Below, piece by piece: positions 1 through 64,000 of a DNA stretch of 64,000 nt. Origin of the DNA: a virus; IMG/VR virus record IMGVR_UViG_3300035180_000246, positions 9,859-73,858 of that record. One strand, given 5' to 3'. The position numbers and the translations under genes are program-made. The notes beneath the pieces were generated by a model. It did no database searches, had not been told where the DNA came from, and was given only the letters and a program-made list of their open reading frames with translations. Position 1 is the stretch's first letter, and each line of letters begins with the position of its first letter.

Positions 1-46
1 CTGCGTGTCTCTTGGGACAAGATGCTTTACATTAAGCGATACCCCC
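1..46 (-). ncRNA. tRNA-like element, 5' part only (runs off the window edge), with an anticodon loop of only 3 nt
   Basis: Minus strand reads GGGGGTA-TC-GCTT-AATGTA-AAGC-A-TCTTG-TCC-CAAGA-GACAC-GCAG: 7-nt acceptor strand, U8, 4-bp D stem, 5-bp anticodon stem, 5-nt variable loop and start of a T stem. The T loop and CCA end lie outside the window. Confidence 0.5.
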
Positions 47-128
47 GTAGGTAAGCTAGTTTGAGAAACCTAAACTAGCAAACGGTTATAGCAAAGCTAT
101 TTAACCCATAGCTGGGGGTACTAATAGA

Positions 129-2363
129 TTACAATTTACATGCTCCACCAGCACAACCATCATCACTATCTTGGTTATTACCGTCACGAGTGTTATGGTA
201 ATAGAGGGCTTTGATACCTAGCTTGTAAGTAGTAATTAAATCACGAATCAAGATGTTCATGGGAACTTTTTCCCCTTCAAACCGCATCGGATCATAGTTA
301 GTATTAGCAGATACCGATTGATCGATAAATTTCTGCATAATAGCAACAATCTCCAAATAGCCTGTATTATCAGGAATATCCCATAAAAGCTCATAGTTAA
401 CAGTACCTACATCTGGAACTACTTGATTGTATGTACCAGACTTACTCGCTTTAACGGATACAAGACCTCTAGGAGGTTCTATACCGTTAGTTGAGTTAGT
501 TACTGCAGAACTAGTCTCACAAGGCATCTGAGCAGTTACAGTAGAGTTACGTAAACCGTGAGTTGCAATATTCCTACGTAACAGCTCCCAATCCAATAAA
601 AGTTCTTGTGTATGGACAGTATCTACATCTTTCTTGTAACGGTCAATAGGTAGAACGTTTTGCGAATATGATGTATTCCGATAGTATTCACAAGCACCTA
701 CTTCAAAAGCTAATGTATTACTAGCATCTAAAAGATAGTATTGGAGTGCTTCCATAGTTCTATGGACTAAGTTGTTAGCAGAACCGTTGGAATAGTAAAC
801 ACCATTCTTTGCTAGATAGTAAGCAAAGTTAGTTACACCAATACCAAGTGATCTACGAGATTTAGCTTTTAAAGCCGCTTCTTCAGGATAATCTTGATAG
901 TCTAATAGTGCATCTAAACCTCTAACTAGTAAGTCAGATAAGTGTGCTAATTCATGCAACTCATCAATAGCACCTAAATTAATAGCTGCTAATGTGCATA
1001 GAGCAATCTCTTCATCTTCTGTACCCATCGGTTTAGTAGGTAAAGTGATTTCCATACACAGATTGGATTGCTTAATTGGATCTACTTCAGCAATAAATGC
1101 ACTGTTAGTATTGCAGTGATCTACGTTCTGAATATAGATACGTCCTGTCTGAGCACGTTCTTGCATAAGAGCAGCAAATAAAGCAGAAGCTTTAATTACA
1201 TCTTTACGAATAGAAGTATCATGCTCATACTGAACATATAGACGTTCAAACTCATCTTGGTCTTGGAAGAAAGCATCGTACAATCCAGGCACATCACTAG
1301 GACTAAATAAAGTAATAACACCATTTGTTAACAAACGTTGATACATAAGCTTATTTAGTTGCACACCATAGTCACTACCTCGAATACGCGTCTCTTCAGT
1401 ACCTCTGTTATTTTTAAGTACTAACAGATCCATAATATCTAATCGCCACAGTGGGTAGAACATAGTAGCACTACCTCCACGAATAGCTCCCTGTGAACAG
1501 CTTTTAACAGCTGAATGGAAGTGTTTCATGAATGGAATTACGCCAGTATGTCTAGCATCTCCATTACGGATCTTAGAACCTTCAGTACGAATACGTCCTA
1601 CGTTAAGACCAATACCTGCCTTTTGAGAAATGTAGTTAATAACGGCTGCTGCTGTAGCATTAATTGATTTCAGAGAATCATCCGATTCAATTAATACACA
1701 TGAACTAAACTGACGTGTAGGAGTTCTTAAACCTCCCATAATCGGTGTAGGTAAGCTAATCTTATGAAGTGATACTGCATCATAGAAAGCTTTAACATAC
1801 ATCATTCTAATAACTTTAGAGTACTTACCAAACAATGTTGCAGCAATCATCATATAAGCTGCTTGTGGAGTCTCATAATGTTGACCTGTAACACGATCTT
1901 GTACTAGATACTTAGTAAGTAGTTGGATTGTTGCAGCATAGCTGAATAAGAAATCTCGATCATAATCAATATGATCGGCTAACTCATTAAGCTCATCTGT
2001 AGAATACAATTCTAATACTTCTGGATCATACTTACCTAGATTAACGTTAGTTTTAACTACATCAGTAAAGTAAGTTGGGTTATTGCTGTTATGTACACGC
2101 TTTCTTAAAGCCATCATAGCAAGCTTAGCTGCCATATACTGATAGTCAGGCTCATGAACACTAATAAGATCAGCAGCTGACTTAATAAGTAACTCATGAA
2201 TGCTATCAGTACTGACACCATCAGCAAGCTGGATATGTGCTTTTAGAGCAACTTCGGATACAGATACATCTAATCCTTCTGCTGCCCATGAAAGTACATT
2301 TTCGATCTTCTTGATATCCAGTGGTTCTGATTCACCATTTCTTTTTAATACATTAATTATCAC
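129..2363 (-). CDS. nrdA: Ribonucleoside-diphosphate reductase class Ia alpha subunit
   Basis: N-terminal ATP cone (VLKRNG), LPTPIMGG, QFSSCVL, SNLCMEI catalytic motif, MPCETSS, LYY and C-terminal CAGGACKL redox pair. Confidence 0.98.
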   Translation of the reverse strand: MIINVLKRNGESEPLDIKKIENVLSWAAEGLDVSVSEVALKAHIQLADGVSTDSIHELLIKSAADLISVHEPDYQYMAAKLAMMALRKRVHNSNNPTYFTDVVKTNVNLGKYDPEVLELYSTDELNELADHIDYDRDFLFSYAATIQLLTKYLVQDRVTGQHYETPQAAYMMIAATLFGKYSKVIRMMYVKAFYDAVSLHKISLPTPIMGGLRTPTRQFSSCVLIESDDSLKSINATAAAVINYISQKAGIGLNVGRIRTEGSKIRNGDARHTGVIPFMKHFHSAVKSCSQGAIRGGSATMFYPLWRLDIMDLLVLKNNRGTEETRIRGSDYGVQLNKLMYQRLLTNGVITLFSPSDVPGLYDAFFQDQDEFERLYVQYEHDTSIRKDVIKASALFAALMQERAQTGRIYIQNVDHCNTNSAFIAEVDPIKQSNLCMEITLPTKPMGTEDEEIALCTLAAINLGAIDELHELAHLSDLLVRGLDALLDYQDYPEEAALKAKSRRSLGIGVTNFAYYLAKNGVYYSNGSANNLVHRTMEALQYYLLDASNTLAFEVGACEYYRNTSYSQNVLPIDRYKKDVDTVHTQELLLDWELLRRNIATHGLRNSTVTAQMPCETSSAVTNSTNGIEPPRGLVSVKASKSGTYNQVVPDVGTVNYELLWDIPDNTGYLEIVAIMQKFIDQSVSANTNYDPMRFEGEKVPMNILIRDLITTYKLGIKALYYHNTRDGNNQDSDDGCAGGACKL

Positions 2364-3454
2364 AAACTCATACCTCCAAATAAAGAACTGTCGATTGTAC
2401 TATCAACTGCACCTGTAAGGTAAGAGCTGATTTCTGTCTCTTGAGGAGCTACTTGTACTGTATCTGAATTTAAGTATTTGTTAATCCAGGGGATTGGATT
2501 CTTTTTCTTATCTCCAGAATAGTTTGTAACTACTCCGATAGCTTTCATACGGATGTCAGCTATATAACGGATATATTGTGTAAGAATTTCTGCATTAAGA
2601 CCAAGAACTGGACCTCTACTAAACAAGTATTCAGCCCAAGCTGTTTCCTGCTTAATTACAGCGTCCATAGTTGTTTTAATCCAAGTAGAGTTACCATTTG
2701 CTACACTAGCCCACAACTCTCCTTCAGAGCCATTTGCAAGCGTTGTAAGGATATGCTGAACTGCACTCATATGAAGACTTTCGTCTCTAGCAATAAGAGT
2801 GATGATCTTAGAGTTACCTTCCATCAGAGATCTTTCATTGAAACTAAATGAGCAGGCAAATGATACATAGAATCTAACTGATTCAAGTGCATACACACTG
2901 AACAAAGTTCTATATATTTGTGACATACATCTAATTGGACCAATCTCAGGTGTTTGATTCATTTTAATTAATAAATCGTACTCTTCCCCAACACTAGCAG
3001 CTCTTTCTAAAATCTCCTCAATAGAGGTAATCTGATCAAGTACTTCACTAGGATTAGGGTACACATTACGGATAATGTGGGTGTAACTCCTACTATGGAT
3101 AGTTTCACTAAATGCCCATGTTTCAATCCAAGTCTCTAATTCAGGTAAACTAACGATAGGTAGAAATGCTAAATTAGGACTACGACCTTGTACCGAATCT
3201 AAGAGGATTTGGTACTTTAGATTGCTAGTAAACATATGCTGTTCAGCTTCTGTAAGCTTATTGAAGTCATGCTTATCTTTAGTCAGATCAATCTCTTCTG
3301 GTCTCCAAAAGAAGCTTAATTGACGTTCTGTAAACTTATCAATCCAAGGATATTTCATGTCATCATATCGAGCTACATCTACACCTTCACCTAGAAACAT
3401 TGGCTGCTCTAGGTGGGATACTGCTGTCGGTCTAAATACACTCATCATGCCCAC
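2360..3454 (-). CDS. nrdB: Ribonucleoside-diphosphate reductase class Ia beta subunit
   Basis: FFWRPEEIDL, LLDSVQGR, ETIHSRSY, LESVRFYVSF, RDESLH, QVAPQETEISSY. Confidence 0.98.
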   Translation of the reverse strand: MGMMSVFRPTAVSHLEQPMFLGEGVDVARYDDMKYPWIDKFTERQLSFFWRPEEIDLTKDKHDFNKLTEAEQHMFTSNLKYQILLDSVQGRSPNLAFLPIVSLPELETWIETWAFSETIHSRSYTHIIRNVYPNPSEVLDQITSIEEILERAASVGEEYDLLIKMNQTPEIGPIRCMSQIYRTLFSVYALESVRFYVSFACSFSFNERSLMEGNSKIITLIARDESLHMSAVQHILTTLANGSEGELWASVANGNSTWIKTTMDAVIKQETAWAEYLFSRGPVLGLNAEILTQYIRYIADIRMKAIGVVTNYSGDKKKNPIPWINKYLNSDTVQVAPQETEISSYLTGAVDSTIDSSLFGGMSL

Positions 3455-3696
3455 TCATCTGCATTGTGTTTTTGTATGTTAGAAGCTTTAGTTTGCTCTA
3501 ACTCAATCAACAGTTGCACATAGTGGATGATCTTGTGTAAGTCTTGTGTACCATTCTTATTACGCCATCGAGTAATATACTTAATAACATTCCCTTCAAT
3601 ATAAGGGATATTATTAGCAGTAATATACTCTACAGGCTGAATAACTAGATTTTTGTAGTGATCTCCACCTACTTGGTTACTGAATGCTGTTGTCAT
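3445..3696 (-). CDS. DUF3310 / SaV-like protein (T7 gp1.7 nucleotide-kinase-like)
   Basis: QVGGDHY..IQPVEYI..GNVIKYITRW..KNG..DL.K..HY pattern. Confidence 0.85.
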   Translation of the reverse strand: MTTAFSNQVGGDHYKNLVIQPVEYITANNIPYIEGNVIKYITRWRNKNGTQDLHKIIHYVQLLIELEQTKASNIQKHNADEWA

Positions 3697-4300
3697 TATT
3701 TGTATCCTTTAAAGCAAGACTGAAATCAGGTCCACGATAGTTAGTTACAGATTTAAGAATCTTACCTTTATGGTAAGTTTTACCGTTAATATCAGTACAA
3801 TCTCTAGTAACTTTAACAAACCATAGACCTGATTTTGTATCGAATAGTGCTTCTGTTTTAATGTTTAGAGTAGCATAGTGAGCTACAGTATTAGATGCTT
3901 CAGTCATATCTTTATCAAATTTACTTAGATTTGATTCAACCACTACATCTAAACAGTACTCGATGATATCTTGTGTAGTATCTACCAATGAGATTAGACC
4001 TTGTAAAGTGAAAAAAGCTTTCGTAGGGATACTTACATCTTGTAAGTGAGCTTTTAATAAGATTATTGTGACATACACAAATACACAGTCACCAATGCCG
4101 TCTAAAATTTCAACCTGATTGTGGGATACACAAGCAGAATATAATTCTTCAACTTCTTCATCAAGCTGTCTGTACTGATTCTGTAATGCTTCTTCAGGAT
4201 GATCATACATACCCGTAATCCGCATAAAAGTGTCAATTCTATCCTCATCCTGTGCGTAATCAAAATCCGTAGTATTTTCTAGTTGTGGTTCGTGTGCCAT
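3677..4300 (-). CDS. MazG-like / PRA-PH-like nucleotide pyrophosphohydrolase
   Basis: EEVEEL...EILDGIGDCVFV, VVESNLSKF and GKILKS..Y..PD motifs. Confidence 0.85.
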   Translation of the reverse strand: MAHEPQLENTTDFDYAQDEDRIDTFMRITGMYDHPEEALQNQYRQLDEEVEELYSACVSHNQVEILDGIGDCVFVYVTIILLKAHLQDVSIPTKAFFTLQGLISLVDTTQDIIEYCLDVVVESNLSKFDKDMTEASNTVAHYATLNIKTEALFDTKSGLWFVKVTRDCTDINGKTYHKGKILKSVTNYRGPDFSLALKDTNNDNSIQ

Positions 4301-4315
4301 AAGCAGTTTCCTTTT

Positions 4316-5287
4316 TTAACAGTTGGTATAATCAAAGTTTTGTAAATATAGCTCAGCATATCGTTTATCAGTACTAAGAATATCGTGAATGTCGTTAGCT
4401 ACATCTTGGATTTCAAGTTGAGCATGGGAATCTGTGCGGCTAATTATCAATTTAGCCCAAGAAGCGATAGACCCAGTAAAGATAATACTAGTCTCCATAG
4501 CTTGAGGTAATACAAATCTGGCTTGCTCAGGTGCTACACCATCAGCAATCATGTTATCATACAAAGCTAAATCTTCTTTATAGCTATACTGCATAGCATT
4601 GATCCACATAGTACTATTAGGATGCTCTCCAGCACTACCTTGTTTAACACTACCTTCTGGTTTAGAACGTAGCGAATCAAATAGATGTACTGTAGGACTA
4701 GCAGATACATATCTACGACTAATCTCATTAGTATCAAACATGCGGTGTGTAAATAGTTGTCGAGCTACAGGAATAGCACATGTAATACGTAAGCTTACAT
4801 CTACCATTTCAGCTGTTAAAGATGAACTAGAATTAGGAATATATCTTTCACGCTGTGCTGGCAAAACCAAATCCGCATTATAAGTTAACTTATAAGCTTC
4901 ATTTACATATTTCAAAGTACTCATATCTAAGAGTAATTTAGCAATACGATTACTGGCGAGATTGTTTAGTTGTCCTGATTGGATTAAACGAACCCATCCG
5001 TAATAAGAGGTACGAAACAGTAATGTCTGTTCTGCTTTAGAATAATCCCATACAGCTCCTCTTAACAATGTTGGATCTGTGATAACTTTAAAGTCGATAT
5101 CATTTTCATTAAGTAAGAATGTAAGCCTTACGTGGAAGAATGGACTAATGTGTTTATTAGTAGCAAGATATTTAATCAATCCTGCATCTCGTTCTTGAGG
5201 TTCTGTGCTCCACTTATCGAAACTAACTCTAGCTACATTTGCGATAAATGTATCATCTTGAGTATTTTCAAGTAATTCTACTTTCAT
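4316..5287 (-). CDS. thyX: FAD-dependent thymidylate synthase ThyX with an internal insertion
   Basis: IANVARVSF, LIKYL..NKHISPF, VARQLFTHR..NEISRRY, GVAPEQARFVLPQ, HAQLEIQ. Confidence 0.93.
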   Translation of the reverse strand: MKVELLENTQDDTFIANVARVSFDKWSTEPQERDAGLIKYLATNKHISPFFHVRLTFLLNENDIDFKVITDPTLLRGAVWDYSKAEQTLLFRTSYYGWVRLIQSGQLNNLASNRIAKLLLDMSTLKYVNEAYKLTYNADLVLPAQRERYIPNSSSSLTAEMVDVSLRITCAIPVARQLFTHRMFDTNEISRRYVSASPTVHLFDSLRSKPEGSVKQGSAGEHPNSTMWINAMQYSYKEDLALYDNMIADGVAPEQARFVLPQAMETSIIFTGSIASWAKLIISRTDSHAQLEIQDVANDIHDILSTDKRYAELYLQNFDYTNC

Positions 5288-6045
5288 TTATTTTCCTTTA
5301 GTCTGTTAGCTCTGTATTGTTCAAGTTCTTCGTATGTATCAAAGTACGTATTAATGTGAGCACGATCATCACCAATAGATTTTAGATAGTGTGCTACAAG
5401 TTTTTTAAAGTCTGATGCTTCTAGTAATCTAGTTAACCTTACATCTATAATAGTGTTATCAAGATAAGCTTGTATGTCTGAAATGTAAGCAATCACACTA
5501 TGATTACTAGTACTAGGATTTAACCTCTTATTATTACTACGCATAGATACCAATTCTTGCATATTATTTTTAATCCAAGAATTGACATATTTGATGTCAA
5601 TAACAGTATGTACCCATTTGTGTTCCAAAGGTGTTAGTAAATTGCCTGAAATATCCCAAGTCATGTTTCCAGATCTGAGGTTTAAAGCAATATACGTTTT
5701 TGTTACATAATCTTTTTGTGTAACTGGATTTACGAATATAAGTCTGATAATTTTTTCGTTATTAAAACTGGCAATGTATTCAATACCCGCTGGAATATGG
5801 ATAATATCTAATACACTTGGAAAATAGTTTTTAACTAGTGTAAAGGAATCCTGCGTAGAAATTGATACTAAACAGTCTCTGTAGTACTGTTTAATTAAGT
5901 CTGTATCTCTACTGTACTTAAATACACATCTGTCTTTTACAGTACTTGTTGTAGAAACCATCTCAGATACGTTTATACGATCCATAATACTATTATTATA
6001 GTTATTCAAATAACTTTCAAATGTATTTGTTATTTTTAATTGCAT
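5284..6045 (-). CDS. Hypothetical protein
   Basis: 253-aa ORF with an AGGA ribosome-binding site; overlaps the thyX start. Confidence 0.8.
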   Translation of the reverse strand: MQLKITNTFESYLNNYNNSIMDRINVSEMVSTTSTVKDRCVFKYSRDTDLIKQYYRDCLVSISTQDSFTLVKNYFPSVLDIIHIPAGIEYIASFNNEKIIRLIFVNPVTQKDYVTKTYIALNLRSGNMTWDISGNLLTPLEHKWVHTVIDIKYVNSWIKNNMQELVSMRSNNKRLNPSTSNHSVIAYISDIQAYLDNTIIDVRLTRLLEASDFKKLVAHYLKSIGDDRAHINTYFDTYEELEQYRANRLKENK

Positions 6046-6095
6046 GTTTTGATTCCTGTTTATTAAGATTTATTTTAGAAATGATACTAACTGTT

Positions 6096-6233
6096 TTAAG
6101 AGAGTTTTCCTAAAACAAAACCGATTACTAATGCCAATGTAATTGTAATTCTGTTAAAGACTATAGCCTGTTTTAGTTGGTTTTCTAAGTTAACTACTTT
6201 TTGTTTAAGAGTTGTTCTGGTTGCTCTGTACAT
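6096..6233 (-). CDS. Small membrane-anchored protein (45 aa, not in the ORF track)
   Basis: MYRATRTTLKQKVVNLENQLKQAIVFNRITITLALVIGFVLGKLS; AAGGA upstream; fills an intergenic gap. Confidence 0.65.
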   Translation of the reverse strand: MYRATRTTLKQKVVNLENQLKQAIVFNRITITLALVIGFVLGKLS

Positions 6234-6448
6234 TCGGTTACTTCCTTTTCTTTACAGCTATCGCATTTCCAACCTTTAACCATATTTTTATCTGTTCTAG
6301 GTTGGTATGACTTGCAAGATTCACAATAGCGTAATGACCTATTAAAATTAAGTGTGTACATTTTGATTACTGGTTTAGATTTGGTAATGATGTACTTATG
6401 TACGTCCATTTCATGTGCATACTTACGTTGCATATTAGTAACGTTCAA
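6194..6448 (-). CDS. Zn-ribbon hypothetical protein
   Basis: CESC...CDSC. Confidence 0.65.
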   Translation of the reverse strand: MNVTNMQRKYAHEMDVHKYIITKSKPVIKMYTLNFNRSLRYCESCKSYQPRTDKNMVKGWKCDSCKEKEVTECTEQPEQLLNKK

Positions 6449-6824
6449 TATGTCGTGCTACATACCAACGGCAGTCAGAATTATCACTAGATATTGTTGT
6501 AATATCAGAGTAATCTTCACCTACAGTGATTAATTCATGAGCTATTTGTATACCCAATTTCTGTAATACCTCAAGTTCGGCAATTAAAGCATCTATAATT
6601 TCTTCACGCCAATGGTATTTAATACACCCTGAATAGAATAGTATTGATTCACTTTCTAAGGATAGATCTGTATTTAGATCCAAATTACTACTTTCTAGCC
6701 TAATCGCAAACTTATCTATCGTGTCTTTGAGCGTTAGTGCAATAGTTGCTTCTACAGCTGACTTTTCTTCCTCAGTTTTAGCTACTGAGTAGACGTCTAA
6801 TACCACATCTGTGTAATATCCCAT
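6435..6824 (-). CDS. Hypothetical phage protein
   Basis: GAGGTGA ribosome-binding site; MGYYTDV start and ITVGEDYSD segment resemble a common phage family. Confidence 0.75.
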   Translation of the reverse strand: MGYYTDVVLDVYSVAKTEEEKSAVEATIALTLKDTIDKFAIRLESSNLDLNTDLSLESESILFYSGCIKYHWREEIIDALIAELEVLQKLGIQIAHELITVGEDYSDITTISSDNSDCRWYVARHIERY

Positions 6825-6843
6825 ATAATCACCTCAAGTGTAT

Positions 6844-7101
6844 TTAGTTGGTTTGTTTATTGGATACATACGGTGGTAAGTCTTCTAATAATCCAGATAA
6901 GAACTGAGAAGTCATAACGATCTCATATTCAGCATCTTCCAGGTATTCTTCATCTTCTTCGGACATATAAATAGCTTGTACTGTAGAGATAGCATTCTGT
7001 AATCGTGCAAAACGATTAGGTAAGAATTGGCGCATCTCTTGAAGTTCTAATTCGATAATCTGCTCTACTTGCAGTAAAGCTTTACGTTGTTCATTGTTCA
7101 T
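6844..7101 (-). CDS. Hypothetical acidic protein
   Basis: 85-aa ORF tightly packed in the operon. Confidence 0.7.
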   Translation of the reverse strand: MNNEQRKALLQVEQIIELELQEMRQFLPNRFARLQNAISTVQAIYMSEEDEEYLEDAEYEIVMTSQFLSGLLEDLPPYVSNKQTN

Positions 7102-7112
7102 GTTGATTCCAT

Positions 7113-7475
7113 TTAGGTTCTGGTTATTGATTTATGTAGGCTGATTATCATACCAACAGTTAAAATGTTGCTAGGACCCTCTACTTGATGTTCTGTTTCC
7201 GCAGTATACATTACGTTCTTAGAGTAGATAGTACAGTAACCATGTAGTTTAAAAACTTGATCTCCTAACGAGTTTTCCAGCATAGTAAAAAACTCTAATA
7301 GAGGAGATTTCCATACTTCAGCTATACTAAAGTCTTTAAGTAATGATCTGCGGATGTTATTAATAACACGAGTATCAAAATGTACTATATAAGTGTGTAA
7401 ATCTACGGGTTGTCCTAAAGCTTTTAATACTTCAAAGTATTCGGTTAACTCTTTAACTTGCTGATTGTATTTCAA
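7113..7475 (-). CDS. Hypothetical protein
   Basis: TTG start preceded by AAGGAG. Confidence 0.7.
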   Translation of the reverse strand: MKYNQQVKELTEYFEVLKALGQPVDLHTYIVHFDTRVINNIRRSLLKDFSIAEVWKSPLLEFFTMLENSLGDQVFKLHGYCTIYSKNVMYTAETEHQVEGPSNILTVGMIISLHKSITRT

Positions 7476-7893
7476 GGTTGTACTCCTTAACTGCTGTTAT
7501 AAGTTGATTCCTTACTAAATCCTCATGTATTACAGTTTTAAGTTTATTCAGCAATACCAGTATAGTTATAAAGTGGTGGTATAAGAAGAAGTGTGTTGGT
7601 GCAGGTGCATCTGGTGTAGGTACTCCAAAAATAGAAGCTTCTACTAATTCAGGTATAGACCTATCTAAATAGCACTCATCTTTGAATACCTGCCTAAGTC
7701 TGTGCATAGCTACAGTGGTGTACCCCATAATAGTAGATCCCTGCTTCATAGGTATGAGCAATTCGTACTGACTTCTGGATATGTTATAAAGTTCTCCGTG
7801 AGGTATTACACCCAACTTCACATAAACATCTAGATGCTGTATGGTTTCAATATACAGCTCTGCAAATGTTTTAATCTTTGATTTACATTTCAA
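7453..7893 (-). CDS. Hypothetical protein
   Basis: 146-aa ORF overlapping both neighbours. Confidence 0.7.
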   Translation of the reverse strand: MKCKSKIKTFAELYIETIQHLDVYVKLGVIPHGELYNISRSQYELLIPMKQGSTIMGYTTVAMHRLRQVFKDECYLDRSIPELVEASIFGVPTPDAPAPTHFFLYHHFITILVLLNKLKTVIHEDLVRNQLITAVKEYNLEIQSAS

Positions 7894-8992
7894 TAATAGT
7901 CCCCTTCTTAATATAACTACTTGTACCTCCTGGGATAATTAGGAAGATAGTATTATCTTGAGGGGGTGTGTAATTAGAAAAATAACCATCTGTAAGAATG
8001 ATAGTGATACTTTCATCTTTCATGTACTCATCTAAACATGTAGGATCAGTACCTCCTCCTCCCATAGGCATTAAGTCCTCTTTAATAGAACTATAGTGGT
8101 TAGGGTCGATAGACTGCACATGAGATGCTGTATCCCACCAGATAACATCTAAACTCTCTGGAGGCATTGAGGAAGCTAAATAAGCTACTTCACTAGCAGC
8201 TTCTGCAATAGTCTCTTCTGTAATAGATCCAGAAGTATCAATACAGAAATTGACATGCTTAGCAGCCATAGATACAGTTCCAGGTAAGTAGAAGCCCATA
8301 GATAGGTACACAGTGTTTACTCGTGACCAACTAGTATCATCTTTACCAGGTACTGTTGTAGACCACTCAGCTTGTAGTAGTTCCTTCCAATCTCGTTTAA
8401 CTGCTAAAGCATTCTGTAAATCTCTAGCACGATTAGCTGGTAACATTCCTGCAGCTTGTCGAATAGCTAAATCTAATTCATTAGAATCTTTAGCAGATAA
8501 AGCTGCACCATGTTGATGCTCATCAGCACCATTACCAGATCCTGGTTGATCATCATCATCACTCTCAGGATCTACTTCAATTACATGAAATACTTGAGGA
8601 GTGCTCATACCAGTATAATCAAAGTTAGTCTCATAGCCAGAAGGCAATTCTACTTTGAATGTGATAGAGTTCTGAACAATTTCGTTATTAACTACAAGAT
8701 CCATAGCTTTATCAGCTTTCTTCTTATCTAGACGTACTAGACCTTCCCATAAATGCATATGTTGATATGCTTTATGTAAGCCTTCGTGTAATAGGATAAA
8801 GTTGATCTCTTGATCTGAATGGCTATCTAACCATTCTGGATTATAGAGTACATCTAAACCATCTGTTTTAATGGTTTTGGTATCTTCACTTGGTACTAAT
8901 TTACCAGTTTTTAATACACCACCTAGAAATCCCCAATCAGGGGACATCATAATTCCTACCAATGACTTGGTAACACGTTGTTCAATCTTCAT
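7883..8992 (-). CDS. Metallopeptidase-like / VWA domain protein (DUF2201 type, N4 gp25-like)
   Basis: TDGLDVLYNP, FILLHEGLHKAYQH (HEXXH), VWA MIDAS CIDTSGSI, GGGGTD, LTDGY. Confidence 0.9.
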   Translation of the reverse strand: MKIEQRVTKSLVGIMMSPDWGFLGGVLKTGKLVPSEDTKTIKTDGLDVLYNPEWLDSHSDQEINFILLHEGLHKAYQHMHLWEGLVRLDKKKADKAMDLVVNNEIVQNSITFKVELPSGYETNFDYTGMSTPQVFHVIEVDPESDDDDQPGSGNGADEHQHGAALSAKDSNELDLAIRQAAGMLPANRARDLQNALAVKRDWKELLQAEWSTTVPGKDDTSWSRVNTVYLSMGFYLPGTVSMAAKHVNFCIDTSGSITEETIAEAASEVAYLASSMPPESLDVIWWDTASHVQSIDPNHYSSIKEDLMPMGGGGTDPTCLDEYMKDESITIILTDGYFSNYTPPQDNTIFLIIPGGTSSYIKKGTIIEM

Positions 8993-9509
8993 GATTAATG
9001 ATTCCTTTTTTCTTCTTTATGTAGTACAGATGCATCTGTCTTAACCTTTTTATATTTTTAGGTAAAACAGTACCTGCATTAACTAGATGAAGTACAGTAT
9101 ACGCAGCTAGTGCTGGAGATGGGGAATCTAACACTTTATTAAAGATAAATTCAGCAATATCGAAATTAACCAATTCTTCAAGACCATAACCATAGTGGAA
9201 TATGTTGTATATCTGCTCCTCAGCTTCCCAAATAAACTTGTAATAAGTTAAGTTATGTAGTTGAGTTATAGATAAGTCTTGCTGACTATAATAAGTTGAA
9301 GCTAGTAAATTCTGTGAAAATACGTCTTCATATCCTGCTAACACATCTTTAGTAATTGCAGCTATATCCATATCAGTTATATGTTTCTTACTCGTAACAT
9401 ATACCCATAGGTAGTATGTATTACGAGCTTGTGTATACGTTCCTGATAGTGATAGATAATTCTCTAAAGAATCTTTAAGCTTCTTTACTGTCTGAACTCT
9501 CTGAGTCAT
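8982..9509 (-). CDS. Hypothetical protein
   Basis: 175-aa ORF in the operon. Confidence 0.7.
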   Translation of the reverse strand: MTQRVQTVKKLKDSLENYLSLSGTYTQARNTYYLWVYVTSKKHITDMDIAAITKDVLAGYEDVFSQNLLASTYYSQQDLSITQLHNLTYYKFIWEAEEQIYNIFHYGYGLEELVNFDIAEFIFNKVLDSPSPALAAYTVLHLVNAGTVLPKNIKRLRQMHLYYIKKKKGIINHED

Positions 9510-9855
9510 TTAATAAATCCTCAAGAATTCCAATAACACCTGGGGCTACAAACATGTACTCATACTTGGTAATATCTACTTTAAACATTCCTAGTACTGA
9601 GCTAGTACGTCCAACAGCAGCGTTAGTACCTGTAAGTGTGGCTGTCTTATCTGTGCTAGGATCACCAGTAGTACCAACTAGTAATACATGACTCTCAGCT
9701 AGTAACTTATGTTCATCACATAGCTTAAAACCAAGCATATTATCACATTCTAAAGTATCTTTAAGACGCTTATCTAGTAGAACTACTTCACCATGCTCTT
9801 TACCGCAGTAGGGGCATACATAATGCCCCATACCTGCATGAGATTTATCACTCAT
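9475..9855 (-). CDS. Zn-finger-containing hypothetical protein
   Basis: CPYC...LCDEH; AAGGA ribosome-binding site. Confidence 0.75.
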   Translation of the reverse strand: MSDKSHAGMGHYVCPYCGKEHGEVVLLDKRLKDTLECDNMLGFKLCDEHKLLAESHVLLVGTTGDPSTDKTATLTGTNAAVGRTSSVLGMFKVDITKYEYMFVAPGVIGILEDLLNDSESSDSKEA

Positions 9856-9869
9856 AATAATTTCCTTAA

Positions 9870-10919
9870 TTAACCAGCTAAGTACATAGCGTTTTCTTTA
9901 ACCCAAGTAGAGACTACAGGGTGACGTAGTACGTTACGCTTTACATGCATAGGAGCATTACGAGCTAACGAACTAAATGCTACAGCACTAACCTCTAATG
10001 GGTAGCGAGATAGGTACTCTACGACTGCTGTACAGCTCTCTGTGTCATCATTAGCTGTAAGTGTCTGTAATGCACCATAAGCCATAATTAGCTGAGCAGC
10101 AACACTTGTAGGAACTGAAGTACCCTTAGGATCAGCCATTACAACTTTCCAACTAGGCAATTGATCAGCTAATTGGATATAAGCCATAATATCTGCAGCC
10201 GCAGATGCACCAATAGTACCTACTAGAGCTTGATGCAATGTATTACTATCCAACTTATCACGTTTAGAAATAATACGACTAGCTTTATCTAAACTACGAG
10301 GACTTACAAACTGCTTGTTATTAGTCTTTGGATTGAATGTGTATGGGTTATCCTGCTCACCTTCACTAAGAGCATGAGGAAACTGATTAACCCAAGCCAT
10401 AACGATAGGATCTACACCTGCACCAGAAGCCCAGTTACACCAAGCATCTACACCAGGTTTGTCCATATGTACTTCAGTAACACGGTTAAGCATATGTGCA
10501 GGAAAACTATCACCTACACCATCCTTAGATTGGTTACCTGTAGCGAATACAATAGATCCCTCTGGTAACTTATAAGCACCAATTTGTTTATTCAACAATA
10601 GGCGTGTAAATAGCAGACGAGTAGTAGCATTAGATTTACTTAACTCATCTAACATAATTACTTTAGGACGTGGATCATTGACTCCCCAACTAGAGTTAGT
10701 AGCAAAGTAAGATACACCATCTTCTACATATGGTAACTGTACATCAGGAACATCATTTACTGGGCAATCAATGTAGATAAATTGATGATTGTTTAATTCT
10801 GGAGCTTCTTGTAAGTAGTCTAAAATAGAGCTTTTACCTGTTCCTGGCTCACCTACTACTAAGTAAGTAATGTCTGTACCAGTGTTTAGAATAGCGTTAG
10901 CAACTTGTTGGATGTTCAT
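9870..10919 (-). CDS. AAA+ ATPase (MoxR-like, N4 gp24-like)
   Basis: Walker A GEPGTGKS, Walker B IMLDELSK, ATGN sensor, NR arginine finger, SPRS. Confidence 0.92.
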   Translation of the reverse strand: MNIQQVANAILNTGTDITYLVVGEPGTGKSSILDYLQEAPELNNHQFIYIDCPVNDVPDVQLPYVEDGVSYFATNSSWGVNDPRPKVIMLDELSKSNATTRLLFTRLLLNKQIGAYKLPEGSIVFATGNQSKDGVGDSFPAHMLNRVTEVHMDKPGVDAWCNWASGAGVDPIVMAWVNQFPHALSEGEQDNPYTFNPKTNNKQFVSPRSLDKASRIISKRDKLDSNTLHQALVGTIGASAAADIMAYIQLADQLPSWKVVMADPKGTSVPTSVAAQLIMAYGALQTLTANDDTESCTAVVEYLSRYPLEVSAVAFSSLARNAPMHVKRNVLRHPVVSTWVKENAMYLAG

Positions 10920-11005
10920 GGTTAAATACCTTTAATGATTGATTGATTGATTTATGATTAGAATTAGATAGCACCTGTACAAGTAAACTCATACAGGGCA
11001 TTATT

Positions 11006-11368
11006 TTAAGACTGCTGTAGTTCTACAAACTTACTATGCATAGCGCGTAAGAAAGAATTTTTGAATTTCTTTTTTAAAAAGTCTCCTGGAACTCCGTTTA
11101 GAGTTTCAAGACGAATCCCTTTAGACTCGTGCTTTTCAATTGCTACAAGTAATGAGATTTTATCGCAGAGTTCACCTTCATACAGATACATAGTAGTACT
11201 GTCTGCAGTTTTTACTGCTTTAACTAGTAAAAGTTTTAGACAATCATCAGTAACTGTAGAATCTACATTACTATTATTTTTACTATTTTTACTATTATTT
11301 TCAGTACTGCTAGTAGCTGTTACTTCTTCAATAATACCTAAAATTTCGAACAGTTCTTGCTTAGTCAT
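11006..11368 (-). CDS. Hypothetical protein
   Basis: AAGGAG ribosome-binding site; 120 aa. Confidence 0.7.
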   Translation of the reverse strand: MTKQELFEILGIIEEVTATSSTENNSKNSKNNSNVDSTVTDDCLKLLLVKAVKTADSTTMYLYEGELCDKISLLVAIEKHESKGIRLETLNGVPGDFLKKKFKNSFLRAMHSKFVELQQS

Positions 11369-11424
11369 TTAAGACTCCTTGGTTTAGTTAAAATGATTAA
11401 AATGAATCCACAGAATAGTAAATA

Positions 11425-11610
11425 CTATCTGTTCTGTAATACGAGTGTTTTCTTTACCTCTTTGGTTACTAACGAACTGAACTTCTGTCCAGCTTGTTGA
11501 TCTCTACCATCAGAGTATGCAATCCAATATAGCTGCTCTAAGATCTTAGTTTTTAGATCTTTGTCAGCCATCATGCGATCAATAGTCTTGATCACTTCCT
11601 GTTTATTCAT
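11425..11610 (-). CDS. Hypothetical protein
   Basis: AAGGA ribosome-binding site; 61 aa. Confidence 0.65.
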   Translation of the reverse strand: MNKQEVIKTIDRMMADKDLKTKILEQLYWIAYSDGRDQQAGQKFSSLVTKEVKKTLVLQNR

Positions 11611-11622
11611 GATTAGATTCCT

Positions 11623-11859
11623 TCAATTATCCTCTCTACTATTCCTAACTGAATCAACATAAGCATATGCCTCCTCTTCTAACATGTCATAGTAACTCTG
11701 TTGAATTAGACTAGTAATACGTGTATCACCTACATAAATATTTAGGTAATCAATTTGATACTCTCCAGGAATACGAGTATCCATAGAAGTATTAGCCTCA
11801 ATAAACAGTGTTACACCATGAAATACTGTTTTAAACTCGAATGTCTCAGTGACTGTCAT
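11623..11859 (-). CDS. Hypothetical protein
   Basis: 78-aa ORF overlapping the upstream stop. Confidence 0.65.
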   Translation of the reverse strand: MTVTETFEFKTVFHGVTLFIEANTSMDTRIPGEYQIDYLNIYVGDTRITSLIQQSYYDMLEEEAYAYVDSVRNSREDN

Positions 11860-12116
11860 AACTCGGTTGCCTTTGGTTTGGTAGGAGCTTTAATAACTAC
11901 TTTATTCCAGAATAAAGACTGGATCAAATCAGGGCAATAACAGCCCTTTAACGTATAATAACTATGAACATCATTATTGAAAAAACGTACATAAATAGGA
12001 CGTCTACTAAACAAGTCTTCTATATACTCAATTTCACCCCATCCGTATGTAGGAGAGTATACTTTATCGCCAATCTTGGCGGTTTCAAACGTTGTAATTG
12101 TTGACATGAATGCCAC
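11856..12116 (-). CDS. Accessory family A, short member (TTFE..GDKVYSP..GWGEI...QSLFW)
   Basis: Similar to 12337..12816 and 14493..14960. Confidence 0.75.
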   Translation of the reverse strand: MAFMSTITTFETAKIGDKVYSPTYGWGEIEYIEDLFSRRPIYVRFFNNDVHSYYTLKGCYCPDLIQSLFWNKVVIKAPTKPKATEL

Positions 12117-12151
12117 CTTTTAGTTATTGTTGATTTATAGATTTATTGTTT

Positions 12152-12352
12152 TTACTTATTTGAGCATGATTTAATTAACATATCTTTAATTTTTTTATAA
12201 TCAGTTTGAGCTGAGATTTTATATTCATATGCAATAGTAATCTCTGGCTCCTTATTAAAGTACTTTATCGTAATGTATAAACCATTATGGATACTAATAG
12301 CCTTAACTTGGTGTAGTGATATGATTGTTCTTGATGCTAATTCGATGAACAT
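12152..12352 (-). CDS. Hypothetical protein
   Basis: AGGAG ribosome-binding site; 66 aa. Confidence 0.6.
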   Translation of the reverse strand: MFIELASRTIISLHQVKAISIHNGLYITIKYFNKEPEITIAYEYKISAQTDYKKIKDMLIKSCSNK

Positions 12353-12816
12353 TGCTTTACTCCTAGTAATGCTTTTGCATGTAAAATTGCTGCCGATTTA
12401 CCTTCTTCTGTAAATGGATAACATAAGCAATTCTCGACAAGGTGACTAATGTCGTCAGGATTGTCACATTGTGTACCAATATATAGCTTCGGAATGATTG
12501 GTACGGGTAGGTAACAAAAGTCTCCATAAGAGGGAATAAAAGAAATATCTGGAACTTTAACACCGTTGATACTTTTCATAGGTGTAGGTTCTTTCTTAAC
12601 ATCAGAAATTACCTCACACCAAAATAAAGACTGTTCTTGCAAATCTTCTGAGTATCCAGTAAATGTAAAGCTCCTAGTATTTTTATCAACATTATTGAAG
12701 AAACTTACTATGATAGGGTATTTACTATTCGCATCTATTTGTTCAATTTTTCCCCAACTGTAAATAGGTGAAAAAACTGTTTCCCCTACTTTAGAATTTT
12801 CAAATGTGGTTGTCAT
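12337..12816 (-). CDS. Accessory family A, long member
   Basis: Aligns over its full length with 14493..14960. Confidence 0.8.
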   Translation of the reverse strand: MTTTFENSKVGETVFSPIYSWGKIEQIDANSKYPIIVSFFNNVDKNTRSFTFTGYSEDLQEQSLFWCEVISDVKKEPTPMKSINGVKVPDISFIPSYGDFCYLPVPIIPKLYIGTQCDNPDDISHLVENCLCYPFTEEGKSAAILHAKALLGVKQCSSN

Positions 12817-12824
12817 AACTGCCT

Positions 12825-13268
12825 CTAAAATAATTTCTTAATAGCAGCTAGTTTAGACTCTAGTTGCTTATTGCGTTCTTGTAACTCTTCAACCTTCCTA
12901 GAAAGCTCTTGGTTAGCTTTATTACTATCTATTAGTAGATTGGCTTCATCTACTGTTCTAGTAAGCCTAGAAGGAACTATATGAACTTTAAACCCACATC
13001 TAGTACCATCTGCACGCTCAAAGCATAGTAATTTGGTATCATTTTCTAGATTAACAAATATGTCATAGGTAAAGCCTGTATTAATAGCTGTAGCTACTAG
13101 AGTAAACTCATGTACTTTACCTGTATCTAATCTGATTGAAGATTTAACTGTGAAGTCTGCATGATACTTACAGGACTTATGTTTACTCATAAGCTTCCCT
13201 AATATATCCATCCAGAACATAATATCTTCTGTCATGGTTAAGTTTCCTTGTTTGTATTTACTGCTCAA
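12825..13268 (-). CDS. Hypothetical protein with C-terminal coiled coil
   Basis: NQELSRKVEELQERNKQLESKLAAIKKLF; true start probably at MTEDIMF. Confidence 0.7.
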   Translation of the reverse strand: MSSKYKQGNLTMTEDIMFWMDILGKLMSKHKSCKYHADFTVKSSIRLDTGKVHEFTLVATAINTGFTYDIFVNLENDTKLLCFERADGTRCGFKVHIVPSRLTRTVDEANLLIDSNKANQELSRKVEELQERNKQLESKLAAIKKLF

Positions 13269-13632
13269 AAGGTACTAATAGTTTCTCATCAGATTGTAGG
13301 ATACTGGGATTGTTTATAACATCTACTAATCTAGTAAGAATTGATTCATACGTACTGTCAGATACTTTTTCATTAGCTGCATGTAATGAACCAACTACTG
13401 CGTATACTTCACTAGCTAATTTAGCTACTAATGCGCTATGTAACTTAAGCGGAATTGTAGGCTCCTGCTCAACAGCAGGTGCTGCTTTGTACATGGCTCT
13501 GTATGCTTCTCTGAATAGATCTATTCGGTACGACTTACAAATATCATGACCACTTAATACTAAGTACGTGTCACCAAATGTCCCAAGCATTTCATTGGTC
13601 GGTTCACTTGGTAGTAATTTGTGTTTATTCAT
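13258..13632 (-). CDS. Accessory family B (P.EPT.EM...AM..AAP)
   Basis: LLPSEPTNEML...YRAMYKAAP; similar to 15338..15619. Confidence 0.7.
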   Translation of the reverse strand: MNKHKLLPSEPTNEMLGTFGDTYLVLSGHDICKSYRIDLFREAYRAMYKAAPAVEQEPTIPLKLHSALVAKLASEVYAVVGSLHAANEKVSDSTYESILTRLVDVINNPSILQSDEKLLVPFEQ

Positions 13633-13921
13633 CTTTAGATACTTCTACTGCTTGGATTGTTGTAATGTCTGCATCACATCTTACAAAGTTACCATGCTGT
13701 TCTAATGGTTCAGCTCTTGGCATAAAATTACGGTCTAGGTATTTCGTATATACGTCTACAACTACACCATGCTGACACTCTAGCCAATTTGTTGCACCTC
13801 CATGTTGATCCCTAAGCACTTGTAACTCTGGCGACACTATACTTCCAGCACTTTGCATTTCACAGCCTGATAGTAATATTGCAGCTCCAATAGTAAGCAG
13901 CCATTTGTATTGTGTTGTCAT
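13625..13921 (-). CDS. Putative lipoprotein
   Basis: Hydrophobic signal ending in lipobox LSGC. Confidence 0.75.
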   Translation of the reverse strand: MTTQYKWLLTIGAAILLSGCEMQSAGSIVSPELQVLRDQHGGATNWLECQHGVVVDVYTKYLDRNFMPRAEPLEQHGNFVRCDADITTIQAVEVSKDE

Positions 13922-13923
13922 TG

Positions 13924-14094
13924 TTATTTTCTACCTTCACTTTGCTCAAATCTACGTAACTCTGCAATTAATGACGGGATAAGACTAGATTGGAGTACAC
14001 ACACCAATTCACCTTCTGGATTATTTGCTGGTGGTATCCAAACCTCTACGCAGTCGTTATTACGGACAACGGTAAAGTTATTCCCTATTTTCAT
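13924..14094 (-). CDS. Hypothetical protein (56 aa, not in the ORF track)
   Basis: MKIGNNFTVVRNNDCVEVWIPP...EGRK; GAAGG upstream; stop 2 nt before the next start. Confidence 0.6.
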   Translation of the reverse strand: MKIGNNFTVVRNNDCVEVWIPPANNPEGELVCVLQSSLIPSLIAELRRFEQSEGRK

Positions 14095-14159
14095 ATGTAA
14101 CTAGCCTTCTTTGTAATGTCAGTTGTACTACGTAGCTTTTAAAGTCAATTAGTCCACGA

Positions 14160-14471
14160 TTATTTCCCACATTCCGATGAATAGATTGCATGATTCAGTG
14201 TGATATACGCTTTCCAAATTTTAACGACGTCTGATGGGAGTTCTGCTGATACGTTATCAAACCTATCGTCATCAGAAACACTGGTTACGATGTACCCAAC
14301 GCCAGTTTTATTATCGATACGAATCAACGAACCGATTCTGTATCTACTGTCGGGTTGAATGTCACATTCTGTCAATCGCTCTAAAATAATCTTATCAACA
14401 ATAGTAGATAAGATTTCTTGAGAATCAATCTCAACATCAACAGCTTGTTTTGCTTTGGTTTTGATGATCAT
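14160..14471 (-). CDS. Hypothetical protein
   Basis: 103-aa ORF. Confidence 0.65.
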   Translation of the reverse strand: MIIKTKAKQAVDVEIDSQEILSTIVDKIILERLTECDIQPDSRYRIGSLIRIDNKTGVGYIVTSVSDDDRFDNVSAELPSDVVKIWKAYITLNHAIYSSECGK

Positions 14472-14492
14472 TTAGTATTACTCTTAAATGGG

Positions 14493-14960
14493 TTAACTGG
14501 TACCAAGCATCGCCTTAGCGTGCATGATAGCTGCTTGTTTTCCTTCTTCTGTATATGTATAGCACAGACCATTATTACTAAGATGATCGCTAGTTTCATT
14601 AGGATAGTAATATACGTGAATATATAACTCGGGAAGATTTGGGGAAGGTGAATAACAGTACTCACCTGGATTAGGCTTAAAAGAGATATTTGGAATCTCT
14701 ATACCGTTAATTGTTTTAGTGGGAACTAGTTTCACAGGAGCTTCGATATATACTTCATCCCAGAACAAAGACTGAATATGCGCATCTTTATAAAAGTAAC
14801 CTTCGGGTGTAAAACACCTAGGCTCTCCGTTAATACTAGAAAAGCGTACGCTAATAGGATAAGAATTACACCAGGTTATACTTTTAATTTCACCCCATCC
14901 AAAAATGAGCGAAAAAACCTTATCCCCTACTTCAGCGCTCTCGAATGTAGTAGTTGACAT
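14493..14960 (-). CDS. Accessory family A, long member
   Basis: AAGGAG ribosome-binding site; paralogue of 12337..12816. Confidence 0.8.
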   Translation of the reverse strand: MSTTTFESAEVGDKVFSLIFGWGEIKSITWCNSYPISVRFSSINGEPRCFTPEGYFYKDAHIQSLFWDEVYIEAPVKLVPTKTINGIEIPNISFKPNPGEYCYSPSPNLPELYIHVYYYPNETSDHLSNNGLCYTYTEEGKQAAIMHAKAMLGTS

Positions 14961-15057
14961 AACTAATTCTCCTTATTTGTGTCTATTACTTAAAAGTACT
15001 AACGATTCTTCACTAAATTGTAAAATATCAGTATTGTTTACAGTAGTCATTATTCTA

Positions 15058-15417
15058 CTATTCCTCTTGTTCGATCTTCATAATTTCTTCCTTCATACAC
15101 ACCTGTATTAGGTATTGGGCAGCTCGTAGTCGTGTCTTGAACCCGTGCACTGTTTCAGCTACAGGTCTGCTCTTGAATGGGATAGCTGTGTATTCGCCAT
15201 CCCAAGTTTTGTGGATTTGTCCTAGGAAGATATCACCAACAAAAAAATTAACAATATCTTTATTGTGTCTTTTGTAGTGGTAGTCCATTACTTGTTTATC
15301 CTTAGTTACGAATGAGTTCATGTCATTCTCCTTTAAACTAGGTAGTGTGATTAACACATAATAGATTACCGATTGCACTAGCGAATTTGTATATGTCGGT
15401 AACTTCCACACCTTCAT
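15058..15417 (-). CDS. Hypothetical protein (true start probably MNSFVTKD, about 15321)
   Basis: AAGGAG precedes the internal ATG. Confidence 0.65.
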   Translation of the reverse strand: MKVWKLPTYTNSLVQSVIYYVLITLPSLKENDMNSFVTKDKQVMDYHYKRHNKDIVNFFVGDIFLGQIHKTWDGEYTAIPFKSRPVAETVHGFKTRLRAAQYLIQVCMKEEIMKIEQEE

Positions 15418-15619
15418 GGTTGGTTATCGTATATCTGTGGAATAAGCCTAATACCACTTCTTCGCTTAGCGGCTCACTATCTGGTGCTGCTTCCCACATT
15501 GCGCTGAATACGCCATGTAGTTCTGTATTACTAAACTCTATGCTACGTAGGTAATCATTAGCTGCTTGTTTCATTGCCTTTGTAGGTTTTCTTGGTAACC
15601 ATTTGTACTGCGTTGTCAT
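15338..15619 (-). CDS. Accessory family B member
   Basis: WLPRKPTKAMKQAA...SAMWEAAP. Confidence 0.7.
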   Translation of the reverse strand: MTTQYKWLPRKPTKAMKQAANDYLRSIEFSNTELHGVFSAMWEAAPDSEPLSEEVVLGLFHRYTITNHEGVEVTDIYKFASAIGNLLCVNHTT

Positions 15620-15620
15620 T

Positions 15621-15746
15621 TCAAGTATCCTTTAATTCATGTACTACCGTTCCAGCTGCAAACCATATCGTAGAGATAACTAATAAAACGTCATCCACAT
15701 ATATAATGTAGGCAGCCATAAACATTAATCCTATAAGTCCATACAT
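15621..15746 (-). CDS. Small membrane protein (41 aa, not in the ORF track)
   Basis: MYGLIGLMFMAAYIIYVDDVLLVISTIWFAAGTVVHELKDT; AAGGAG ribosome-binding site. Confidence 0.65.
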   Translation of the reverse strand: MYGLIGLMFMAAYIIYVDDVLLVISTIWFAAGTVVHELKDT

Positions 15747-15747
15747 T

Positions 15748-16059
15748 CTATTCTCCTTTATATTCAGGTAGGGGCATCCAATACAGCACGCAGTCTTTAC
15801 ACCCAGAAAACATCCATGTCTTCAGTACTGACCATTTATCAGAGCCTACTGTTCCTGTATGGTATAAGACGATTACATGCTGTAAATTCTTCGGATGTGT
15901 TGATTTATCATCAATGTCAAACTTAATCCATGCTGCTTGAGTTGCCGCCTCTAAGGCTCTATGCATATCTGTAATATTACCACTAGGTAAATTGTAGTCA
16001 TGCTGTCGTCCTAGATACTCACATGCTGCAACTTGCACCATTTTATCAGTCACTTTCAT
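15748..16059 (-). CDS. Hypothetical protein with DUF551-like C-terminus
   Basis: VTDKMV.VA..MHRALEAA; AWI...HP...VLYWMPLPE. Confidence 0.7.
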   Translation of the reverse strand: MKVTDKMVQVAACEYLGRQHDYNLPSGNITDMHRALEAATQAAWIKFDIDDKSTHPKNLQHVIVLYHTGTVGSDKWSVLKTWMFSGCKDCVLYWMPLPEYKGE

Positions 16060-16282
16060 TATTTAGTTTCCTACGTGTAAGTACACATGTAACACCATCT
16101 GGTATCTTATAAACAGAGGTTGGGTATCCCCATACAATAGTACCCTTGTCTATATACAGACTTTCTACTTCTTTAGTGAATCCGTTATCACAAGTAGCTA
16201 TGGTGGTATATGTACTCGTACAACCAACCATATTTAGTAAAATCAACATGAAGATAATTAGTTTCATTTCACTAGCTCGCAT
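16046..16282 (-). CDS. Putative lipoprotein
   Basis: MKLIIFMLILLNMVGC signal and lipobox. Confidence 0.7.
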   Translation of the reverse strand: MRASEMKLIIFMLILLNMVGCTSTYTTIATCDNGFTKEVESLYIDKGTIVWGYPTSVYKIPDGVTCVLTRRKLNNESD

Positions 16283-16425
16283 TTGTAGGTTTTATGATTT
16301 ATATAAAAGCCTCCGAGTTTTTCACAATCCATAGTTATACTAGATGCAGATATTACCCATGTAAGTGGTAGTAGTATCGCTGTAACTACTATCCACATAA
16401 TAAAAGCCGATAAATAGTCACTCAT
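16264..16425 (-). CDS. Small membrane protein with two Cys (53 aa, not in the ORF track)
   Basis: MSDYLSAFIMWIVVTAILLPLTWVISASSITMDCEKLGGFYINHKTYKCELVK; ATGA overlap with the upstream stop. Confidence 0.65.
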   Translation of the reverse strand: MSDYLSAFIMWIVVTAILLPLTWVISASSITMDCEKLGGFYINHKTYKCELVK

Positions 16426-17027
16426 ACTTCCACTTCCCATGATCTGCCTGTTTTACGGTACTCATATTCGACATAGTGTACTTCAGCGTCGTCTTCGGTC
16501 ATTAGTAATGTTGCAATCGTCCATTTTTGGTGTAACTTTGGTCTGAACATCCACTCGTACATGGTATTGGTGTCGGGTTTGGTACGATACTTCGTATCTT
16601 CATACCAGTCAGGGTTGGGTTCTTCTATCCAGTCACCGCAGATATAGGCTTGAATCTTCACACCATCATGGTGCTTTTGGATTAACTCATTGTGTGGGTG
16701 TAAGCGATAGGTATTACACCCATCCCAGTTTGGGGTAATCCAATTTCCAAACTGATCTGTGATGTTCTTAAACCCATACCCGTAATTAGATTGCCACGCT
16801 TGACCATCTTTATACGAATCAATAAGGTCTTGATGGGCGTGGCGAGGTGTGATTTCAGTCCAAATATCTTCGTTGTATAAAGCCCATAGAAAAAATATCT
16901 CGTTGGCATTATACATGAACGGGTTAGAGCGTTTTTCGTCGAAGTAAACCACTGACCCTAAGTTGTCTTTGAATCGCTTACCCGCAAGTAACTCTTGCAC
17001 CATGTGTGATTTGCTGTCAAATTTCAT
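16422..17027 (-). CDS. Hypothetical protein with two tandem H..LI...DG...Q...W...P.W....YR..P units
   Basis: Internal repeat visible in the translation. Confidence 0.75.
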   Translation of the reverse strand: MKFDSKSHMVQELLAGKRFKDNLGSVVYFDEKRSNPFMYNANEIFFLWALYNEDIWTEITPRHAHQDLIDSYKDGQAWQSNYGYGFKNITDQFGNWITPNWDGCNTYRLHPHNELIQKHHDGVKIQAYICGDWIEEPNPDWYEDTKYRTKPDTNTMYEWMFRPKLHQKWTIATLLMTEDDAEVHYVEYEYRKTGRSWEVEV

Positions 17028-17111
17028 CTTAAAAGTTCCTTAATAATTATTTAAGTGATGTGTATGAGGTATTCGTCTATTAATACTCTTCCCAGCCATC
17101 TTTCTTGTATG

Positions 17112-17375
17112 TCATTTTTCATCCCTATTTACATTAATTGGTGTGCTTGCAGAAATATTTAACACTGTTCCAGGAGTTGTTATAATAATTGTCTTATTTT
17201 TAGTAATTGCGTCAATAACAAAAGAAATACCAAAGAAAAATAGTGCTGTACTGACTAAGTACAAAGCACCAGATTCGTCATTTGTAGAAAAGTAAGTGTA
17301 GATAGTAAATATACTTAGTATGTATGCAATTACATCAGCCGAGTTGATATTTAATGCGAATTTTCGAGTATTCAT
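17112..17375 (-). CDS. Two-TM membrane protein
   Basis: Two hydrophobic segments; AAGGA ribosome-binding site. Confidence 0.7.
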   Translation of the reverse strand: MNTRKFALNINSADVIAYILSIFTIYTYFSTNDESGALYLVSTALFFFGISFVIDAITKNKTIIITTPGTVLNISASTPINVNRDEK

Positions 17376-17403
17376 CGATTTGTCCTTTATACTTGTTTAT
17401 TGG

Positions 17404-18036
17404 TTAAGCTTTTTTAGATTTGCTTGTTGGTTTAGTCTTTGAATTGCTGATAGGTTTAATACCTTTAGCTTTTACGTATGTTGGTTTATCCATAAAAGTA
17501 TGCTTACCAACTTTAGCAACTGGAGTGTACTGCTTAACCCATACATGTCTCTTAGTGTCTACTTTATTGATGTTAGCGTAGTACCTAGCACCGTTAGCTA
17601 GATCAGGTAACTTACCTTTCAACTCTAGATCAGCAATGTGTAATGCCTCCTTCCACTTGTCTTCTTCAACAATCTCGATTGGATCTTTATTCATAGTCCA
17701 AGAGAATTGTTTAGGTTGGAATATCACATCGTAGTACGTCTTAGGAAACTCAGGATCATGCAATCTATGTCTTACTGTATTGGTAACAGCAATCATACCT
17801 GCTTTACCTTCGCCTCTTGCTTCTTGATAAGCATTAAGTGCAATAGCTATCTTCTGATCAGGTAACACAGGAGCTAACATATTAGGTTTATCTAGCTGAC
17901 CTATCTCTAATCCGTACACTTCTGGATTAGATTCTAGCAGTCTATCCATGTAATCGTTATAAGCTAGTACCAGACTTACTGGTAGCATGATTATAAGAAG
18001 TACAAGCATAGTAGATTTCGTTGATTGATTGAACAT
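17404..18036 (-). CDS. SleB / Hydrolase_2 cell-wall hydrolase with N-terminal membrane anchor or signal
   Basis: ALNAYQEARGEGKAGMIAV, FPKTYYDVIFQPKQFSW, GARYY, KVGKHTF. Confidence 0.92.
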   Translation of the reverse strand: MFNQSTKSTMLVLLIIMLPVSLVLAYNDYMDRLLESNPEVYGLEIGQLDKPNMLAPVLPDQKIAIALNAYQEARGEGKAGMIAVTNTVRHRLHDPEFPKTYYDVIFQPKQFSWTMNKDPIEIVEEDKWKEALHIADLELKGKLPDLANGARYYANINKVDTKRHVWVKQYTPVAKVGKHTFMDKPTYVKAKGIKPISNSKTKPTSKSKKA

Positions 18037-18243
18037 TTAAATAACTCCTAAAAAGGTTATATCATCTACAGTTATGTAACCTAAGTTTTCTAGTAACTCA
18101 TCAGTTAAAGATAATTCGTATTCAGCAACAACTGCTCTCTCATAGAATATGTCAAAAGGACATAGAGTCTCTTTGCAGATTGTTTCGTAAGTGGTAGTTA
18201 GATTTTTCCAATTGCACGCAATAGTAATTCTATAGTTATACAT
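18037..18243 (-). CDS. Hypothetical protein
   Basis: Track ORF 18037..18294; AGGA ribosome-binding site favours the ATG at 18243. Confidence 0.6.
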   Translation of the reverse strand: MYNYRITIACNWKNLTTTYETICKETLCPFDIFYERAVVAEYELSLTDELLENLGYITVDDITFLGVI

Positions 18244-18488
18244 GGATTTACTTCCTAATTCATGGTTAAGATTGCGGGTTAACATTAAGTACACCTTATA
18301 CCTAACTTAAATAATTTAAGCTATTTAGTATTTAGGTCTATAGACGGATAATTGTATTAAGACTGTCTTTAGATATTAATTATATCTAGAAGAAGAGAAA
18401 ACCAGGTAAAAGAGAAGAAGAGCACTTAGTATAGTAAGCACTCAAGTGTGTGTCAAATTGAATTTTTCGATGAGAACAAGCTTGTTAA

Positions 18489-18791
18489 TCAAAAATTTCG
18501 ATAAGCTACCTGTAAGCTGCTCGACCAATTTATATCTTTAATCAAGTTGTATCTCTCAGCTTTAGCTTCAGCTTTGTTCACACAGTACTCTAAGTAGTAC
18601 CAATTCACAAATTCAGTATACCCTCCTACATGCAGCAGTCCTGGATTAACTCTCAAGATTGCATTAATGTCATATTCAGTCAGCGCCTCTGTATCCATCT
18701 TTATTAAAGTTCTTTTACTTAAAGCTCTTATCAAAGGCTCTTCGACAGCTAGATAGTCACCTAACGCTTTAGCTGTAAATGTATTACTCAT
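18489..18791 (-). CDS. Accessory family C (TFTAKALG.YL...EF..WYYLEY)
   Basis: GGAGG ribosome-binding site; paralogue of 19085..19363. Confidence 0.8.
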   Translation of the reverse strand: MSNTFTAKALGDYLAVEEPLIRALSKRTLIKMDTEALTEYDINAILRVNPGLLHVGGYTEFVNWYYLEYCVNKAEAKAERYNLIKDINWSSSLQVAYRNF

Positions 18792-18838
18792 TTGTTTATA
18801 CCTCCATTAAAGTGTAAGCCTAGCATCTACGATTCAGC

Positions 18839-19081
18839 CTAGAAAGGTAACTCATCTGGATCAGTTACATACTTACCAGCAAGTAGATACCAGTTCTTAA
18901 ATTCGACTATGTGATCATCTACAGATCCTTCACAAGTCCTAAATATTTTCTTTAAAGTTTCTTCCCTAACTACATACGAACTGTTCCATTTCATGAGTAA
19001 ATGTTTAGTATTCCATCCACATGTAGCACATTGGTTAACAAAAGCTTCTACATGATAGACCTTACACTTAATGTTATTCAT
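18839..19081 (-). CDS. Hypothetical protein, possibly a distant family C member
   Basis: CATC; EFKNWYLL resembles EFVNWYYL. Confidence 0.65.
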   Translation of the reverse strand: MNNIKCKVYHVEAFVNQCATCGWNTKHLLMKWNSSYVVREETLKKIFRTCEGSVDDHIVEFKNWYLLAGKYVTDPDELPF

Positions 19082-19084
19082 AAC

Positions 19085-19363
19085 CTACCATCCCATTGCC
19101 TGTTTCCAGTTATGGTCTTGTATTAGAGCATAACGTTTATCAGCAGCTTCAATCTCATCTACGCTGTATTCTAGATAGTACCAAGATATAAACTCATCTA
19201 GATTACCTATAAACCTACTGTTCCTGGTAAAAAGTAATGAAATATTCCCTTCAGTTAATGCAGCTGGATTCATAGGTGTAAAGGTTGAGGCAATTATATG
19301 CTTTACAACATCTTCACTAATGCAAAGGTACTCACCTAACGCTTTAGCTGTAAATGTACTCAT
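19085..19363 (-). CDS. Accessory family C member
   Basis: Paralogue of 18489..18791. Confidence 0.8.
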   Translation of the reverse strand: MSTFTAKALGEYLCISEDVVKHIIASTFTPMNPAALTEGNISLLFTRNSRFIGNLDEFISWYYLEYSVDEIEAADKRYALIQDHNWKQAMGW

Positions 19364-19470
19364 TGGCTTACACCTACAATTAGGTACATACCGACAGCAA
19401 TGATAGTCATCAGTACACTAACAACCTCACAATGGTGGTTAACTACTAATCGATTAATAAACTTACTCAT
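19360..19470 (-). CDS. Small membrane protein (36 aa, not in the ORF track)
   Basis: MSKFINRLVVNHHCEVVSVLMTIIAVGMYLIVGVSQ; AAGGA ribosome-binding site; ATGA overlap with the next gene. Confidence 0.65.
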   Translation of the reverse strand: MSKFINRLVVNHHCEVVSVLMTIIAVGMYLIVGVSQ

Positions 19471-19522
19471 ATAGCATCCTTTAATTATTCATTAGATAGT
19501 AATTATTGTAATTACTAGATAG

Positions 19523-19567
19523 AAAAAAAAAAATACTACACAACCTACCTAAGTAGATCATGTAGTA
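19523..19567 (-). terminator. Intrinsic terminator
   Basis: Minus strand TACTACATGATCTAC-TTAG-GTAGGTTGTGTAGTA followed by T11. Confidence 0.85.
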
Positions 19568-19574
19568 AATTAGA

Positions 19575-19820
19575 TTAAGCTGAAGCTAAATTAGAGTCTT
19601 CCTGTTCTGGTTTACTCATCTCTTTAGCATAAGCCAATAGACCAATAAAGCCAGCAATCGCAGCCCATACTGCTACAACAGATAGCTTAACACTTGATAC
19701 TAGATAGCTTGTAATACTTTGATTTTCAAGGACATCTAGTGTATTACCTACACCATTTGCGTTATAAGCTTCGCTTGCAATTGAAGTAGTCTTAATACTT
19801 TTTACTTGTCGAGTCGCCAT
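19575..19820 (-). CDS. Early single-TM membrane protein, paralogue of 23266..23493
   Basis: KSIKTTSIAS.AY.A.GV..TLDVLE..SI..Y.VSS.KLS shared; track start 19832, likely start 19820. Confidence 0.8.
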   Translation of the reverse strand: MATRQVKSIKTTSIASEAYNANGVGNTLDVLENQSITSYLVSSVKLSVVAVWAAIAGFIGLLAYAKEMSKPEQEDSNLASA

Positions 19821-19842
19821 TTTATTCACCATAATTTAGATT

Positions 19843-19889
19843 AAAAAAAAAAAAACAGTAGAGACTAAGGCTTTCGCCCTAATCTCTAC
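19843..19889 (-). terminator. Intrinsic terminator downstream of the RNAP gene
   Basis: GTAGAGATTAGGGC-GAAA-GCCTTAGTCTCTAC, then TG and T13. Confidence 0.9.
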
Positions 19890-19941
19890 CATTAAATAGT
19901 ACTCTATGTATAATCAGGTTATATCTAGTACATGTACTGTA

Positions 19942-21678
19942 CTAACTCAATGCATACTCTGAATTAAGAATATCAAGATGCAGATCGTTAGAGAGTTTAT
20001 CAAGCTTAACAGGATACCCTGCTAGATCACTTATAATGCTCTCTAGTAGATTGCTCTGAGCTAAACGAGCTAACACCTCTTTAAAGATGTTGCGCATCGC
20101 CTTAGCGTTATTAGGATGACATACAAAGCTGTCATGAATATGAGCAACTTCGAAATCGCATGATCTAATTAACTCTCTTGCAACGTATGCATCCACAGAG
20201 TGAGTAACGTTAGCCCAAATATGCAATTTACTACCAGACGGTTTATTAACTAACTCTTGGTAGTCAAAGAACACATTCTCAGCCAAGTTAACTCGGGTAG
20301 TCTCAGATACTTGGGTTCTAACGCAAGCTGTATGACCATCTGGTAATGTCCATACAAACTCTGCTTTGTCTTCCCAAATGCTATCAATAACATTCATGAA
20401 TGCTTCAGCACCCTTGAAGCCTACAGCTAGAGCCTTATAGAAAGCTTTTAACTGAGCATCGTTAAATGCCTTTCTTGGACTACCAATGCTACCGTACCAG
20501 TGAGTCATCAGCGGTTTCTTAACTAACTCACGATCTACATGATCATTAGGAGCTAGTTGAGCATTCATTAACGCTACCAGATACGTATAAACGTCCTCAC
20601 GTTTACCTGTATTGGTTAAGTTAACTTTAGTAGCTGTCTCTTTACAGCCTGTAAGTACAGCAAGGCACTGTAAGCCTGAAGCTGTGCAATCCCACATAGT
20701 AGGAATGCCAACAGGTAAACCATTAACAGCATCAAAGTATGCATTAACAGCTTTCGTATAGAGGACAGGCTCAGCAATATCAGCAAGGTCAATAGACATA
20801 TCGTCACCATTAAAGGTAACAGTTTTAGCTATTAACTGCTGTCCTTTAATTTTACGGTCAGCCCAAGACAATTTATCAAAACCTGCTGTATTAGCTACCC
20901 AGCATAAGAGTTCCTCTACAGCATCTTTGGTACATACTTCTTTGTTAGAGAAGCTTAATAGAGCTTTATGATATTCAGAGCTTTGAAGATTTACTTCATA
21001 ACCCTTAGAGTACATTCTACCTCTGCTATCGTAGTTCCACATAAAGTGAAATTTGTTACCTAAGAGTTGAGCAGTAATGTCCACAGATTTGTCCCAAGAA
21101 TAACTAGTAGTATCTTTGAAATTACTAGCTATATCTAAGTCGATCTCCCAAGAGATATCCTGCAATTTGTTAATTACATCAACACTTACAGGATACTCAT
21201 GCTGGTTTTCATGACCTAATACTAAGTCATGTTTAATAGACAAGTAGCCTCCACTCTTTCCTAGTTTATTCCACTTACGTGGTTTAACAAGTAATGGTGG
21301 TAGTACTGTTGTGATACTGAATTGTCTTAATAACTCATTAGGTAACTTAACTAAAGGCTTTAACACGATGTTACCAGCACCGTGATTTACCAATGAGTAG
21401 TAGCCTGAAGATGTAAAGCTCATGATTACTTCTGTAGCAGAAGTTAAATCCATACCAGCATGGATCAGACTGTTTACTACAGACTGAATTGGGATGTTCT
21501 TACCTAGTCCAGACAGTACATTTACGAGTACTATCTCTTCTGGTTCAGTAATGCTTAGTTCCAACTCTTGAATGTACATCTTAACCTTATTCTTAATCAG
21601 TCTCTTAGAGTACTTGTCCTCTAAGTCTAATTGTCTAACATAGTTGTTATCGCTATTCATATTAAGATTCCTGTTCAA
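19942..21678 (-). CDS. T7-superfamily RNA polymerase (N4 RNAP II equivalent) encoded as one chain
   Basis: YDSRGRMY (DxxGR), motif A WDCTASGLQ, motif B RELVKKPLMTHWYGS, ANVTHSVDA, motif C HIHDSF; likely start 21660. Confidence 0.95.
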   Translation of the reverse strand: MNRNLNMNSDNNYVRQLDLEDKYSKRLIKNKVKMYIQELELSITEPEEIVLVNVLSGLGKNIPIQSVVNSLIHAGMDLTSATEVIMSFTSSGYYSLVNHGAGNIVLKPLVKLPNELLRQFSITTVLPPLLVKPRKWNKLGKSGGYLSIKHDLVLGHENQHEYPVSVDVINKLQDISWEIDLDIASNFKDTTSYSWDKSVDITAQLLGNKFHFMWNYDSRGRMYSKGYEVNLQSSEYHKALLSFSNKEVCTKDAVEELLCWVANTAGFDKLSWADRKIKGQQLIAKTVTFNGDDMSIDLADIAEPVLYTKAVNAYFDAVNGLPVGIPTMWDCTASGLQCLAVLTGCKETATKVNLTNTGKREDVYTYLVALMNAQLAPNDHVDRELVKKPLMTHWYGSIGSPRKAFNDAQLKAFYKALAVGFKGAEAFMNVIDSIWEDKAEFVWTLPDGHTACVRTQVSETTRVNLAENVFFDYQELVNKPSGSKLHIWANVTHSVDAYVARELIRSCDFEVAHIHDSFVCHPNNAKAMRNIFKEVLARLAQSNLLESIISDLAGYPVKLDKLSNDLHLDILNSEYALS

Positions 21679-21689
21679 ATTAAAGGATT

Positions 21690-21722
21690 AAAAAATAGAC
21701 ATACCCTTAACAGGTATGCCTA
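21690..21722 (-). terminator. Intrinsic terminator immediately upstream of the RNAP gene
   Basis: TAGGCATACC-TGTTAAG-GGTATGTCTA followed by T6. Confidence 0.8.
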
Positions 21723-21737
21723 AATATGTGAGAAGAA

Positions 21738-21857
21738 TTATAGACTTAACTGAGTCAAGTCAAATTCTTCCCACTCGAATTCATACTCAGATTCACATAC
21801 TGAATCAGTATTAAAGTTCAGCTCTAACATGAGAGCATAAATATCATCGTAATCCAT
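21738..21857 (-). CDS. 39-aa highly acidic early microprotein (not in the ORF track)
   Basis: MDYDDIYALMLELNFNTDSVCESEYEFEWEEFDLTQLSL; TAAGGAG ribosome-binding site; followed by a terminator. Confidence 0.75.
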   Translation of the reverse strand: MDYDDIYALMLELNFNTDSVCESEYEFEWEEFDLTQLSL

Positions 21858-21925
21858 TTGATTACTCCTTAATTAAGATTGAAATAACTATTGAACAGTT
21901 TTAAGACTTGTTCAGGTCTCAAGAG

Positions 21926-22252
21926 TTAAGATTTCTTAGCCATTAGCTCCTTAATGCTAGGCTTAGAATTAATACGAGCTTGTTGCTCCTCTTTAGAGAT
22001 TAACTCTTTAACAGTATCAAGGGTGCAGTTCTTTAGAAACCACAACACTTCTTCTTCACTTTCAGCAGTGAAGTCACTGTTTTTGTTAAACTGTTCAAGA
22101 TCAACACGCAATAACACGCCCATTACTGGACGGATAGACCCGTCTTCATGCGCTGTCGCCAGCGAAAAGGTCTTGAACTCAGACTTGGCATTGCTAACAG
22201 CTTGTAAGCCAGTAGTTGAAGCAGAAACAGAAGCTAAATTGATTGTACGCAT
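21926..22252 (-). CDS. Early protein, possibly an N4 gp2-like RNAP II cofactor by position only
   Basis: AAGGA ribosome-binding site; early position near RNAP II; function not recognisable from sequence. Confidence 0.6.
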   Translation of the reverse strand: MRTINLASVSASTTGLQAVSNAKSEFKTFSLATAHEDGSIRPVMGVLLRVDLEQFNKNSDFTAESEEEVLWFLKNCTLDTVKELISKEEQQARINSKPSIKELMAKKS

Positions 22253-22310
22253 GATGAAGTCCTTTGAGCATATTGCTCATTAATTAAGATTGAAACAAAT
22301 AAAACAAATA

Positions 22311-22367
22311 GATACAGAGAATCTGCATCAAAAAAGAAAGAGCAACAGTTCAATACACACTGCTCTT
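22311..22367 (-). promoter_or_regulatory. Candidate vRNAP early promoter, copy 3
   Basis: Plus (template) strand ATCTGCATCAAAAAAGAAAGAGCA, repeated at 22897; flanked by hairpins GATACAGA-GAA-TCTGCATC and AAGAGCA..TGCTCTT. Confidence 0.55.
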
Positions 22368-22403
22368 GAGATATAACACAGTAAAGTGTGTAATTAGATG
22401 AGT

Positions 22404-22430
22404 AAAAAAGTAACTCCCCAAAGGGAGTTA
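22404..22430 (-). terminator. Intrinsic terminator
   Basis: TAACTCCC-TTTG-GGGAGTTA followed by CTTTTTT. Confidence 0.85.
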
Positions 22431-22445
22431 GCTTGGGAAAGGGAG

Positions 22446-22835
22446 TTAACAGATTTGCATCTTACTCCCTAATGTATGCATCATTTCGATATACTCTTCG
22501 AAGAAGCATCTTGGAATTTGCATATTACATACTACCATCTTGGTATGTAAAGCAAAGGCTTGATTGAACGCGCTAGAATACCTGTCAAGGTATCCTACAA
22601 GCCTTTTAATACGTATTTCTCTATACGGATCATTGAAATTATTGACCCATGATAGGTCAAGAATAACTTTATGACTTAACCCTAAACGGGCTAAGGAATG
22701 AGGGCAGAACTCTGCCACATGTACTTCTTCAAATGTAGCTAGTGCATTTGAGTAGTATCCTGCATGATCGCCACAAAGAATATCACTTTTTAGGTGATGA
22801 GCTAAAGCCAATGGTACGAACACTTCGTATTTCAT
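22446..22835 (-). CDS. Early hypothetical protein
   Basis: AGGAGG ribosome-binding site; own upstream motif and downstream terminator. Confidence 0.75.
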   Translation of the reverse strand: MKYEVFVPLALAHHLKSDILCGDHAGYYSNALATFEEVHVAEFCPHSLARLGLSHKVILDLSWVNNFNDPYREIRIKRLVGYLDRYSSAFNQAFALHTKMVVCNMQIPRCFFEEYIEMMHTLGSKMQIC

Positions 22836-22881
22836 ATAACCTCCTAGGTTATTTTAAGATTTGAGAAAGAATTAGAGAATT

Positions 22882-22921
22882 AATACAGACTTGTTTATCT
22901 GCATCCAATAAAGAAAGAGCA
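22882..22921 (-). promoter_or_regulatory. Candidate vRNAP early promoter, copy 2
   Basis: Plus strand AATACAGAC-TTGTTT-ATCTGCATCCAATAAAGAAAGAGCA. Confidence 0.55.
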
Positions 22922-23063
22922 CTAGTACTATTTACGCTGATCTATGGGTATAGCTAAGTGTATAAATGATTACCTATAGTTATAGGTAGTATTTAGGATT
23001 ACTGAAAAGTGAATATGTGCTTTGTCTTAAGGGTGAGTTAAGGATAATTCTAGGTATAGTTAG

Positions 23064-23166
23064 TAACACTGATTAACAGTAACAATTAATTGTTAACACT
23101 TGTAACACTTATAACAGTACTGACAGCAGTAGCAGTAGCCCTACTAGCCCTAACAGTAGTAACAGT
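23064..23166. repeat. Array of TAACA(C/G/A)T heptamers
   Basis: Copies at 23064, 23074, 23080, 23094, 23103, 23112, 23151 and 23160, with variants at 23121 and 23130; 16-bp palindrome at 23080-23095. Confidence 0.8.
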
Positions 23167-23228
23167 GATAGTACCCTCTCTCGATGTACTGGATTGTGTG
23201 TGTGTGTGTTGTGTGTGTTTTTGTTTGG

Positions 23229-23260
23229 AAAAAAAAAATACCCCACCCGAAGGTGAGGAT
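23229..23260 (-). terminator. Intrinsic terminator with a UUCG loop
   Basis: TCCTCACC-TTCG-GGTGGGG followed by TA and T10. Confidence 0.9.
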
Positions 23261-23265
23261 TTAGA

Positions 23266-23493
23266 TTAGTCTTGCTTTTTGCTAAGCTCTTTGAGGTATA
23301 CAACGGTTGCAATAGAGCCTGCGATTAAGGCCCAAAAACCTACAATACTTAACTTAGCAGAGCTTACGATATAAGCCCAGATACTAGCTGACTCTAGAAC
23401 GTCTAGCGTTGGAGCTACTCCGTCAGCTTGGTAAGCTTGAGACGCAATGCTAGATGTTTTAACAGACTTGATAGTACGAGTTGTAGTAGCCAT
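23266..23493 (-). CDS. First early gene: single-TM membrane protein
   Basis: AAGGA ribosome-binding site; paralogue of 19575..19820. Confidence 0.8.
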   Translation of the reverse strand: MATTTRTIKSVKTSSIASQAYQADGVAPTLDVLESASIWAYIVSSAKLSIVGFWALIAGSIATVVYLKELSKKQD

Positions 23494-23517
23494 GATGATT
23501 GTCCTTAAGATTAATGC

Positions 23518-23558
23518 GGCAAGATTGCCAATAAAGAAAGTAATGCTTAAGAATTACT
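23518..23558 (-). promoter_or_regulatory. Candidate vRNAP early promoter, copy 1
   Basis: Hairpin GGCAA-GA-TTGCC overlapping CCAATAAAGAAAG, then inverted repeat AGTAAT..ATTACT. Confidence 0.45.
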
Positions 23559-23615
23559 CCATAAGTAAGATATGGGGGGGGGTATACCAGGCTAATCACT
23601 CTCAGAATGATAGTA

Positions 23616-23695
23616 ATACACTCGTACCAAAATTATAAAAGTTGTAAAAACCTGTGATACACTCATACCAAAAATAAAAAATTCCAAAAAACCTG
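23616..23695. repeat. Two imperfect tandem repeats (period 41 bp) upstream of the terminase genes
   Basis: ATACACTCRTACCAAAA...AAAAACCTG at 23616 and 23657. Confidence 0.75.
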
Positions 23696-23701
23696 AAAAA
23701 G

Positions 23702-23731
23702 TTGACTATAACCTATCCTTAATGCTATCTT
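23702..23731 (+). promoter_or_regulatory. Sigma70-type late promoter
   Basis: TTGACT-N18-TATCTT with an extended -10 TG, 27 nt before the ATG. Confidence 0.6.
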
Positions 23732-23758
23732 ATAAACATCAGGTATAAAGGAACATTT

Positions 23759-24484
23759 ATGGAACAAGAAGTATTAGAGTCACAGGTAGCTACCACTACT
23801 ATCAGTGACGATCTACTCAAGAACAGCTTACCTAAGCATCTAAGAGGGTTAGTTACTGACTCCTTGGTTTCTACTGTTAACAGTATTGCTAATACAGATG
23901 GAGTAATGAGAGAAAGCTTTAGAGATAATCTCATTGGTTACATGCATGTATTGCAAGATGGTAAGTATAAGATTCAAGATTATATTAGTGCTGTAAGATA
24001 CTGCAGCTATAGACTAATGGGTAGAGGTATTAGTGATAGTTATCGTAGTACATTCCCAGATAGATATGCTAGACTAATTCAAGAAGGTGCTAGTGCTAAT
24101 CATGTTAGTGGGTTTGCTAGTGCTTATAATAAGAATAAGTTAGTTAATCTTATTATGGAACAGAGTTTAATACCTACTTATGTATTGAACCAAGACATCT
24201 ATCAAGAAGCTATTAATGTACAAGCAGAACTAATGAGATCAGCTACTAGCGAGAAGGTTAGGAGTGATGCTGCTAATAGTTTACTGACTCATCTTAAACA
24301 ACCTGAGACTAGAAAGATTGAGATTGAGATGGGTGTTAAAGAGAGTAAGAGTATTGATGAATTAAGAGAAGCTACTAGAGCGTTAGCTCAAGCACAGTTA
24401 GTTGCTATTAATGCTGGCACAATGAGTGTAGTTGATGTAGCTCATAGTAAAATTATCCAAGGTACATGTGAGGAGCATGAGTGA
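23759..24484 (+). CDS. N4 gp69-like protein (putative terminase small subunit)
   Basis: YISAVRY.SY, TFPDRY, SAYNKNKLVNLI.EQ, SEKVRSDAANSLLTHLK; lies upstream of terL. Confidence 0.8.
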   Translation: MEQEVLESQVATTTISDDLLKNSLPKHLRGLVTDSLVSTVNSIANTDGVMRESFRDNLIGYMHVLQDGKYKIQDYISAVRYCSYRLMGRGISDSYRSTFPDRYARLIQEGASANHVSGFASAYNKNKLVNLIMEQSLIPTYVLNQDIYQEAINVQAELMRSATSEKVRSDAANSLLTHLKQPETRKIEIEMGVKESKSIDELREATRALAQAQLVAINAGTMSVVDVAHSKIIQGTCEEHE

Positions 24485-24834
24485 TGTTAAAACATAAAGC
24501 TGTTAACTTATTTCTAGAAAAGTTTAGGAATACAAGTGAGGTTAGAGATATAGCTTCTAAGACTAGTAAAGTTATGTTAAAAGAAATTACTTTAGATAAT
24601 CTAGAAGATATTACTAGGATCATGCGATATAACGCTAACGGTTCTGTGTATATGCCTATTGTAGAAGAGTTTGATTTAGAAGGTAAAGTTGCTAAATGCG
24701 GTATGGTACTGGTAAATTATAAAGAAGATCTTCTTGGTTTATATTTAGGTATTGGGTACTTTGATGTACCTGAAGAAGGTACAATATTAATAATCAATAA
24801 AGAAAATTTAGATCTACTGTATCCCTTGGTTTAA
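24481..24834 (+). CDS. Hypothetical protein between the terminase genes
   Basis: GAGGAG ribosome-binding site; 117 aa. Confidence 0.7.
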   Translation: MMLKHKAVNLFLEKFRNTSEVRDIASKTSKVMLKEITLDNLEDITRIMRYNANGSVYMPIVEEFDLEGKVAKCGMVLVNYKEDLLGLYLGIGYFDVPEEGTILIINKENLDLLYPLV

Positions 24835-24860
24835 CTGTTCTTTTATGTGGAGACTGATGA

Positions 24861-26447
24861 TTGATGAATAAACCTATAAAGCAATCTGTAGAGCATTGGC
24901 TTAATCAAGTTGATTACGGTGATGATATTAACTACGTCCCTAGTGAGTTCTCACTAGAGTTTGTTAACTTTATTAAGTTGGTTAATGGTACTGAAGGGGA
25001 AGAGAACTTAACTCCTATCATCCATTATAAGATGTTGGATCAGATTGCTGGAGGTAAGTCTAACACACTTAACATGTTGTTTCGTGGTTCAGGTAAGACT
25101 ACTGTATTTGGTGAGTATATGTTCTTATACCTTGCTACTTATGGGGAATTACCTGACTTCGGGAGAATTGATCTAGCTATCTATGTTAGTGATAGTGTAG
25201 AGAACGGTGTAAAGAATATGAGGAAGAACTTAGAGTTTAGGTGGGAGAATAGTGAGTTTTTACAGCAGTATGTCCCTGAAGCTAAGTTTACTGATATTAG
25301 ATGGGAGTTTATTAATAAAGACGGGAAGAGGCTTATCATCAAAGGGTATGGTGCATTAACTGGGGTTCGCGGTAGTAAAGAGATGGGTAAGAGACCTAAC
25401 TTTGCACTACTAGATGACTTGGTTTCCGATGATGGTGCTAGAAGTCCTACAATTACAGCCAGTATTGAAGATACTGTATACAAGGCTATTGATTATGCAT
25501 TACATCCCACAAGACGTAAAATTATTTGGAACGGTACTCCGTTCAACAGCAACGATCCTTTATACAAAGCTGCAGAATCTGGTGCATGGCATGTCAACGT
25601 GTTTCCTGTGTGTAACACTTTCCCGTGCAGTCCAGAAGAGTTTAGAGGAGCGTGGGAAGATCGATTTACATATGAGTATGTTAGAACTCAATATGATAAA
25701 GCAGTCCTTGCAGGGAAGGTAGATAGCTTCATGCAAGAGTTAATGTTAAGAATTATTAGTGATGATGATAGGTTAGTCTTCGATCATGACTTAGTGTGGT
25801 ACGATTCTAAGAGAGTTCAGCAGAATAAAGAAAGGTTTAACTTCTATATTACTACTGACTTTGCTACTAGTGAAGGTAAGGCTAGTGACTTTAGTGTTAT
25901 AAGCGTATGGGCTTACAATAATAATGGTGACTGGTTACTAGTAGACGGTATCTGTGCTAGGCAGTTAATGGATAAGAATATTGATGATCTATTTAGATTG
26001 GCTCAGATGTATAGACCTCAACAGGTAGGTATTGAGGTATCTGGTCAGCAGGGAGGTTTTATCTCTTGGATCTATGATCAGATGGCTACTAGAAACATTT
26101 ACTTTACTTTGGCTAGTGAAAATAATAATGGTAGAGCAGGTATTAGACCAGCCACTAATAAGATGGAAAGATTCAACGTAGTACTTCCTTGGTTTAAAAC
26201 TAAGAAGATTTGGCTACCAGAGGATATGCGTGAGCATCCTTTAGTGTTAGAATTATTGGAAGAATTGAAATATGCTTCACCTAAAGGGTTTAAGAGTAAA
26301 CATGATGATGCTATCGATACGGTATCTATGTTAGCTAAACTAACTCCTTGGAAGCCTACAGAAGAGACTGTAAATACAAAGACAGGTGATATGTTTGAAG
26401 ATGAGCCTGAGTTGACTGGTGGAGCTTATAGCTCGTACATTGTATAA
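24861..26447 (+). CDS. terL: Terminase large subunit (N4 gp68-like)
   Basis: FRGSGKTT Walker A, ALLDDL Walker B, GTPF, nuclease TTDFATSE..SDFSVI, KHDDAID. Confidence 0.96.
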   Translation: MMNKPIKQSVEHWLNQVDYGDDINYVPSEFSLEFVNFIKLVNGTEGEENLTPIIHYKMLDQIAGGKSNTLNMLFRGSGKTTVFGEYMFLYLATYGELPDFGRIDLAIYVSDSVENGVKNMRKNLEFRWENSEFLQQYVPEAKFTDIRWEFINKDGKRLIIKGYGALTGVRGSKEMGKRPNFALLDDLVSDDGARSPTITASIEDTVYKAIDYALHPTRRKIIWNGTPFNSNDPLYKAAESGAWHVNVFPVCNTFPCSPEEFRGAWEDRFTYEYVRTQYDKAVLAGKVDSFMQELMLRIISDDDRLVFDHDLVWYDSKRVQQNKERFNFYITTDFATSEGKASDFSVISVWAYNNNGDWLLVDGICARQLMDKNIDDLFRLAQMYRPQQVGIEVSGQQGGFISWIYDQMATRNIYFTLASENNNGRAGIRPATNKMERFNVVLPWFKTKKIWLPEDMREHPLVLELLEELKYASPKGFKSKHDDAIDTVSMLAKLTPWKPTEETVNTKTGDMFEDEPELTGGAYSSYIV

Positions 26448-26465
26448 GTAAGGATTTTATATACT

Positions 26466-26753
26466 ATGAGCAATGTTTATTATGTAAAACTTAATGCACA
26501 AAATAGAGTACTGAAGAGTAAAGTATATCCTAATACTACATCAGATGCTGTTAAGTTCCCTCCTTCAGATATGATTGATATTACAGATCAAGTAAAAGAT
26601 GGGGTATCACTTTCAAAAGTAGCAGCAAAAGTTGTGAATAATGTCAATAAAGATATGTACTTCATCAATGGAGAATTTATCATTATTGATAGATACTCAT
26701 TCAATGATGCTATAAAGTTAGAAAAATTACTAGAAAGTGGTAATGCAAATTAA
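26466..26753 (+). CDS. Hypothetical protein heading the cupin/AsnB-like cassette
   Basis: AAGGA ribosome-binding site; 95 aa. Confidence 0.7.
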   Translation: MSNVYYVKLNAQNRVLKSKVYPNTTSDAVKFPPSDMIDITDQVKDGVSLSKVAAKVVNNVNKDMYFINGEFIIIDRYSFNDAIKLEKLLESGNAN

Positions 26754-26765
26754 GGGTACTGATCC

Positions 26766-27371
26766 ATGTTTAACATTGTAAAAATACCTGCAGGAGATAC
26801 TGCTGTACTCCAGTCAAGCAGTTATGATTTATATACCTATACTGTGTATGTAGGTGAACACGTAGTAGATATCCCTTTAGGCGATTCTTTATGGTTAATT
26901 GGTGATACCTGTGCCAGTGTACATAGAGGTGGTACTAAAGTTAGAAGTGAATCTTTAGCTGTATTAATCAGAGGTTACCAATGTGAAAGTAAAGCATCTA
27001 GTTATGAGAGTATGGTAAATTTACCGTATATTAATGGCTGTAGTTCACAACAAGTGTTCCCTCCTGTAAGACATGGTGATCCTACGCTACAGCTGCTGTA
27101 TATGCCTAAAGGTACTAAAGAACAAGCTCACCATATCCACTCAACTGTTAGAGTGGTTAGGGTTATTGGTGGAAGTGGTTACAGTATTCAAGGTATGACA
27201 GATGAGTCTAAAGTTCCGTTAAATCCTGGCGATGTGCTAGTGCTTGATAAGATGACACCACACCACTTTATTACTGAAGATGCTTACTTACTTGTAGCAC
27301 CTATGCATGTGTATAGCTCTACAGTATTAGAGAATAATCATCCAATGCGTAATGGTACATTTGAAATTTAG
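26766..27371 (+). CDS. Cupin-domain protein
   Basis: QAHHIHST..VRVIGGSG...LNPGDVLVLDKMTPHHF, matching cupin motifs 1 and 2 with His ligands. Confidence 0.85.
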   Translation: MFNIVKIPAGDTAVLQSSSYDLYTYTVYVGEHVVDIPLGDSLWLIGDTCASVHRGGTKVRSESLAVLIRGYQCESKASSYESMVNLPYINGCSSQQVFPPVRHGDPTLQLLYMPKGTKEQAHHIHSTVRVVRVIGGSGYSIQGMTDESKVPLNPGDVLVLDKMTPHHFITEDAYLLVAPMHVYSSTVLENNHPMRNGTFEI

Positions 27372-28272
27372 TAGGAGTATTCGTATGTTAGGTTTAGAAA
27401 ATTCAGCAGATTCTGTAAGATTCTTTCAGTTTTTTGGTGTAATACCTTGCGATAGGACAGGTACATTAGAAGGTTTAATCAATACTGTAAATACTGCCCC
27501 TACTGCTGAAGATAGAGTTGAGTACGTAAATACCACTTTTCAAGAATGTATTGATATGCAGATTGAAAAAATTAAAGCACATCCAATTAAAGATGTAGTA
27601 CTTCTTTGGAGTGGCGGTATAGATTCTACTTTAGTATTCTATGCTTTAGTTGCTGCTGGAATTACATTTAGTGTAGGTATGTCTTTATCATCTGTTAAAG
27701 AGTATCCTATGCTTGCTGCACAAATACAACAAGATGTATCAACAGTAGGTAGTAGAATGTTTCCTACACTTCTAGCCTATGAGTTTATTAGAGAAATGCC
27801 TGAAGGATTCTTAGACAATAAGCTAGTAATTACTGGGGAAATCGGAGATCAGTTAGTAGGTAGTGTACAAATGTTGAACTACACTGACCAACAAAGGTGT
27901 ATGCCTTACGATGAAGTATTGAATACTAGTGAGTATGGTTTATTTGATAACGTTATAAAAACACTTGTTAATACCGACAGTTTAACGTTAGGTGAATTTC
28001 TATGGGGCATGAATTTTGTATTTAAGTATCATGATGTATTAGATAGGATTTCTGATAAACCTTTCTTTGGTACTGGTAGCATTGCTTTTAACTTTTTTGA
28101 CAGCATACCTTTACAAGTATGGAGTATAAATAATTACAAGCAAAATGCTAATTTTACTAAACAAACTGACTACAAAAAAGTATATAAGCAGTACATTTAC
28201 GATGCTAATGGTGATGAAGTGTACTTCAAGTATAAACGTAAAGTAGTGTCTTTACCTCAAATTAATAGATAA
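27352..28272 (+). CDS. Asparagine-synthetase C-domain-like ATP pyrophosphatase (no glutaminase domain)
   Basis: PP-loop VLLWSGGIDST, ITGEIGDQLVG, K..YK..I, KRKV.SL. Confidence 0.8.
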   Translation: MVHLKFSRSIRMLGLENSADSVRFFQFFGVIPCDRTGTLEGLINTVNTAPTAEDRVEYVNTTFQECIDMQIEKIKAHPIKDVVLLWSGGIDSTLVFYALVAAGITFSVGMSLSSVKEYPMLAAQIQQDVSTVGSRMFPTLLAYEFIREMPEGFLDNKLVITGEIGDQLVGSVQMLNYTDQQRCMPYDEVLNTSEYGLFDNVIKTLVNTDSLTLGEFLWGMNFVFKYHDVLDRISDKPFFGTGSIAFNFFDSIPLQVWSINNYKQNANFTKQTDYKKVYKQYIYDANGDEVYFKYKRKVVSLPQINR

Positions 28273-28287
28273 TGTAAGTAGTGTGTG

Positions 28288-28296
28288 TGTTATAAT
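28288..28296 (+). promoter_or_regulatory. Extended -10 sigma70 promoter for the tail genes
   Basis: TGTTATAAT in the intergenic gap. Confidence 0.65.
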
Positions 28297-28351
28297 TTAC
28301 CGTAAATAGATAAATTGATAACTAACTCTCAGCTGTATTGGAGTTTACTTA

Positions 28352-28990
28352 ATGTTAGTAAGTACTGTGTTAAATGATGTAGCTTCTGGAGATATTTATA
28401 ATATAGCTCTAGGAGAGTCATTTAGAAATAATCCTTATAATGCTGCTAACGCTGATGCTGCCAATACTCTGATTAGCTATCTAAATCTAGCACTTACAGA
28501 ATTGAGCACTAGGTTTAATATAAAAACAACTGTAGTTACTGTACCTACTTATGAAGGTATTCGATTATATACGCTTAGAGATCCTGACTTAATTAGGGTA
28601 CTTGAAGTGTATGATGATTTTGGAGTGCCTTTAACATTTCCGAATACAGTTGATGATCTTGATTCTTTTGACATTAAAGAAGTTACATTCAACACTTTTT
28701 TAGTAAACAATCCTTTAAATGACCTACACCTTAATTTTGTATGTAAGATGCTACTTCCTGAAGTAACAGATATTTCAGAAGATATAGCTATTTCTAGAAT
28801 GTTTTTAGAACCTGTATGTAACTACATAGCGTATAAAGCTTATAGTTCTTTAGGTGGACCTAATAATCAAAAAACAAGTGATAGTTATTTTGCACGTTTT
28901 GAGAACAATTGTACAAAATTGTTAGAACGAGGATTTACAAATAATCAAGAAAGCTTGTTTAAAAATGTACGTAACAAAGGCTTTGTATAA
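28352..28990 (+). CDS. Head-tail adaptor / tail protein (N4 gp67-like)
   Basis: YLNLALTELSTRF, LEPVCNYIAYKAY, YFARFENNC..L, terminal KGFV; follows terL as in N4-like phages. Confidence 0.8.
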   Translation: MLVSTVLNDVASGDIYNIALGESFRNNPYNAANADAANTLISYLNLALTELSTRFNIKTTVVTVPTYEGIRLYTLRDPDLIRVLEVYDDFGVPLTFPNTVDDLDSFDIKEVTFNTFLVNNPLNDLHLNFVCKMLLPEVTDISEDIAISRMFLEPVCNYIAYKAYSSLGGPNNQKTSDSYFARFENNCTKLLERGFTNNQESLFKNVRNKGFV

Positions 28991-29423
28991 CATTATGGCT
29001 ACAGAAAATAATAACATTTACACAGATGATGGTAGTGTCAGTACAAATAATGGTACTATTGATGGGGAAAATGTAGCTTGCGTTTTTACAGAAAAGCCAA
29101 CATGTATAGATGCTAATAGAAAATCTAGAAGCATATCAACTACAAATTTAAGTAATAATAGGTACTCTAACTACAGGCAAGGTGTCTATTATACTGTAAC
29201 AAAATTTCAAACAAGTGGTACTGATACTCTAGTAGATTACGAATATAGTCGCTTATTTGCTAAAATTTTAGATGTGTTTTTTATCCATAAAAACTCAAAT
29301 GTACTATCAGATGATCAGTTAAAATTATTATCAAAGTTTGCTGATACTAGTTACAATACTTTTACTATGCCGTTAGATGTTATACGTCTAGATCAATTCT
29401 TAGGAGCATTCCGTGAATACTAA
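28965..29423 (+). CDS. Putative tail-associated protein
   Basis: Position; likely start at MATENN. Confidence 0.6.
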   Translation: MYVTKALYNIMATENNNIYTDDGSVSTNNGTIDGENVACVFTEKPTCIDANRKSRSISTTNLSNNRYSNYRQGVYYTVTKFQTSGTDTLVDYEYSRLFAKILDVFFIHKNSNVLSDDQLKLLSKFADTSYNTFTMPLDVIRLDQFLGAFREY

Positions 29424-30912
29424 TAGCTTTATTACCAATGTAAATATACTGGTAGATAATTTAGAAGAAATAGCATCTTTTAACTATTTGAGCAGTAACA
29501 AAAAAACTCTAGATGACTTTGTAGCAAGTGGTGTTTCAGAGTACTTACCTTTAGTTGAAGATCTAGTTAAAGGAACTTATAAAGGCAATAGACAAATACA
29601 ATTAAACATCTATCGTAACCTTCCTATAAATGTACAAACTGACTTAGAAAGCTTTTTTAATCAGTATTTAGTCAACAATATAAATACTGAAATTGACTAT
29701 AGTCACTATGTACCAGAGCTGACTCAATATAAAGCTGTCAAATTTGTGCTACTTGATAACTCAATAGTTACTTATAACTTCGATAGTGTAAGTGCTAATA
29801 CAAGTTCTATAGCTACAATATTCGACCAAATAGGTCTAGCTTTGACATCAAATTCCAATGTAATTATTAATACTAGTAAGGCTTTAATACGTAATTACAC
29901 TTTAGATTTTAGTGCTGTACTCTATGATCATTTAAACCAATTTAGCAATATACAGCAAATTTTATTGATTACATCTGACAACTCTGTACAAACTTTTGAT
30001 TGGAGTTCTTCGACTTCTTCTGTAGAATACTTGTCTGGTAACCTCGATGAAATCATTAATGTAGTAGTACCTACAATCGTAAATACTAAAAATGAAATTC
30101 AAATTATTGCTGATAATGCCACTGCTGCGGTAAATGCTGCTGATGCTTCAATTACTCAAAGTACTATTGCGCTAAATGCCTCTACTACTGCACTGAATGC
30201 CGCTGATGTCTTAATTAGTGAAAGTACTGCTGCAGTAAACTCTTCTAATGATTTATTAGCTGCTGCTAACACTTTAATTAATACAAGCACTACTACGCTT
30301 GCTTCCTACACTACTGTGTTAAATACCAGTACTACTGCATTAAGTACTGCTAATAGTGAATTAGCATCATCTACTACTGCAGTAAATACTGCTAATACTT
30401 TGATTGTTGAAAGCACTACTGCGGTAAATGCTTCTAACGTTTTAATCAGTGAGAGTACTGCTGCATTAGACGCTTATACTGCTGCGCTAAATGCTTCTAA
30501 TACAACAGTAGATGCCTTAAATAGTAATATGGGTAATTTGGTTAACTATACTGCTACAAGTGTTACAGTGTCGTCTAACAGTTCTCATATAGTGTTAATC
30601 ACTAATAGTGTTCCTTCTTGGTACATGGTTTACAGTTTGAGTGCAGTACCATCAGATGTCCAAGCTAACTATACTATAAGCATTTATAATGGTGATGCTT
30701 CTCAAAGTTCTGTAGTAAATGATACAAGTAATCTGTCATATCTATCGTCTAACAATTCAGGAGAATTGCTAGATAATATTCCTTTTGCAGTTATTGGATC
30801 TTCTGCCACTAAAAGTATCGTTATCAATAATAGTAGTGGTGTAAGTAATACTTTTAATATTGTTTTAGCTGCTACTAGATACGATGTACCATCAACGACA
30901 GTGGTAATTTAA
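29413..30912 (+). CDS. Putative tail fibre or appendage with a heptad coiled-coil shaft
   Basis: STTA(L/V)N(A/T)-type heptads at about 30110-30530. Confidence 0.7.
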   Translation: MNTNSFITNVNILVDNLEEIASFNYLSSNKKTLDDFVASGVSEYLPLVEDLVKGTYKGNRQIQLNIYRNLPINVQTDLESFFNQYLVNNINTEIDYSHYVPELTQYKAVKFVLLDNSIVTYNFDSVSANTSSIATIFDQIGLALTSNSNVIINTSKALIRNYTLDFSAVLYDHLNQFSNIQQILLITSDNSVQTFDWSSSTSSVEYLSGNLDEIINVVVPTIVNTKNEIQIIADNATAAVNAADASITQSTIALNASTTALNAADVLISESTAAVNSSNDLLAAANTLINTSTTTLASYTTVLNTSTTALSTANSELASSTTAVNTANTLIVESTTAVNASNVLISESTAALDAYTAALNASNTTVDALNSNMGNLVNYTATSVTVSSNSSHIVLITNSVPSWYMVYSLSAVPSDVQANYTISIYNGDASQSSVVNDTSNLSYLSSNNSGELLDNIPFAVIGSSATKSIVINNSSGVSNTFNIVLAATRYDVPSTTVVI

Positions 30913-30913
30913 T

Positions 30914-33900
30914 ATGAGTAGTTATTTAGATAAGTTATGCGTTTATAGTGATAAGTATAGAGCTGGACAGGATTTAATTAATTTAAGATTAGCGTATAAA
31001 GAGTTAATCGAAATAAGTTTTCCTGCAAACTTTAGCTATCCAAACACCACTGCCGTAGTTCAATCAGACTGGGTTACGGATGTAGATCAAACTTTGTCTG
31101 CTTCTATTCGAGAGAAAAGAACTTTCTGTACTAAAGGTAAAGCTATTGTAAATTTTACTGGTACTACATGTATTATTAGAGTAGGTATATCTTATGGTTG
31201 GGGGGATGCGGATGTCTATATTGATGGTGTAAAACCATCTACAATTACTAACGTAGTTAGTCCCTTAGATACTGTATCTTCAAATGAGACTGTCAATGTC
31301 AATACTGGATATTACGATTACGTACTAGCAGACAATTTACTATCAGGGCAGCATACACTTGAATTGTATGTTAATAACAGTGCAGGTGTTCCTTTCGTAT
31401 TTACATGTGTAAAATACACGGATAATACTAGCAGTAGTTTAGTTTTGAACTTACCTTCACCTATGTATGTAAATCCTTATGTAAATTTAGATGCATATGG
31501 CAATACTCAACTTGCTACAGAACATGCTAAACAGTTGTATAATTTGTGCAATTCTCATAGTAATAACGTAAATATAAAGATACAAAACCTAACTTCAAAT
31601 AGTATTTATAATACAAACATAACTTTAATTAGTAATCCATCTATAGATTATTTAAATTTTGGACTTGATGCCGTTTCTGGAGAAGTATTAAGTGTACAAG
31701 CTTACCCTACAAATACTTTAACTTTTGCTTCAGATAGTACTCTACTAAATGATACTACTATTACAACTGGCATTAGTGTTTTACCTCAGTATGTAACAAC
31801 ATTTAATAACCAATCTATATACCTTCAATTGTCTGCTGAATATCCAGATCCTAATGGAAGTATTATACGAACTAATGCTACTATTGTACCTTTGGATTCA
31901 AGCCTTGTTACATATACAGGTAGTTGGAGTTATGATAATGACTTTAGCGAAAAACGTTATTATGCTGATACCTCTAGTGCTAGATTCTCGTTTTCAGCTA
32001 AGGGTACTCTAACTATTAGAGTTCAGAAAGATTGGGGTTGGGGAAAATTTACTGTATATAAGGATGGTGTTTTATTTTCTAACGCATCAACTTTAACGTG
32101 TGGTGCTGATACAGATCCTTCACCATATTTTGAAGATATTGTTGTAGGAGATTTAGGGTCGAGTTTGTGTACTGTACAGGTAAGAAACGCAGCAAATAAT
32201 ACTGTTGTGTTTACAGGTGTTAAGTACGAATATAACGCTACATTTACTAGTGTTATCGAGAATATAACAGTTAATGCAAATTTACTACATGTACCGAACT
32301 ATACTCCTTACGAGTATTCTCAAGTATTGCCACACATAATCGATGGTAAAGTTTCCATTGGTAGTGTTGATATGTCTAGCAAAACTACTGATTTAACTAT
32401 ACCAGCTATTAGTAATTACGAACAACCTTTAAAAACTTCTGTAGATGTTTACGTAAGATTTCCTTCATATAATATTTGTTATATGGGTGGTTTTGATAAA
32501 GAGTTAAGTACCTACGATTTAGTAGTAACAGATCCTTATGCTACATCAAACAGTAAAGTTGATGCTTATCATAAAGCTGGCTGTAAGGTTATGTTGTATA
32601 TATCTTTTGGTGAAGAAGATGCAGTAAATACTAAATTATATGATTTTGCAAATACTAGCGTAGAACCTTGGAGTGTTTCTACAGCAGGATCTGATGTAGG
32701 TAATTCAGGTCCAGGTGGGTATGCTAGTTACTACTGTAAAGATAACGATAATTTCTCAGAAATCAGTGAATGCACGCATGACAACTCTAGATCAGGTACA
32801 AAAACTTGCAGTATAAACAGAAGTGAATATTTTTCTGGTTTAGGCAGATGTTCTAAAATTTGCACCAAAGATTCTGTTAATGGTTACGTTACTTACAGTG
32901 CAGGAGGTAATTGTGGTGGAGGGTATAACTCAACCAATTACTGGAGTAGAGATGCTATGTCAGCATGTAGTAACTCTTCCTGCCCTCAATACATACCTAA
33001 TAATCATAAATGTCCTGTATACGAAGGTGGTGCAGGTTGGGGTCAAGATTTTTCAGTTGTAACTGTAAACTTTCCAGATCAAAACGGTATTTGGGGTTCT
33101 AGTTTTATTAATGCAGGAAATATCAATTGGCACAATAGAATACTAAAATACTATCTACCAATTATATTTGGTCCTAGACAAAGTCCTGTAACTTTTACAG
33201 CTACACTACTTTCTGTAGATTCAGGTGGTGGAGCTAATAGTGGGTTAGGTTTTAGAGTCCCATACATTAGTGAGAGTGCTAGTACTAGCTACCCTGATGG
33301 TAGACAGGGATATTTTCCTGTGGATACCGATGAACCCCTAGAAATTAAGTACGGTAATGTTGTTTTAGTAAAAGATTTAGATTATAGCTACAATACCAAA
33401 TTAGGTACATTTGTAGTTCAATCTGGTGCCTCTGGTTTAACACTAAAGGCAGGTGATCAATTAACTGTAACTTTAACTTATTTTTCTCCAAATGCAGATG
33501 GTGTATTTATGGATACTATGGATAGTGTAGATATATATCCTTCTACAAATTATCAGACTGGTATGGTAGATCTTGTAAGTAAAGTACGTATAAGTTGGTC
33601 TAACAAAGAAATTTGTTCTAATAGAGGATTCACCGTTCTAGGTAGTACTGTTAAAGATATTAATTACGTTATGGCAGAAAGTATTCGTTCTGAGTATAAT
33701 TGGAGTACAGGTCAGTATTACACAATTACAGATCCTGAAACTGTTGCCTATAATCAAGGTATAATCGATCAGCTAAGAGCACTAAGACAAAATCATGTAT
33801 TTGATGTACTATCTTTAAATTATGCAGCTGATGATTCTTCTGGTGATACAATAAGAGAATCAAATACATTAGCAGATTATCAAGATGGGTTTTTATCAGC

Positions 33901-34009
33901 TACTGCTAATATTTTACTAAATAATGTTTTACCTTTTAAACCAGTCAATTTAGCTAATTTAAGAATAAAAACTAACTTATTTACAAAAGTAGGTGAATAT
34001 GAGCAGTAA
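30914..34009 (+). CDS. Putative virion depolymerase: two CBM-like beta-sandwiches plus a GH114/PelA-like TIM barrel
   Basis: YDLVVTDP, GCKVMLYISFGE, ADGVFMDTMDS, NRGF, VMAES, VLSLNY; duplicated GWG.(A/F).VY.DGV modules. Confidence 0.8.
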   Translation: MSSYLDKLCVYSDKYRAGQDLINLRLAYKELIEISFPANFSYPNTTAVVQSDWVTDVDQTLSASIREKRTFCTKGKAIVNFTGTTCIIRVGISYGWGDADVYIDGVKPSTITNVVSPLDTVSSNETVNVNTGYYDYVLADNLLSGQHTLELYVNNSAGVPFVFTCVKYTDNTSSSLVLNLPSPMYVNPYVNLDAYGNTQLATEHAKQLYNLCNSHSNNVNIKIQNLTSNSIYNTNITLISNPSIDYLNFGLDAVSGEVLSVQAYPTNTLTFASDSTLLNDTTITTGISVLPQYVTTFNNQSIYLQLSAEYPDPNGSIIRTNATIVPLDSSLVTYTGSWSYDNDFSEKRYYADTSSARFSFSAKGTLTIRVQKDWGWGKFTVYKDGVLFSNASTLTCGADTDPSPYFEDIVVGDLGSSLCTVQVRNAANNTVVFTGVKYEYNATFTSVIENITVNANLLHVPNYTPYEYSQVLPHIIDGKVSIGSVDMSSKTTDLTIPAISNYEQPLKTSVDVYVRFPSYNICYMGGFDKELSTYDLVVTDPYATSNSKVDAYHKAGCKVMLYISFGEEDAVNTKLYDFANTSVEPWSVSTAGSDVGNSGPGGYASYYCKDNDNFSEISECTHDNSRSGTKTCSINRSEYFSGLGRCSKICTKDSVNGYVTYSAGGNCGGGYNSTNYWSRDAMSACSNSSCPQYIPNNHKCPVYEGGAGWGQDFSVVTVNFPDQNGIWGSSFINAGNINWHNRILKYYLPIIFGPRQSPVTFTATLLSVDSGGGANSGLGFRVPYISESASTSYPDGRQGYFPVDTDEPLEIKYGNVVLVKDLDYSYNTKLGTFVVQSGASGLTLKAGDQLTVTLTYFSPNADGVFMDTMDSVDIYPSTNYQTGMVDLVSKVRISWSNKEICSNRGFTVLGSTVKDINYVMAESIRSEYNWSTGQYYTITDPETVAYNQGIIDQLRALRQNHVFDVLSLNYAADDSSGDTIRESNTLADYQDGFLSATANILLNNVLPFKPVNLANLRIKTNLFTKVGEYEQ

Positions 34010-34274
34010 CTTTAATCCGTTTTTTACATCTGTACCTTTAGTAATTCAGTATGTTACTACAACTGTATTAGATAACGGTACTGCAAATCCTACTGTAGTT
34101 CAGACATCTTTTAACAATACTAACAGGGTATGGGTAAGGTTGCCTAATTCTAGACTGTATCCAAGCATTCCTAAAGATTTCGACATAATTGCGAGCATAA
34201 GTACACAAGGTAGGGGTAGCATACCTGATGTTATTCAGACTAACAAACTTAAACCTTATATGGCTAATACCTAA
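33993..34274 (+). CDS. Hypothetical tail-region protein
   Basis: 93 aa; overlaps the upstream gene. Confidence 0.65.
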   Translation: MNMSSNFNPFFTSVPLVIQYVTTTVLDNGTANPTVVQTSFNNTNRVWVRLPNSRLYPSIPKDFDIIASISTQGRGSIPDVIQTNKLKPYMANT

Positions 34275-34276
34275 TT

Positions 34277-34591
34277 ATGGAAATAATTACACATAGAATA
34301 GGCAGTACTTTTGAATTGCAATGTCAATATACGGATACTAGTAATCTACCTATTGATATTACAAGCATTGCCATTAAGAGCCAGATTAGAGATTCTACTA
34401 ATAAACTTATAGCAAACTGTACAGTAACTATAGTAGATCCAGCATTGGGTAAATTTACTATGAGAGTAAGTAATACTTCAAATTGGCCTGTAGCTAAGCT
34501 TTCTCAAGACATTCAATATGTACTATCTGATGGTAGAACTATTATTACTACTCCTTTTACTATCTATACTGTAGCATCTGTAACAGTATGA
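34277..34591 (+). CDS. BppU-N-like tail adaptor protein
   Basis: GSTF...D....PIDIT...KSQIR...GKF......T..WP....DIQ pattern. Confidence 0.65.
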   Translation: MEIITHRIGSTFELQCQYTDTSNLPIDITSIAIKSQIRDSTNKLIANCTVTIVDPALGKFTMRVSNTSNWPVAKLSQDIQYVLSDGRTIITTPFTIYTVASVTV

Positions 34592-35025
34592 GTGATTTAC
34601 TTAGTCTTACTTCGGTATTCCATTCAGACAGTAATGTCAATTTAGTTGTTAGTACAAATAATACTGAAGTACATACCACAGAATACCCTACTAAACTAAC
34701 TTTACTAGATACCGCTAAAACTTCTATACTAGTTGGTACTACCAATATAGTAGTAACTTCAAGTCTTACGGGTTCTCAAGGCCCTAAAGGAGATAAAGGA
34801 GATAAAGGGGACAAAGGAGATAGTTCTGTAATTCCTCTACTAGATGCTGCTTTTATCTACGGTGGTGGTAGATTGATTAGAGTAAACTACGCAGATGGTT
34901 CTTATAGGAATTTTACGTATTTAGGTGATAAGTTAGTACAGGTAATCTATACTAAAGGTTCTATAAACGAAACAAGAACTCTAAATTACTTAGGTGATAT
35001 TCTTGTTAGTGTAGTAAATACTTAA
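34588..35025 (+). CDS. Tail protein with a short collagen-like repeat
   Basis: GSQGPKGDKGDKGDKGD at 34771-34821. Confidence 0.75.
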   Translation: MSDLLSLTSVFHSDSNVNLVVSTNNTEVHTTEYPTKLTLLDTAKTSILVGTTNIVVTSSLTGSQGPKGDKGDKGDKGDSSVIPLLDAAFIYGGGRLIRVNYADGSYRNFTYLGDKLVQVIYTKGSINETRTLNYLGDILVSVVNT

Positions 35026-35040
35026 TAAAGGCTAATATAA

Positions 35041-37626
35041 ATGGCAACTTTTACCATCACATCTACTCAAAATATTGATGCTCTCACAAGCAAAGCTGGT
35101 GGTGATTTATACAATATTAATGGTGGCACTCTTACTATTGATCAACATAGTAGATTTGGGTTAAACAATAATAACTCAAGTGCTACTGCTGCAACTTCAA
35201 TGGGTAATATTACTATTTCCGCTACGTTAGGTGGTACATGTAATATTGATGGTAGAAATGTAAGGTTAATTCCATTTAATAACGGTAGTGGTACTATACC
35301 AGCATTAAATTCTACAGTTACTCAAGGAAGTGCTAGTGGATTATTAATGTGTGTTTATAGTTCATTAACTGCCGCACCGCTTGTAAACGGTGGTACTATG
35401 CCTACTACAGGCTGGATAATGATTAAACAATGGAATAGTACAGAGTATGTATCAGGAGTATTAACACTATCTGGGGTTACATCGAGTGCTACAGGGGCAA
35501 GTACCGTTGGATTCTTAGAGATCATGGGAGATGAGGCATCTACGGTCACTGGTTATAGACTAGGATCGTTTAACGTCTATGGTGCTTGGTATTCTGTCGG
35601 TACTACTAACGGCACATCTAACCAAACTATGCAGATACCTAACAATGGTACACTGAAACATATTGCTGGTGTTTTTATCGAGAAAACTGCTGGTGCTGGA
35701 GACTATGAGTTTTATCCTAATGCAGGTACTGCCACAACTGTTGGAACTGAAGCAGCCAGAGGTAAGGTAGTTTGGATTGATAACACAGGATTAGTGCGTA
35801 TTGGTAACTCTGGTTCTGCTACAAATGGTTATACTCCACCTTCTGGACTTGCTGTTGTTGTAGGTAATGTGTTTTTCTGTAATTGTACAACAGCAGCAAG
35901 AAATGCAGTAGCGATTCCAAATGCTACATTAGCAACAAGATATGACTTTACATCTACTGGTGGTGGTGTTGTTAATATAGATAAGTGTAATATGGAATGG
36001 TATCTATCGCTTACTCAACCTTACTCAGTGGCCTTATCAAATAGTGGATTTGTAGATGCCATTTATCTTGATGAGATAGCCACACCAGTTTCATTTTCAA
36101 AAATTGGTGTGGGTAATAAGCCAACAACAGCATTATCAACTCCAGGTTTAACAATATTGTTTTGTTCTGCTGGTGGGACTATGTCTGATTGTGTGTTTGC
36201 TAGGGTGGATCTTGCCATTTCTGGTGCATATACTTCGGTAATACAAGATATTGCTGGATTTACTTTTAATAATTGTACAATTAGGGCAAATACCAACCAA
36301 GCAAATGCTACTGTTTACTCGATCTATGGAACTCGCATAACTAACTGCACATTTAATAATACAAATATTATAGAAGCATCAATTCAGTTAAGTATGTGCG
36401 ATACTGCAACATTTAATAACACTTCATTCGTTAATGGAGTATCAGGTACAACATCAACTACTTATACAACATACGTATGGTATTTAATGTCAACGACTAA
36501 AAATTGTACACTTAATGGGCTATCTTTACCCGTTGCAAATAATCAACCATATACCGCAATATTGTATGGAAGTTATGGATGTTCTAATATAAAACTAAGA
36601 AATATAGGGACAAGAACATCGCCATTATCATTAGGTACAACAAATGCTTGTGGCTACATTTATAATACAACAAATAACTGTTCAAGTTTCAAAATACAAA
36701 GAGTTTATGTGAGTAACACCAGAACAGGTATTGGATCTAGTGATAACTCGTGTCATGATTGTACCGAACAAAACGTGTTTGGAGATTATGCCGATGCTAC
36801 AGATGTAATGGCAATACTTAATCAAACAAGAATGGGTATGGGTGGTACTGGTGCTTTAACTGCTCAGTTATCAGTATATGGTACACACTGGATGGATTGC
36901 TTTACATCTACTACTGCTGGTCGTATTGCGGTATTGATGAATGAGCCAACAGCAAGTACAACAGGTCAGGTATCACTAACAGGTGGTGCAGCATTTACAT
37001 CTGCTGGTGGATTGTATATGCCAACTGTAGGGCAAAGTGCTACATTTACAATGCCAAACTATTTGCTCGGACATACTCAATATGCTAATAGTGCTTTAGT
37101 AATGGGAAATGCCACTGCTACCAACTACAATTATAATTTTGCTATTAATAAAAATGATGGTGCTGGTTGGTCTATAATGACTACTGCAAACTATACCTCG
37201 ACTACATTAGGTACAGCACTTAACGCGATAGGTGCGCTTGATCCTAGTAAAGGGCATAAACTACAACTGAAGATAACCACAATTACTACAAACACAATAT
37301 CAATTGCTTCTGTGTACATGCCTACAATAAGTACAGCTTCTGCACAAGATTATCAGTATCCATTAGACATTATTACTTTAACTTTAACTGGGTTAGTTCC
37401 TAATAGTGATATTGTTATTCTAGATACTGGTACTATAAATGAACGAGTTAATGTGGATAGTAACCCAACTAATACATATAACTATGTATATTCTAGTACT
37501 GGTGCAGTAGATATTAAAGTGTATAAACAAGGATATGTTCCATTCAGTATCCTAAATTATAGCTTAGGTACAACAGATACAAGTTTACCGATTCAGCAGA
37601 TTATTGATAGAAACTTTTTAGCATAG
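35041..37626 (+). CDS. Putative beta-helix tailspike / receptor-binding protein
   Basis: T/S/G/N-rich; repeated (N/D)CTF(N/S)N-type beta-helix rungs. Confidence 0.7.
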   Translation: MATFTITSTQNIDALTSKAGGDLYNINGGTLTIDQHSRFGLNNNNSSATAATSMGNITISATLGGTCNIDGRNVRLIPFNNGSGTIPALNSTVTQGSASGLLMCVYSSLTAAPLVNGGTMPTTGWIMIKQWNSTEYVSGVLTLSGVTSSATGASTVGFLEIMGDEASTVTGYRLGSFNVYGAWYSVGTTNGTSNQTMQIPNNGTLKHIAGVFIEKTAGAGDYEFYPNAGTATTVGTEAARGKVVWIDNTGLVRIGNSGSATNGYTPPSGLAVVVGNVFFCNCTTAARNAVAIPNATLATRYDFTSTGGGVVNIDKCNMEWYLSLTQPYSVALSNSGFVDAIYLDEIATPVSFSKIGVGNKPTTALSTPGLTILFCSAGGTMSDCVFARVDLAISGAYTSVIQDIAGFTFNNCTIRANTNQANATVYSIYGTRITNCTFNNTNIIEASIQLSMCDTATFNNTSFVNGVSGTTSTTYTTYVWYLMSTTKNCTLNGLSLPVANNQPYTAILYGSYGCSNIKLRNIGTRTSPLSLGTTNACGYIYNTTNNCSSFKIQRVYVSNTRTGIGSSDNSCHDCTEQNVFGDYADATDVMAILNQTRMGMGGTGALTAQLSVYGTHWMDCFTSTTAGRIAVLMNEPTASTTGQVSLTGGAAFTSAGGLYMPTVGQSATFTMPNYLLGHTQYANSALVMGNATATNYNYNFAINKNDGAGWSIMTTANYTSTTLGTALNAIGALDPSKGHKLQLKITTITTNTISIASVYMPTISTASAQDYQYPLDIITLTLTGLVPNSDIVILDTGTINERVNVDSNPTNTYNYVYSSTGAVDIKVYKQGYVPFSILNYSLGTTDTSLPIQQIIDRNFLA

Positions 37627-37639
37627 GGGATACATTTAA

Positions 37640-38986
37640 ATGGCAAAAATTACTGATGGTAATTTGTTAGTAGTAGGTACAGAAATTACCATTGATACTA
37701 CTGCAAAAACTTTTACATTGAATCAATCAGGAAACTTGATTTATAAAGACGGTGTAACATTGCAGGCACTCTACTCAAAGTTTATTAAACTTTGGGAAAC
37801 AAGTTCTTATAACAAATACCCATTTCCAATGTATGTAATTGATGCTAAATCAGGTCAGTTCCAGTTTGGTACAGATGGTGGTAGCTATAATGGTTGGAAG
37901 CCTGCTAATGATACAACACGTCAAGCATTGCGTGATGGTGGTTGGTCTGAATACGATAGTACTGGTAATCTAAATCGTCAACATGTAGGTATCGTATCGT
38001 TAGGTGATGTAAATACTGGTGCTCAATTGTACTATCAAAAAGTACAAAGTGGCGCACCTACTAACTTTACATTTACAGACGAAGTTAACGAGGGTATCCA
38101 GGTATTTGGTGATACCAATAATGGTAATTTTGATAGTCGTGTATATTTCAAAGCATTTGCTAGAGAGTATGCTAAAAAGTATAAATCATCTACACTTGCC
38201 GATACAGCTCAATCAGGTACTGGTGCTTATACTGTAAACGTACTTTTATCTAATGAAGACGATTTAAAAATTCAAGCACCTGATAATTCAATGACATCAG
38301 CACCATATAATAACGTTACTGTGACTTATTATACTACTGACCAGAATAAAGCAATCGGATCAGGCTCATATCCATTTAGAGTAGTTATTGATGGTAATGG
38401 GGCAACACTAGAGCAGATCTATACAAAAGCACAATACCTATTACGCCAAACTACAGATATTGATTCTGGTACTGGTACAGTAATTGGTAAAACTGCTGAT
38501 GAGTTATGCTATTTTGTAGGGGATACACTCGTTACTACTGCAGGTGTGTTTATTACTAACATCCAAGCAGCTGATATTAACAGAATTCAATTTACAGATT
38601 ATACTGGCGTAGTCCGTACATACCCATTCAGTTCTGCTGGTACAACTACATTTAATACACCATTAACTACTGCTGCTGCTGGTTATTACATTATGTATTT
38701 CTTGGATACTGTTACTGGTGATTATGGTACTTCTACTGCTATCACTGTTAATGATGAAGATGGTATACCTATCCAAGGTACAATTACAGGTAGTTCATTA
38801 CCATTTACATTTGATTATGATGGTAATACTCAAGGTGGTCGTACTGCGGGTACTGATGCTCAAATTGTAATTGTAGCAGGTAACAAAGGTTATGCTAAAC
38901 CTGTAGTTGTTCAGGGTACTATTACTCGTGCTAAAGGTATCAGTTTTGGTGCAGTAGCAGAAGCAGACCGTGCTTATATTGGGTAA
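37640..38986 (+). CDS. Putative tail structural protein
   Basis: 448 aa, T/G-rich, in the tail module. Confidence 0.65.
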   Translation: MAKITDGNLLVVGTEITIDTTAKTFTLNQSGNLIYKDGVTLQALYSKFIKLWETSSYNKYPFPMYVIDAKSGQFQFGTDGGSYNGWKPANDTTRQALRDGGWSEYDSTGNLNRQHVGIVSLGDVNTGAQLYYQKVQSGAPTNFTFTDEVNEGIQVFGDTNNGNFDSRVYFKAFAREYAKKYKSSTLADTAQSGTGAYTVNVLLSNEDDLKIQAPDNSMTSAPYNNVTVTYYTTDQNKAIGSGSYPFRVVIDGNGATLEQIYTKAQYLLRQTTDIDSGTGTVIGKTADELCYFVGDTLVTTAGVFITNIQAADINRIQFTDYTGVVRTYPFSSAGTTTFNTPLTTAAAGYYIMYFLDTVTGDYGTSTAITVNDEDGIPIQGTITGSSLPFTFDYDGNTQGGRTAGTDAQIVIVAGNKGYAKPVVVQGTITRAKGISFGAVAEADRAYIG

Positions 38987-38995
38987 ATAAGTTAT

Positions 38996-39493
38996 ATGTC
39001 ATATACATTTGATGGTGTTAGTAAAGTAATTGCTCTCGATGCGGGAGTAGTTACTATGTCTGTTAGGGATGTGTATAGTAGATGGGTAGATTGGTTTATC
39101 AGTACTGGTGGTAATCAAAAGTATTTACCAGCATTCTTAACAGTAGGTGGTGATGTAATTGATGCTACTGCTGGAACTAGTATTCCTGTCTATGGATTTT
39201 TAGTCAATGGTTGGCGAATTAGACCACAAGAAGCAGATCATACATTGATAGTAAATGATGGCATCTTATTGGTTTCTGGTGGGGGTGATCCATTTCTTAA
39301 TACATTAGGAAGTCATGTTGTAAGGATTAACTACCAACAACCAGTGCAAGCAATTACTGTTGATACTGGTGGTAGTGGTAATAGTTACACACTAGAACAG
39401 ATTGCTAATGCTGTTTGGTCTAGTACTAGTAGAACACTCACACAGAAAGTGGCAAGTCCTGGCGATGTTATTGCTGCTGTGTTTGCTAAATAG
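38996..39493 (+). CDS. Putative tail structural protein
   Basis: DVYSRWVDW, GWRIRP, IANAVW..TSRTLT. Confidence 0.65.
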   Translation: MSYTFDGVSKVIALDAGVVTMSVRDVYSRWVDWFISTGGNQKYLPAFLTVGGDVIDATAGTSIPVYGFLVNGWRIRPQEADHTLIVNDGILLVSGGGDPFLNTLGSHVVRINYQQPVQAITVDTGGSGNSYTLEQIANAVWSSTSRTLTQKVASPGDVIAAVFAK

Positions 39494-39628
39494 TTTTAAT
39501 AATTGCAGTTAAGATGTTAAAATAAAGAAAGAAATAGCTAGAAAAGATTTATAGCATCGTAGGTGGTGTCTTAATAACACAGGCTATGTTAGCTGAATCA
39601 ACTGCAAACACATTAACTAAAGGAAACA

Positions 39629-39967
39629 TTGATGGATGATATAACTGAACGGGTCATGCGATTAGAGAATGATTTCGCTCATTTTGATAAAACTTTATCA
39701 AAGCTCGATACGACGATGGAAAAGCAAGTTCAAAGTAATTTAACACTATCACACAGTATTTCTGAACTCACCAGAGAAATCTCACGGAATAGTATGGAAA
39801 ATGAGCAAACGTTTACACGTATCCATAAAAATATCGATACGATGGACACAATGATAAACAGTTTACGTGATGACTATCGAGAGACAAAAACACGCCTTTA
39901 TGCGTATGGTGGCGTACTCACACTTATTGTCGCCCCAGCTATGGCGCTGCTGGTCAAACATCTTTAA
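39629..39967 (+). CDS. Coiled-coil protein with C-terminal TM (holin/antiholin- or XhlA-like)
   Basis: ERVMRLE coiled coil, C-terminal hydrophobic helix; first gene of the lysis cassette. Confidence 0.6.
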   Translation: MMDDITERVMRLENDFAHFDKTLSKLDTTMEKQVQSNLTLSHSISELTREISRNSMENEQTFTRIHKNIDTMDTMINSLRDDYRETKTRLYAYGGVLTLIVAPAMALLVKHL

Positions 39968-39990
39968 CTTAAACACAAGGAAACATACAG

Positions 39991-40284
39991 ATGAAACACT
40001 TTGATAAACGCCTGTTCTGGTTATTCGTGCCAGCAATTGCCTTTCTTTATGCCGTTAACGCCAGCTTGTTATTGGAATTTGTTAGCGTTCTGTCGCTAGG
40101 TATGTTGGTTGCTGGATTGACGCATATTATCCGCAAAATCTTATTACCTTATGTTGATATGGGGGATATGGTAGAACAAGCATCATTATCATCTACAGGT
40201 AGTGGGTTGGTCTTTCTAGGTGCATCTGTGATGGTAGCCTCTTTTGCATTAATGATTAGTATGCTTATGTCAGCAGGGCATTAA
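39991..40284 (+). CDS. Putative holin
   Basis: 97 aa with three hydrophobic segments, immediately upstream of the endolysin. Confidence 0.7.
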   Translation: MKHFDKRLFWLFVPAIAFLYAVNASLLLEFVSVLSLGMLVAGLTHIIRKILLPYVDMGDMVEQASLSSTGSGLVFLGASVMVASFALMISMLMSAGH

Positions 40285-40285
40285 T

Positions 40286-40903
40286 ATGGATGCCTTGCCA
40301 GTCAATGCGCTTACCTATTTGCCAGTTCTTAAACAAGAGCAAGTATCATATTGGCATGAACACTATAAGCCCAGCCTATTAGCTGGACAGGTTGAGCAAG
40401 AAAGTTGTACCTCACTTAAATCCCCCAAATGTTGGTCACCCAATGCAGAGCTTAAGACTGACAGAGAATGGGGAGTAGGCTTGAGCCAATTCACCAAGAC
40501 ACAGTCTTTTGATGCTATTGAGGAGATCAAAGCCAAACATCCAGAAATTAACTGGGGAAACTGGTCGTTTAATCATCCATATCAAGCTAACTATCAGTTG
40601 CGTGGGTTAGTTGTCTATATGCGAGATTTAAGTAGCGAGGTCAAAGGGGCAGAAACACCGAATGATAATTATCAAATGGCGTTATCCGCCTATAATGGCG
40701 GCATTGGTGGGCTACGTAAAGAACGATTAAAGTGTAGCTTACTGCTAACCTGCAACCCCAATATATGGTTTGGCAATGTAGAGTTAAGCAGCATTAAAAG
40801 CCACAAACCATTCAAGGGATACGGTCAAAGTCCATATGATATTAATCGTGGTTACATTGGATTAGTATATAGCCGTGCTGATAAATATGAAGGGCGATAT
40901 TGA
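40286..40903 (+). CDS. Endolysin, SLT-like lytic transglycosylase
   Basis: AGQVEQES (catalytic Glu), GVGLSQF, ALSAYNGG. Confidence 0.9.
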   Translation: MDALPVNALTYLPVLKQEQVSYWHEHYKPSLLAGQVEQESCTSLKSPKCWSPNAELKTDREWGVGLSQFTKTQSFDAIEEIKAKHPEINWGNWSFNHPYQANYQLRGLVVYMRDLSSEVKGAETPNDNYQMALSAYNGGIGGLRKERLKCSLLLTCNPNIWFGNVELSSIKSHKPFKGYGQSPYDINRGYIGLVYSRADKYEGRY

Positions 40904-41379
40904 TGTGGTTTTACCCAATGATTACAGCAGCGGCTATCAGTTTCTTTGCTGGATGGTATGTAAATGGATTAAAGCTTAACGCTGAAATTGCACAACTTCA
41001 TGCTACTTGGAATGAAGCCTACAGCAATCAAGTTAAAGCGACGCTAGACAAAGAACACAATATTAACCAGTTAAACACTACGATAGAGGTGAATAATGCT
41101 ATCAAAGCAAGAGCAATCGATGATGCACATGCTGAAAATATCAAGCTTGCTGCTGATGTTAAGCGGTTGCAGCACGCAGCCAGTGGCAGTAACCGCACCA
41201 TGCCCAAAACTAGTGCTGCCTGCCAGTGTACAAGCTCAACCGCCACAAGCGGATTTTCAGACGAGAGTATCAACATTCTTGTCGAACTGGCAAAAGAAGC
41301 TGATGACGCTGCAAGATACGCAAACACCTGCCATGAATGGGCAGTAGGCGTTACGCAAGAATTAGATAAATCTTACTAA
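40900..41379 (+). CDS. Rz: Inner-membrane spanin
   Basis: N-terminal TM FFAGWYVNG, coiled coil, LA.EAD......C. Confidence 0.85.
   Translation: MMWFYPMITAAAISFFAGWYVNGLKLNAEIAQLHATWNEAYSNQVKATLDKEHNINQLNTTIEVNNAIKARAIDDAHAENIKLAADVKRLQHAASGSNRTMPKTSAACQCTSSTATSGFSDESINILVELAKEADDAARYANTCHEWAVGVTQELDKSY
41096..41347 (+). CDS. Rz1: Outer-membrane spanin lipoprotein embedded in Rz
   Basis: +1 frame; lipobox LLMLSGC followed by a Pro-rich segment; likely start 41120-41129. Confidence 0.85.
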   Translation: MLSKQEQSMMHMLKISSLLLMLSGCSTQPVAVTAPCPKLVLPASVQAQPPQADFQTRVSTFLSNWQKKLMTLQDTQTPAMNGQ

Positions 41380-41401
41380 AGATTGGACAATAAGGGTATG
41401 T

Positions 41402-41938
41402 ATGCTTAAAAAGTATATCGAAGAAGGTTATACATTTACTTATGGTATTGCTTCAGATTATAGTGCTGTAGAGATAACCAATATTATAGATAAGCTTAAA
41501 ATAGCTATGAATAAAATGAATGCAACTCTTACTGTAGATATTATCAAAATTAATATAGATACGTATGTTAAGGAGATACTGAGCAATCGTTATCAAGTTT
41601 TAGCCATGTATGGAGAATCTGAATTAGTTGCTGCTTTTGTTTACACCATTGGTAGCTCTGTAACTTACAATGGTGTAATACCTTGCTTCATATGTAACAC
41701 TGTTTGGGTGTCTGATAGTGTTGTAGCTCATGATGTATTTGACAGACTTAGAAATTTTTTATACAGTATAAACGTGTATTGTATAAAAGTGGTAGATGCT
41801 AGAAAAGGTTTTATAGATGTATTTGATAAAACTAGATTAAGGGAAGGTATGGTAGTAAATGAGTTAAATACATCCGATGTTATGGTATACTTTGATAAAA
41901 ATGATAAAAATACAATAAATTTTATAGTACGAAGGTAG
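41402..41938 (+). CDS. Hypothetical protein, possibly a GNAT-fold acyltransferase
   Basis: Helix-helix then strands ELVAAFVY, CFICNTVWV, helix, CIKVVDARKGF; resembles phage GNAT-like proteins by pattern only. Confidence 0.45.
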   Translation: MLKKYIEEGYTFTYGIASDYSAVEITNIIDKLKIAMNKMNATLTVDIIKINIDTYVKEILSNRYQVLAMYGESELVAAFVYTIGSSVTYNGVIPCFICNTVWVSDSVVAHDVFDRLRNFLYSINVYCIKVVDARKGFIDVFDKTRLREGMVVNELNTSDVMVYFDKNDKNTINFIVRR

Positions 41939-41943
41939 TAGTA

Positions 41944-42255
41944 ATGAATAAAGAAATCCCTCTACAAGAATTTTTAAATATCTTAAAAGAAACTATCGAA
42001 TATGAATCTACAGGTTTAGACTTAGATTTTAGTAACTATTCTACTAATTCTAAGTTAAAAGATCTAAATTTAGATAGCTTAGATACTGCATTAACTTTAA
42101 CTGGTTTAGGTAATTATTTTAATATGCCTAGCGATGCTAATGTAGAAGGTTACTTTCCAGATGTAAAAGGTCCTAAAGCACATCTAACAGTTATGGATTT
42201 AGCTGTTTGGATTAATAAGTATAATAATAATGGAGTAAGTATTGATGTATCTTAA
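41944..42255 (+). CDS. Acyl carrier protein
   Basis: Small and acidic; LKDLNLDSLD phosphopantetheine motif; TVMDLAVWI final helix. Confidence 0.85.
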   Translation: MNKEIPLQEFLNILKETIEYESTGLDLDFSNYSTNSKLKDLNLDSLDTALTLTGLGNYFNMPSDANVEGYFPDVKGPKAHLTVMDLAVWINKYNNNGVSIDVS

Positions 42256-43099
42256 TTCCTATTCTTATACTTTAGATCTTTTAGAATCACGTACTAGTGC
42301 ATCTCCGCTAACTTTTACAGTTAGTAAACTGGTTTCAGATTTTAAGTATACACCTGTAGGTGATAAGGTAGGTACTCTACTTGCTGCAGGTAATAGTACT
42401 TGGGCAGGCACAGAGACTGTATATCTATCTACTATTAGTAAAGAAAGTGCTAGAGTATCTTTTATGCAGCAATCGCAAATAGTAGCAGGAAAGTGGGCTA
42501 AACAACTAAAAGCTACTGATTGGTTAAGTACAGATGGTTCTGCTTGTAGTTCTTTAATCATTACTTTAGATTGGGTTAAATATTTATTTGAATCAAGTAA
42601 GCTTACAGATGCTATTATTATTAGCGCAGATGATGGTACTACTGAACTAGTAAAGCAAGCTTTTACTCAAGCAGGTGTTTTAGGTAAAGCATTTAACGTA
42701 GGTTTTGGTGCTAGTATATTTCACGTATCTGCTAAGCAAACTGCAAATAGTATATGTAAGATATCTAATGTAGTTAATAAATATGCAATTGCTAATACTT
42801 TGGTAGATGTGTGTGAAGAAGGGTATACTAGTGTTATTACTAAAGATTTACCTTTAAACTATGTAAAGATGCATGATACCAATACAGAATCAAATAAGGT
42901 AGAATTGGTAGCTGTTAATGTAGCGTATCCAGGATGTGATACATTAAGCTTTAAACAGGAAATAGGACACACTATGGGAAGTTCTACAGGTGTAGAATTA
43001 TGCCTATGTTTAGATAGGTATCCAAATAGTAATATATTGCATTTAAGTGCAGGTATGGGTGGAATGTACGGATCTTTTTTTACGGAGAAACTTAACTAA
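42242..43099 (+). CDS. Minimal beta-ketoacyl-ACP synthase (FabF/FabB-like)
   Basis: SACSS (Cys), FNVGFGAS, YVKMHDTNT..N..E (His), SFK..IGHTMG (Lys, His), SAGMGG. Confidence 0.88.
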   Translation: MMYLNSYSYTLDLLESRTSASPLTFTVSKLVSDFKYTPVGDKVGTLLAAGNSTWAGTETVYLSTISKESARVSFMQQSQIVAGKWAKQLKATDWLSTDGSACSSLIITLDWVKYLFESSKLTDAIIISADDGTTELVKQAFTQAGVLGKAFNVGFGASIFHVSAKQTANSICKISNVVNKYAIANTLVDVCEEGYTSVITKDLPLNYVKMHDTNTESNKVELVAVNVAYPGCDTLSFKQEIGHTMGSSTGVELCLCLDRYPNSNILHLSAGMGGMYGSFFTEKLN

Positions 43100-45216
43100 T
43101 GAAAGATAAATACCTTTCTGCAGATGACAACCTAATTGATGCAGTTTCTGAAGAACAGTTAGAAAATAATGTTACAGAGACATTTGAGGTTAAGTGGAAG
43201 AATCCTCCTAAAGTGTCTAACCTAAAAGGCGACTATATTGCAGCTTTACCTACACATTCATCACATATTACTAATGTGGGTAATTGGTTAGATTTACTAA
43301 GTGGTAAATCTAAAACTAAGTTTGCTAAGAACAGATCTAGCGTACAACCTAAACTTGCACGTAAACAGGCTGAATGGCGTTATGCTTCATTATCAGAACC
43401 TTTTTTAAGTTCTAGTAACATATTTGATGCGCAACCTGTTACGTGGGAAGATACTAAGGCTGCTGAACAAAATACTTTAGTACTTAACCACCAATTTAAT
43501 AACAAAATTAATAAAGTAAGATTTGTTGACGAGTATGTACGTACAGCTGTTGATGAAGGTACTATCGTTGTTAAGGTAGGTTGGGAATACGAAGAAGCTG
43601 AGCAAATGGTAGAAGAGCCTGTAATGGGTCAGCTTCCTGTACAAGATCCTGCTCAAGCTCAACAAATGATTTCTCAAGGTATTCCTCCATTCCAAGAAGC
43701 TCAAGTAGGTACTAAACTTGTTAAAAAGATGGTTGCTGTTGAGAATCATCCTACTACTGAAATTTGTGAATTCGAAAACGTAATCATTGATCCTACATGT
43801 AAAGGTGACATTTCAAAAGCGAAGTTTGTCATACATAGATACAATGTATCTATGGATGTATTGAAAGCTGATAAGCGTTATAAAAACTTAGACAATATTC
43901 AATTTACTGGTGAAGATCCTAGTACTTATCCAGACTACAATGATAAAGATGCTGGTAACCTATTTACGTTTAAAGATAAAACTCGCAAGAAAGTAGTAAT
44001 GTATGAGTATTGGGGATACTGGGATGTTAATAATGATGGTTCATTAACTTCTATTTTAGTGTGCTATATTGGTAACACTATTGTTCGTATGGAAGAGAAT
44101 CCATACCCAGATAAGAAATTGCCTTTTGTAGTAGTTCAATATTTACCTGTACGTAAATCTATTTATGGTGAACCTGACAGTGTATTGTTAGAAGATAACC
44201 AAGCAATTATTGGAGCTATTACTAGGGGTATGATTGACCTTATGGGTAGATCTGCCAATGCTCAACAAGGTATTAGAAAAGATGCTTTAGATGTAATTAA
44301 TAAGCGTAAATTTGATCTAGGTGAAGATTACCAATTTAGCCCTAATATCATGAATCCTGAGCAAGCAGTATTTATGCATAGATACCCTGAAATTCCTCAA
44401 TCAGCTATGATGATGATTCAGTATATGAATAATGAAGCTGAGTCTATTACAGGCGTTAAAGCTTATAATACAGGCATTGGTGGTCAAGGTTTAGGTAATA
44501 CAGCTACAGGTGTTAGAGGAGCTTTAGATGCAGCTTCTAAGCGTGAACTAGGTATTCTTCGCAGATTAGCTGACGGTATTATTCAAATAGGTCGTAAATT
44601 CATTTCAATGAATGCTGAATTTTTATCTGATACTGAAGTAGTTAGAATTACAAATGATGAATTTGTTCCAGTTAAGAGAGATGATTTAGCAGGTAATATT
44701 GACTTACGCTTGACAATTAGTACTGCAGAGACAGATAATGAAAAAGCTCAGGAATTAGCGTTTATGCTACAGACATTAGGTAATAGTGTACCAATGGATG
44801 TAACTATGATGATTATGTCTGATATTGCTAAGCTTCGTAAGATGCCTGAATTAGCTAAGAGACTTAAAGACTATCAACCCCCTGCTCCAGATCCTATGCA
44901 ACAACAGATGCAACAATTGCAGTTACAGATGTTACAAGCAGAGGTTGTAAATGAACAGGCTAAGGGTCAAGATAGACAAGTTGATGCTAAATTGAAATTA
45001 GCTAAAGCAGGTGTAGCACAGGCTCAAACTCGTAAGATGAGTAGTGATGCAGATATGACTGACTTAGATTTTGTAAATAAATCTACAGGTGTTGATCATC
45101 AACAGACTCAGGAATTAGCTGCACAAAATCATCAACAAAACATTGATGAACATGCAGCAAAAGCATTGCTTGAATTTCATAAAGAAAAAGCAATGCCTAA
45201 AGAAGACGCAAAATAA
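43099..45216 (+). CDS. Portal protein (N4 gp59-like)
   Basis: RSSVQPKL.RKQAEWRY..LSEPFL, IIDPTC.GD, YEYWG, RMEENPYPD, ELGILRRLA. Confidence 0.95.
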   Translation: MKDKYLSADDNLIDAVSEEQLENNVTETFEVKWKNPPKVSNLKGDYIAALPTHSSHITNVGNWLDLLSGKSKTKFAKNRSSVQPKLARKQAEWRYASLSEPFLSSSNIFDAQPVTWEDTKAAEQNTLVLNHQFNNKINKVRFVDEYVRTAVDEGTIVVKVGWEYEEAEQMVEEPVMGQLPVQDPAQAQQMISQGIPPFQEAQVGTKLVKKMVAVENHPTTEICEFENVIIDPTCKGDISKAKFVIHRYNVSMDVLKADKRYKNLDNIQFTGEDPSTYPDYNDKDAGNLFTFKDKTRKKVVMYEYWGYWDVNNDGSLTSILVCYIGNTIVRMEENPYPDKKLPFVVVQYLPVRKSIYGEPDSVLLEDNQAIIGAITRGMIDLMGRSANAQQGIRKDALDVINKRKFDLGEDYQFSPNIMNPEQAVFMHRYPEIPQSAMMMIQYMNNEAESITGVKAYNTGIGGQGLGNTATGVRGALDAASKRELGILRRLADGIIQIGRKFISMNAEFLSDTEVVRITNDEFVPVKRDDLAGNIDLRLTISTAETDNEKAQELAFMLQTLGNSVPMDVTMMIMSDIAKLRKMPELAKRLKDYQPPAPDPMQQQMQQLQLQMLQAEVVNEQAKGQDRQVDAKLKLAKAGVAQAQTRKMSSDADMTDLDFVNKSTGVDHQQTQELAAQNHQQNIDEHAAKALLEFHKEKAMPKEDAK

Positions 45217-45253
45217 CTAGGGTAGGCGTACCCATAACTAAAGGTAAATAGAA

Positions 45254-45604
45254 ATGACTGAATTAAACCAAGAAGCTCAACTAGCTGAAATTGAAATCTC
45301 ATTAGAGCAAGCAAAAGAAGTAGTAGCCGCAGGATTAGCATTACAACGACTTTATGCAAACCAAGACTTTATTAAAGTACTTGCAGATGGTTACTTTAAA
45401 GATGAAGCATTACGTTTAGTATACCTTAAAGGTGATAGTGTACTTGATGTTGAAGCCATGAAAGATGTTGATAATCAAATTACTGCTATTGGATTGCTGC
45501 GAACTTATTTCCGCAGAGTTATGGGTCAAGCTCAACAAGCTCAACAAGCTATTCAAGATATGCAAGATATGCAGCATGAGATTCTGAATGGTGAAGATGT
45601 ATGA
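45254..45604 (+). CDS. N4 gp58-like protein
   Basis: ALQRL..N.DF.KV..DGYF.DEA.RLV; synteny. Confidence 0.8.
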   Translation: MTELNQEAQLAEIEISLEQAKEVVAAGLALQRLYANQDFIKVLADGYFKDEALRLVYLKGDSVLDVEAMKDVDNQITAIGLLRTYFRRVMGQAQQAQQAIQDMQDMQHEILNGEDV

Positions 45605-46710
45605 GTGATGAAGTTAACTATTTAGGAATGTCTGATGAAGACATTCTAGCAATGGATCTAGAAGACTTAAAAGAGTCTTCTAGCGATACAACGAATTCTG
45701 ATGAAGCAGATAGTACACCTAAAGAAGATAATACTGTAGAAGGCTCTACAGAAGCTTCTGAAGCTAGTACTTCTGAAACTGAGGGTGAAGCAGAGCAAAC
45801 TACAGATACCAATCCAGTTGACGGACAGGAAGTATCTGGCGAATCTCAGCAAAAAGATGTCTCTACCAAAGATGTCAAAGATGTTTCTGAACCAGAAACT
45901 GTAGACTACAAAGCAGCTTATGAACGGTTACTAGCACCGTTTAAAGCTAATGGTAAGACTGTGCAAGTGGATAGCGTTGAGGACGCTGTATCGCTTATGC
46001 AAATGGGTGCAAATTACAACAAACGTATGCAGGAATTAAAACCTAACTTACGTATTGTGAAGATGCTAGGGGATAACGGACTATTAGATGAAGCTAAACT
46101 TAATATGCTTATTGAAGTTGCTCAAGGTAAACCTGAAGCAATTAAGAAGCTGGTAGCTGATAATCAGTTAGATGCATACTCCCTAGATGCTGAAACAGAC
46201 TCTAAGTATATGCCCAATGATTACCGCGTAAATGACTCACAACTTGAGTTAGACGAAGTAATTACGGAATTACGTGAATCACCAGCATTTACACGTACTG
46301 CAGATATTGTAGGAAATAGGTGGGATGCTGCAAGCAAAGCTACCATTGCTGCCAATCCAAGACTACTTCGTGACATTAATGCTCATATGGAATCAGGTGC
46401 TTATGACGCAATTGCAGCTGAAATTGAAAAGCAAAGAATGTTAGGAAGAACTCCTGCAGGAGTATCTGATTTACAGTTATATGAGCTTACCGCTAAGTAC
46501 ATGTTAGAAATGTACAACAAAGCTCAACAAACTCAAAATAAGACACCTATGGATAATGTTAAAGAACAACAACGGAATGCTAAAAAGCAGGCCCTAGCTC
46601 CTACAAAAAGTATGTCTTCTACAAAAAGTCAGGCAGTTCCAGATTTTTTATCTATGTCAGATGAAGAGTTTGAGAAGTATGCTAAAGCTGATTTGTTTAA
46701 GACAGTTTAA
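45601..46710 (+). CDS. N4 gp57-like protein (scaffold / tape-measure-like)
   Basis: MSDEE repeats, PFKANGK, LMQMGANY, acidic N-terminus; lies upstream of the capsid gene. Confidence 0.85.
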   Translation: MSDEVNYLGMSDEDILAMDLEDLKESSSDTTNSDEADSTPKEDNTVEGSTEASEASTSETEGEAEQTTDTNPVDGQEVSGESQQKDVSTKDVKDVSEPETVDYKAAYERLLAPFKANGKTVQVDSVEDAVSLMQMGANYNKRMQELKPNLRIVKMLGDNGLLDEAKLNMLIEVAQGKPEAIKKLVADNQLDAYSLDAETDSKYMPNDYRVNDSQLELDEVITELRESPAFTRTADIVGNRWDAASKATIAANPRLLRDINAHMESGAYDAIAAEIEKQRMLGRTPAGVSDLQLYELTAKYMLEMYNKAQQTQNKTPMDNVKEQQRNAKKQALAPTKSMSSTKSQAVPDFLSMSDEEFEKYAKADLFKTV

Positions 46711-46737
46711 GTCTATTTAGGTTGAAGGAATATTATT

Positions 46738-47922
46738 ATGGCTCAAATTTTTGGTACAGGCGATAATGCCACGATTAACGGTACTGGTGCTACTCAGATC
46801 CAGCAACAGTATTACTATAAGAAAGCTCTTATTGATCTTGTCAAAGATCAGCACTTTATGCCATTGGCTGATGTGCGCTCTATGCCTAAGAACTTTGGTA
46901 AAACAATTAAACAATACCACTATCTACCTTTACTAGATGATCGTAACGTAAACGACCAAGGTCTTGATGCTAACGGTGCTACTATTGCGAACGGTAACTT
47001 ATATGGTTCATCTAAAGACATCGGTACTATCTCAGGTAAGTTACCTGCATTGTCTGAAACTGGTGGACGTGTAAACCGTGTTGGTTTCAAACGTTTAGAA
47101 TTGCAAGGCTCTTTTAATAAGTTTGGTTTCTTTGATGAGTACACTCAAGAGTCTTTAGACTTTGACACTGATGCAGAATTGGAAATGCATGTTACTCGTG
47201 AAGCTTTACGTGGTGCTAACTACATGACTGAAGCTGCTTTACAGATCGACTTGTTAAATGCTGCTGGTGTAGTTCGTTATGCTGGTGTAGCTACTTCAAA
47301 CGCTACTATTACAGGTGAAGGTGCTACGCCTTCTGTAGTTTCTTATACTGACTTAATGAAGTTAGGTATTACTTTAGATAACAACCGTTGTCCTAAGCAG
47401 ACTACATACATGAAAGGTTCAACAATGTTTGATACTGCAACTATTCCTAGTGCACGTAGTCTATTCGTTGGTACTGAGCTGATCCCTACAATCCGTGGAA
47501 TGAAAGATCTGTTTGGTAATCAAGCATTTATTCCTGTACAGCGTTATGCTGCTGCTGGTGCGATTCTTCCTCATGAATATGGTACTATTGATCAGTTCCG
47601 TATTATTGTTAACTTAGACATGGCTAAATGGGCAGGTGCTGGTGCATCAGCTACTTCTGCTAATTTAGGTTACCAAACTACTTCTGGTAAATATGATGTG
47701 TTCCCAATGTTAACTGTTGGTTCTGGTTCATTTACTGCTATTGGTTTCCAAACTGATGGTAAGACTGTTAAGTTTGTGATTAAGCATAGAAAACCAAGTG
47801 ATAATATCACTACTCAAGATCCTTACGGTGAAGTTGGTTTCCACTCTATTAAATGGTACTACGGCTTTATGGCTTTACGTCCAGAATGGATTGGTCTTGT
47901 TAAAACTGTAGCTCCAGTTTAA
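46738..47922 (+). CDS. Major capsid protein (N4 gp56 family)
   Basis: [58 protein letters not shown]. Confidence 0.97.
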
Positions 47923-47932
47923 TTGAGCTAAT

Positions 47933-47958
47933 TAAGTAGAGGGGTAACCCTCTACTTA
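47933..47958 (+). terminator. Stem-loop / terminator after the capsid gene
   Basis: TAAGTAGAGGG-GTAA-CCCTCTACTTA; weak U tail. Confidence 0.7.
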
Positions 47959-48002
47959 TCAATTCTTATTAATATAATAAATTAATTTAAAGGTACAAGA
48001 AT

Positions 48003-48560
48003 ATGTCTGATGAAATGCTAAATGATGTACAAGAAGAGAGTACACTGGATGAGCTTACTATGCTTAAAGCTAGAGCTGACCAACTAGGTATTAACTACCA
48101 CCACAAAGTAGGTTTAGAGAAGTTACGTAAAATGGTTAATGATGCTATTAACGGTGATTCTGAAGAAGTAGAGGAAGCTTCTGATGCACTTACAGAGCAT
48201 CAACAACGTATGAAAATTCGTGAAGATATGATGGCTCTAGTACGTGTCAACATCCATTGTAATGATCCAGCTAAGAAAGAATGGCCTGGTGAGATTATCA
48301 CTGTATCCAACTCTGTACTTGAAGCTAAAAAGTATGTTAAATATGATACCACTGAAGGTTATCACATTCCTTACATTATCTATCTTGCCCTTAAAGACAA
48401 AGAGATTCAATTGTTCCGCACAATTAAGTCAGATAAGGGTATAGATATCAAAGAACCTTATCTAGCTAAAGCATATGCTATTGAAGTTATGCCTCCACTT
48501 ACTCAGAAAGAATTGGAGCAATTAGCTGCTGATCAACGTGCTCGACATGCTATTGATTAA
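48003..48560 (+). CDS. N4 gp55-like protein
   Basis: LKARAD.LGI.YH..VG.EKL, LVRV.I.C.DP.KK...GEI.TV.N, EV.PPLT..EL..LA..Q. Confidence 0.85.
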   Translation: MSDEMLNDVQEESTLDELTMLKARADQLGINYHHKVGLEKLRKMVNDAINGDSEEVEEASDALTEHQQRMKIREDMMALVRVNIHCNDPAKKEWPGEIITVSNSVLEAKKYVKYDTTEGYHIPYIIYLALKDKEIQLFRTIKSDKGIDIKEPYLAKAYAIEVMPPLTQKELEQLAADQRARHAID

Positions 48561-48585
48561 TTAATAATAAAGTAACATACCTTTT

Positions 48586-48611
48586 CACCTCCTGCTGAGG
48601 AGGTGCTTTTT
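48586..48611 (+). terminator. Intrinsic terminator
   Basis: CACCTCCT-GCTG-AGGAGGTG followed by CTTTTT. Confidence 0.8.
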
Positions 48612-48632
48612 ACATAAGATTTAGGAAATACT

Positions 48633-49292
48633 ATGCCAATTACGATAAATACAGATGATTTTAAAGCTATTGTAGATAATGATCCAGTAGCAAATACCTC
48701 TGGATTTTTTACTGAATTGATGACTAGTATTAATGCTTATGTAAAAGGTGAATTCAGTTCTGGACGTATTACAGGTACAGAATATGCTACTGTATACTTA
48801 GGAGCTATGCAGAGTGCTATTGCTCAGTCAGTACAATATGCTTCACAAAAAGCTACTAGTGATGCTCAAGTAGCTTTACTTGGTGCTCAAAAATTACAAG
48901 TAGAAGCCGAGATTGCTAAAATAGATGCTGAAACTTTAAATGTACCTAAACAAGGTGCTTTATTAGATGCACAAGTATTAGAGGCTTATAAAGATATCGA
49001 TTTAAAAGGTGCTGAAATTGGTAAGACAGATGCTGAAACAGCTTTATTACCTAAACAAGGTGATTTACTAGACGCAAAAATAGCAAGTGAACGGAAGTCT
49101 CTAGACGTAGCTGACCAGCAGATAGCACTATACAGTGCTCAAGCAAAAGGCTTTGCTGATAAATCTAAAGTAGATTCAGCTAAAGTATTGTCTGATATTT
49201 TGAGTATGCGTATGTCTTTAAGTAATGATGTCTCTACTGGTCAAAGTATTTCAGATGCTTTCAACAGTACTCAAAGTAAACTACCTTACTAA
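48633..49292 (+). CDS. N4 gp54-like structural protein
   Basis: G.F.ELM......EF..GRITG.EYA.VY; Q..LY..Q...F; 35-aa internal repeat DAET..PKQG.LLDA. Confidence 0.8.
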   Translation: MPITINTDDFKAIVDNDPVANTSGFFTELMTSINAYVKGEFSSGRITGTEYATVYLGAMQSAIAQSVQYASQKATSDAQVALLGAQKLQVEAEIAKIDAETLNVPKQGALLDAQVLEAYKDIDLKGAEIGKTDAETALLPKQGDLLDAKIASERKSLDVADQQIALYSAQAKGFADKSKVDSAKVLSDILSMRMSLSNDVSTGQSISDAFNSTQSKLPY

Positions 49293-49316
49293 TTATCTAT
49301 AACTTGAGTAGTTGAT

Positions 49317-51470
49317 ATGAGTGCAATCATAGATGCCATAGGAAGTGCTATTACAAGTGTTTCTAATGCATTAGGTATTAAAGATGTTTTAGATAGTGCA
49401 TTTAGAGGTTCTGAAATTGTAGTTGCATCTGCTAGTTTTAGCAGACTTTATTCTATAAAGTTAGATATGCCTATAGTAAAACAGACAGCAATATCAGCTC
49501 TACTTGGTAATAGAAGTGTTGTAGATGAATTAATACTTACAATTCAGAAATCTCCTGCACGTAATCTTGAAAAAGCTTATGCATATGCGATGAGTCAGCA
49601 GACAAGTGAAACTTACGCATACTCTGCATCTTATGTAGCAGCAATGGATATATATTCTCAAGACACTATTGATTATACCAATTCAGTAAATGATATTAAA
49701 AATAGTGTAACGTTCACTGTAGTAAACTCTAAGGGTAGTGTAGTAAAAACTTATGTAGGATATGATAATCTACTAAATGCTCTAAATGCCTCTGATGCAG
49801 ATACCAAATTTCCGACAATAGCCACGGAAGTACTTCCTAGTACTACACCTAAAACTTATACGTATAACTATCAGAAACAAAATGCATTAAATGCTTTAGC
49901 ACAAGCTGATACTCAAATAGATGCTATATCTGCACCTACATTTAATCCACCTACCCAATTAGGTTATTATTACTACCGCTTACCTGATATCCAGTCTTCT
50001 GGATTTTTAGCAACTAATTTAGAAAGCTACCCTATCATCATTATTAAAAGAGAAGGTGGGTATGCGGCAACAGACTCAGATGAATATAACAGTACACTAA
50101 AGTTAAGCAATTTTTATGGGTTTGACTACGATTCATTGAAAAAAAGTATCTTAAATATCGATACTCCAGATGTAAAAGCTGCTGGAGTAATGTTAGGTGT
50201 AGATTTGTTTTCAAATACAGTAGCAGCTAAACAATATATCTCAGGATTTTTTGATTCCATAATTCCTTATGGCACTACTCAGCCTATAGAAGAAATTTCA
50301 TATGTAAATAGTTATCAAGAAAGTGGTACAACTCTTGAAGAAGTTATTACATATATAAACCCTTATATTAAAGTTTCAGAATCAAGTATAAACTTGTTTA
50401 TTACTATAAAAACTTCTACAAAGTATACTACTAATACTTCTGACTCGGAGTTCTTACAGCGTTTACATGATAGCCCTACTGTTGATGTAGTAAGAACTGA
50501 TGATAATGGTAAATATAGTATAAACATAAATAAGTACGTAAATGATTCTAGCTACTTATCTATATATGTTGAAGACTTTACTCTACAAACTTACGTAGCT
50601 ACAGACACATCCTATCATGGTACAGAGATAGGTATGTTTACATTCAAGTCTTCTGCAACAGTTGCTACAGATAGTACAGATCCACTCATCTTACCCCTAT
50701 TGAGAGCACCTTACTTACTTCTAGGCCCATTAGATAGAATAGATTTAAGTAGAGAGTCTGGATTTCTGATAATGATGTCTGCTCAAGTTGTTGCCCTAAC
50801 TTGGGTACAAGAACATGCTGCGCTTATTCAAGTTATTGCAGTAGTTTTTGCTGTGTTTACTATGGGGCAATCTTTAGCTGTCGTAGGTACTGCTACAGCT
50901 ACAACTGCAGCAGGAGTAGCCACTACTACAGTAACTTACAGTATATCTGCTCTTGTTATAAATTTTGCAGTAAATGTAGTTATTATATTGGCAATAAAAG
51001 AACTTGCTATTAAGTTATTTCCTGACAATGAATTTGTACAACTAGCCGCTACTGCACTCACTATGTACTACCTTAGTGATTCCGACTTTTCTAGTGGTAA
51101 TAGTTTGGAAGATGTACTTAATGATCGTAGTTTAATTGACAACATGTTAAAATATTCACAAGCAGCTATAGATGTTTATAATCAAGGTTTGCAAGAAAAA
51201 CTTAAAAAAGATAAGGAACAGTATACTGTTGAGCTTAATAAGCTTACAGAAGAGTATAATGAAAATGCTGCAAAATTGGAAGCATTACCTCAACTCACTG
51301 ATTTAGTTAGAGAAGATTTCAGAAATGGTGTTTTATTAAGAAATAAAGTTAAACCGTCAGAAACAGTTGATATGTTTTATACTAGAACTTTAAATAGTAA
51401 TTTAGCTGAAGTATCTACAAACCCTTCATATTACTACAATAGTAAATTGAGTTTAAATAACATAGCATAA
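49317..51470 (+). CDS. N4 gp53-like virion protein with hydrophobic segments
   Basis: Synteny; hydrophobic C-terminal stretches; ET.DMFY.RTL. Confidence 0.7.
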   Translation: MSAIIDAIGSAITSVSNALGIKDVLDSAFRGSEIVVASASFSRLYSIKLDMPIVKQTAISALLGNRSVVDELILTIQKSPARNLEKAYAYAMSQQTSETYAYSASYVAAMDIYSQDTIDYTNSVNDIKNSVTFTVVNSKGSVVKTYVGYDNLLNALNASDADTKFPTIATEVLPSTTPKTYTYNYQKQNALNALAQADTQIDAISAPTFNPPTQLGYYYYRLPDIQSSGFLATNLESYPIIIIKREGGYAATDSDEYNSTLKLSNFYGFDYDSLKKSILNIDTPDVKAAGVMLGVDLFSNTVAAKQYISGFFDSIIPYGTTQPIEEISYVNSYQESGTTLEEVITYINPYIKVSESSINLFITIKTSTKYTTNTSDSEFLQRLHDSPTVDVVRTDDNGKYSININKYVNDSSYLSIYVEDFTLQTYVATDTSYHGTEIGMFTFKSSATVATDSTDPLILPLLRAPYLLLGPLDRIDLSRESGFLIMMSAQVVALTWVQEHAALIQVIAVVFAVFTMGQSLAVVGTATATTAAGVATTTVTYSISALVINFAVNVVIILAIKELAIKLFPDNEFVQLAATALTMYYLSDSDFSSGNSLEDVLNDRSLIDNMLKYSQAAIDVYNQGLQEKLKKDKEQYTVELNKLTEEYNENAAKLEALPQLTDLVREDFRNGVLLRNKVKPSETVDMFYTRTLNSNLAEVSTNPSYYYNSKLSLNNIA

Positions 51471-51481
51471 AGGAACACGAT

Positions 51482-51982
51482 ATGGCTGATAATCCTTACG
51501 ATAGTGGTCTTAATTACAGTTTAGGTTCTCCTGTTAAAAAACCTAATCCATACATTATGAACATGGGTGTATCAAGCAACTTTGGTACAGATAATACCCC
51601 TGTAACTGGTGCAGACACTAAGATTAATCCTTCACTAGATTTTGGTGGTGGTGGTAATCCTACTCCAGGTTCTGGCTCTGGTTTAGGAGGTTTATTAGAT
51701 TCTTTAGGTGGAATGGATGGTCTTTCTAAGTTTGGTTCTGCTATTGGCGGTATAATGACTGCTATGAATGGGCATGAACTTGGTAGTATCATGCGAGATC
51801 AGTATAATACAGCTAAAGCTAATACCAATATTGGTTTAGATAACCAAGGACGTATTGCTAATACTACTAACGGTATCCAAGGATACTTAAGGGGTGGTGC
51901 TCAAGGTTTAACTGGTAATAGTTTAAATGCATTTAATGATAAATATGTACAGGAACATGCACTAAGTAGTGCAAGAGTTTAA
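51482..51982 (+). CDS. N4 gp52-like small ejection protein
   Basis: Gly-rich, no Cys; synteny. Confidence 0.7.
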   Translation: MADNPYDSGLNYSLGSPVKKPNPYIMNMGVSSNFGTDNTPVTGADTKINPSLDFGGGGNPTPGSGSGLGGLLDSLGGMDGLSKFGSAIGGIMTAMNGHELGSIMRDQYNTAKANTNIGLDNQGRIANTTNGIQGYLRGGAQGLTGNSLNAFNDKYVQEHALSSARV

Positions 51983-51993
51983 GGAATAAGTAT

Positions 51994-53919
51994 ATGGCAG
52001 CGTATGTACCAACGTTTACACAAGTTAAAGCACCTGAGTTTGATTCTAAAGGTATGTACCTTGCCAATAACATGTTTAGCCAAGGACTAAACAGTGTTGT
52101 AAATGTATTTAAAGATGAAGCAGCTAAGCAGAAGGAAGATAATACTTATGCAGCTATAGGTAGGATTAAGCAAGCAGCTCAAGAGGGTATTACTAGAAAC
52201 GATCAAGTACAGGCTGCTTATTCAGATCCAGGTATAGCTACATTTGATGCTAATGATGCTGCTAATTTAAGAGCTTCACAAGCTAGTTCTGCTCCTACTC
52301 AATTAAGTGAAATGCTTAATCAGTATACTGAAAATAGGGGTACTACTCCTATCGACTTGAGATTACTTAATCAACAGTACGATACTACCAATAAGGATAT
52401 GCAGGATAGGTTTGATCATCGTGAAGATCTAAGTATGAAGTTACATGATGCCTCTACTAAAGAAGATCAGTGGAATCAAACTTATTCGGCTGGTAGAACA
52501 GATGCTGCGAATACTCAAAGTAATGCTGAAGCAAGATTGAAGAATGATCAGGCAAGATTAGCTGGTGAAGCTACAGAAAGATCACAACGTATGAGGTATT
52601 CGACAGAAGATCATCAACGTAGTAAAGATATTTACGATGCTGGTTTAGCTCAAAATAGTATACTAAATGGTAGTAAAGTTTTTGAGAATGGTCTAGTAGG
52701 TGATTTATCTATACCTGCAGGAGATGGTAATGCAGTTACAGTAAGTAAAGCTGATCATGATTTAGTACTTCAAGATCCAACTAAAGTAAATGATATTGCT
52801 ACTAAATACGGCGTAACTGCTGCACAATTTATGGATACGTTGGGTGCTGCTAAAGCTGATAGGGCAGCGCAAGTAAAGAACTTCATAAGTTCTGGTATAA
52901 ATACTGGTAGCTACACCCCTAGAGCAAAGCAACTACTAGCTAATACATTATCTGGTGAATTGACAAAGTATACAGGGCAGATTCCTAGTACTGTAGAAGC
53001 TGCGGCTAGTAATAATAATGGCCAATTAACTTCTGGATTTAACAGTGTGGTAAATGCCACTAATAATGTATTCAAAGATAACATTGCACATGCTTTAACG
53101 TATACTAAAGGTAGTGATGGTAACTATGGTTTTAGTATTGATCCTGAAGCGTTTACGCAAATTACAGGAATGTCTGTGAATGATCCTAGAGCTGCAGAAA
53201 GGGTACAAAAGATAACTGAGTATGCAAACAAAGCAGGGGTAGATAGCAACTTTTCAGCTTTACTGAAAAATACTAAAGCATCTGGTATACCTAGTTTAAT
53301 TGCACAACAAGCTAAAACACTTCAAGATAATGTAGCTGATGCAGCTAAAAAACAAAGTGCAGATTTAGATGCTCAGCTTAATGCTAAAAAAGCTCATGTA
53401 CTGAATCCTAGTGAAATTTCTAGCTATTTTGAAAATACTGCTAAAGAGTTTGGATCTAGTCCCGAAGCAACTAATGGATCTAAGATTGCTGCGTCTTTAT
53501 TACAGAATGTAGTTTTAGATCCAACCTTATCAAGGGTAGTAAATGAAAAGTTCATAGATGACTTTAAGCAAAGATTGGCTAATACTGGTATTTTTGAAGA
53601 TCGCAAAGGTAAGGTATTTAGTATAGATAGAGACTATAGTGATATATACAGAACCTTTACTGATACTTTAGCAGATAATGGAGTAATTGATACAGACACT
53701 GCTGATAAAATGAGGGAAAAGGCAGGAACTAACTACAGCCTTTTACCTGGTTTTTCAGATTTAGATCAACCAGGTGTAGCATATAAGGAAAGTGTAGCAA
53801 AAGCTGCTTCAAATGTACGTACAGCTTTAAGTGATTATATGAAAACTAAACCTAATCCAGCTAACACTCTAAATGCTTTAGGAAACAATGCAACTCTAAC
53901 GACGTACCCTAACAAATAA
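51994..53919 (+). CDS. N4 gp51-like ejection protein
   Basis: Ala-rich, no Cys; directly upstream of the vRNAP gene. Confidence 0.7.
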   Translation: MAAYVPTFTQVKAPEFDSKGMYLANNMFSQGLNSVVNVFKDEAAKQKEDNTYAAIGRIKQAAQEGITRNDQVQAAYSDPGIATFDANDAANLRASQASSAPTQLSEMLNQYTENRGTTPIDLRLLNQQYDTTNKDMQDRFDHREDLSMKLHDASTKEDQWNQTYSAGRTDAANTQSNAEARLKNDQARLAGEATERSQRMRYSTEDHQRSKDIYDAGLAQNSILNGSKVFENGLVGDLSIPAGDGNAVTVSKADHDLVLQDPTKVNDIATKYGVTAAQFMDTLGAAKADRAAQVKNFISSGINTGSYTPRAKQLLANTLSGELTKYTGQIPSTVEAAASNNNGQLTSGFNSVVNATNNVFKDNIAHALTYTKGSDGNYGFSIDPEAFTQITGMSVNDPRAAERVQKITEYANKAGVDSNFSALLKNTKASGIPSLIAQQAKTLQDNVADAAKKQSADLDAQLNAKKAHVLNPSEISSYFENTAKEFGSSPEATNGSKIAASLLQNVVLDPTLSRVVNEKFIDDFKQRLANTGIFEDRKGKVFSIDRDYSDIYRTFTDTLADNGVIDTDTADKMREKAGTNYSLLPGFSDLDQPGVAYKESVAKAASNVRTALSDYMKTKPNPANTLNALGNNATLTTYPNK

Positions 53920-53987
53920 GGTAGTATAGCTCGGTAAAGTAGGTTATATTAATAACAATATTAGTAACAAATTTAAGGTAATTTTAC

Positions 53988-56900
53988 ATGTTAGCTACAG
54001 GTATTCTAGATGGTTCAGTAAATAGTGAAGCTTATGCTAATCTACTAGTAAGTAAACTAAGTTCAGTACAAGAAGCTTTGCAACAGAAACGGGCTGAAGG
54101 TATTGAACCTACTGCAACTGCATATAAACCTGAAGGCGATACAGTAGACTACTTAAATAAAGCTACTGGTGATGTACTTAAAACTATTTTAGATGTTCCT
54201 CAAACTCTTAGAGACAACATACTACCTAATGCTCCTTTAATACATGGTGGTGTCTTAAATGCAGTAGGTGAAGGAGTAGATTGGGCTGCTGATAAGTTAG
54301 ATGGTTCTGACAACAGTGCTGTCAATTTTTTACAAGATTCTCTAAGAAATCTTGCAGGAGTTACGAAGTCTACTGCTGAACCTATGATTGATGCTGGTGC
54401 TTCTATACAAGATTTAGGCAGATCTGCTGTAGATTATGTAGATAATAACCCCTATGTAAAAGCAGCTGTTGATACCGTTGCTGCACCTATTAATACACTT
54501 ATGGATATACCTACTAATGCAGGTAACGCTTTAAAAGATGTACTTACTAATGATGAAGTAGGCTATAGAGCTGGCAGACGTTTAGGTAATACTTATGCAA
54601 GTAATCTTGCTAAGAATCCTGATAGTCCAGTAGCAGCATCATTAGGGGCTTTAGCTGATACAGTTGCTGATCGCCCTTCAGATGTTTTAAAGTTTATGGC
54701 TCAAGCAGCACCTTCTGGATTAGCGGCAGCATATGCTCCAGGTACTTTCTTAACTGGTATGGCTGGTCAAAATATCAAAGATAACTTAAAAGCTTTAGAT
54801 GAAAACCAAGCTAATGCTGCATTTAATGATGAGAACGGTGTACTAAATATACCTATAGATGTTCCAGCTAAAACTAGGGCTGCTTCTGTAGTTGCATCTT
54901 TAGCTGGTGCTGGTACAGACTTTTTTGGTGACAAAATCGTAGGAAATGCTCTTACAGGTAAAGGTTTAAAATTACTAGCTTCTGGTGGTGTACTAGGTAA
55001 GGCTGCTGCAGGTGTAGCTGATGTAGGTCTGGCAGGTACTGGAGAGTACGCTGCTGAGAGTGGTGCAAGCCTTCTTAATGACATAGCTAAAAATCCTGAT
55101 GCACCTTTAACTGATGAGCAAATACGTAATGCACATATACAGGGTCTTGAAGGTGCTTTAGGTGCTGGAGGTATTTCTGCTACACGCAATGGATTAGATC
55201 TAGCCAATTCAGGTATCAATGCTGCTGCTAACAAAGCTGTAGAAATGCAAGCTGATAGGGTAAATACAAAAGCTCTAGATAGCGGTAATGCAACTGAACG
55301 TATGACAGCATTTACTAAAGATCCAGAACTAAACAAGTTAGGTACTGAATATCCTGATGTCAAATATAGTGCATTAGCCCCTGAAGATCATAAAGACTTT
55401 AACCCTATTAAGGAACTTGAGAACCTCCATACAGATTGGCAAGGTTTCATGGAAGATCAGATCACTAATGATAAGCCAACAACACTCAAAGAAAAGATGG
55501 ACAGCTTTTCACAAGTAGTACAAAGTTTGAACGGTGCTGTCACTAACTTAAAAGACTTAAATGATGCAGTACAGGCATCAGATACAGCTACACCTAAACA
55601 GAAGAAAGAATTACAAAGACTCTTAGACTTCAGTATTAAAGATGCTCAAGAGAAATCTAAAGTAGCTCCTGAAATTGTAGGTAAGTATATGGATGATATT
55701 GTAGCTACTATGCAGAATAGAGCTGCAGAAGCTTCTAAGGTCACTGAAGAAGACTTAACACCTGAAACACTGCAGTTAGCTCAAGAAGCTGCTCTACATC
55801 GTGTAGAGAATCCTACAGCTAATACTAGCGAAGAAGACAATACTAAAGCTATTAAAGATTTACGTACTGTTTCGGTAACTAAGGAAGCTGTTCCTGCAGT
55901 CGTAGCTACAGATGACTCTATCCAACAAGTGGTAGATACTATTGATAAAGGTATTGCTCAATTAGAAGCTGAATCTAAAACTTTAGGTGCTAATCCAAAT
56001 AGTAAAGGAGGCAAACCTTCTTCATACTACACAAATAGAATTAAAAAACTACAAGAAGTTAGTAATGAAATCCAACATGGTAAGAGTTCTAAGTTTCCTG
56101 GATTACAAAGTCATTACGCACGTAATGCAGCAATATATAGTGCTAAGAATGATGTTACTGGTTTAGAAGACTTACAGAGCCAATTAGATAATTGGTTAGG
56201 TTTCCAGACAAATAAACAACTGCGTATTGAGAACAATTCTAAAAATCACTTACCAGTTTTTATCGATGCTGTAAGAGAAACTACTCAAGCAATTGAAAAT
56301 ATGCAAACAGAGTTGGCTGTCCGTATTAAAGAAGCTAAAGCTAAACAAGGTAGTACTAAAGCTTCCGTAAAAGCTCCTAGTCCAGTTAATTCTGCTACTA
56401 GTAGTACTAGTAGTACTAAGCCAGCTAAAGTGGCTACAGAAGCTCCTAATTCAACCAGTGTTGATGTTAATGTCACTAATGTAAATAAACCAGTTAAAGC
56501 AACTACAAAGGCTACCAAAAGCTCTGATAGCCTTGCTAGTGATACTACTACTACTACTAAATCTACTAAACCAGTTGAACCAGTAAACGTTGATGTAACT
56601 AGAGCTGAAACACCTCAAGCTAAAGCAGATAGTGAATCGGATACTAAAGCAGTAGAAGATAAACCGAGTGAAGTAGAGAGTGTAGAATCTACAGATAATA
56701 CTAAGGCTGATGAAACTGAAGCCAATCCTACCTCAGTATTTAAAGATGTTACTCCAACAAACTTAACTACTGGTGATGGTTTTGGTAAAACTGCTAAAGA
56801 TAGAGAACAAAACATTAATAATGCTTCTAAAGCAATTAGTACTGAAATAGTTAATGCTAAGCCTGAAAGTGATAGTATTATTAAGACTATGCGTGAAAAA

Positions 56901-59900
56901 GCCGAAGATGGTGTACGACGTATAAGTAGTAACATACATTCTGTATTAGCTAATGCAGCTAAATTTCATCGTAGTGTTTCAAGCCGTATTGATGGTTTAT
57001 CAGAGGATACTACATCAAAGTTTCGTAAGGTATTGGCTAGTGGTATTAGAACTGTCATGAATTCAGTATCTGAAGCTTCTATTAAGAAAGGTGGCATGGC
57101 TACTTATCATAAAGTAGTTAGTGAATCTGGTGACAGAAACTATATCAATCAAAATACTATTCTTAATCTTTTGAGTGTTAGAGAGAAGAATCCAAAAACT
57201 AACCTTATAGAAGATACATTAGATCCTACAGTTGCAGCACATGTAGTAGTTGCTGCTTTAGATTATGCTAAATTCATGCTTAAGAGTACTACCGACATTA
57301 CTTTAAGTACGGTAGAGCAGGTTTTTGGTGCTAAGAGTTTGGCAAAAGTACCTGTTGAATATGTACGTAAAGCTGAAGCATTCTTAAAGACAGTAGGCTT
57401 ACCTGTAAGTACTGCTGCGATGAGTATTGGTAAAGATATTGCTAGAATGAGTAATATCGAATTTTCTGAGGAATCTTTTGTAGAAGATAAAGATGCTATG
57501 CATACAGCTCTAGGTGTAGCAGCACTAAACTACTTGAACATCCTTGGTTTAGTAACCTATTCTGAAGTACCTAATAGTGCAGTTGCAGAGCTTAAACAAA
57601 TTCTGCAGAATCCAACAAGAGCACCAACACCGAGTAAGAGTGTAGCTACAAACTTATATTTTAAGTTTAATGTAGATAACGAAGCTGTTTGGGAAGAACT
57701 GATGAAGCAGTTAAAAGATCCTTCAGGTAAAGACATTCTAGAAGCTTTTAGAGGTGAATCGCGAACTGATACCAAAGCTCTACAACCTGCTGCCTATGGC
57801 AGTGTCAAAACTACTAGAGCTGCGAATAGAGTACCGCCTAAAGAAGTTACAAATGCTGCTAAGACTTTAAATGAAACTCCATTTAAGTTTAATCCATACT
57901 TGGTTAGGTTATTAGTAGAACCTTCTACTAGAGTAGCTGCTGCCCAACAAGTCATCCAATCACTAAGTGATTTAGGCAACTTTAAACTTACTGGTTTAGA
58001 TGATACTGAAATTACTGAGAGTGTAAGATACTTCGTTGATAACAATGTACAGGCTATGAAGCGTATAGAGCAAGAAGCTGTAATAACTGATCATATTCGT
58101 AGTGTTAAGAGACTACTAGATTTTATTGATAATGATATTGGTCAAGATACTTCTAAGTTAGATAATGACTTCTTTGCCAGATATGCAGTTGATGTGAATG
58201 ATCGTATCAGATTAGATTCTACAATCAATCCAGGAAGTGATAAAGCTATTCATAGACTGTTCTTAGTAGACAGCAACTCACATAATGTAATTAAAGCTCC
58301 TGCTACCAATAATGACTATAAAGATGCTTTAGCATCTAACCTTGGTTTAATAGACGAGAAGTCTGATACTGCTGCTGTAGAGAGTGCTCGTAAAAGCATG
58401 AGAAAACTTATGACAACACTGTCTAAGAACCTCTCAGAGGACGCTTTAAATGACCTACAGAAGCTTTTAAATGAAGACACATCTATATCTACATCTGTAG
58501 ATATTGGTAAGCTATATAAAGCAATCAATACTACTGAAGGTATGGTAGGTAAAGTAGAAGACTTAAGTACTCTTATGGATTTAGCTAACCTTACTCTCCG
58601 TTTCCCTAGAGAAGGTAAAGCAACTAAACATAAATTTACATCCACTCTAGTAGTAGAAGTAGATGGTAAATCTAATGGCGTATTCTTAGCTTTAGTACAG
58701 AGTCCTATTGGTGACTTAGCAACTCAAGAAACGTTATTACGTAAAGTAGGTATATACTTAAATAACTCTTTTAAATCATTTGCTGATTGGGCTTCTAATA
58801 AAAATGGTTTAGTAGGGCATCATGAATCTGACATATACGAGCATAATGCTGAGGGTATGTCTGGAGTATTGAAAAGTGTATTCTCTAACGATGCACCTGA
58901 AGTTGCACAAGCTAAATTAAAAGCTATTTCCAATCTGCTAGGTGAAGTATTAGTAAGTGATGATGGTATTATATCAAAAATTGCTAGAGAACTGAATAAA
59001 AACCCATTAATGGTATTCTCATACAATGCTGGTGAATCTACCATTGATGGTAATGTTACCGATGAAATTTTTAGTACACATATACCTAACCGTATAATGT
59101 ATGTAGCTAATTTAGCTAAACAAGGCGATAGAACAGCATTTGATGCTTTCAAAAAGTCTTTGAAACAAGCTTTAGCTAAAGACATTACTGACACTAACGG
59201 TATGAGGAATATAGATAGCCTTTCACCTGAAAATGCTATTAATTTTAGACTTACACCTAAACAACTAAATGTATTAAAAGATAAGTTAATAAAACCTACC
59301 GCTGAATCCTTAACTATAGCTGTATCTGAAATTATGTCTAATCAACGTAATGTTGCTAAGTTAACTACTAAAATATTCCAAGAGCAGTACACTATATATA
59401 AAGAGGCTGAGAAGCGTATTAAAGAGTCTTTAGGTATTAATCCTAATGATAATGATATGACTATTAAGCAGGCTGAAAGTTTAGCTAAACAGTTAAGACC
59501 TTTCATACCATCATTTAACGGGCCTTTTGGGTTAAAGGATAGTAAGCCTTACCTTTTTGAGGACGATAAGCAAATAGTAGGTTCTCCTGTATTTACATTA
59601 GTAGTTGAAGGTACTAATGATAGAGCTACAGTTAACATGAAGCATTCAGCTAATAGCTATGCTGGTATATCTGAAGATATGCAGCCTACCATAGTTGGTA
59701 AAACAGTAGCTTCTAGAAATATTGGTGTCGAACGTAAAGATGTAGGTGATCCTGGTGTAGCTGCTTCTGCATTAATGACTCATGCTCAAGATGCGGCTAT
59801 TATGGCTCTAACCATTAAGAAAATGAAAGCTGCTGGTATTACAGGATTGCATGTATTTGATGCTGTTAAAACCAGTAGTGAACACGCAGCTCAAGTATCT

Positions 59901-62900
59901 AGATTCCTGAACGAATCTACTATTGAATTGATGGAGATGTATAATCCTTTAGAGGATTCTATGTCATCATTATTGAACAAAAGATTTTTACTAGCTAGAC
60001 TTGAAGTTAGTCTAAATTCTTCAGATAGTGATAAAGTACTAGGTCACTTTACTGATGAAGAGCTTAAAACAGTCAATTCTAAGATGCTTACACCAAGATC
60101 TTCAAAAAATAGTGATGAAGCTGTTGATCTATATGGTATATACGACATGTATACTAAGTATATTAATGACAATAACTCAATATTATTCAGTAATGAAGCC
60201 ACAGTAGATCAATACCCTACTGCTGGTGGTATGGGAGCTATTAGAGCTAAAATTACACCTAAAAAGCTACCAAGCTTACAGGATATGATTACTAGTTATA
60301 AGAGTATGTTAGATCCTGATTCTTTAGCGGATACTTCTAAAGACACTACTGAAGATACATCTAAAGAAGACGGAAGCTTATTTGGTAATCCTAATGCTGA
60401 CAAAGCTACCCTTACTTCTTTGGTTTCTAGTGATACAGTTAATAGTGTAGAAGACATCCTTACACTAGCTACAACTGTTGCAGCTAAAGATAACCAGAAT
60501 GTAAATCCTAGTTATTTAAAAGAGATGCAAGACCTTTTAGGCAAACTCTACAGTAAAGTATCGACTGCTATAGATCCAGTATTAGTAGAACTACATGATG
60601 GTTCTTTAAACACAGGTTCAGCTGATACTATCAACCGTAAGATTGATGTTATTCGTCAAGCTAGTCCAGTAAATAACGTTACTCAGTCTAATACTGAAAT
60701 TCTATTACATGAATTCTTACACGTAGCTACTACTGCATCTGCACTAGAGGGAGTTAAATCTAAAGAGTTGTTAGACCTTTGGACTATGGCTAAGGATGCT
60801 TTGGATTACACAGTATTTCTGCCTAACAATACTCTAACTAATACTGCTCAAGAGATTGCAGAAGCTAAAGCTCTTTATGACTATATCTTCAATAACACAA
60901 AGAGTATTAACGGCACTAACGTAGGATTGTTAGAGTTTATTTCTTTTGGTTTATCTAATCCTAACTTTAGAGATGCTCTTAAGAATATTAAGGATACTAA
61001 TACTATCCAAACTCCTTCAGCTATTCTAAAACTAGTTAAAGAAGGTTCTTTCTTAGATAAGATTGTTACAGCAGTGCTTAATCTTATTGGTAAGTTGTTA
61101 GATAAATCTGTTGAAGGACGTAAACCAACTAATGTACATGATGCTTTAATAAGTTTAGCTCAACACTTAATTGAAGTAGAAGCTAAGAGTAAAATTGCAG
61201 CTAGTTCAGATGGCTTTTTAAACAAAGTTGACAATGCTGTAGAAGCAGCTAACAAGAAAGTAAGTACTACTTTCGATAAGTTTAGTGAGAAGTATGATGC
61301 TTGGTATGAGAAGCAATCTAACAAACCTACAACTACATCTACTACGTCTACAAGACTGGATCCAGAACAGCTTAAATTAGCTCAGTGGGCTTACTACAAC
61401 TTAGCTAAATCAACTATGGGTTATACAGATGTAGAAGCTCTAAGAGCTGCTAGTAGCATTTTAACCTATGAAGATAGAACTCAAGCACTAAGCACTTTAG
61501 CACATGCTACTGTCCTTAAAGATACTGGCTTATTGAAGCATCTGTATCATCAGGTCTTCACTGAAGATCCATTATCTAAACCTTGGATAAAAGCTTTACG
61601 TGTCACTAAAGCAGGTATTGAGATGCATCGTAAAGCTATTCAAGAGACTGTTACTGGTAGTGTTAAAAATGGCTTTACAAAGCTCACGGAAGAGCAGGAT
61701 GACTTCTTAGAGCGTACTGTACTCAGAACTGATCTACAAGCTCTACACGCTCATTTAAACTACGACGTTAAAGCTACTATTGATATGCTTAAAGATTCCT
61801 CTAAGTTAGCTAAGTTCATTAAAGATACTGAAGCAAGACTTAAACTGTCTCCTGCTATTATCAGCCAAGCTAACGGTTTAGCTGAGTATATGATTACAGG
61901 TAAAACTTCACAGAAGAACCAGTTAAGAAACTCTACAGCAATTGCTTTACATGCTAAATCTGAAATTAGTGTACCTGACCTTGATGCATACATAACTGCA
62001 TTAGCTATTCAAAAAGCTTCTGTAGATGTAACTACATTAGATGGTATTGGCGGTCTAGAGGAAGGGTTGAATAACCTTCTAGAGTTCCATAGAGGCTATG
62101 TACAGGATACTAAAGAAACTATATTCCACGGTTCTGAGCTACAGATGATTAAAGGCTACACTAGAGAAGCTATCGATAACACTAAAGAATATGCTTTTAT
62201 GCGTACAAGTGATGTTAAAGAGCTTAAAGCAGACGGTTGGAATACTACAGAACTAATGGTACAAGATCCTATTACAGGTACTAGCCTCAGTATGTATGTA
62301 CGCTCTAATGTCATGAAAGCTCAAGTACATTCAGGCGTATTTAGTTTAATGTCTAACAGACGTAAAGGTACTTCTTATTCTGACATGCTTAGAGATGCTG
62401 GAATTACTGATCCAAAAGAGATAGCAAAACGTGTTAATAACTTAAATGCTTCTAGGGATTTCGTACCTATTCTTAATAATAATGGTGAAATTATTGATTA
62501 TGTAATCAATATTTCTGAAAGTAATAGAGTTAAGCATCTGAATAAAAAGTATAGCGCATCAGAAGCTTTAGGTAGAATGTATGGAAGTAAGTTAAATAAG
62601 CAACTGACTCCTAATCATAATACTAAGATGGTAGAAGTAGCTAAACGTCAGTGGGATGCTGAAAAAGCTACTAACGCTAATAAGTTTGAATGGATAGACG
62701 CTAACCATAAAGAATATGGTGATTTGTATAAGAGTTTACCTGCTCAAACTAAAGCAGATATAGAAAGTACTTTCGGTAGATCAGGAATACCTGTACCAAA
62801 AGGCTCTGTACCTTTGGCTCTTGGTTTTGAAAAATACTTAGTAGGTGACTCTTCTATTGTTAAGTTTATGCAAGCTAAGATGCCTAAAGTACCTGTCAAA

Positions 62901-63890
62901 TACTTTAGTAACCTGATTACCAGAACTTGGCAAGATTTTGTATCTTTAACAAAGAACAAAATTGTTATTCGTATGCCTAAAGTAGTAGAAGCTAACTTAA
63001 TATCTAACACTATCTACTTAGCTATCCAAGGTGTACCTCTAAAAGACATTTATAATGGTTATAGGGATGGTGCTTTAGAACTTAAGAAATTCTTAGACAT
63101 AAGAGCAGAGATGTTAACACTGCAAGCTAAACTATCTGGTATGACTGGTTCAGCTAAAACAGCTACTCAACGTAGAATTGAAATGCTGAATAACGTACTT
63201 GATAAGAGTCCTATTAGAGATTTAGTTAAAGAAGGCTTCTTCCAATCTATTACAGAAGACGTAGGTGCTAATAACTTAACAGATCCGTTATTAAGTCTTC
63301 CTAAGATGGCTGCTACATTCATTAGTAGTAAAAGTGCTTTAGCTAGTACAGGTATAGATAAGCTCAGTAAGATACCTTATGCTGGTGCTGTAGTGGATCA
63401 TTTGATGATGAATCCTAATACTAGTATGTTTAAGCTTTTAAACAATACTGTTAAATATAGTGACTTTGTTGGTAGATACGTACTGCATAAACATACTATA
63501 GCTGAGAATAATAAATTACCTAAAGATAAGCAATTATCTAAATCAGATATTATGACTTTCATAGCTGAAGCATTTATCCAATATGATCTACCTGATCCTA
63601 AGAGCCTAGATTTCGCTAACTCTATTGGTTTGTTTATGTTTACTAAATACTTTGTTGGTATTCAGAAAGTGATTAGAAAACAGGTTAAAGATAGATCTTT
63701 AAGTTCTGCATTAGCATTAACTGCTAACTATGCATTACTAGATTTAAGTGTAATACAAGATTCTTCTATGTTCGTTAAAGACTTAGGTATTATGATGCAC
63801 CTTAATCCTTTAGATATAGTTGAAACTGGTGTTACACCTAGCGGTTTAGAGATATATATGGATTTATTTAAATTTATGACTCCTAAGTAG
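53988..63890 (+). CDS. Virion-encapsidated RNA polymerase (N4 gp50-like)
   Basis: 3300 aa with no Cys seen; motif A LVVEVDGKSNG, motif B RELNKNPLMVFSY, motif C HVFDA; C-terminal YSDFV.RY, F.KYF.GIQKV. Confidence 0.95.
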   Translation: MLATGILDGSVNSEAYANLLVSKLSSVQEALQQKRAEGIEPTATAYKPEGDTVDYLNKATGDVLKTILDVPQTLRDNILPNAPLIHGGVLNAVGEGVDWAADKLDGSDNSAVNFLQDSLRNLAGVTKSTAEPMIDAGASIQDLGRSAVDYVDNNPYVKAAVDTVAAPINTLMDIPTNAGNALKDVLTNDEVGYRAGRRLGNTYASNLAKNPDSPVAASLGALADTVADRPSDVLKFMAQAAPSGLAAAYAPGTFLTGMAGQNIKDNLKALDENQANAAFNDENGVLNIPIDVPAKTRAASVVASLAGAGTDFFGDKIVGNALTGKGLKLLASGGVLGKAAAGVADVGLAGTGEYAAESGASLLNDIAKNPDAPLTDEQIRNAHIQGLEGALGAGGISATRNGLDLANSGINAAANKAVEMQADRVNTKALDSGNATERMTAFTKDPELNKLGTEYPDVKYSALAPEDHKDFNPIKELENLHTDWQGFMEDQITNDKPTTLKEKMDSFSQVVQSLNGAVTNLKDLNDAVQASDTATPKQKKELQRLLDFSIKDAQEKSKVAPEIVGKYMDDIVATMQNRAAEASKVTEEDLTPETLQLAQEAALHRVENPTANTSEEDNTKAIKDLRTVSVTKEAVPAVVATDDSIQQVVDTIDKGIAQLEAESKTLGANPNSKGGKPSSYYTNRIKKLQEVSNEIQHGKSSKFPGLQSHYARNAAIYSAKNDVTGLEDLQSQLDNWLGFQTNKQLRIENNSKNHLPVFIDAVRETTQAIENMQTELAVRIKEAKAKQGSTKASVKAPSPVNSATSSTSSTKPAKVATEAPNSTSVDVNVTNVNKPVKATTKATKSSDSLASDTTTTTKSTKPVEPVNVDVTRAETPQAKADSESDTKAVEDKPSEVESVESTDNTKADETEANPTSVFKDVTPTNLTTGDGFGKTAKDREQNINNASKAISTEIVNAKPESDSIIKTMREKAEDGVRRISSNIHSVLANAAKFHRSVSSRIDGLSEDTTSKFRKVLASGIRTVMNSVSEASIKKGGMATYHKVVSESGDRNYINQNTILNLLSVREKNPKTNLIEDTLDPTVAAHVVVAALDYAKFMLKSTTDITLSTVEQVFGAKSLAKVPVEYVRKAEAFLKTVGLPVSTAAMSIGKDIARMSNIEFSEESFVEDKDAMHTALGVAALNYLNILGLVTYSEVPNSAVAELKQILQNPTRAPTPSKSVATNLYFKFNVDNEAVWEELMKQLKDPSGKDILEAFRGESRTDTKALQPAAYGSVKTTRAANRVPPKEVTNAAKTLNETPFKFNPYLVRLLVEPSTRVAAAQQVIQSLSDLGNFKLTGLDDTEITESVRYFVDNNVQAMKRIEQEAVITDHIRSVKRLLDFIDNDIGQDTSKLDNDFFARYAVDVNDRIRLDSTINPGSDKAIHRLFLVDSNSHNVIKAPATNNDYKDALASNLGLIDEKSDTAAVESARKSMRKLMTTLSKNLSEDALNDLQKLLNEDTSISTSVDIGKLYKAINTTEGMVGKVEDLSTLMDLANLTLRFPREGKATKHKFTSTLVVEVDGKSNGVFLALVQSPIGDLATQETLLRKVGIYLNNSFKSFADWASNKNGLVGHHESDIYEHNAEGMSGVLKSVFSNDAPEVAQAKLKAISNLLGEVLVSDDGIISKIARELNKNPLMVFSYNAGESTIDGNVTDEIFSTHIPNRIMYVANLAKQGDRTAFDAFKKSLKQALAKDITDTNGMRNIDSLSPENAINFRLTPKQLNVLKDKLIKPTAESLTIAVSEIMSNQRNVAKLTTKIFQEQYTIYKEAEKRIKESLGINPNDNDMTIKQAESLAKQLRPFIPSFNGPFGLKDSKPYLFEDDKQIVGSPVFTLVVEGTNDRATVNMKHSANSYAGISEDMQPTIVGKTVASRNIGVERKDVGDPGVAASALMTHAQDAAIMALTIKKMKAAGITGLHVFDAVKTSSEHAAQVSRFLNESTIELMEMYNPLEDSMSSLLNKRFLLARLEVSLNSSDSDKVLGHFTDEELKTVNSKMLTPRSSKNSDEAVDLYGIYDMYTKYINDNNSILFSNEATVDQYPTAGGMGAIRAKITPKKLPSLQDMITSYKSMLDPDSLADTSKDTTEDTSKEDGSLFGNPNADKATLTSLVSSDTVNSVEDILTLATTVAAKDNQNVNPSYLKEMQDLLGKLYSKVSTAIDPVLVELHDGSLNTGSADTINRKIDVIRQASPVNNVTQSNTEILLHEFLHVATTASALEGVKSKELLDLWTMAKDALDYTVFLPNNTLTNTAQEIAEAKALYDYIFNNTKSINGTNVGLLEFISFGLSNPNFRDALKNIKDTNTIQTPSAILKLVKEGSFLDKIVTAVLNLIGKLLDKSVEGRKPTNVHDALISLAQHLIEVEAKSKIAASSDGFLNKVDNAVEAANKKVSTTFDKFSEKYDAWYEKQSNKPTTTSTTSTRLDPEQLKLAQWAYYNLAKSTMGYTDVEALRAASSILTYEDRTQALSTLAHATVLKDTGLLKHLYHQVFTEDPLSKPWIKALRVTKAGIEMHRKAIQETVTGSVKNGFTKLTEEQDDFLERTVLRTDLQALHAHLNYDVKATIDMLKDSSKLAKFIKDTEARLKLSPAIISQANGLAEYMITGKTSQKNQLRNSTAIALHAKSEISVPDLDAYITALAIQKASVDVTTLDGIGGLEEGLNNLLEFHRGYVQDTKETIFHGSELQMIKGYTREAIDNTKEYAFMRTSDVKELKADGWNTTELMVQDPITGTSLSMYVRSNVMKAQVHSGVFSLMSNRRKGTSYSDMLRDAGITDPKEIAKRVNNLNASRDFVPILNNNGEIIDYVINISESNRVKHLNKKYSASEALGRMYGSKLNKQLTPNHNTKMVEVAKRQWDAEKATNANKFEWIDANHKEYGDLYKSLPAQTKADIESTFGRSGIPVPKGSVPLALGFEKYLVGDSSIVKFMQAKMPKVPVKYFSNLITRTWQDFVSLTKNKIVIRMPKVVEANLISNTIYLAIQGVPLKDIYNGYRDGALELKKFLDIRAEMLTLQAKLSGMTGSAKTATQRRIEMLNNVLDKSPIRDLVKEGFFQSITEDVGANNLTDPLLSLPKMAATFISSKSALASTGIDKLSKIPYAGAVVDHLMMNPNTSMFKLLNNTVKYSDFVGRYVLHKHTIAENNKLPKDKQLSKSDIMTFIAEAFIQYDLPDPKSLDFANSIGLFMFTKYFVGIQKVIRKQVKDRSLSSALALTANYALLDLSVIQDSSMFVKDLGIMMHLNPLDIVETGVTPSGLEIYMDLFKFMTPK

Positions 63891-63905
63891 TGTTATTGGT
63901 AGAAT

Positions 63906-63937
63906 AGGATAGCGATTAGTAATCACTATCCTTTTTT
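63906..63937 (+). terminator. Intrinsic terminator after the vRNAP gene
   Basis: AGGATAGCGATT-AGT-AATCACTATCCT followed by TTTTT. Confidence 0.8.
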
Positions 63938-64000
63938 GCTTTATCGTAGGCAATTACAAACGCTATTAAAGCAGCTGCTATTACCCATAGTAGAGGTTTT

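Follow-up and report, generated by a model that had tools for sequence, protein, structure and literature searches.

Dedicated acyl-transfer systems that combine an acyl carrier protein (ACP), a ketosynthase (KS) and an N-acyltransferase are known from rhizobia, where NodF is the ACP, NodE a KAS-II-type KS and NodA an N-acyltransferase drawing its acyl chain from NodF. The remaining steps are supplied by housekeeping fatty-acid synthesis and the acceptor is a chitin oligosaccharide. Acyl-ACP rather than acyl-CoA is also the donor for LuxI-type AHL synthases such as LasI and TofI, for HlyC-type toxin-activating acyltransferases and for N-acyl amino acid synthases, all of them GNAT-like proteins of about 170-200 aa. 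To our knowledge no virus-encoded carrier-protein system for post-translational acylation has been reported from tailed phages, nor do we know of any acyl donor or activity for the podovirus IVP-A proteins (T7 gp13, PF11090; P22 gp14, PF11039). The IVP-A proteins are small and non-structural, have a role in assembly and display similarity to acetyltransferases (Hardies et al. 2016, PMC4819975). The ACP of Alteromonas phage R22Y was annotated as an auxiliary metabolic gene (AMG) and read as an aid to host fatty-acid metabolism (PMC11705849), and prophage fabG-acpP-fabF sets were likewise described as AMGs (PMC8224337). A literature search found no paper on a phage cassette of ACP, KS and GNAT. 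This agrees with the original prediction for the locus described here, in which no functional characterisation was known; yet related ACPs already carry an AMG annotation and IVP-A is known in podoviruses.

The locus belongs to the 73.9-kb genome of an uncultured N4-like phage (CheckV completeness 100%), of which a stretch of 64,000 nucleotides, here called the window, was analysed. Its set-up of ACP, KS and candidate N-acyltransferase resembles NodF/NodE/NodA, and NodF is a joint best PDB match of the phage ACP profile. NodE, however, is full-length at about 400 aa, NodA falls outside the families found here, and the phage genes stand in a virion operon. With FabF (1OX0, 2RJT, 1KAS) and the type II PKS KS (1TQY) the phage KS shares the thiolase-type fold, the Cys-His-His triad, the active-site Lys and the HGTGT-like and GH motifs, but it is about 125 residues shorter than FabF and has GMGG for GFGG and Asn218 for Asp. 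Among acyl-ACP-dependent GNAT-fold enzymes, LasI and TofI are found in the structural matches of the 178-aa protein model, whereas the protein itself is without recognised family motifs and HlyC-type enzymes are absent from the matches listed. IVP-A genes are likewise small, acetyltransferase-like and placed within a virion or ejection operon, in the same type of slot as the flanking small gene of other phages with an ACP-KS pair; they head the ejection genes, whereas the GNAT-fold gene of the window precedes the portal and has no PF11039 or PF11090 match. Finally, R22Y (Schitoviridae) and its sister phage PT11-V19 have an ACP of the same family as that of the window, but located between gp54-like and gp53-like genes, and in PT11-V19 without a KS.

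Layout of the cassette

The GNAT-fold, ACP and KS genes are packed tightly, with the Rz spanin on one side and the portal on the other (positions are those of the window):

40900..41379, + strand: Rz-like i-spanin, bounding the cassette upstream (PHROG Rz-like spanin, E 1e-8; 22-nt gap to the cassette)
41402..41938, + strand: 178-aa GNAT-fold protein, candidate acyl-ACP-dependent N-acyltransferase (ORF and predicted fold)
41944..42255, + strand: 103-aa divergent ACP with predicted phosphopantetheine site Ser45 in LDSLD (family profile)
42245..43099, + strand: 284-aa reduced FabF/KAS-II-type KS (family profile and AF2 model; the alternative start TTG 42242 gives 285 aa)
43099..45216, + strand: portal protein of SU10/N4 type (Pfam SU10_portal, E 7e-147; PHROG portal, E 2.5e-234)

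The three ORFs between spanin and portal were found where the original prediction had placed them, as was the TAATG at 43097-43101, which holds both the KS stop codon and the portal ATG. A gap of just 5 nt lies between the 178-aa gene and the ACP gene. For the KS, the predicted ORF stands and its start is revised. A TTG start giving 285 aa and a 14-nt overlap with the ACP gene had been proposed, but ATG 42245 is more likely because the 284-aa relatives begin at the matching Met and a GGAG lies 9 nt upstream, and the ACP/KS overlap is therefore 11 nt. The + strand showed no terminator-like site from the lysis genes to the portal, and promoter-like sites did not exceed their frequency in shuffled sequence. 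Among public runs, none with RNA is listed for the locus. A PPTase, malonyl transferase, reductase (KR) and dehydratase, predicted to be missing from the window, are absent from the whole 73.9-kb genome.

Two further ideas about the locus were discarded. Recent horizontal transfer, inferred from low GC, was rejected since GC3 in the cassette (0.14-0.21) resembles that of the portal gene (0.21); the compositional outlier is the lysis genes. A pathway split between the cassette and the cupin and PP-loop genes (26766-28272) is unsupported outside the lineage of the window phage, the PP-loop gene recurring only in an 87%-identical relative and being missing from four further, mostly incomplete, records of ACP-KS phages.

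The three gene products

The 103-aa acidic protein (pI 4.29) has its LDSLD at residues 43-47 and matches the profile of small ORFs located upstream of phage KS genes with E 9e-8. In an alignment of 48 sequences (A5), D44 and S45 are the sole invariant columns. The profile made from A5 gave ACPs as all of its top 60 PDB matches, with the DS falling on the attachment serine and with NodF and an ACP as joint best matches (E 1.3e-6). The window protein by itself gave no Pfam match (PF00550, below cut-off) and 15.9 bits against a cut-off of 70.45 for NCBIfam TIGR00517, and 9 of the 48 relatives matched PP-binding at E<0.05. Compared with E. coli AcpP, helix II of the phage ACP is without the acidic residues that FAS partners use. 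The profiles identify the 103-aa protein as a divergent acyl carrier protein with a predicted phosphopantetheine site at Ser45, and the original assignment of an ACP with an LDSLD site is borne out.

The KS motifs that had been pointed out, SACSS (Cys102), KMHDT (His211) and SFK..IGHT (Lys238, His243), are all present and fall in conserved columns. An exhaustive phmmer search with the KS gave 82 representative clusters. In the alignment of 66 relatives (A1), whose members are only 20-39% identical to each other, H211, E221, K238, G242 and H243 never vary, and conservation of C102 reaches at least 90%. The A1 family profile matches FabF with E 2e-26, and 58 of the 66 members match Pfam Ketoacyl-synt_C; the window KS itself scored 16 bits with this model, below the cut-off of 20.8, gave no N-domain match, and reached 21.6 bits against a threshold of 407 with the NCBIfam KAS models. 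In HMMER alignments its HGTST and K..GH motifs line up with FabF. The AF2 model (pLDDT 93.9, pTM 0.92) displays a two-lobed thiolase-type KS fold with type II PKS KS, FabF and PKS KS domains as best Foldseek matches (probability 1.00, TMq 0.68-0.79), and in structural alignments the protein is 12-17% identical to FabF. C102, H211, K238 and H243 are in register with the FabF triad and Lys, the alignment on which the prediction of a KS had been made to depend. On its sequence and model, the 284/285-aa protein is thus a reduced FabF-type ketosynthase with a complete Cys-His-His-Lys active site and is predicted to be active.

The reduction in size, relative to the 400-430 aa or so of a full-length KAS I/II enzyme, is spread over several places. 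Compared with a 366-aa phage relative, the KS has deletions of 11, 7, 10 and 25 residues, and the FabF residues before about position 110 are without counterpart in the A1 profile alignment. The KS tree is a quick, unrooted build and gives no direction of size change. The C-terminal loop reads GMGG in the window protein and GMGN or GLGG in the family consensus, where FabF has GFGG with the gating Phe, and Asn218 stands where FabF-type enzymes carry Asp. These two changes may alter the chemistry of the KS.

For the 178-aa protein the AF2 model is of moderate confidence (pLDDT 64.5, pTM 0.67, with three segments below 50), and the order of its secondary-structure elements follows the beta-alpha pattern typical of GNAT, beta1-alpha1-alpha2-beta2-4-alpha3-beta5-alpha4-beta6/7. 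Foldseek against the PDB returned 167 matches at E<=1e-3, all GNAT among the top matches listed. The best 50 VIA-align matches, over about 150 aligned residues, all belong to the GNAT superfamily, with Z scores of 11.1 for NatD, 10.6 for LasI and 8.7 for TofI; on these scores LasI cannot be told from protein and aminoglycoside acetyltransferases. Profile searches of Pfam, PHROGs, NCBIfam and PDB gave no sequence-level match. The GNAT motif A loop Q/R-x-x-G-x-G/A between beta4 and alpha3, which usually binds the pyrophosphate of CoA, is absent by reading, the corresponding stretch being VWVSDSVVAHDVF, which has no Gly. A complex prediction with the ACP scored 0.12 against a mark of 0.32 and was counted neither for nor against an interaction. 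The model thus supports a GNAT fold, and the GNAT-like identity first proposed holds at the level of fold and structural matches, not at that of a sequence family.

Distribution of the ACP-KS pair and its flanking genes

The ACP-KS pair was found at a minimum of 117 IMG/VR loci, 80 of a long form and 37 of a short form, in searches with the sub-alignments A3 and A4 of A1. The long-form scan gave at least 561 relatives at tblastn E<=1e-3, a number that may include ordinary FabF, and the 80 loci kept are each 62-98% identical to the query. In about 100 of the 117 loci an ACP ORF extends 4-35 nt beyond the KS start, and the genomic setting, taken from the IMG/VR loci, was a virion or ejection operon in every case. 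The synteny survey that had been suggested thus places the pairing widely and inside structural operons. A search of 185,579 species genomes, made with short-form patterns only, gave the KS family in a single MAG contig. The ACP-KS pair is a phage-specific unit. In current annotation the module is either unnamed or labelled as a metabolic helper gene.

GenBank holds 477 phage records with the portal type of the window and 0/477 have the KS, in line with the original view that such genes are outside the N4 core. A tblastn search of GenBank phages with the KS found a member of the family in MW202545 only. The other FabF matches were unannotated records labelled as Listeria, Enterococcus, Staphylococcus or Pseudomonas phage and resemble ordinary bacterial FabF. 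The window KS also had no match in a phage collection that included PT11-V19 and R22Y. The ACP of R22Y matched a short-form ACP by tblastn with E 3e-9, and that of PT11-V19 matched A5 with an hhalign probability of 98%. These two cultured Alteromonas N4-like phages retain the ACP without a KS, together with a c20-like partner gene that was seen in PT11-V19, whereas the N4-like phage Pylas has neither ACP nor c20-like gene. The small protein therefore appears to travel with the carrier.

A gene of 145-180 aa flanks the pair in 94 of the 117 loci and belongs to one of three families that are unrelated in sequence: c3 (68 loci), c20 (23) and the 178-aa family (3). No homology was detected between the 178-aa protein and c3, c20, c38, c78, c97, c102 or c30 (hhalign probability 0.4-9.6%), nor between c3 and c20. 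Homologues of the 178-aa protein were found only at 67-75% identity and in the same phage lineage. The co-occurrence of this protein with ACP and KS, which the original prediction had made a check, consequently holds for close relatives and not for other lineages, where unrelated proteins flank the pair. Pfam scans of all c3 and c20 members gave nothing relevant and the c3 profile had no PDB match; the best PDB match of the c20 profile is a GNAT (E 0.0044 over 107 residues). Protein-atlas rows pointing c3 and c20 to GNAT or DUF2824 are taken as leads only, and one of them, c3 to DUF2824 with a score of 0.93, is the sole link to IVP-A. The IVP-A models PF11039 and PF11090 gave no match at E<=1, either in the window genome or in four further records of ACP-KS phages. 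In other phages the c3 and c20 genes lie downstream of a tail gene and upstream of large ejection-type proteins. The 178-aa gene does not head an ejection operon after tubular tail genes but sits between Rz and ACP, before the portal.

A proposed late acyl-transfer cassette and its alternatives

From the observed gene identities, catalytic residues, pairing and context we infer the chemical steps, the link between GNAT-fold protein and ACP, and the acceptor. The chance that the three genes form a private late acyl-transfer cassette, completed by host enzymes in the manner of NodF/NodE/NodA, is put at about one in two. Ser45 of the phage ACP would be primed by a host phosphopantetheinyl transferase, and malonylation would probably be carried out by host FabD. 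The KS would load an acyl group on Cys102 and condense it with malonyl-ACP, leaving a (3-oxo)acyl chain on the phage carrier and apart from the host pool, and the GNAT-fold protein would then take the chain off the carrier and attach it to an acceptor amine. The cassette would share a transcript with the lysis and portal genes, its translation being coupled to that of the portal, and for this reason would act during virion building; its late, portal-coupled placement, as first proposed, is supported.

That ACP and KS are auxiliary metabolic genes boosting or re-routing host fatty-acid and phospholipid synthesis, with the 178-aa protein unrelated to them, would suit a KS that retains exactly the residues for FAS-type decarboxylative elongation, and it has precedents in the annotation of the related R22Y ACP (PMC11705849) and in the prophage fabG-acpP-fabF sets (PMC8224337). 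It is nevertheless unlikely, given a KS family that is restricted to phages and just 12-17% identical to FabF, a placement in late structural operons and not in metabolic or early modules, and a flanking small protein that is nearly always there. Helix II of the ACP, compared with that of AcpP, also speaks against FAS partners. The pair is moreover missing from the 477 cultured N4-like records and so answers no general need. The original view, which set the module apart from an ordinary fatty-acid pathway, is supported by the same features, the KS being virtually confined to phages, within structural operons and with no other FAS enzymes adjoining. A decoy or inhibitor, in which a non-catalytic ACP or KS would soak up ACP-dependent enzymes or defences of the host, is highly improbable. 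Nothing specific favours it beyond the many binding partners that ACPs have, and the catalytic Cys, the two His and the Lys of the KS vary little or not at all in 66 sequences and the ACP serine is invariant in 48; since these residues stay conserved across diverged relatives, selection appears to act on chemistry.

The remaining alternatives concern the GNAT-fold protein. Synthesis of a diffusible N-acyl compound by ACP, KS and GNAT, such as an N-acyl amino acid or an AHL-like signal made from 3-oxoacyl-ACP, is suggested by LasI (Z 10.6) and TofI (Z 8.7), which are tied with the top structural matches. A KS without a reductase would also yield 3-oxoacyl-ACP, the natural donor of 3-oxo-AHLs for LuxI enzymes. 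However, the conserved N-terminal Arg/Phe/Trp/Asp residues of the LuxI family are not seen in the 178-aa sequence, the Z scores fail to set LasI apart from protein and aminoglycoside acetyltransferases, and a place in a morphogenesis operon with coupling to the portal is unusual for a signalling gene, which makes such a product improbable. There is also little probability that ACP and KS are the functional unit and the 178-aa protein a neighbour with its own role, for instance acetyl-CoA-dependent acetylation of a host or phage target. Its family was not found outside close relatives of the window phage and has no detected homology to c3 or c20, which would suit such independence, but the slot touching ACP-KS is filled by one of three small-protein families in 94/117 loci, c20 itself shows weak GNAT signals, and the 178-aa gene lies 5 nt from the ACP gene.

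For the private acyl-transfer cassette, a phage assembly or entry protein is the preferred acceptor, put forward tentatively and by analogy with the IVP-A genes heading podovirus ejection operons. Because the cassette here precedes the portal and is not beside ejection genes, no one acceptor is its constant neighbour. More doubtful is the wider notion that tailed phages own an ACP-dependent protein lipidation, in which a mini-KS would charge the carrier and a GNAT-fold partner, IVP-A-type proteins included, would acylate a virion or ejection protein for envelope engagement during genome delivery. Should an assembly or entry protein prove to be lipidated by the cassette, this would offer a biochemical handle on the assembly or membrane entry of podovirus ejection proteins and might explain the acetyltransferase-like genes that head ejection operons. 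Whatever the target, enzymes of 273-295 aa would count as some of the smallest ketosynthases to retain a complete active site, and a minimal KS of this kind is of interest in enzymology and in the engineering of fatty-acid and polyketide synthesis. The ACP-KS pair is widespread in uncultured phages, with contigs from sediment, mat, freshwater and marine samples.

Layout of the cassette between spanin and portal

The viral record of 73,858 bp, which is mostly covered by the window and is complete according to CheckV, is N4-like; it has a virion RNA polymerase ORF and an SU10/N4-type portal, which shares about 52% identity with the portals of Schitoviridae phages of Klebsiella and Salmonella. 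The original prediction had placed three genes between the Rz spanin and the portal, and all three ORFs matched exactly on the + strand.

Cassette genes, their neighbours and the virion RNA polymerase ORF
40900-41379, +, Rz-like spanin
41402-41938, +, 178-aa ORF with predicted GNAT fold
41944-42255, +, 103-aa ORF, acyl carrier protein (ACP)
42242-43099, +, 285-aa ORF, ketosynthase (KS)
43099-45216, +, portal, SU10/N4-type (Pfam E 7e-147)
53988-63890, virion RNA polymerase ORF, 3300 aa

Rz is followed after 22 nt by the 178-aa ORF and this after 5 nt by the ACP ORF, which overlaps that of the KS, and the KS stop overlaps the portal start as predicted (TAATG at 43097-43101, the last A of the KS TAA being common to the portal ATG). 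Judged from sequence, the ATG at 42245 is more likely than the TTG at 42242 to be the KS start, because relatives of 284 aa start at that Met and a GGAG lies 9 nt upstream; the predicted ACP/KS overlap therefore stands, but measures 11 nt from this ATG and not 14 nt. No terminator-like sites were found on the + strand separating lysis genes, cassette and portal. The lysis genes (endolysin and Rz; window 39800-41400) have a GC of 0.41-0.44, with a GC3 of 0.40 in Rz and of about 0.14-0.21 in the neighbours on either side, and this composition suggests that the lysis block, rather than the acyl cassette, is the outlier. Embedded in Rz in another frame is an 83-aa ORF (window 41096-41347, +) that begins like a signal peptide and contains LLMLSGC, resembling a lipobox; it has the look of an o-spanin of the Rz1 type lying within Rz. 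Cassette DNA is present in runs of four metagenome studies (sediment, microbial mat), and the window may stem from two of them.

A reduced ketosynthase and its carrier protein

Searched as a single sequence, the KS scores under family thresholds (Pfam Ketoacyl-synt_C E 0.013; PDB FabF E 0.3). When 1.84 billion representative sequences were searched exhaustively with phmmer, relatives about 270-380 aa long were found in 82 clusters, and 66 of these, 20-39% identical to the query with the exception of one close relative, were aligned. The Cys-His-His triad and Lys that the KS had been said to retain are conserved in this alignment, in which H211, E221, K238, G242 and H243 are invariant and C102 is kept in at least 90% of the sequences. 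The family profile aligns to FabF structures at E 2e-26, and the catalytic motifs of the two line up; Pfam Ketoacyl-synt_C is matched by 58 of the 66 members. The AlphaFold model is very confident (pLDDT 93.9, pTM 0.92), and its top Foldseek matches are ketosynthases without exception (actinorhodin KS/CLF, FabF and PKS KS domains; TMq 0.68-0.79, 12-17% identity). Relative to a 366-aa phage relative the window KS has four deletions of 11, 7, 10 and 25 residues, and unlike FabF it is without most of the first ~100 residues. Its GMGG stands in place of the GFGG of FabF, and its Asn218 in place of the Asp of FabF-type enzymes. Because of the family profile, the conservation, the model and the deletions, the window KS is a genuine KAS-II-type enzyme, though strongly reduced, in which the residues that carry the chemistry are under selection.

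The 103-aa ACP is acidic (pI 4.29) with LDSLD at residues 43-47, and had no match when searched singly against Pfam, while a profile built from the small ORFs that precede KS genes in phages matched it at E 9e-8. The phosphopantetheine site assigned to LDSLD is borne out by an alignment of 48 phage ACPs, in which D44 and S45 are the sole invariant columns, and by the best 60 PDB matches of the profile, which are all acyl carrier proteins; the first of these are NodF and an ACP (E 1.3e-6), with DS aligned on the attachment serine. Helix II after DSLDT has neutral residues where E. coli AcpP has Glu41, Glu47 and Glu48, which suggests that the partner specificity of the phage ACP differs from that of the host carrier.

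Spread of the pair and its third component

In IMG/VR the long-form KS sub-alignment found at least 561 relatives at tblastn E<=1e-3, ordinary FabF possibly included, of which 80 loci 62-98% identical to the query were kept; the short-form sub-alignment found 37 loci. In ~100 of 117 usable loci the KS is directly preceded by an ACP-like ORF (73-135 aa, containing (L/I/M)DS(L/M/F)), which runs 4-35 nt over the KS start, and the loci without it are mostly artefacts of crude ORF choice. Among 185,579 species genomes, short-form KS occurred on one contig, DBTO01000169.1 of the Sulfurospirillum sp. UBA1314 MAG (mini-KS at 5001-5903; the upstream ACP was not recognised by the ACP HMM). Most likely this is phage DNA that was binned together with the MAG, and it could point to a host among the Campylobacterota. 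MW202545 was the one GenBank phage carrying a KS family member; its start is probably, from sequence likeness, a GTG upstream of the annotated one, giving 366 aa and MIYLNDYRY like the MYLNSYSY of the window. The ACP gene of this record (locus 5561-6939; 93 aa, DIDSLD) is annotated hypothetical. KS was found in 0 of 477 GenBank phage records with the portal type of the window, in line with the prediction that these genes are outside the N4 core morphogenesis module.

At every locus the pair is found in morphogenesis operons. The long-form lineage has the order SU10-type adaptor, tail gene, 700-aa virion protein, ACP, KS, a 148-aa protein of family c3, large proteins and lastly a transglycosylase; other N4-like contigs have scaffold, capsid, two tail-region genes, ACP, KS, a ~165-aa protein of family c20 and then a gp53-like 780-aa protein. 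A c3-like gene is directly downstream of KS in 68 of 72 loci and a c20-like gene in 23 of 26. Unlike these lineages, the window and two close relatives (loci L003 and L004) have the order GNAT-ACP-KS in front of the portal, and no c3-like or c20-like gene was found in the 64 kb. In a quick, unrooted tree the KS proteins of this lineage make up a supported branch to themselves.

No sequence method used named a family for the 178-aa protein, whose homologues are solely 67-75% identical proteins of the same phage lineage, and the Q/RxxGxG/A loop that normally binds CoA cannot be recognised in it. Its AlphaFold model, for which the alignment was shallow, has moderate confidence (pLDDT 64.5, pTM 0.67; residues 40-62 and 134-157 poor) and has the strand and helix order of GNAT enzymes. 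Foldseek gave 167 PDB matches at E<=1e-3, the top matches listed being all GNATs, and in an independent all-against-representatives structural search the best 50 entries were all of the GNAT superfamily, including NatD (Z 11.1, 154 residues), LasI, an AHL synthase that uses acyl-ACP (Z 10.6), SbzI, a transferase directed at a carrier protein (Z 8.9), and TofI (Z 8.7). The predicted GNAT fold is thus supported by the model. No mutual sequence relationship was detected between the 178-aa, c3 and c20 families. The best PDB match of the c20 profile is a GNAT acetyltransferase (E 0.0044, 107 aligned residues), and GNAT, DUF1999 and DUF2824 clusters are among the neighbours that a language model gives for c20 and c3, as leads only.

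Phage-type ACP is carried by two cultured Alteromonas N4-like phages, PT11-V19 (OP751378) and R22Y (PP212876), which would both be suited to genetic work on the module. In vB_AmeP_PT11-V19 (5995-6745) the ACP aligns to the 48-sequence alignment at an hhalign probability of 98% and an overlapping c20-like 167-aa gene at 97%, the two lying between gp54-like and gp53-like genes with no KS between them; Klebsiella phage Pylas (L125) lacks the ACP, and its gp54-like and gp53-like genes have nothing encoded between them. Hence the small protein goes together with the carrier, the KS being an optional addition. Pylas has at the gp51 position (18025-19449), just before the virion RNA polymerase, what its record calls an acyl-CoA reductase/LuxC-like ALDH-superfamily protein; the window counterpart (51994-53919) has no Pfam match.

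Proposed acyl transfer and alternative readings

The lack of PPTase, malonyl transferase, ketoreductase and dehydratase holds for the whole genome, so that priming and supply of the phage ACP must come from the host. The nearest parallel is NodF/NodE/NodA, in which carrier and condensing enzyme are both private and are joined by an N-acyltransferase, the remainder being borrowed. Host PPTase and FabD would prepare malonyl-phage-ACP, onto which an acyl group would pass via Cys102 of the mini-KS by decarboxylative condensation, and the GNAT-fold protein would hand the product to an amine. We give this module-level picture an even chance (probability about 0.5). For the acceptor, a phage assembly or entry protein is the preferred candidate, though at a low probability, and a small molecule would be less likely still. 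The ACP of R22Y has been read as a metabolic helper gene (PMC11705849), but plain metabolic help fits the ACP and KS poorly, as the KS is phage-restricted and reduced, the context is a structural operon and the partner gene is constant.

T7 IVP-A, like its counterparts in P22 and epsilon15, is a small assembly protein that is non-structural and heads the ejection operon, and HHpred matches these proteins to acetyltransferases (PMC4819975, Hardies et al. 2016). The c3/c20 slot resembles this position; Pfam models of P22 gp14 and T7 gp13 had no match in the window genome or four other ACP-KS phage records, and the link is one of position. No account of an ACP-KS-GNAT module in structural operons of phages turned up in searches of the literature, and the window cassette has a distinct GNAT family and a distinct location.

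A cupin gene (Pfam Cupin_2 E 2.8e-6) and one for a 306-aa protein that faintly resembles NAD-synthase/asparagine-synthase PP-loop proteins were also considered for a link to the cassette, which finds no support outside the immediate lineage, the PP-loop gene being present in an 87%-identical relative and absent from four other, mostly incomplete ACP-KS phage records. The two genes (window 26766-28272, +) closely precede the SU10-type adaptor gene (28352-28990).
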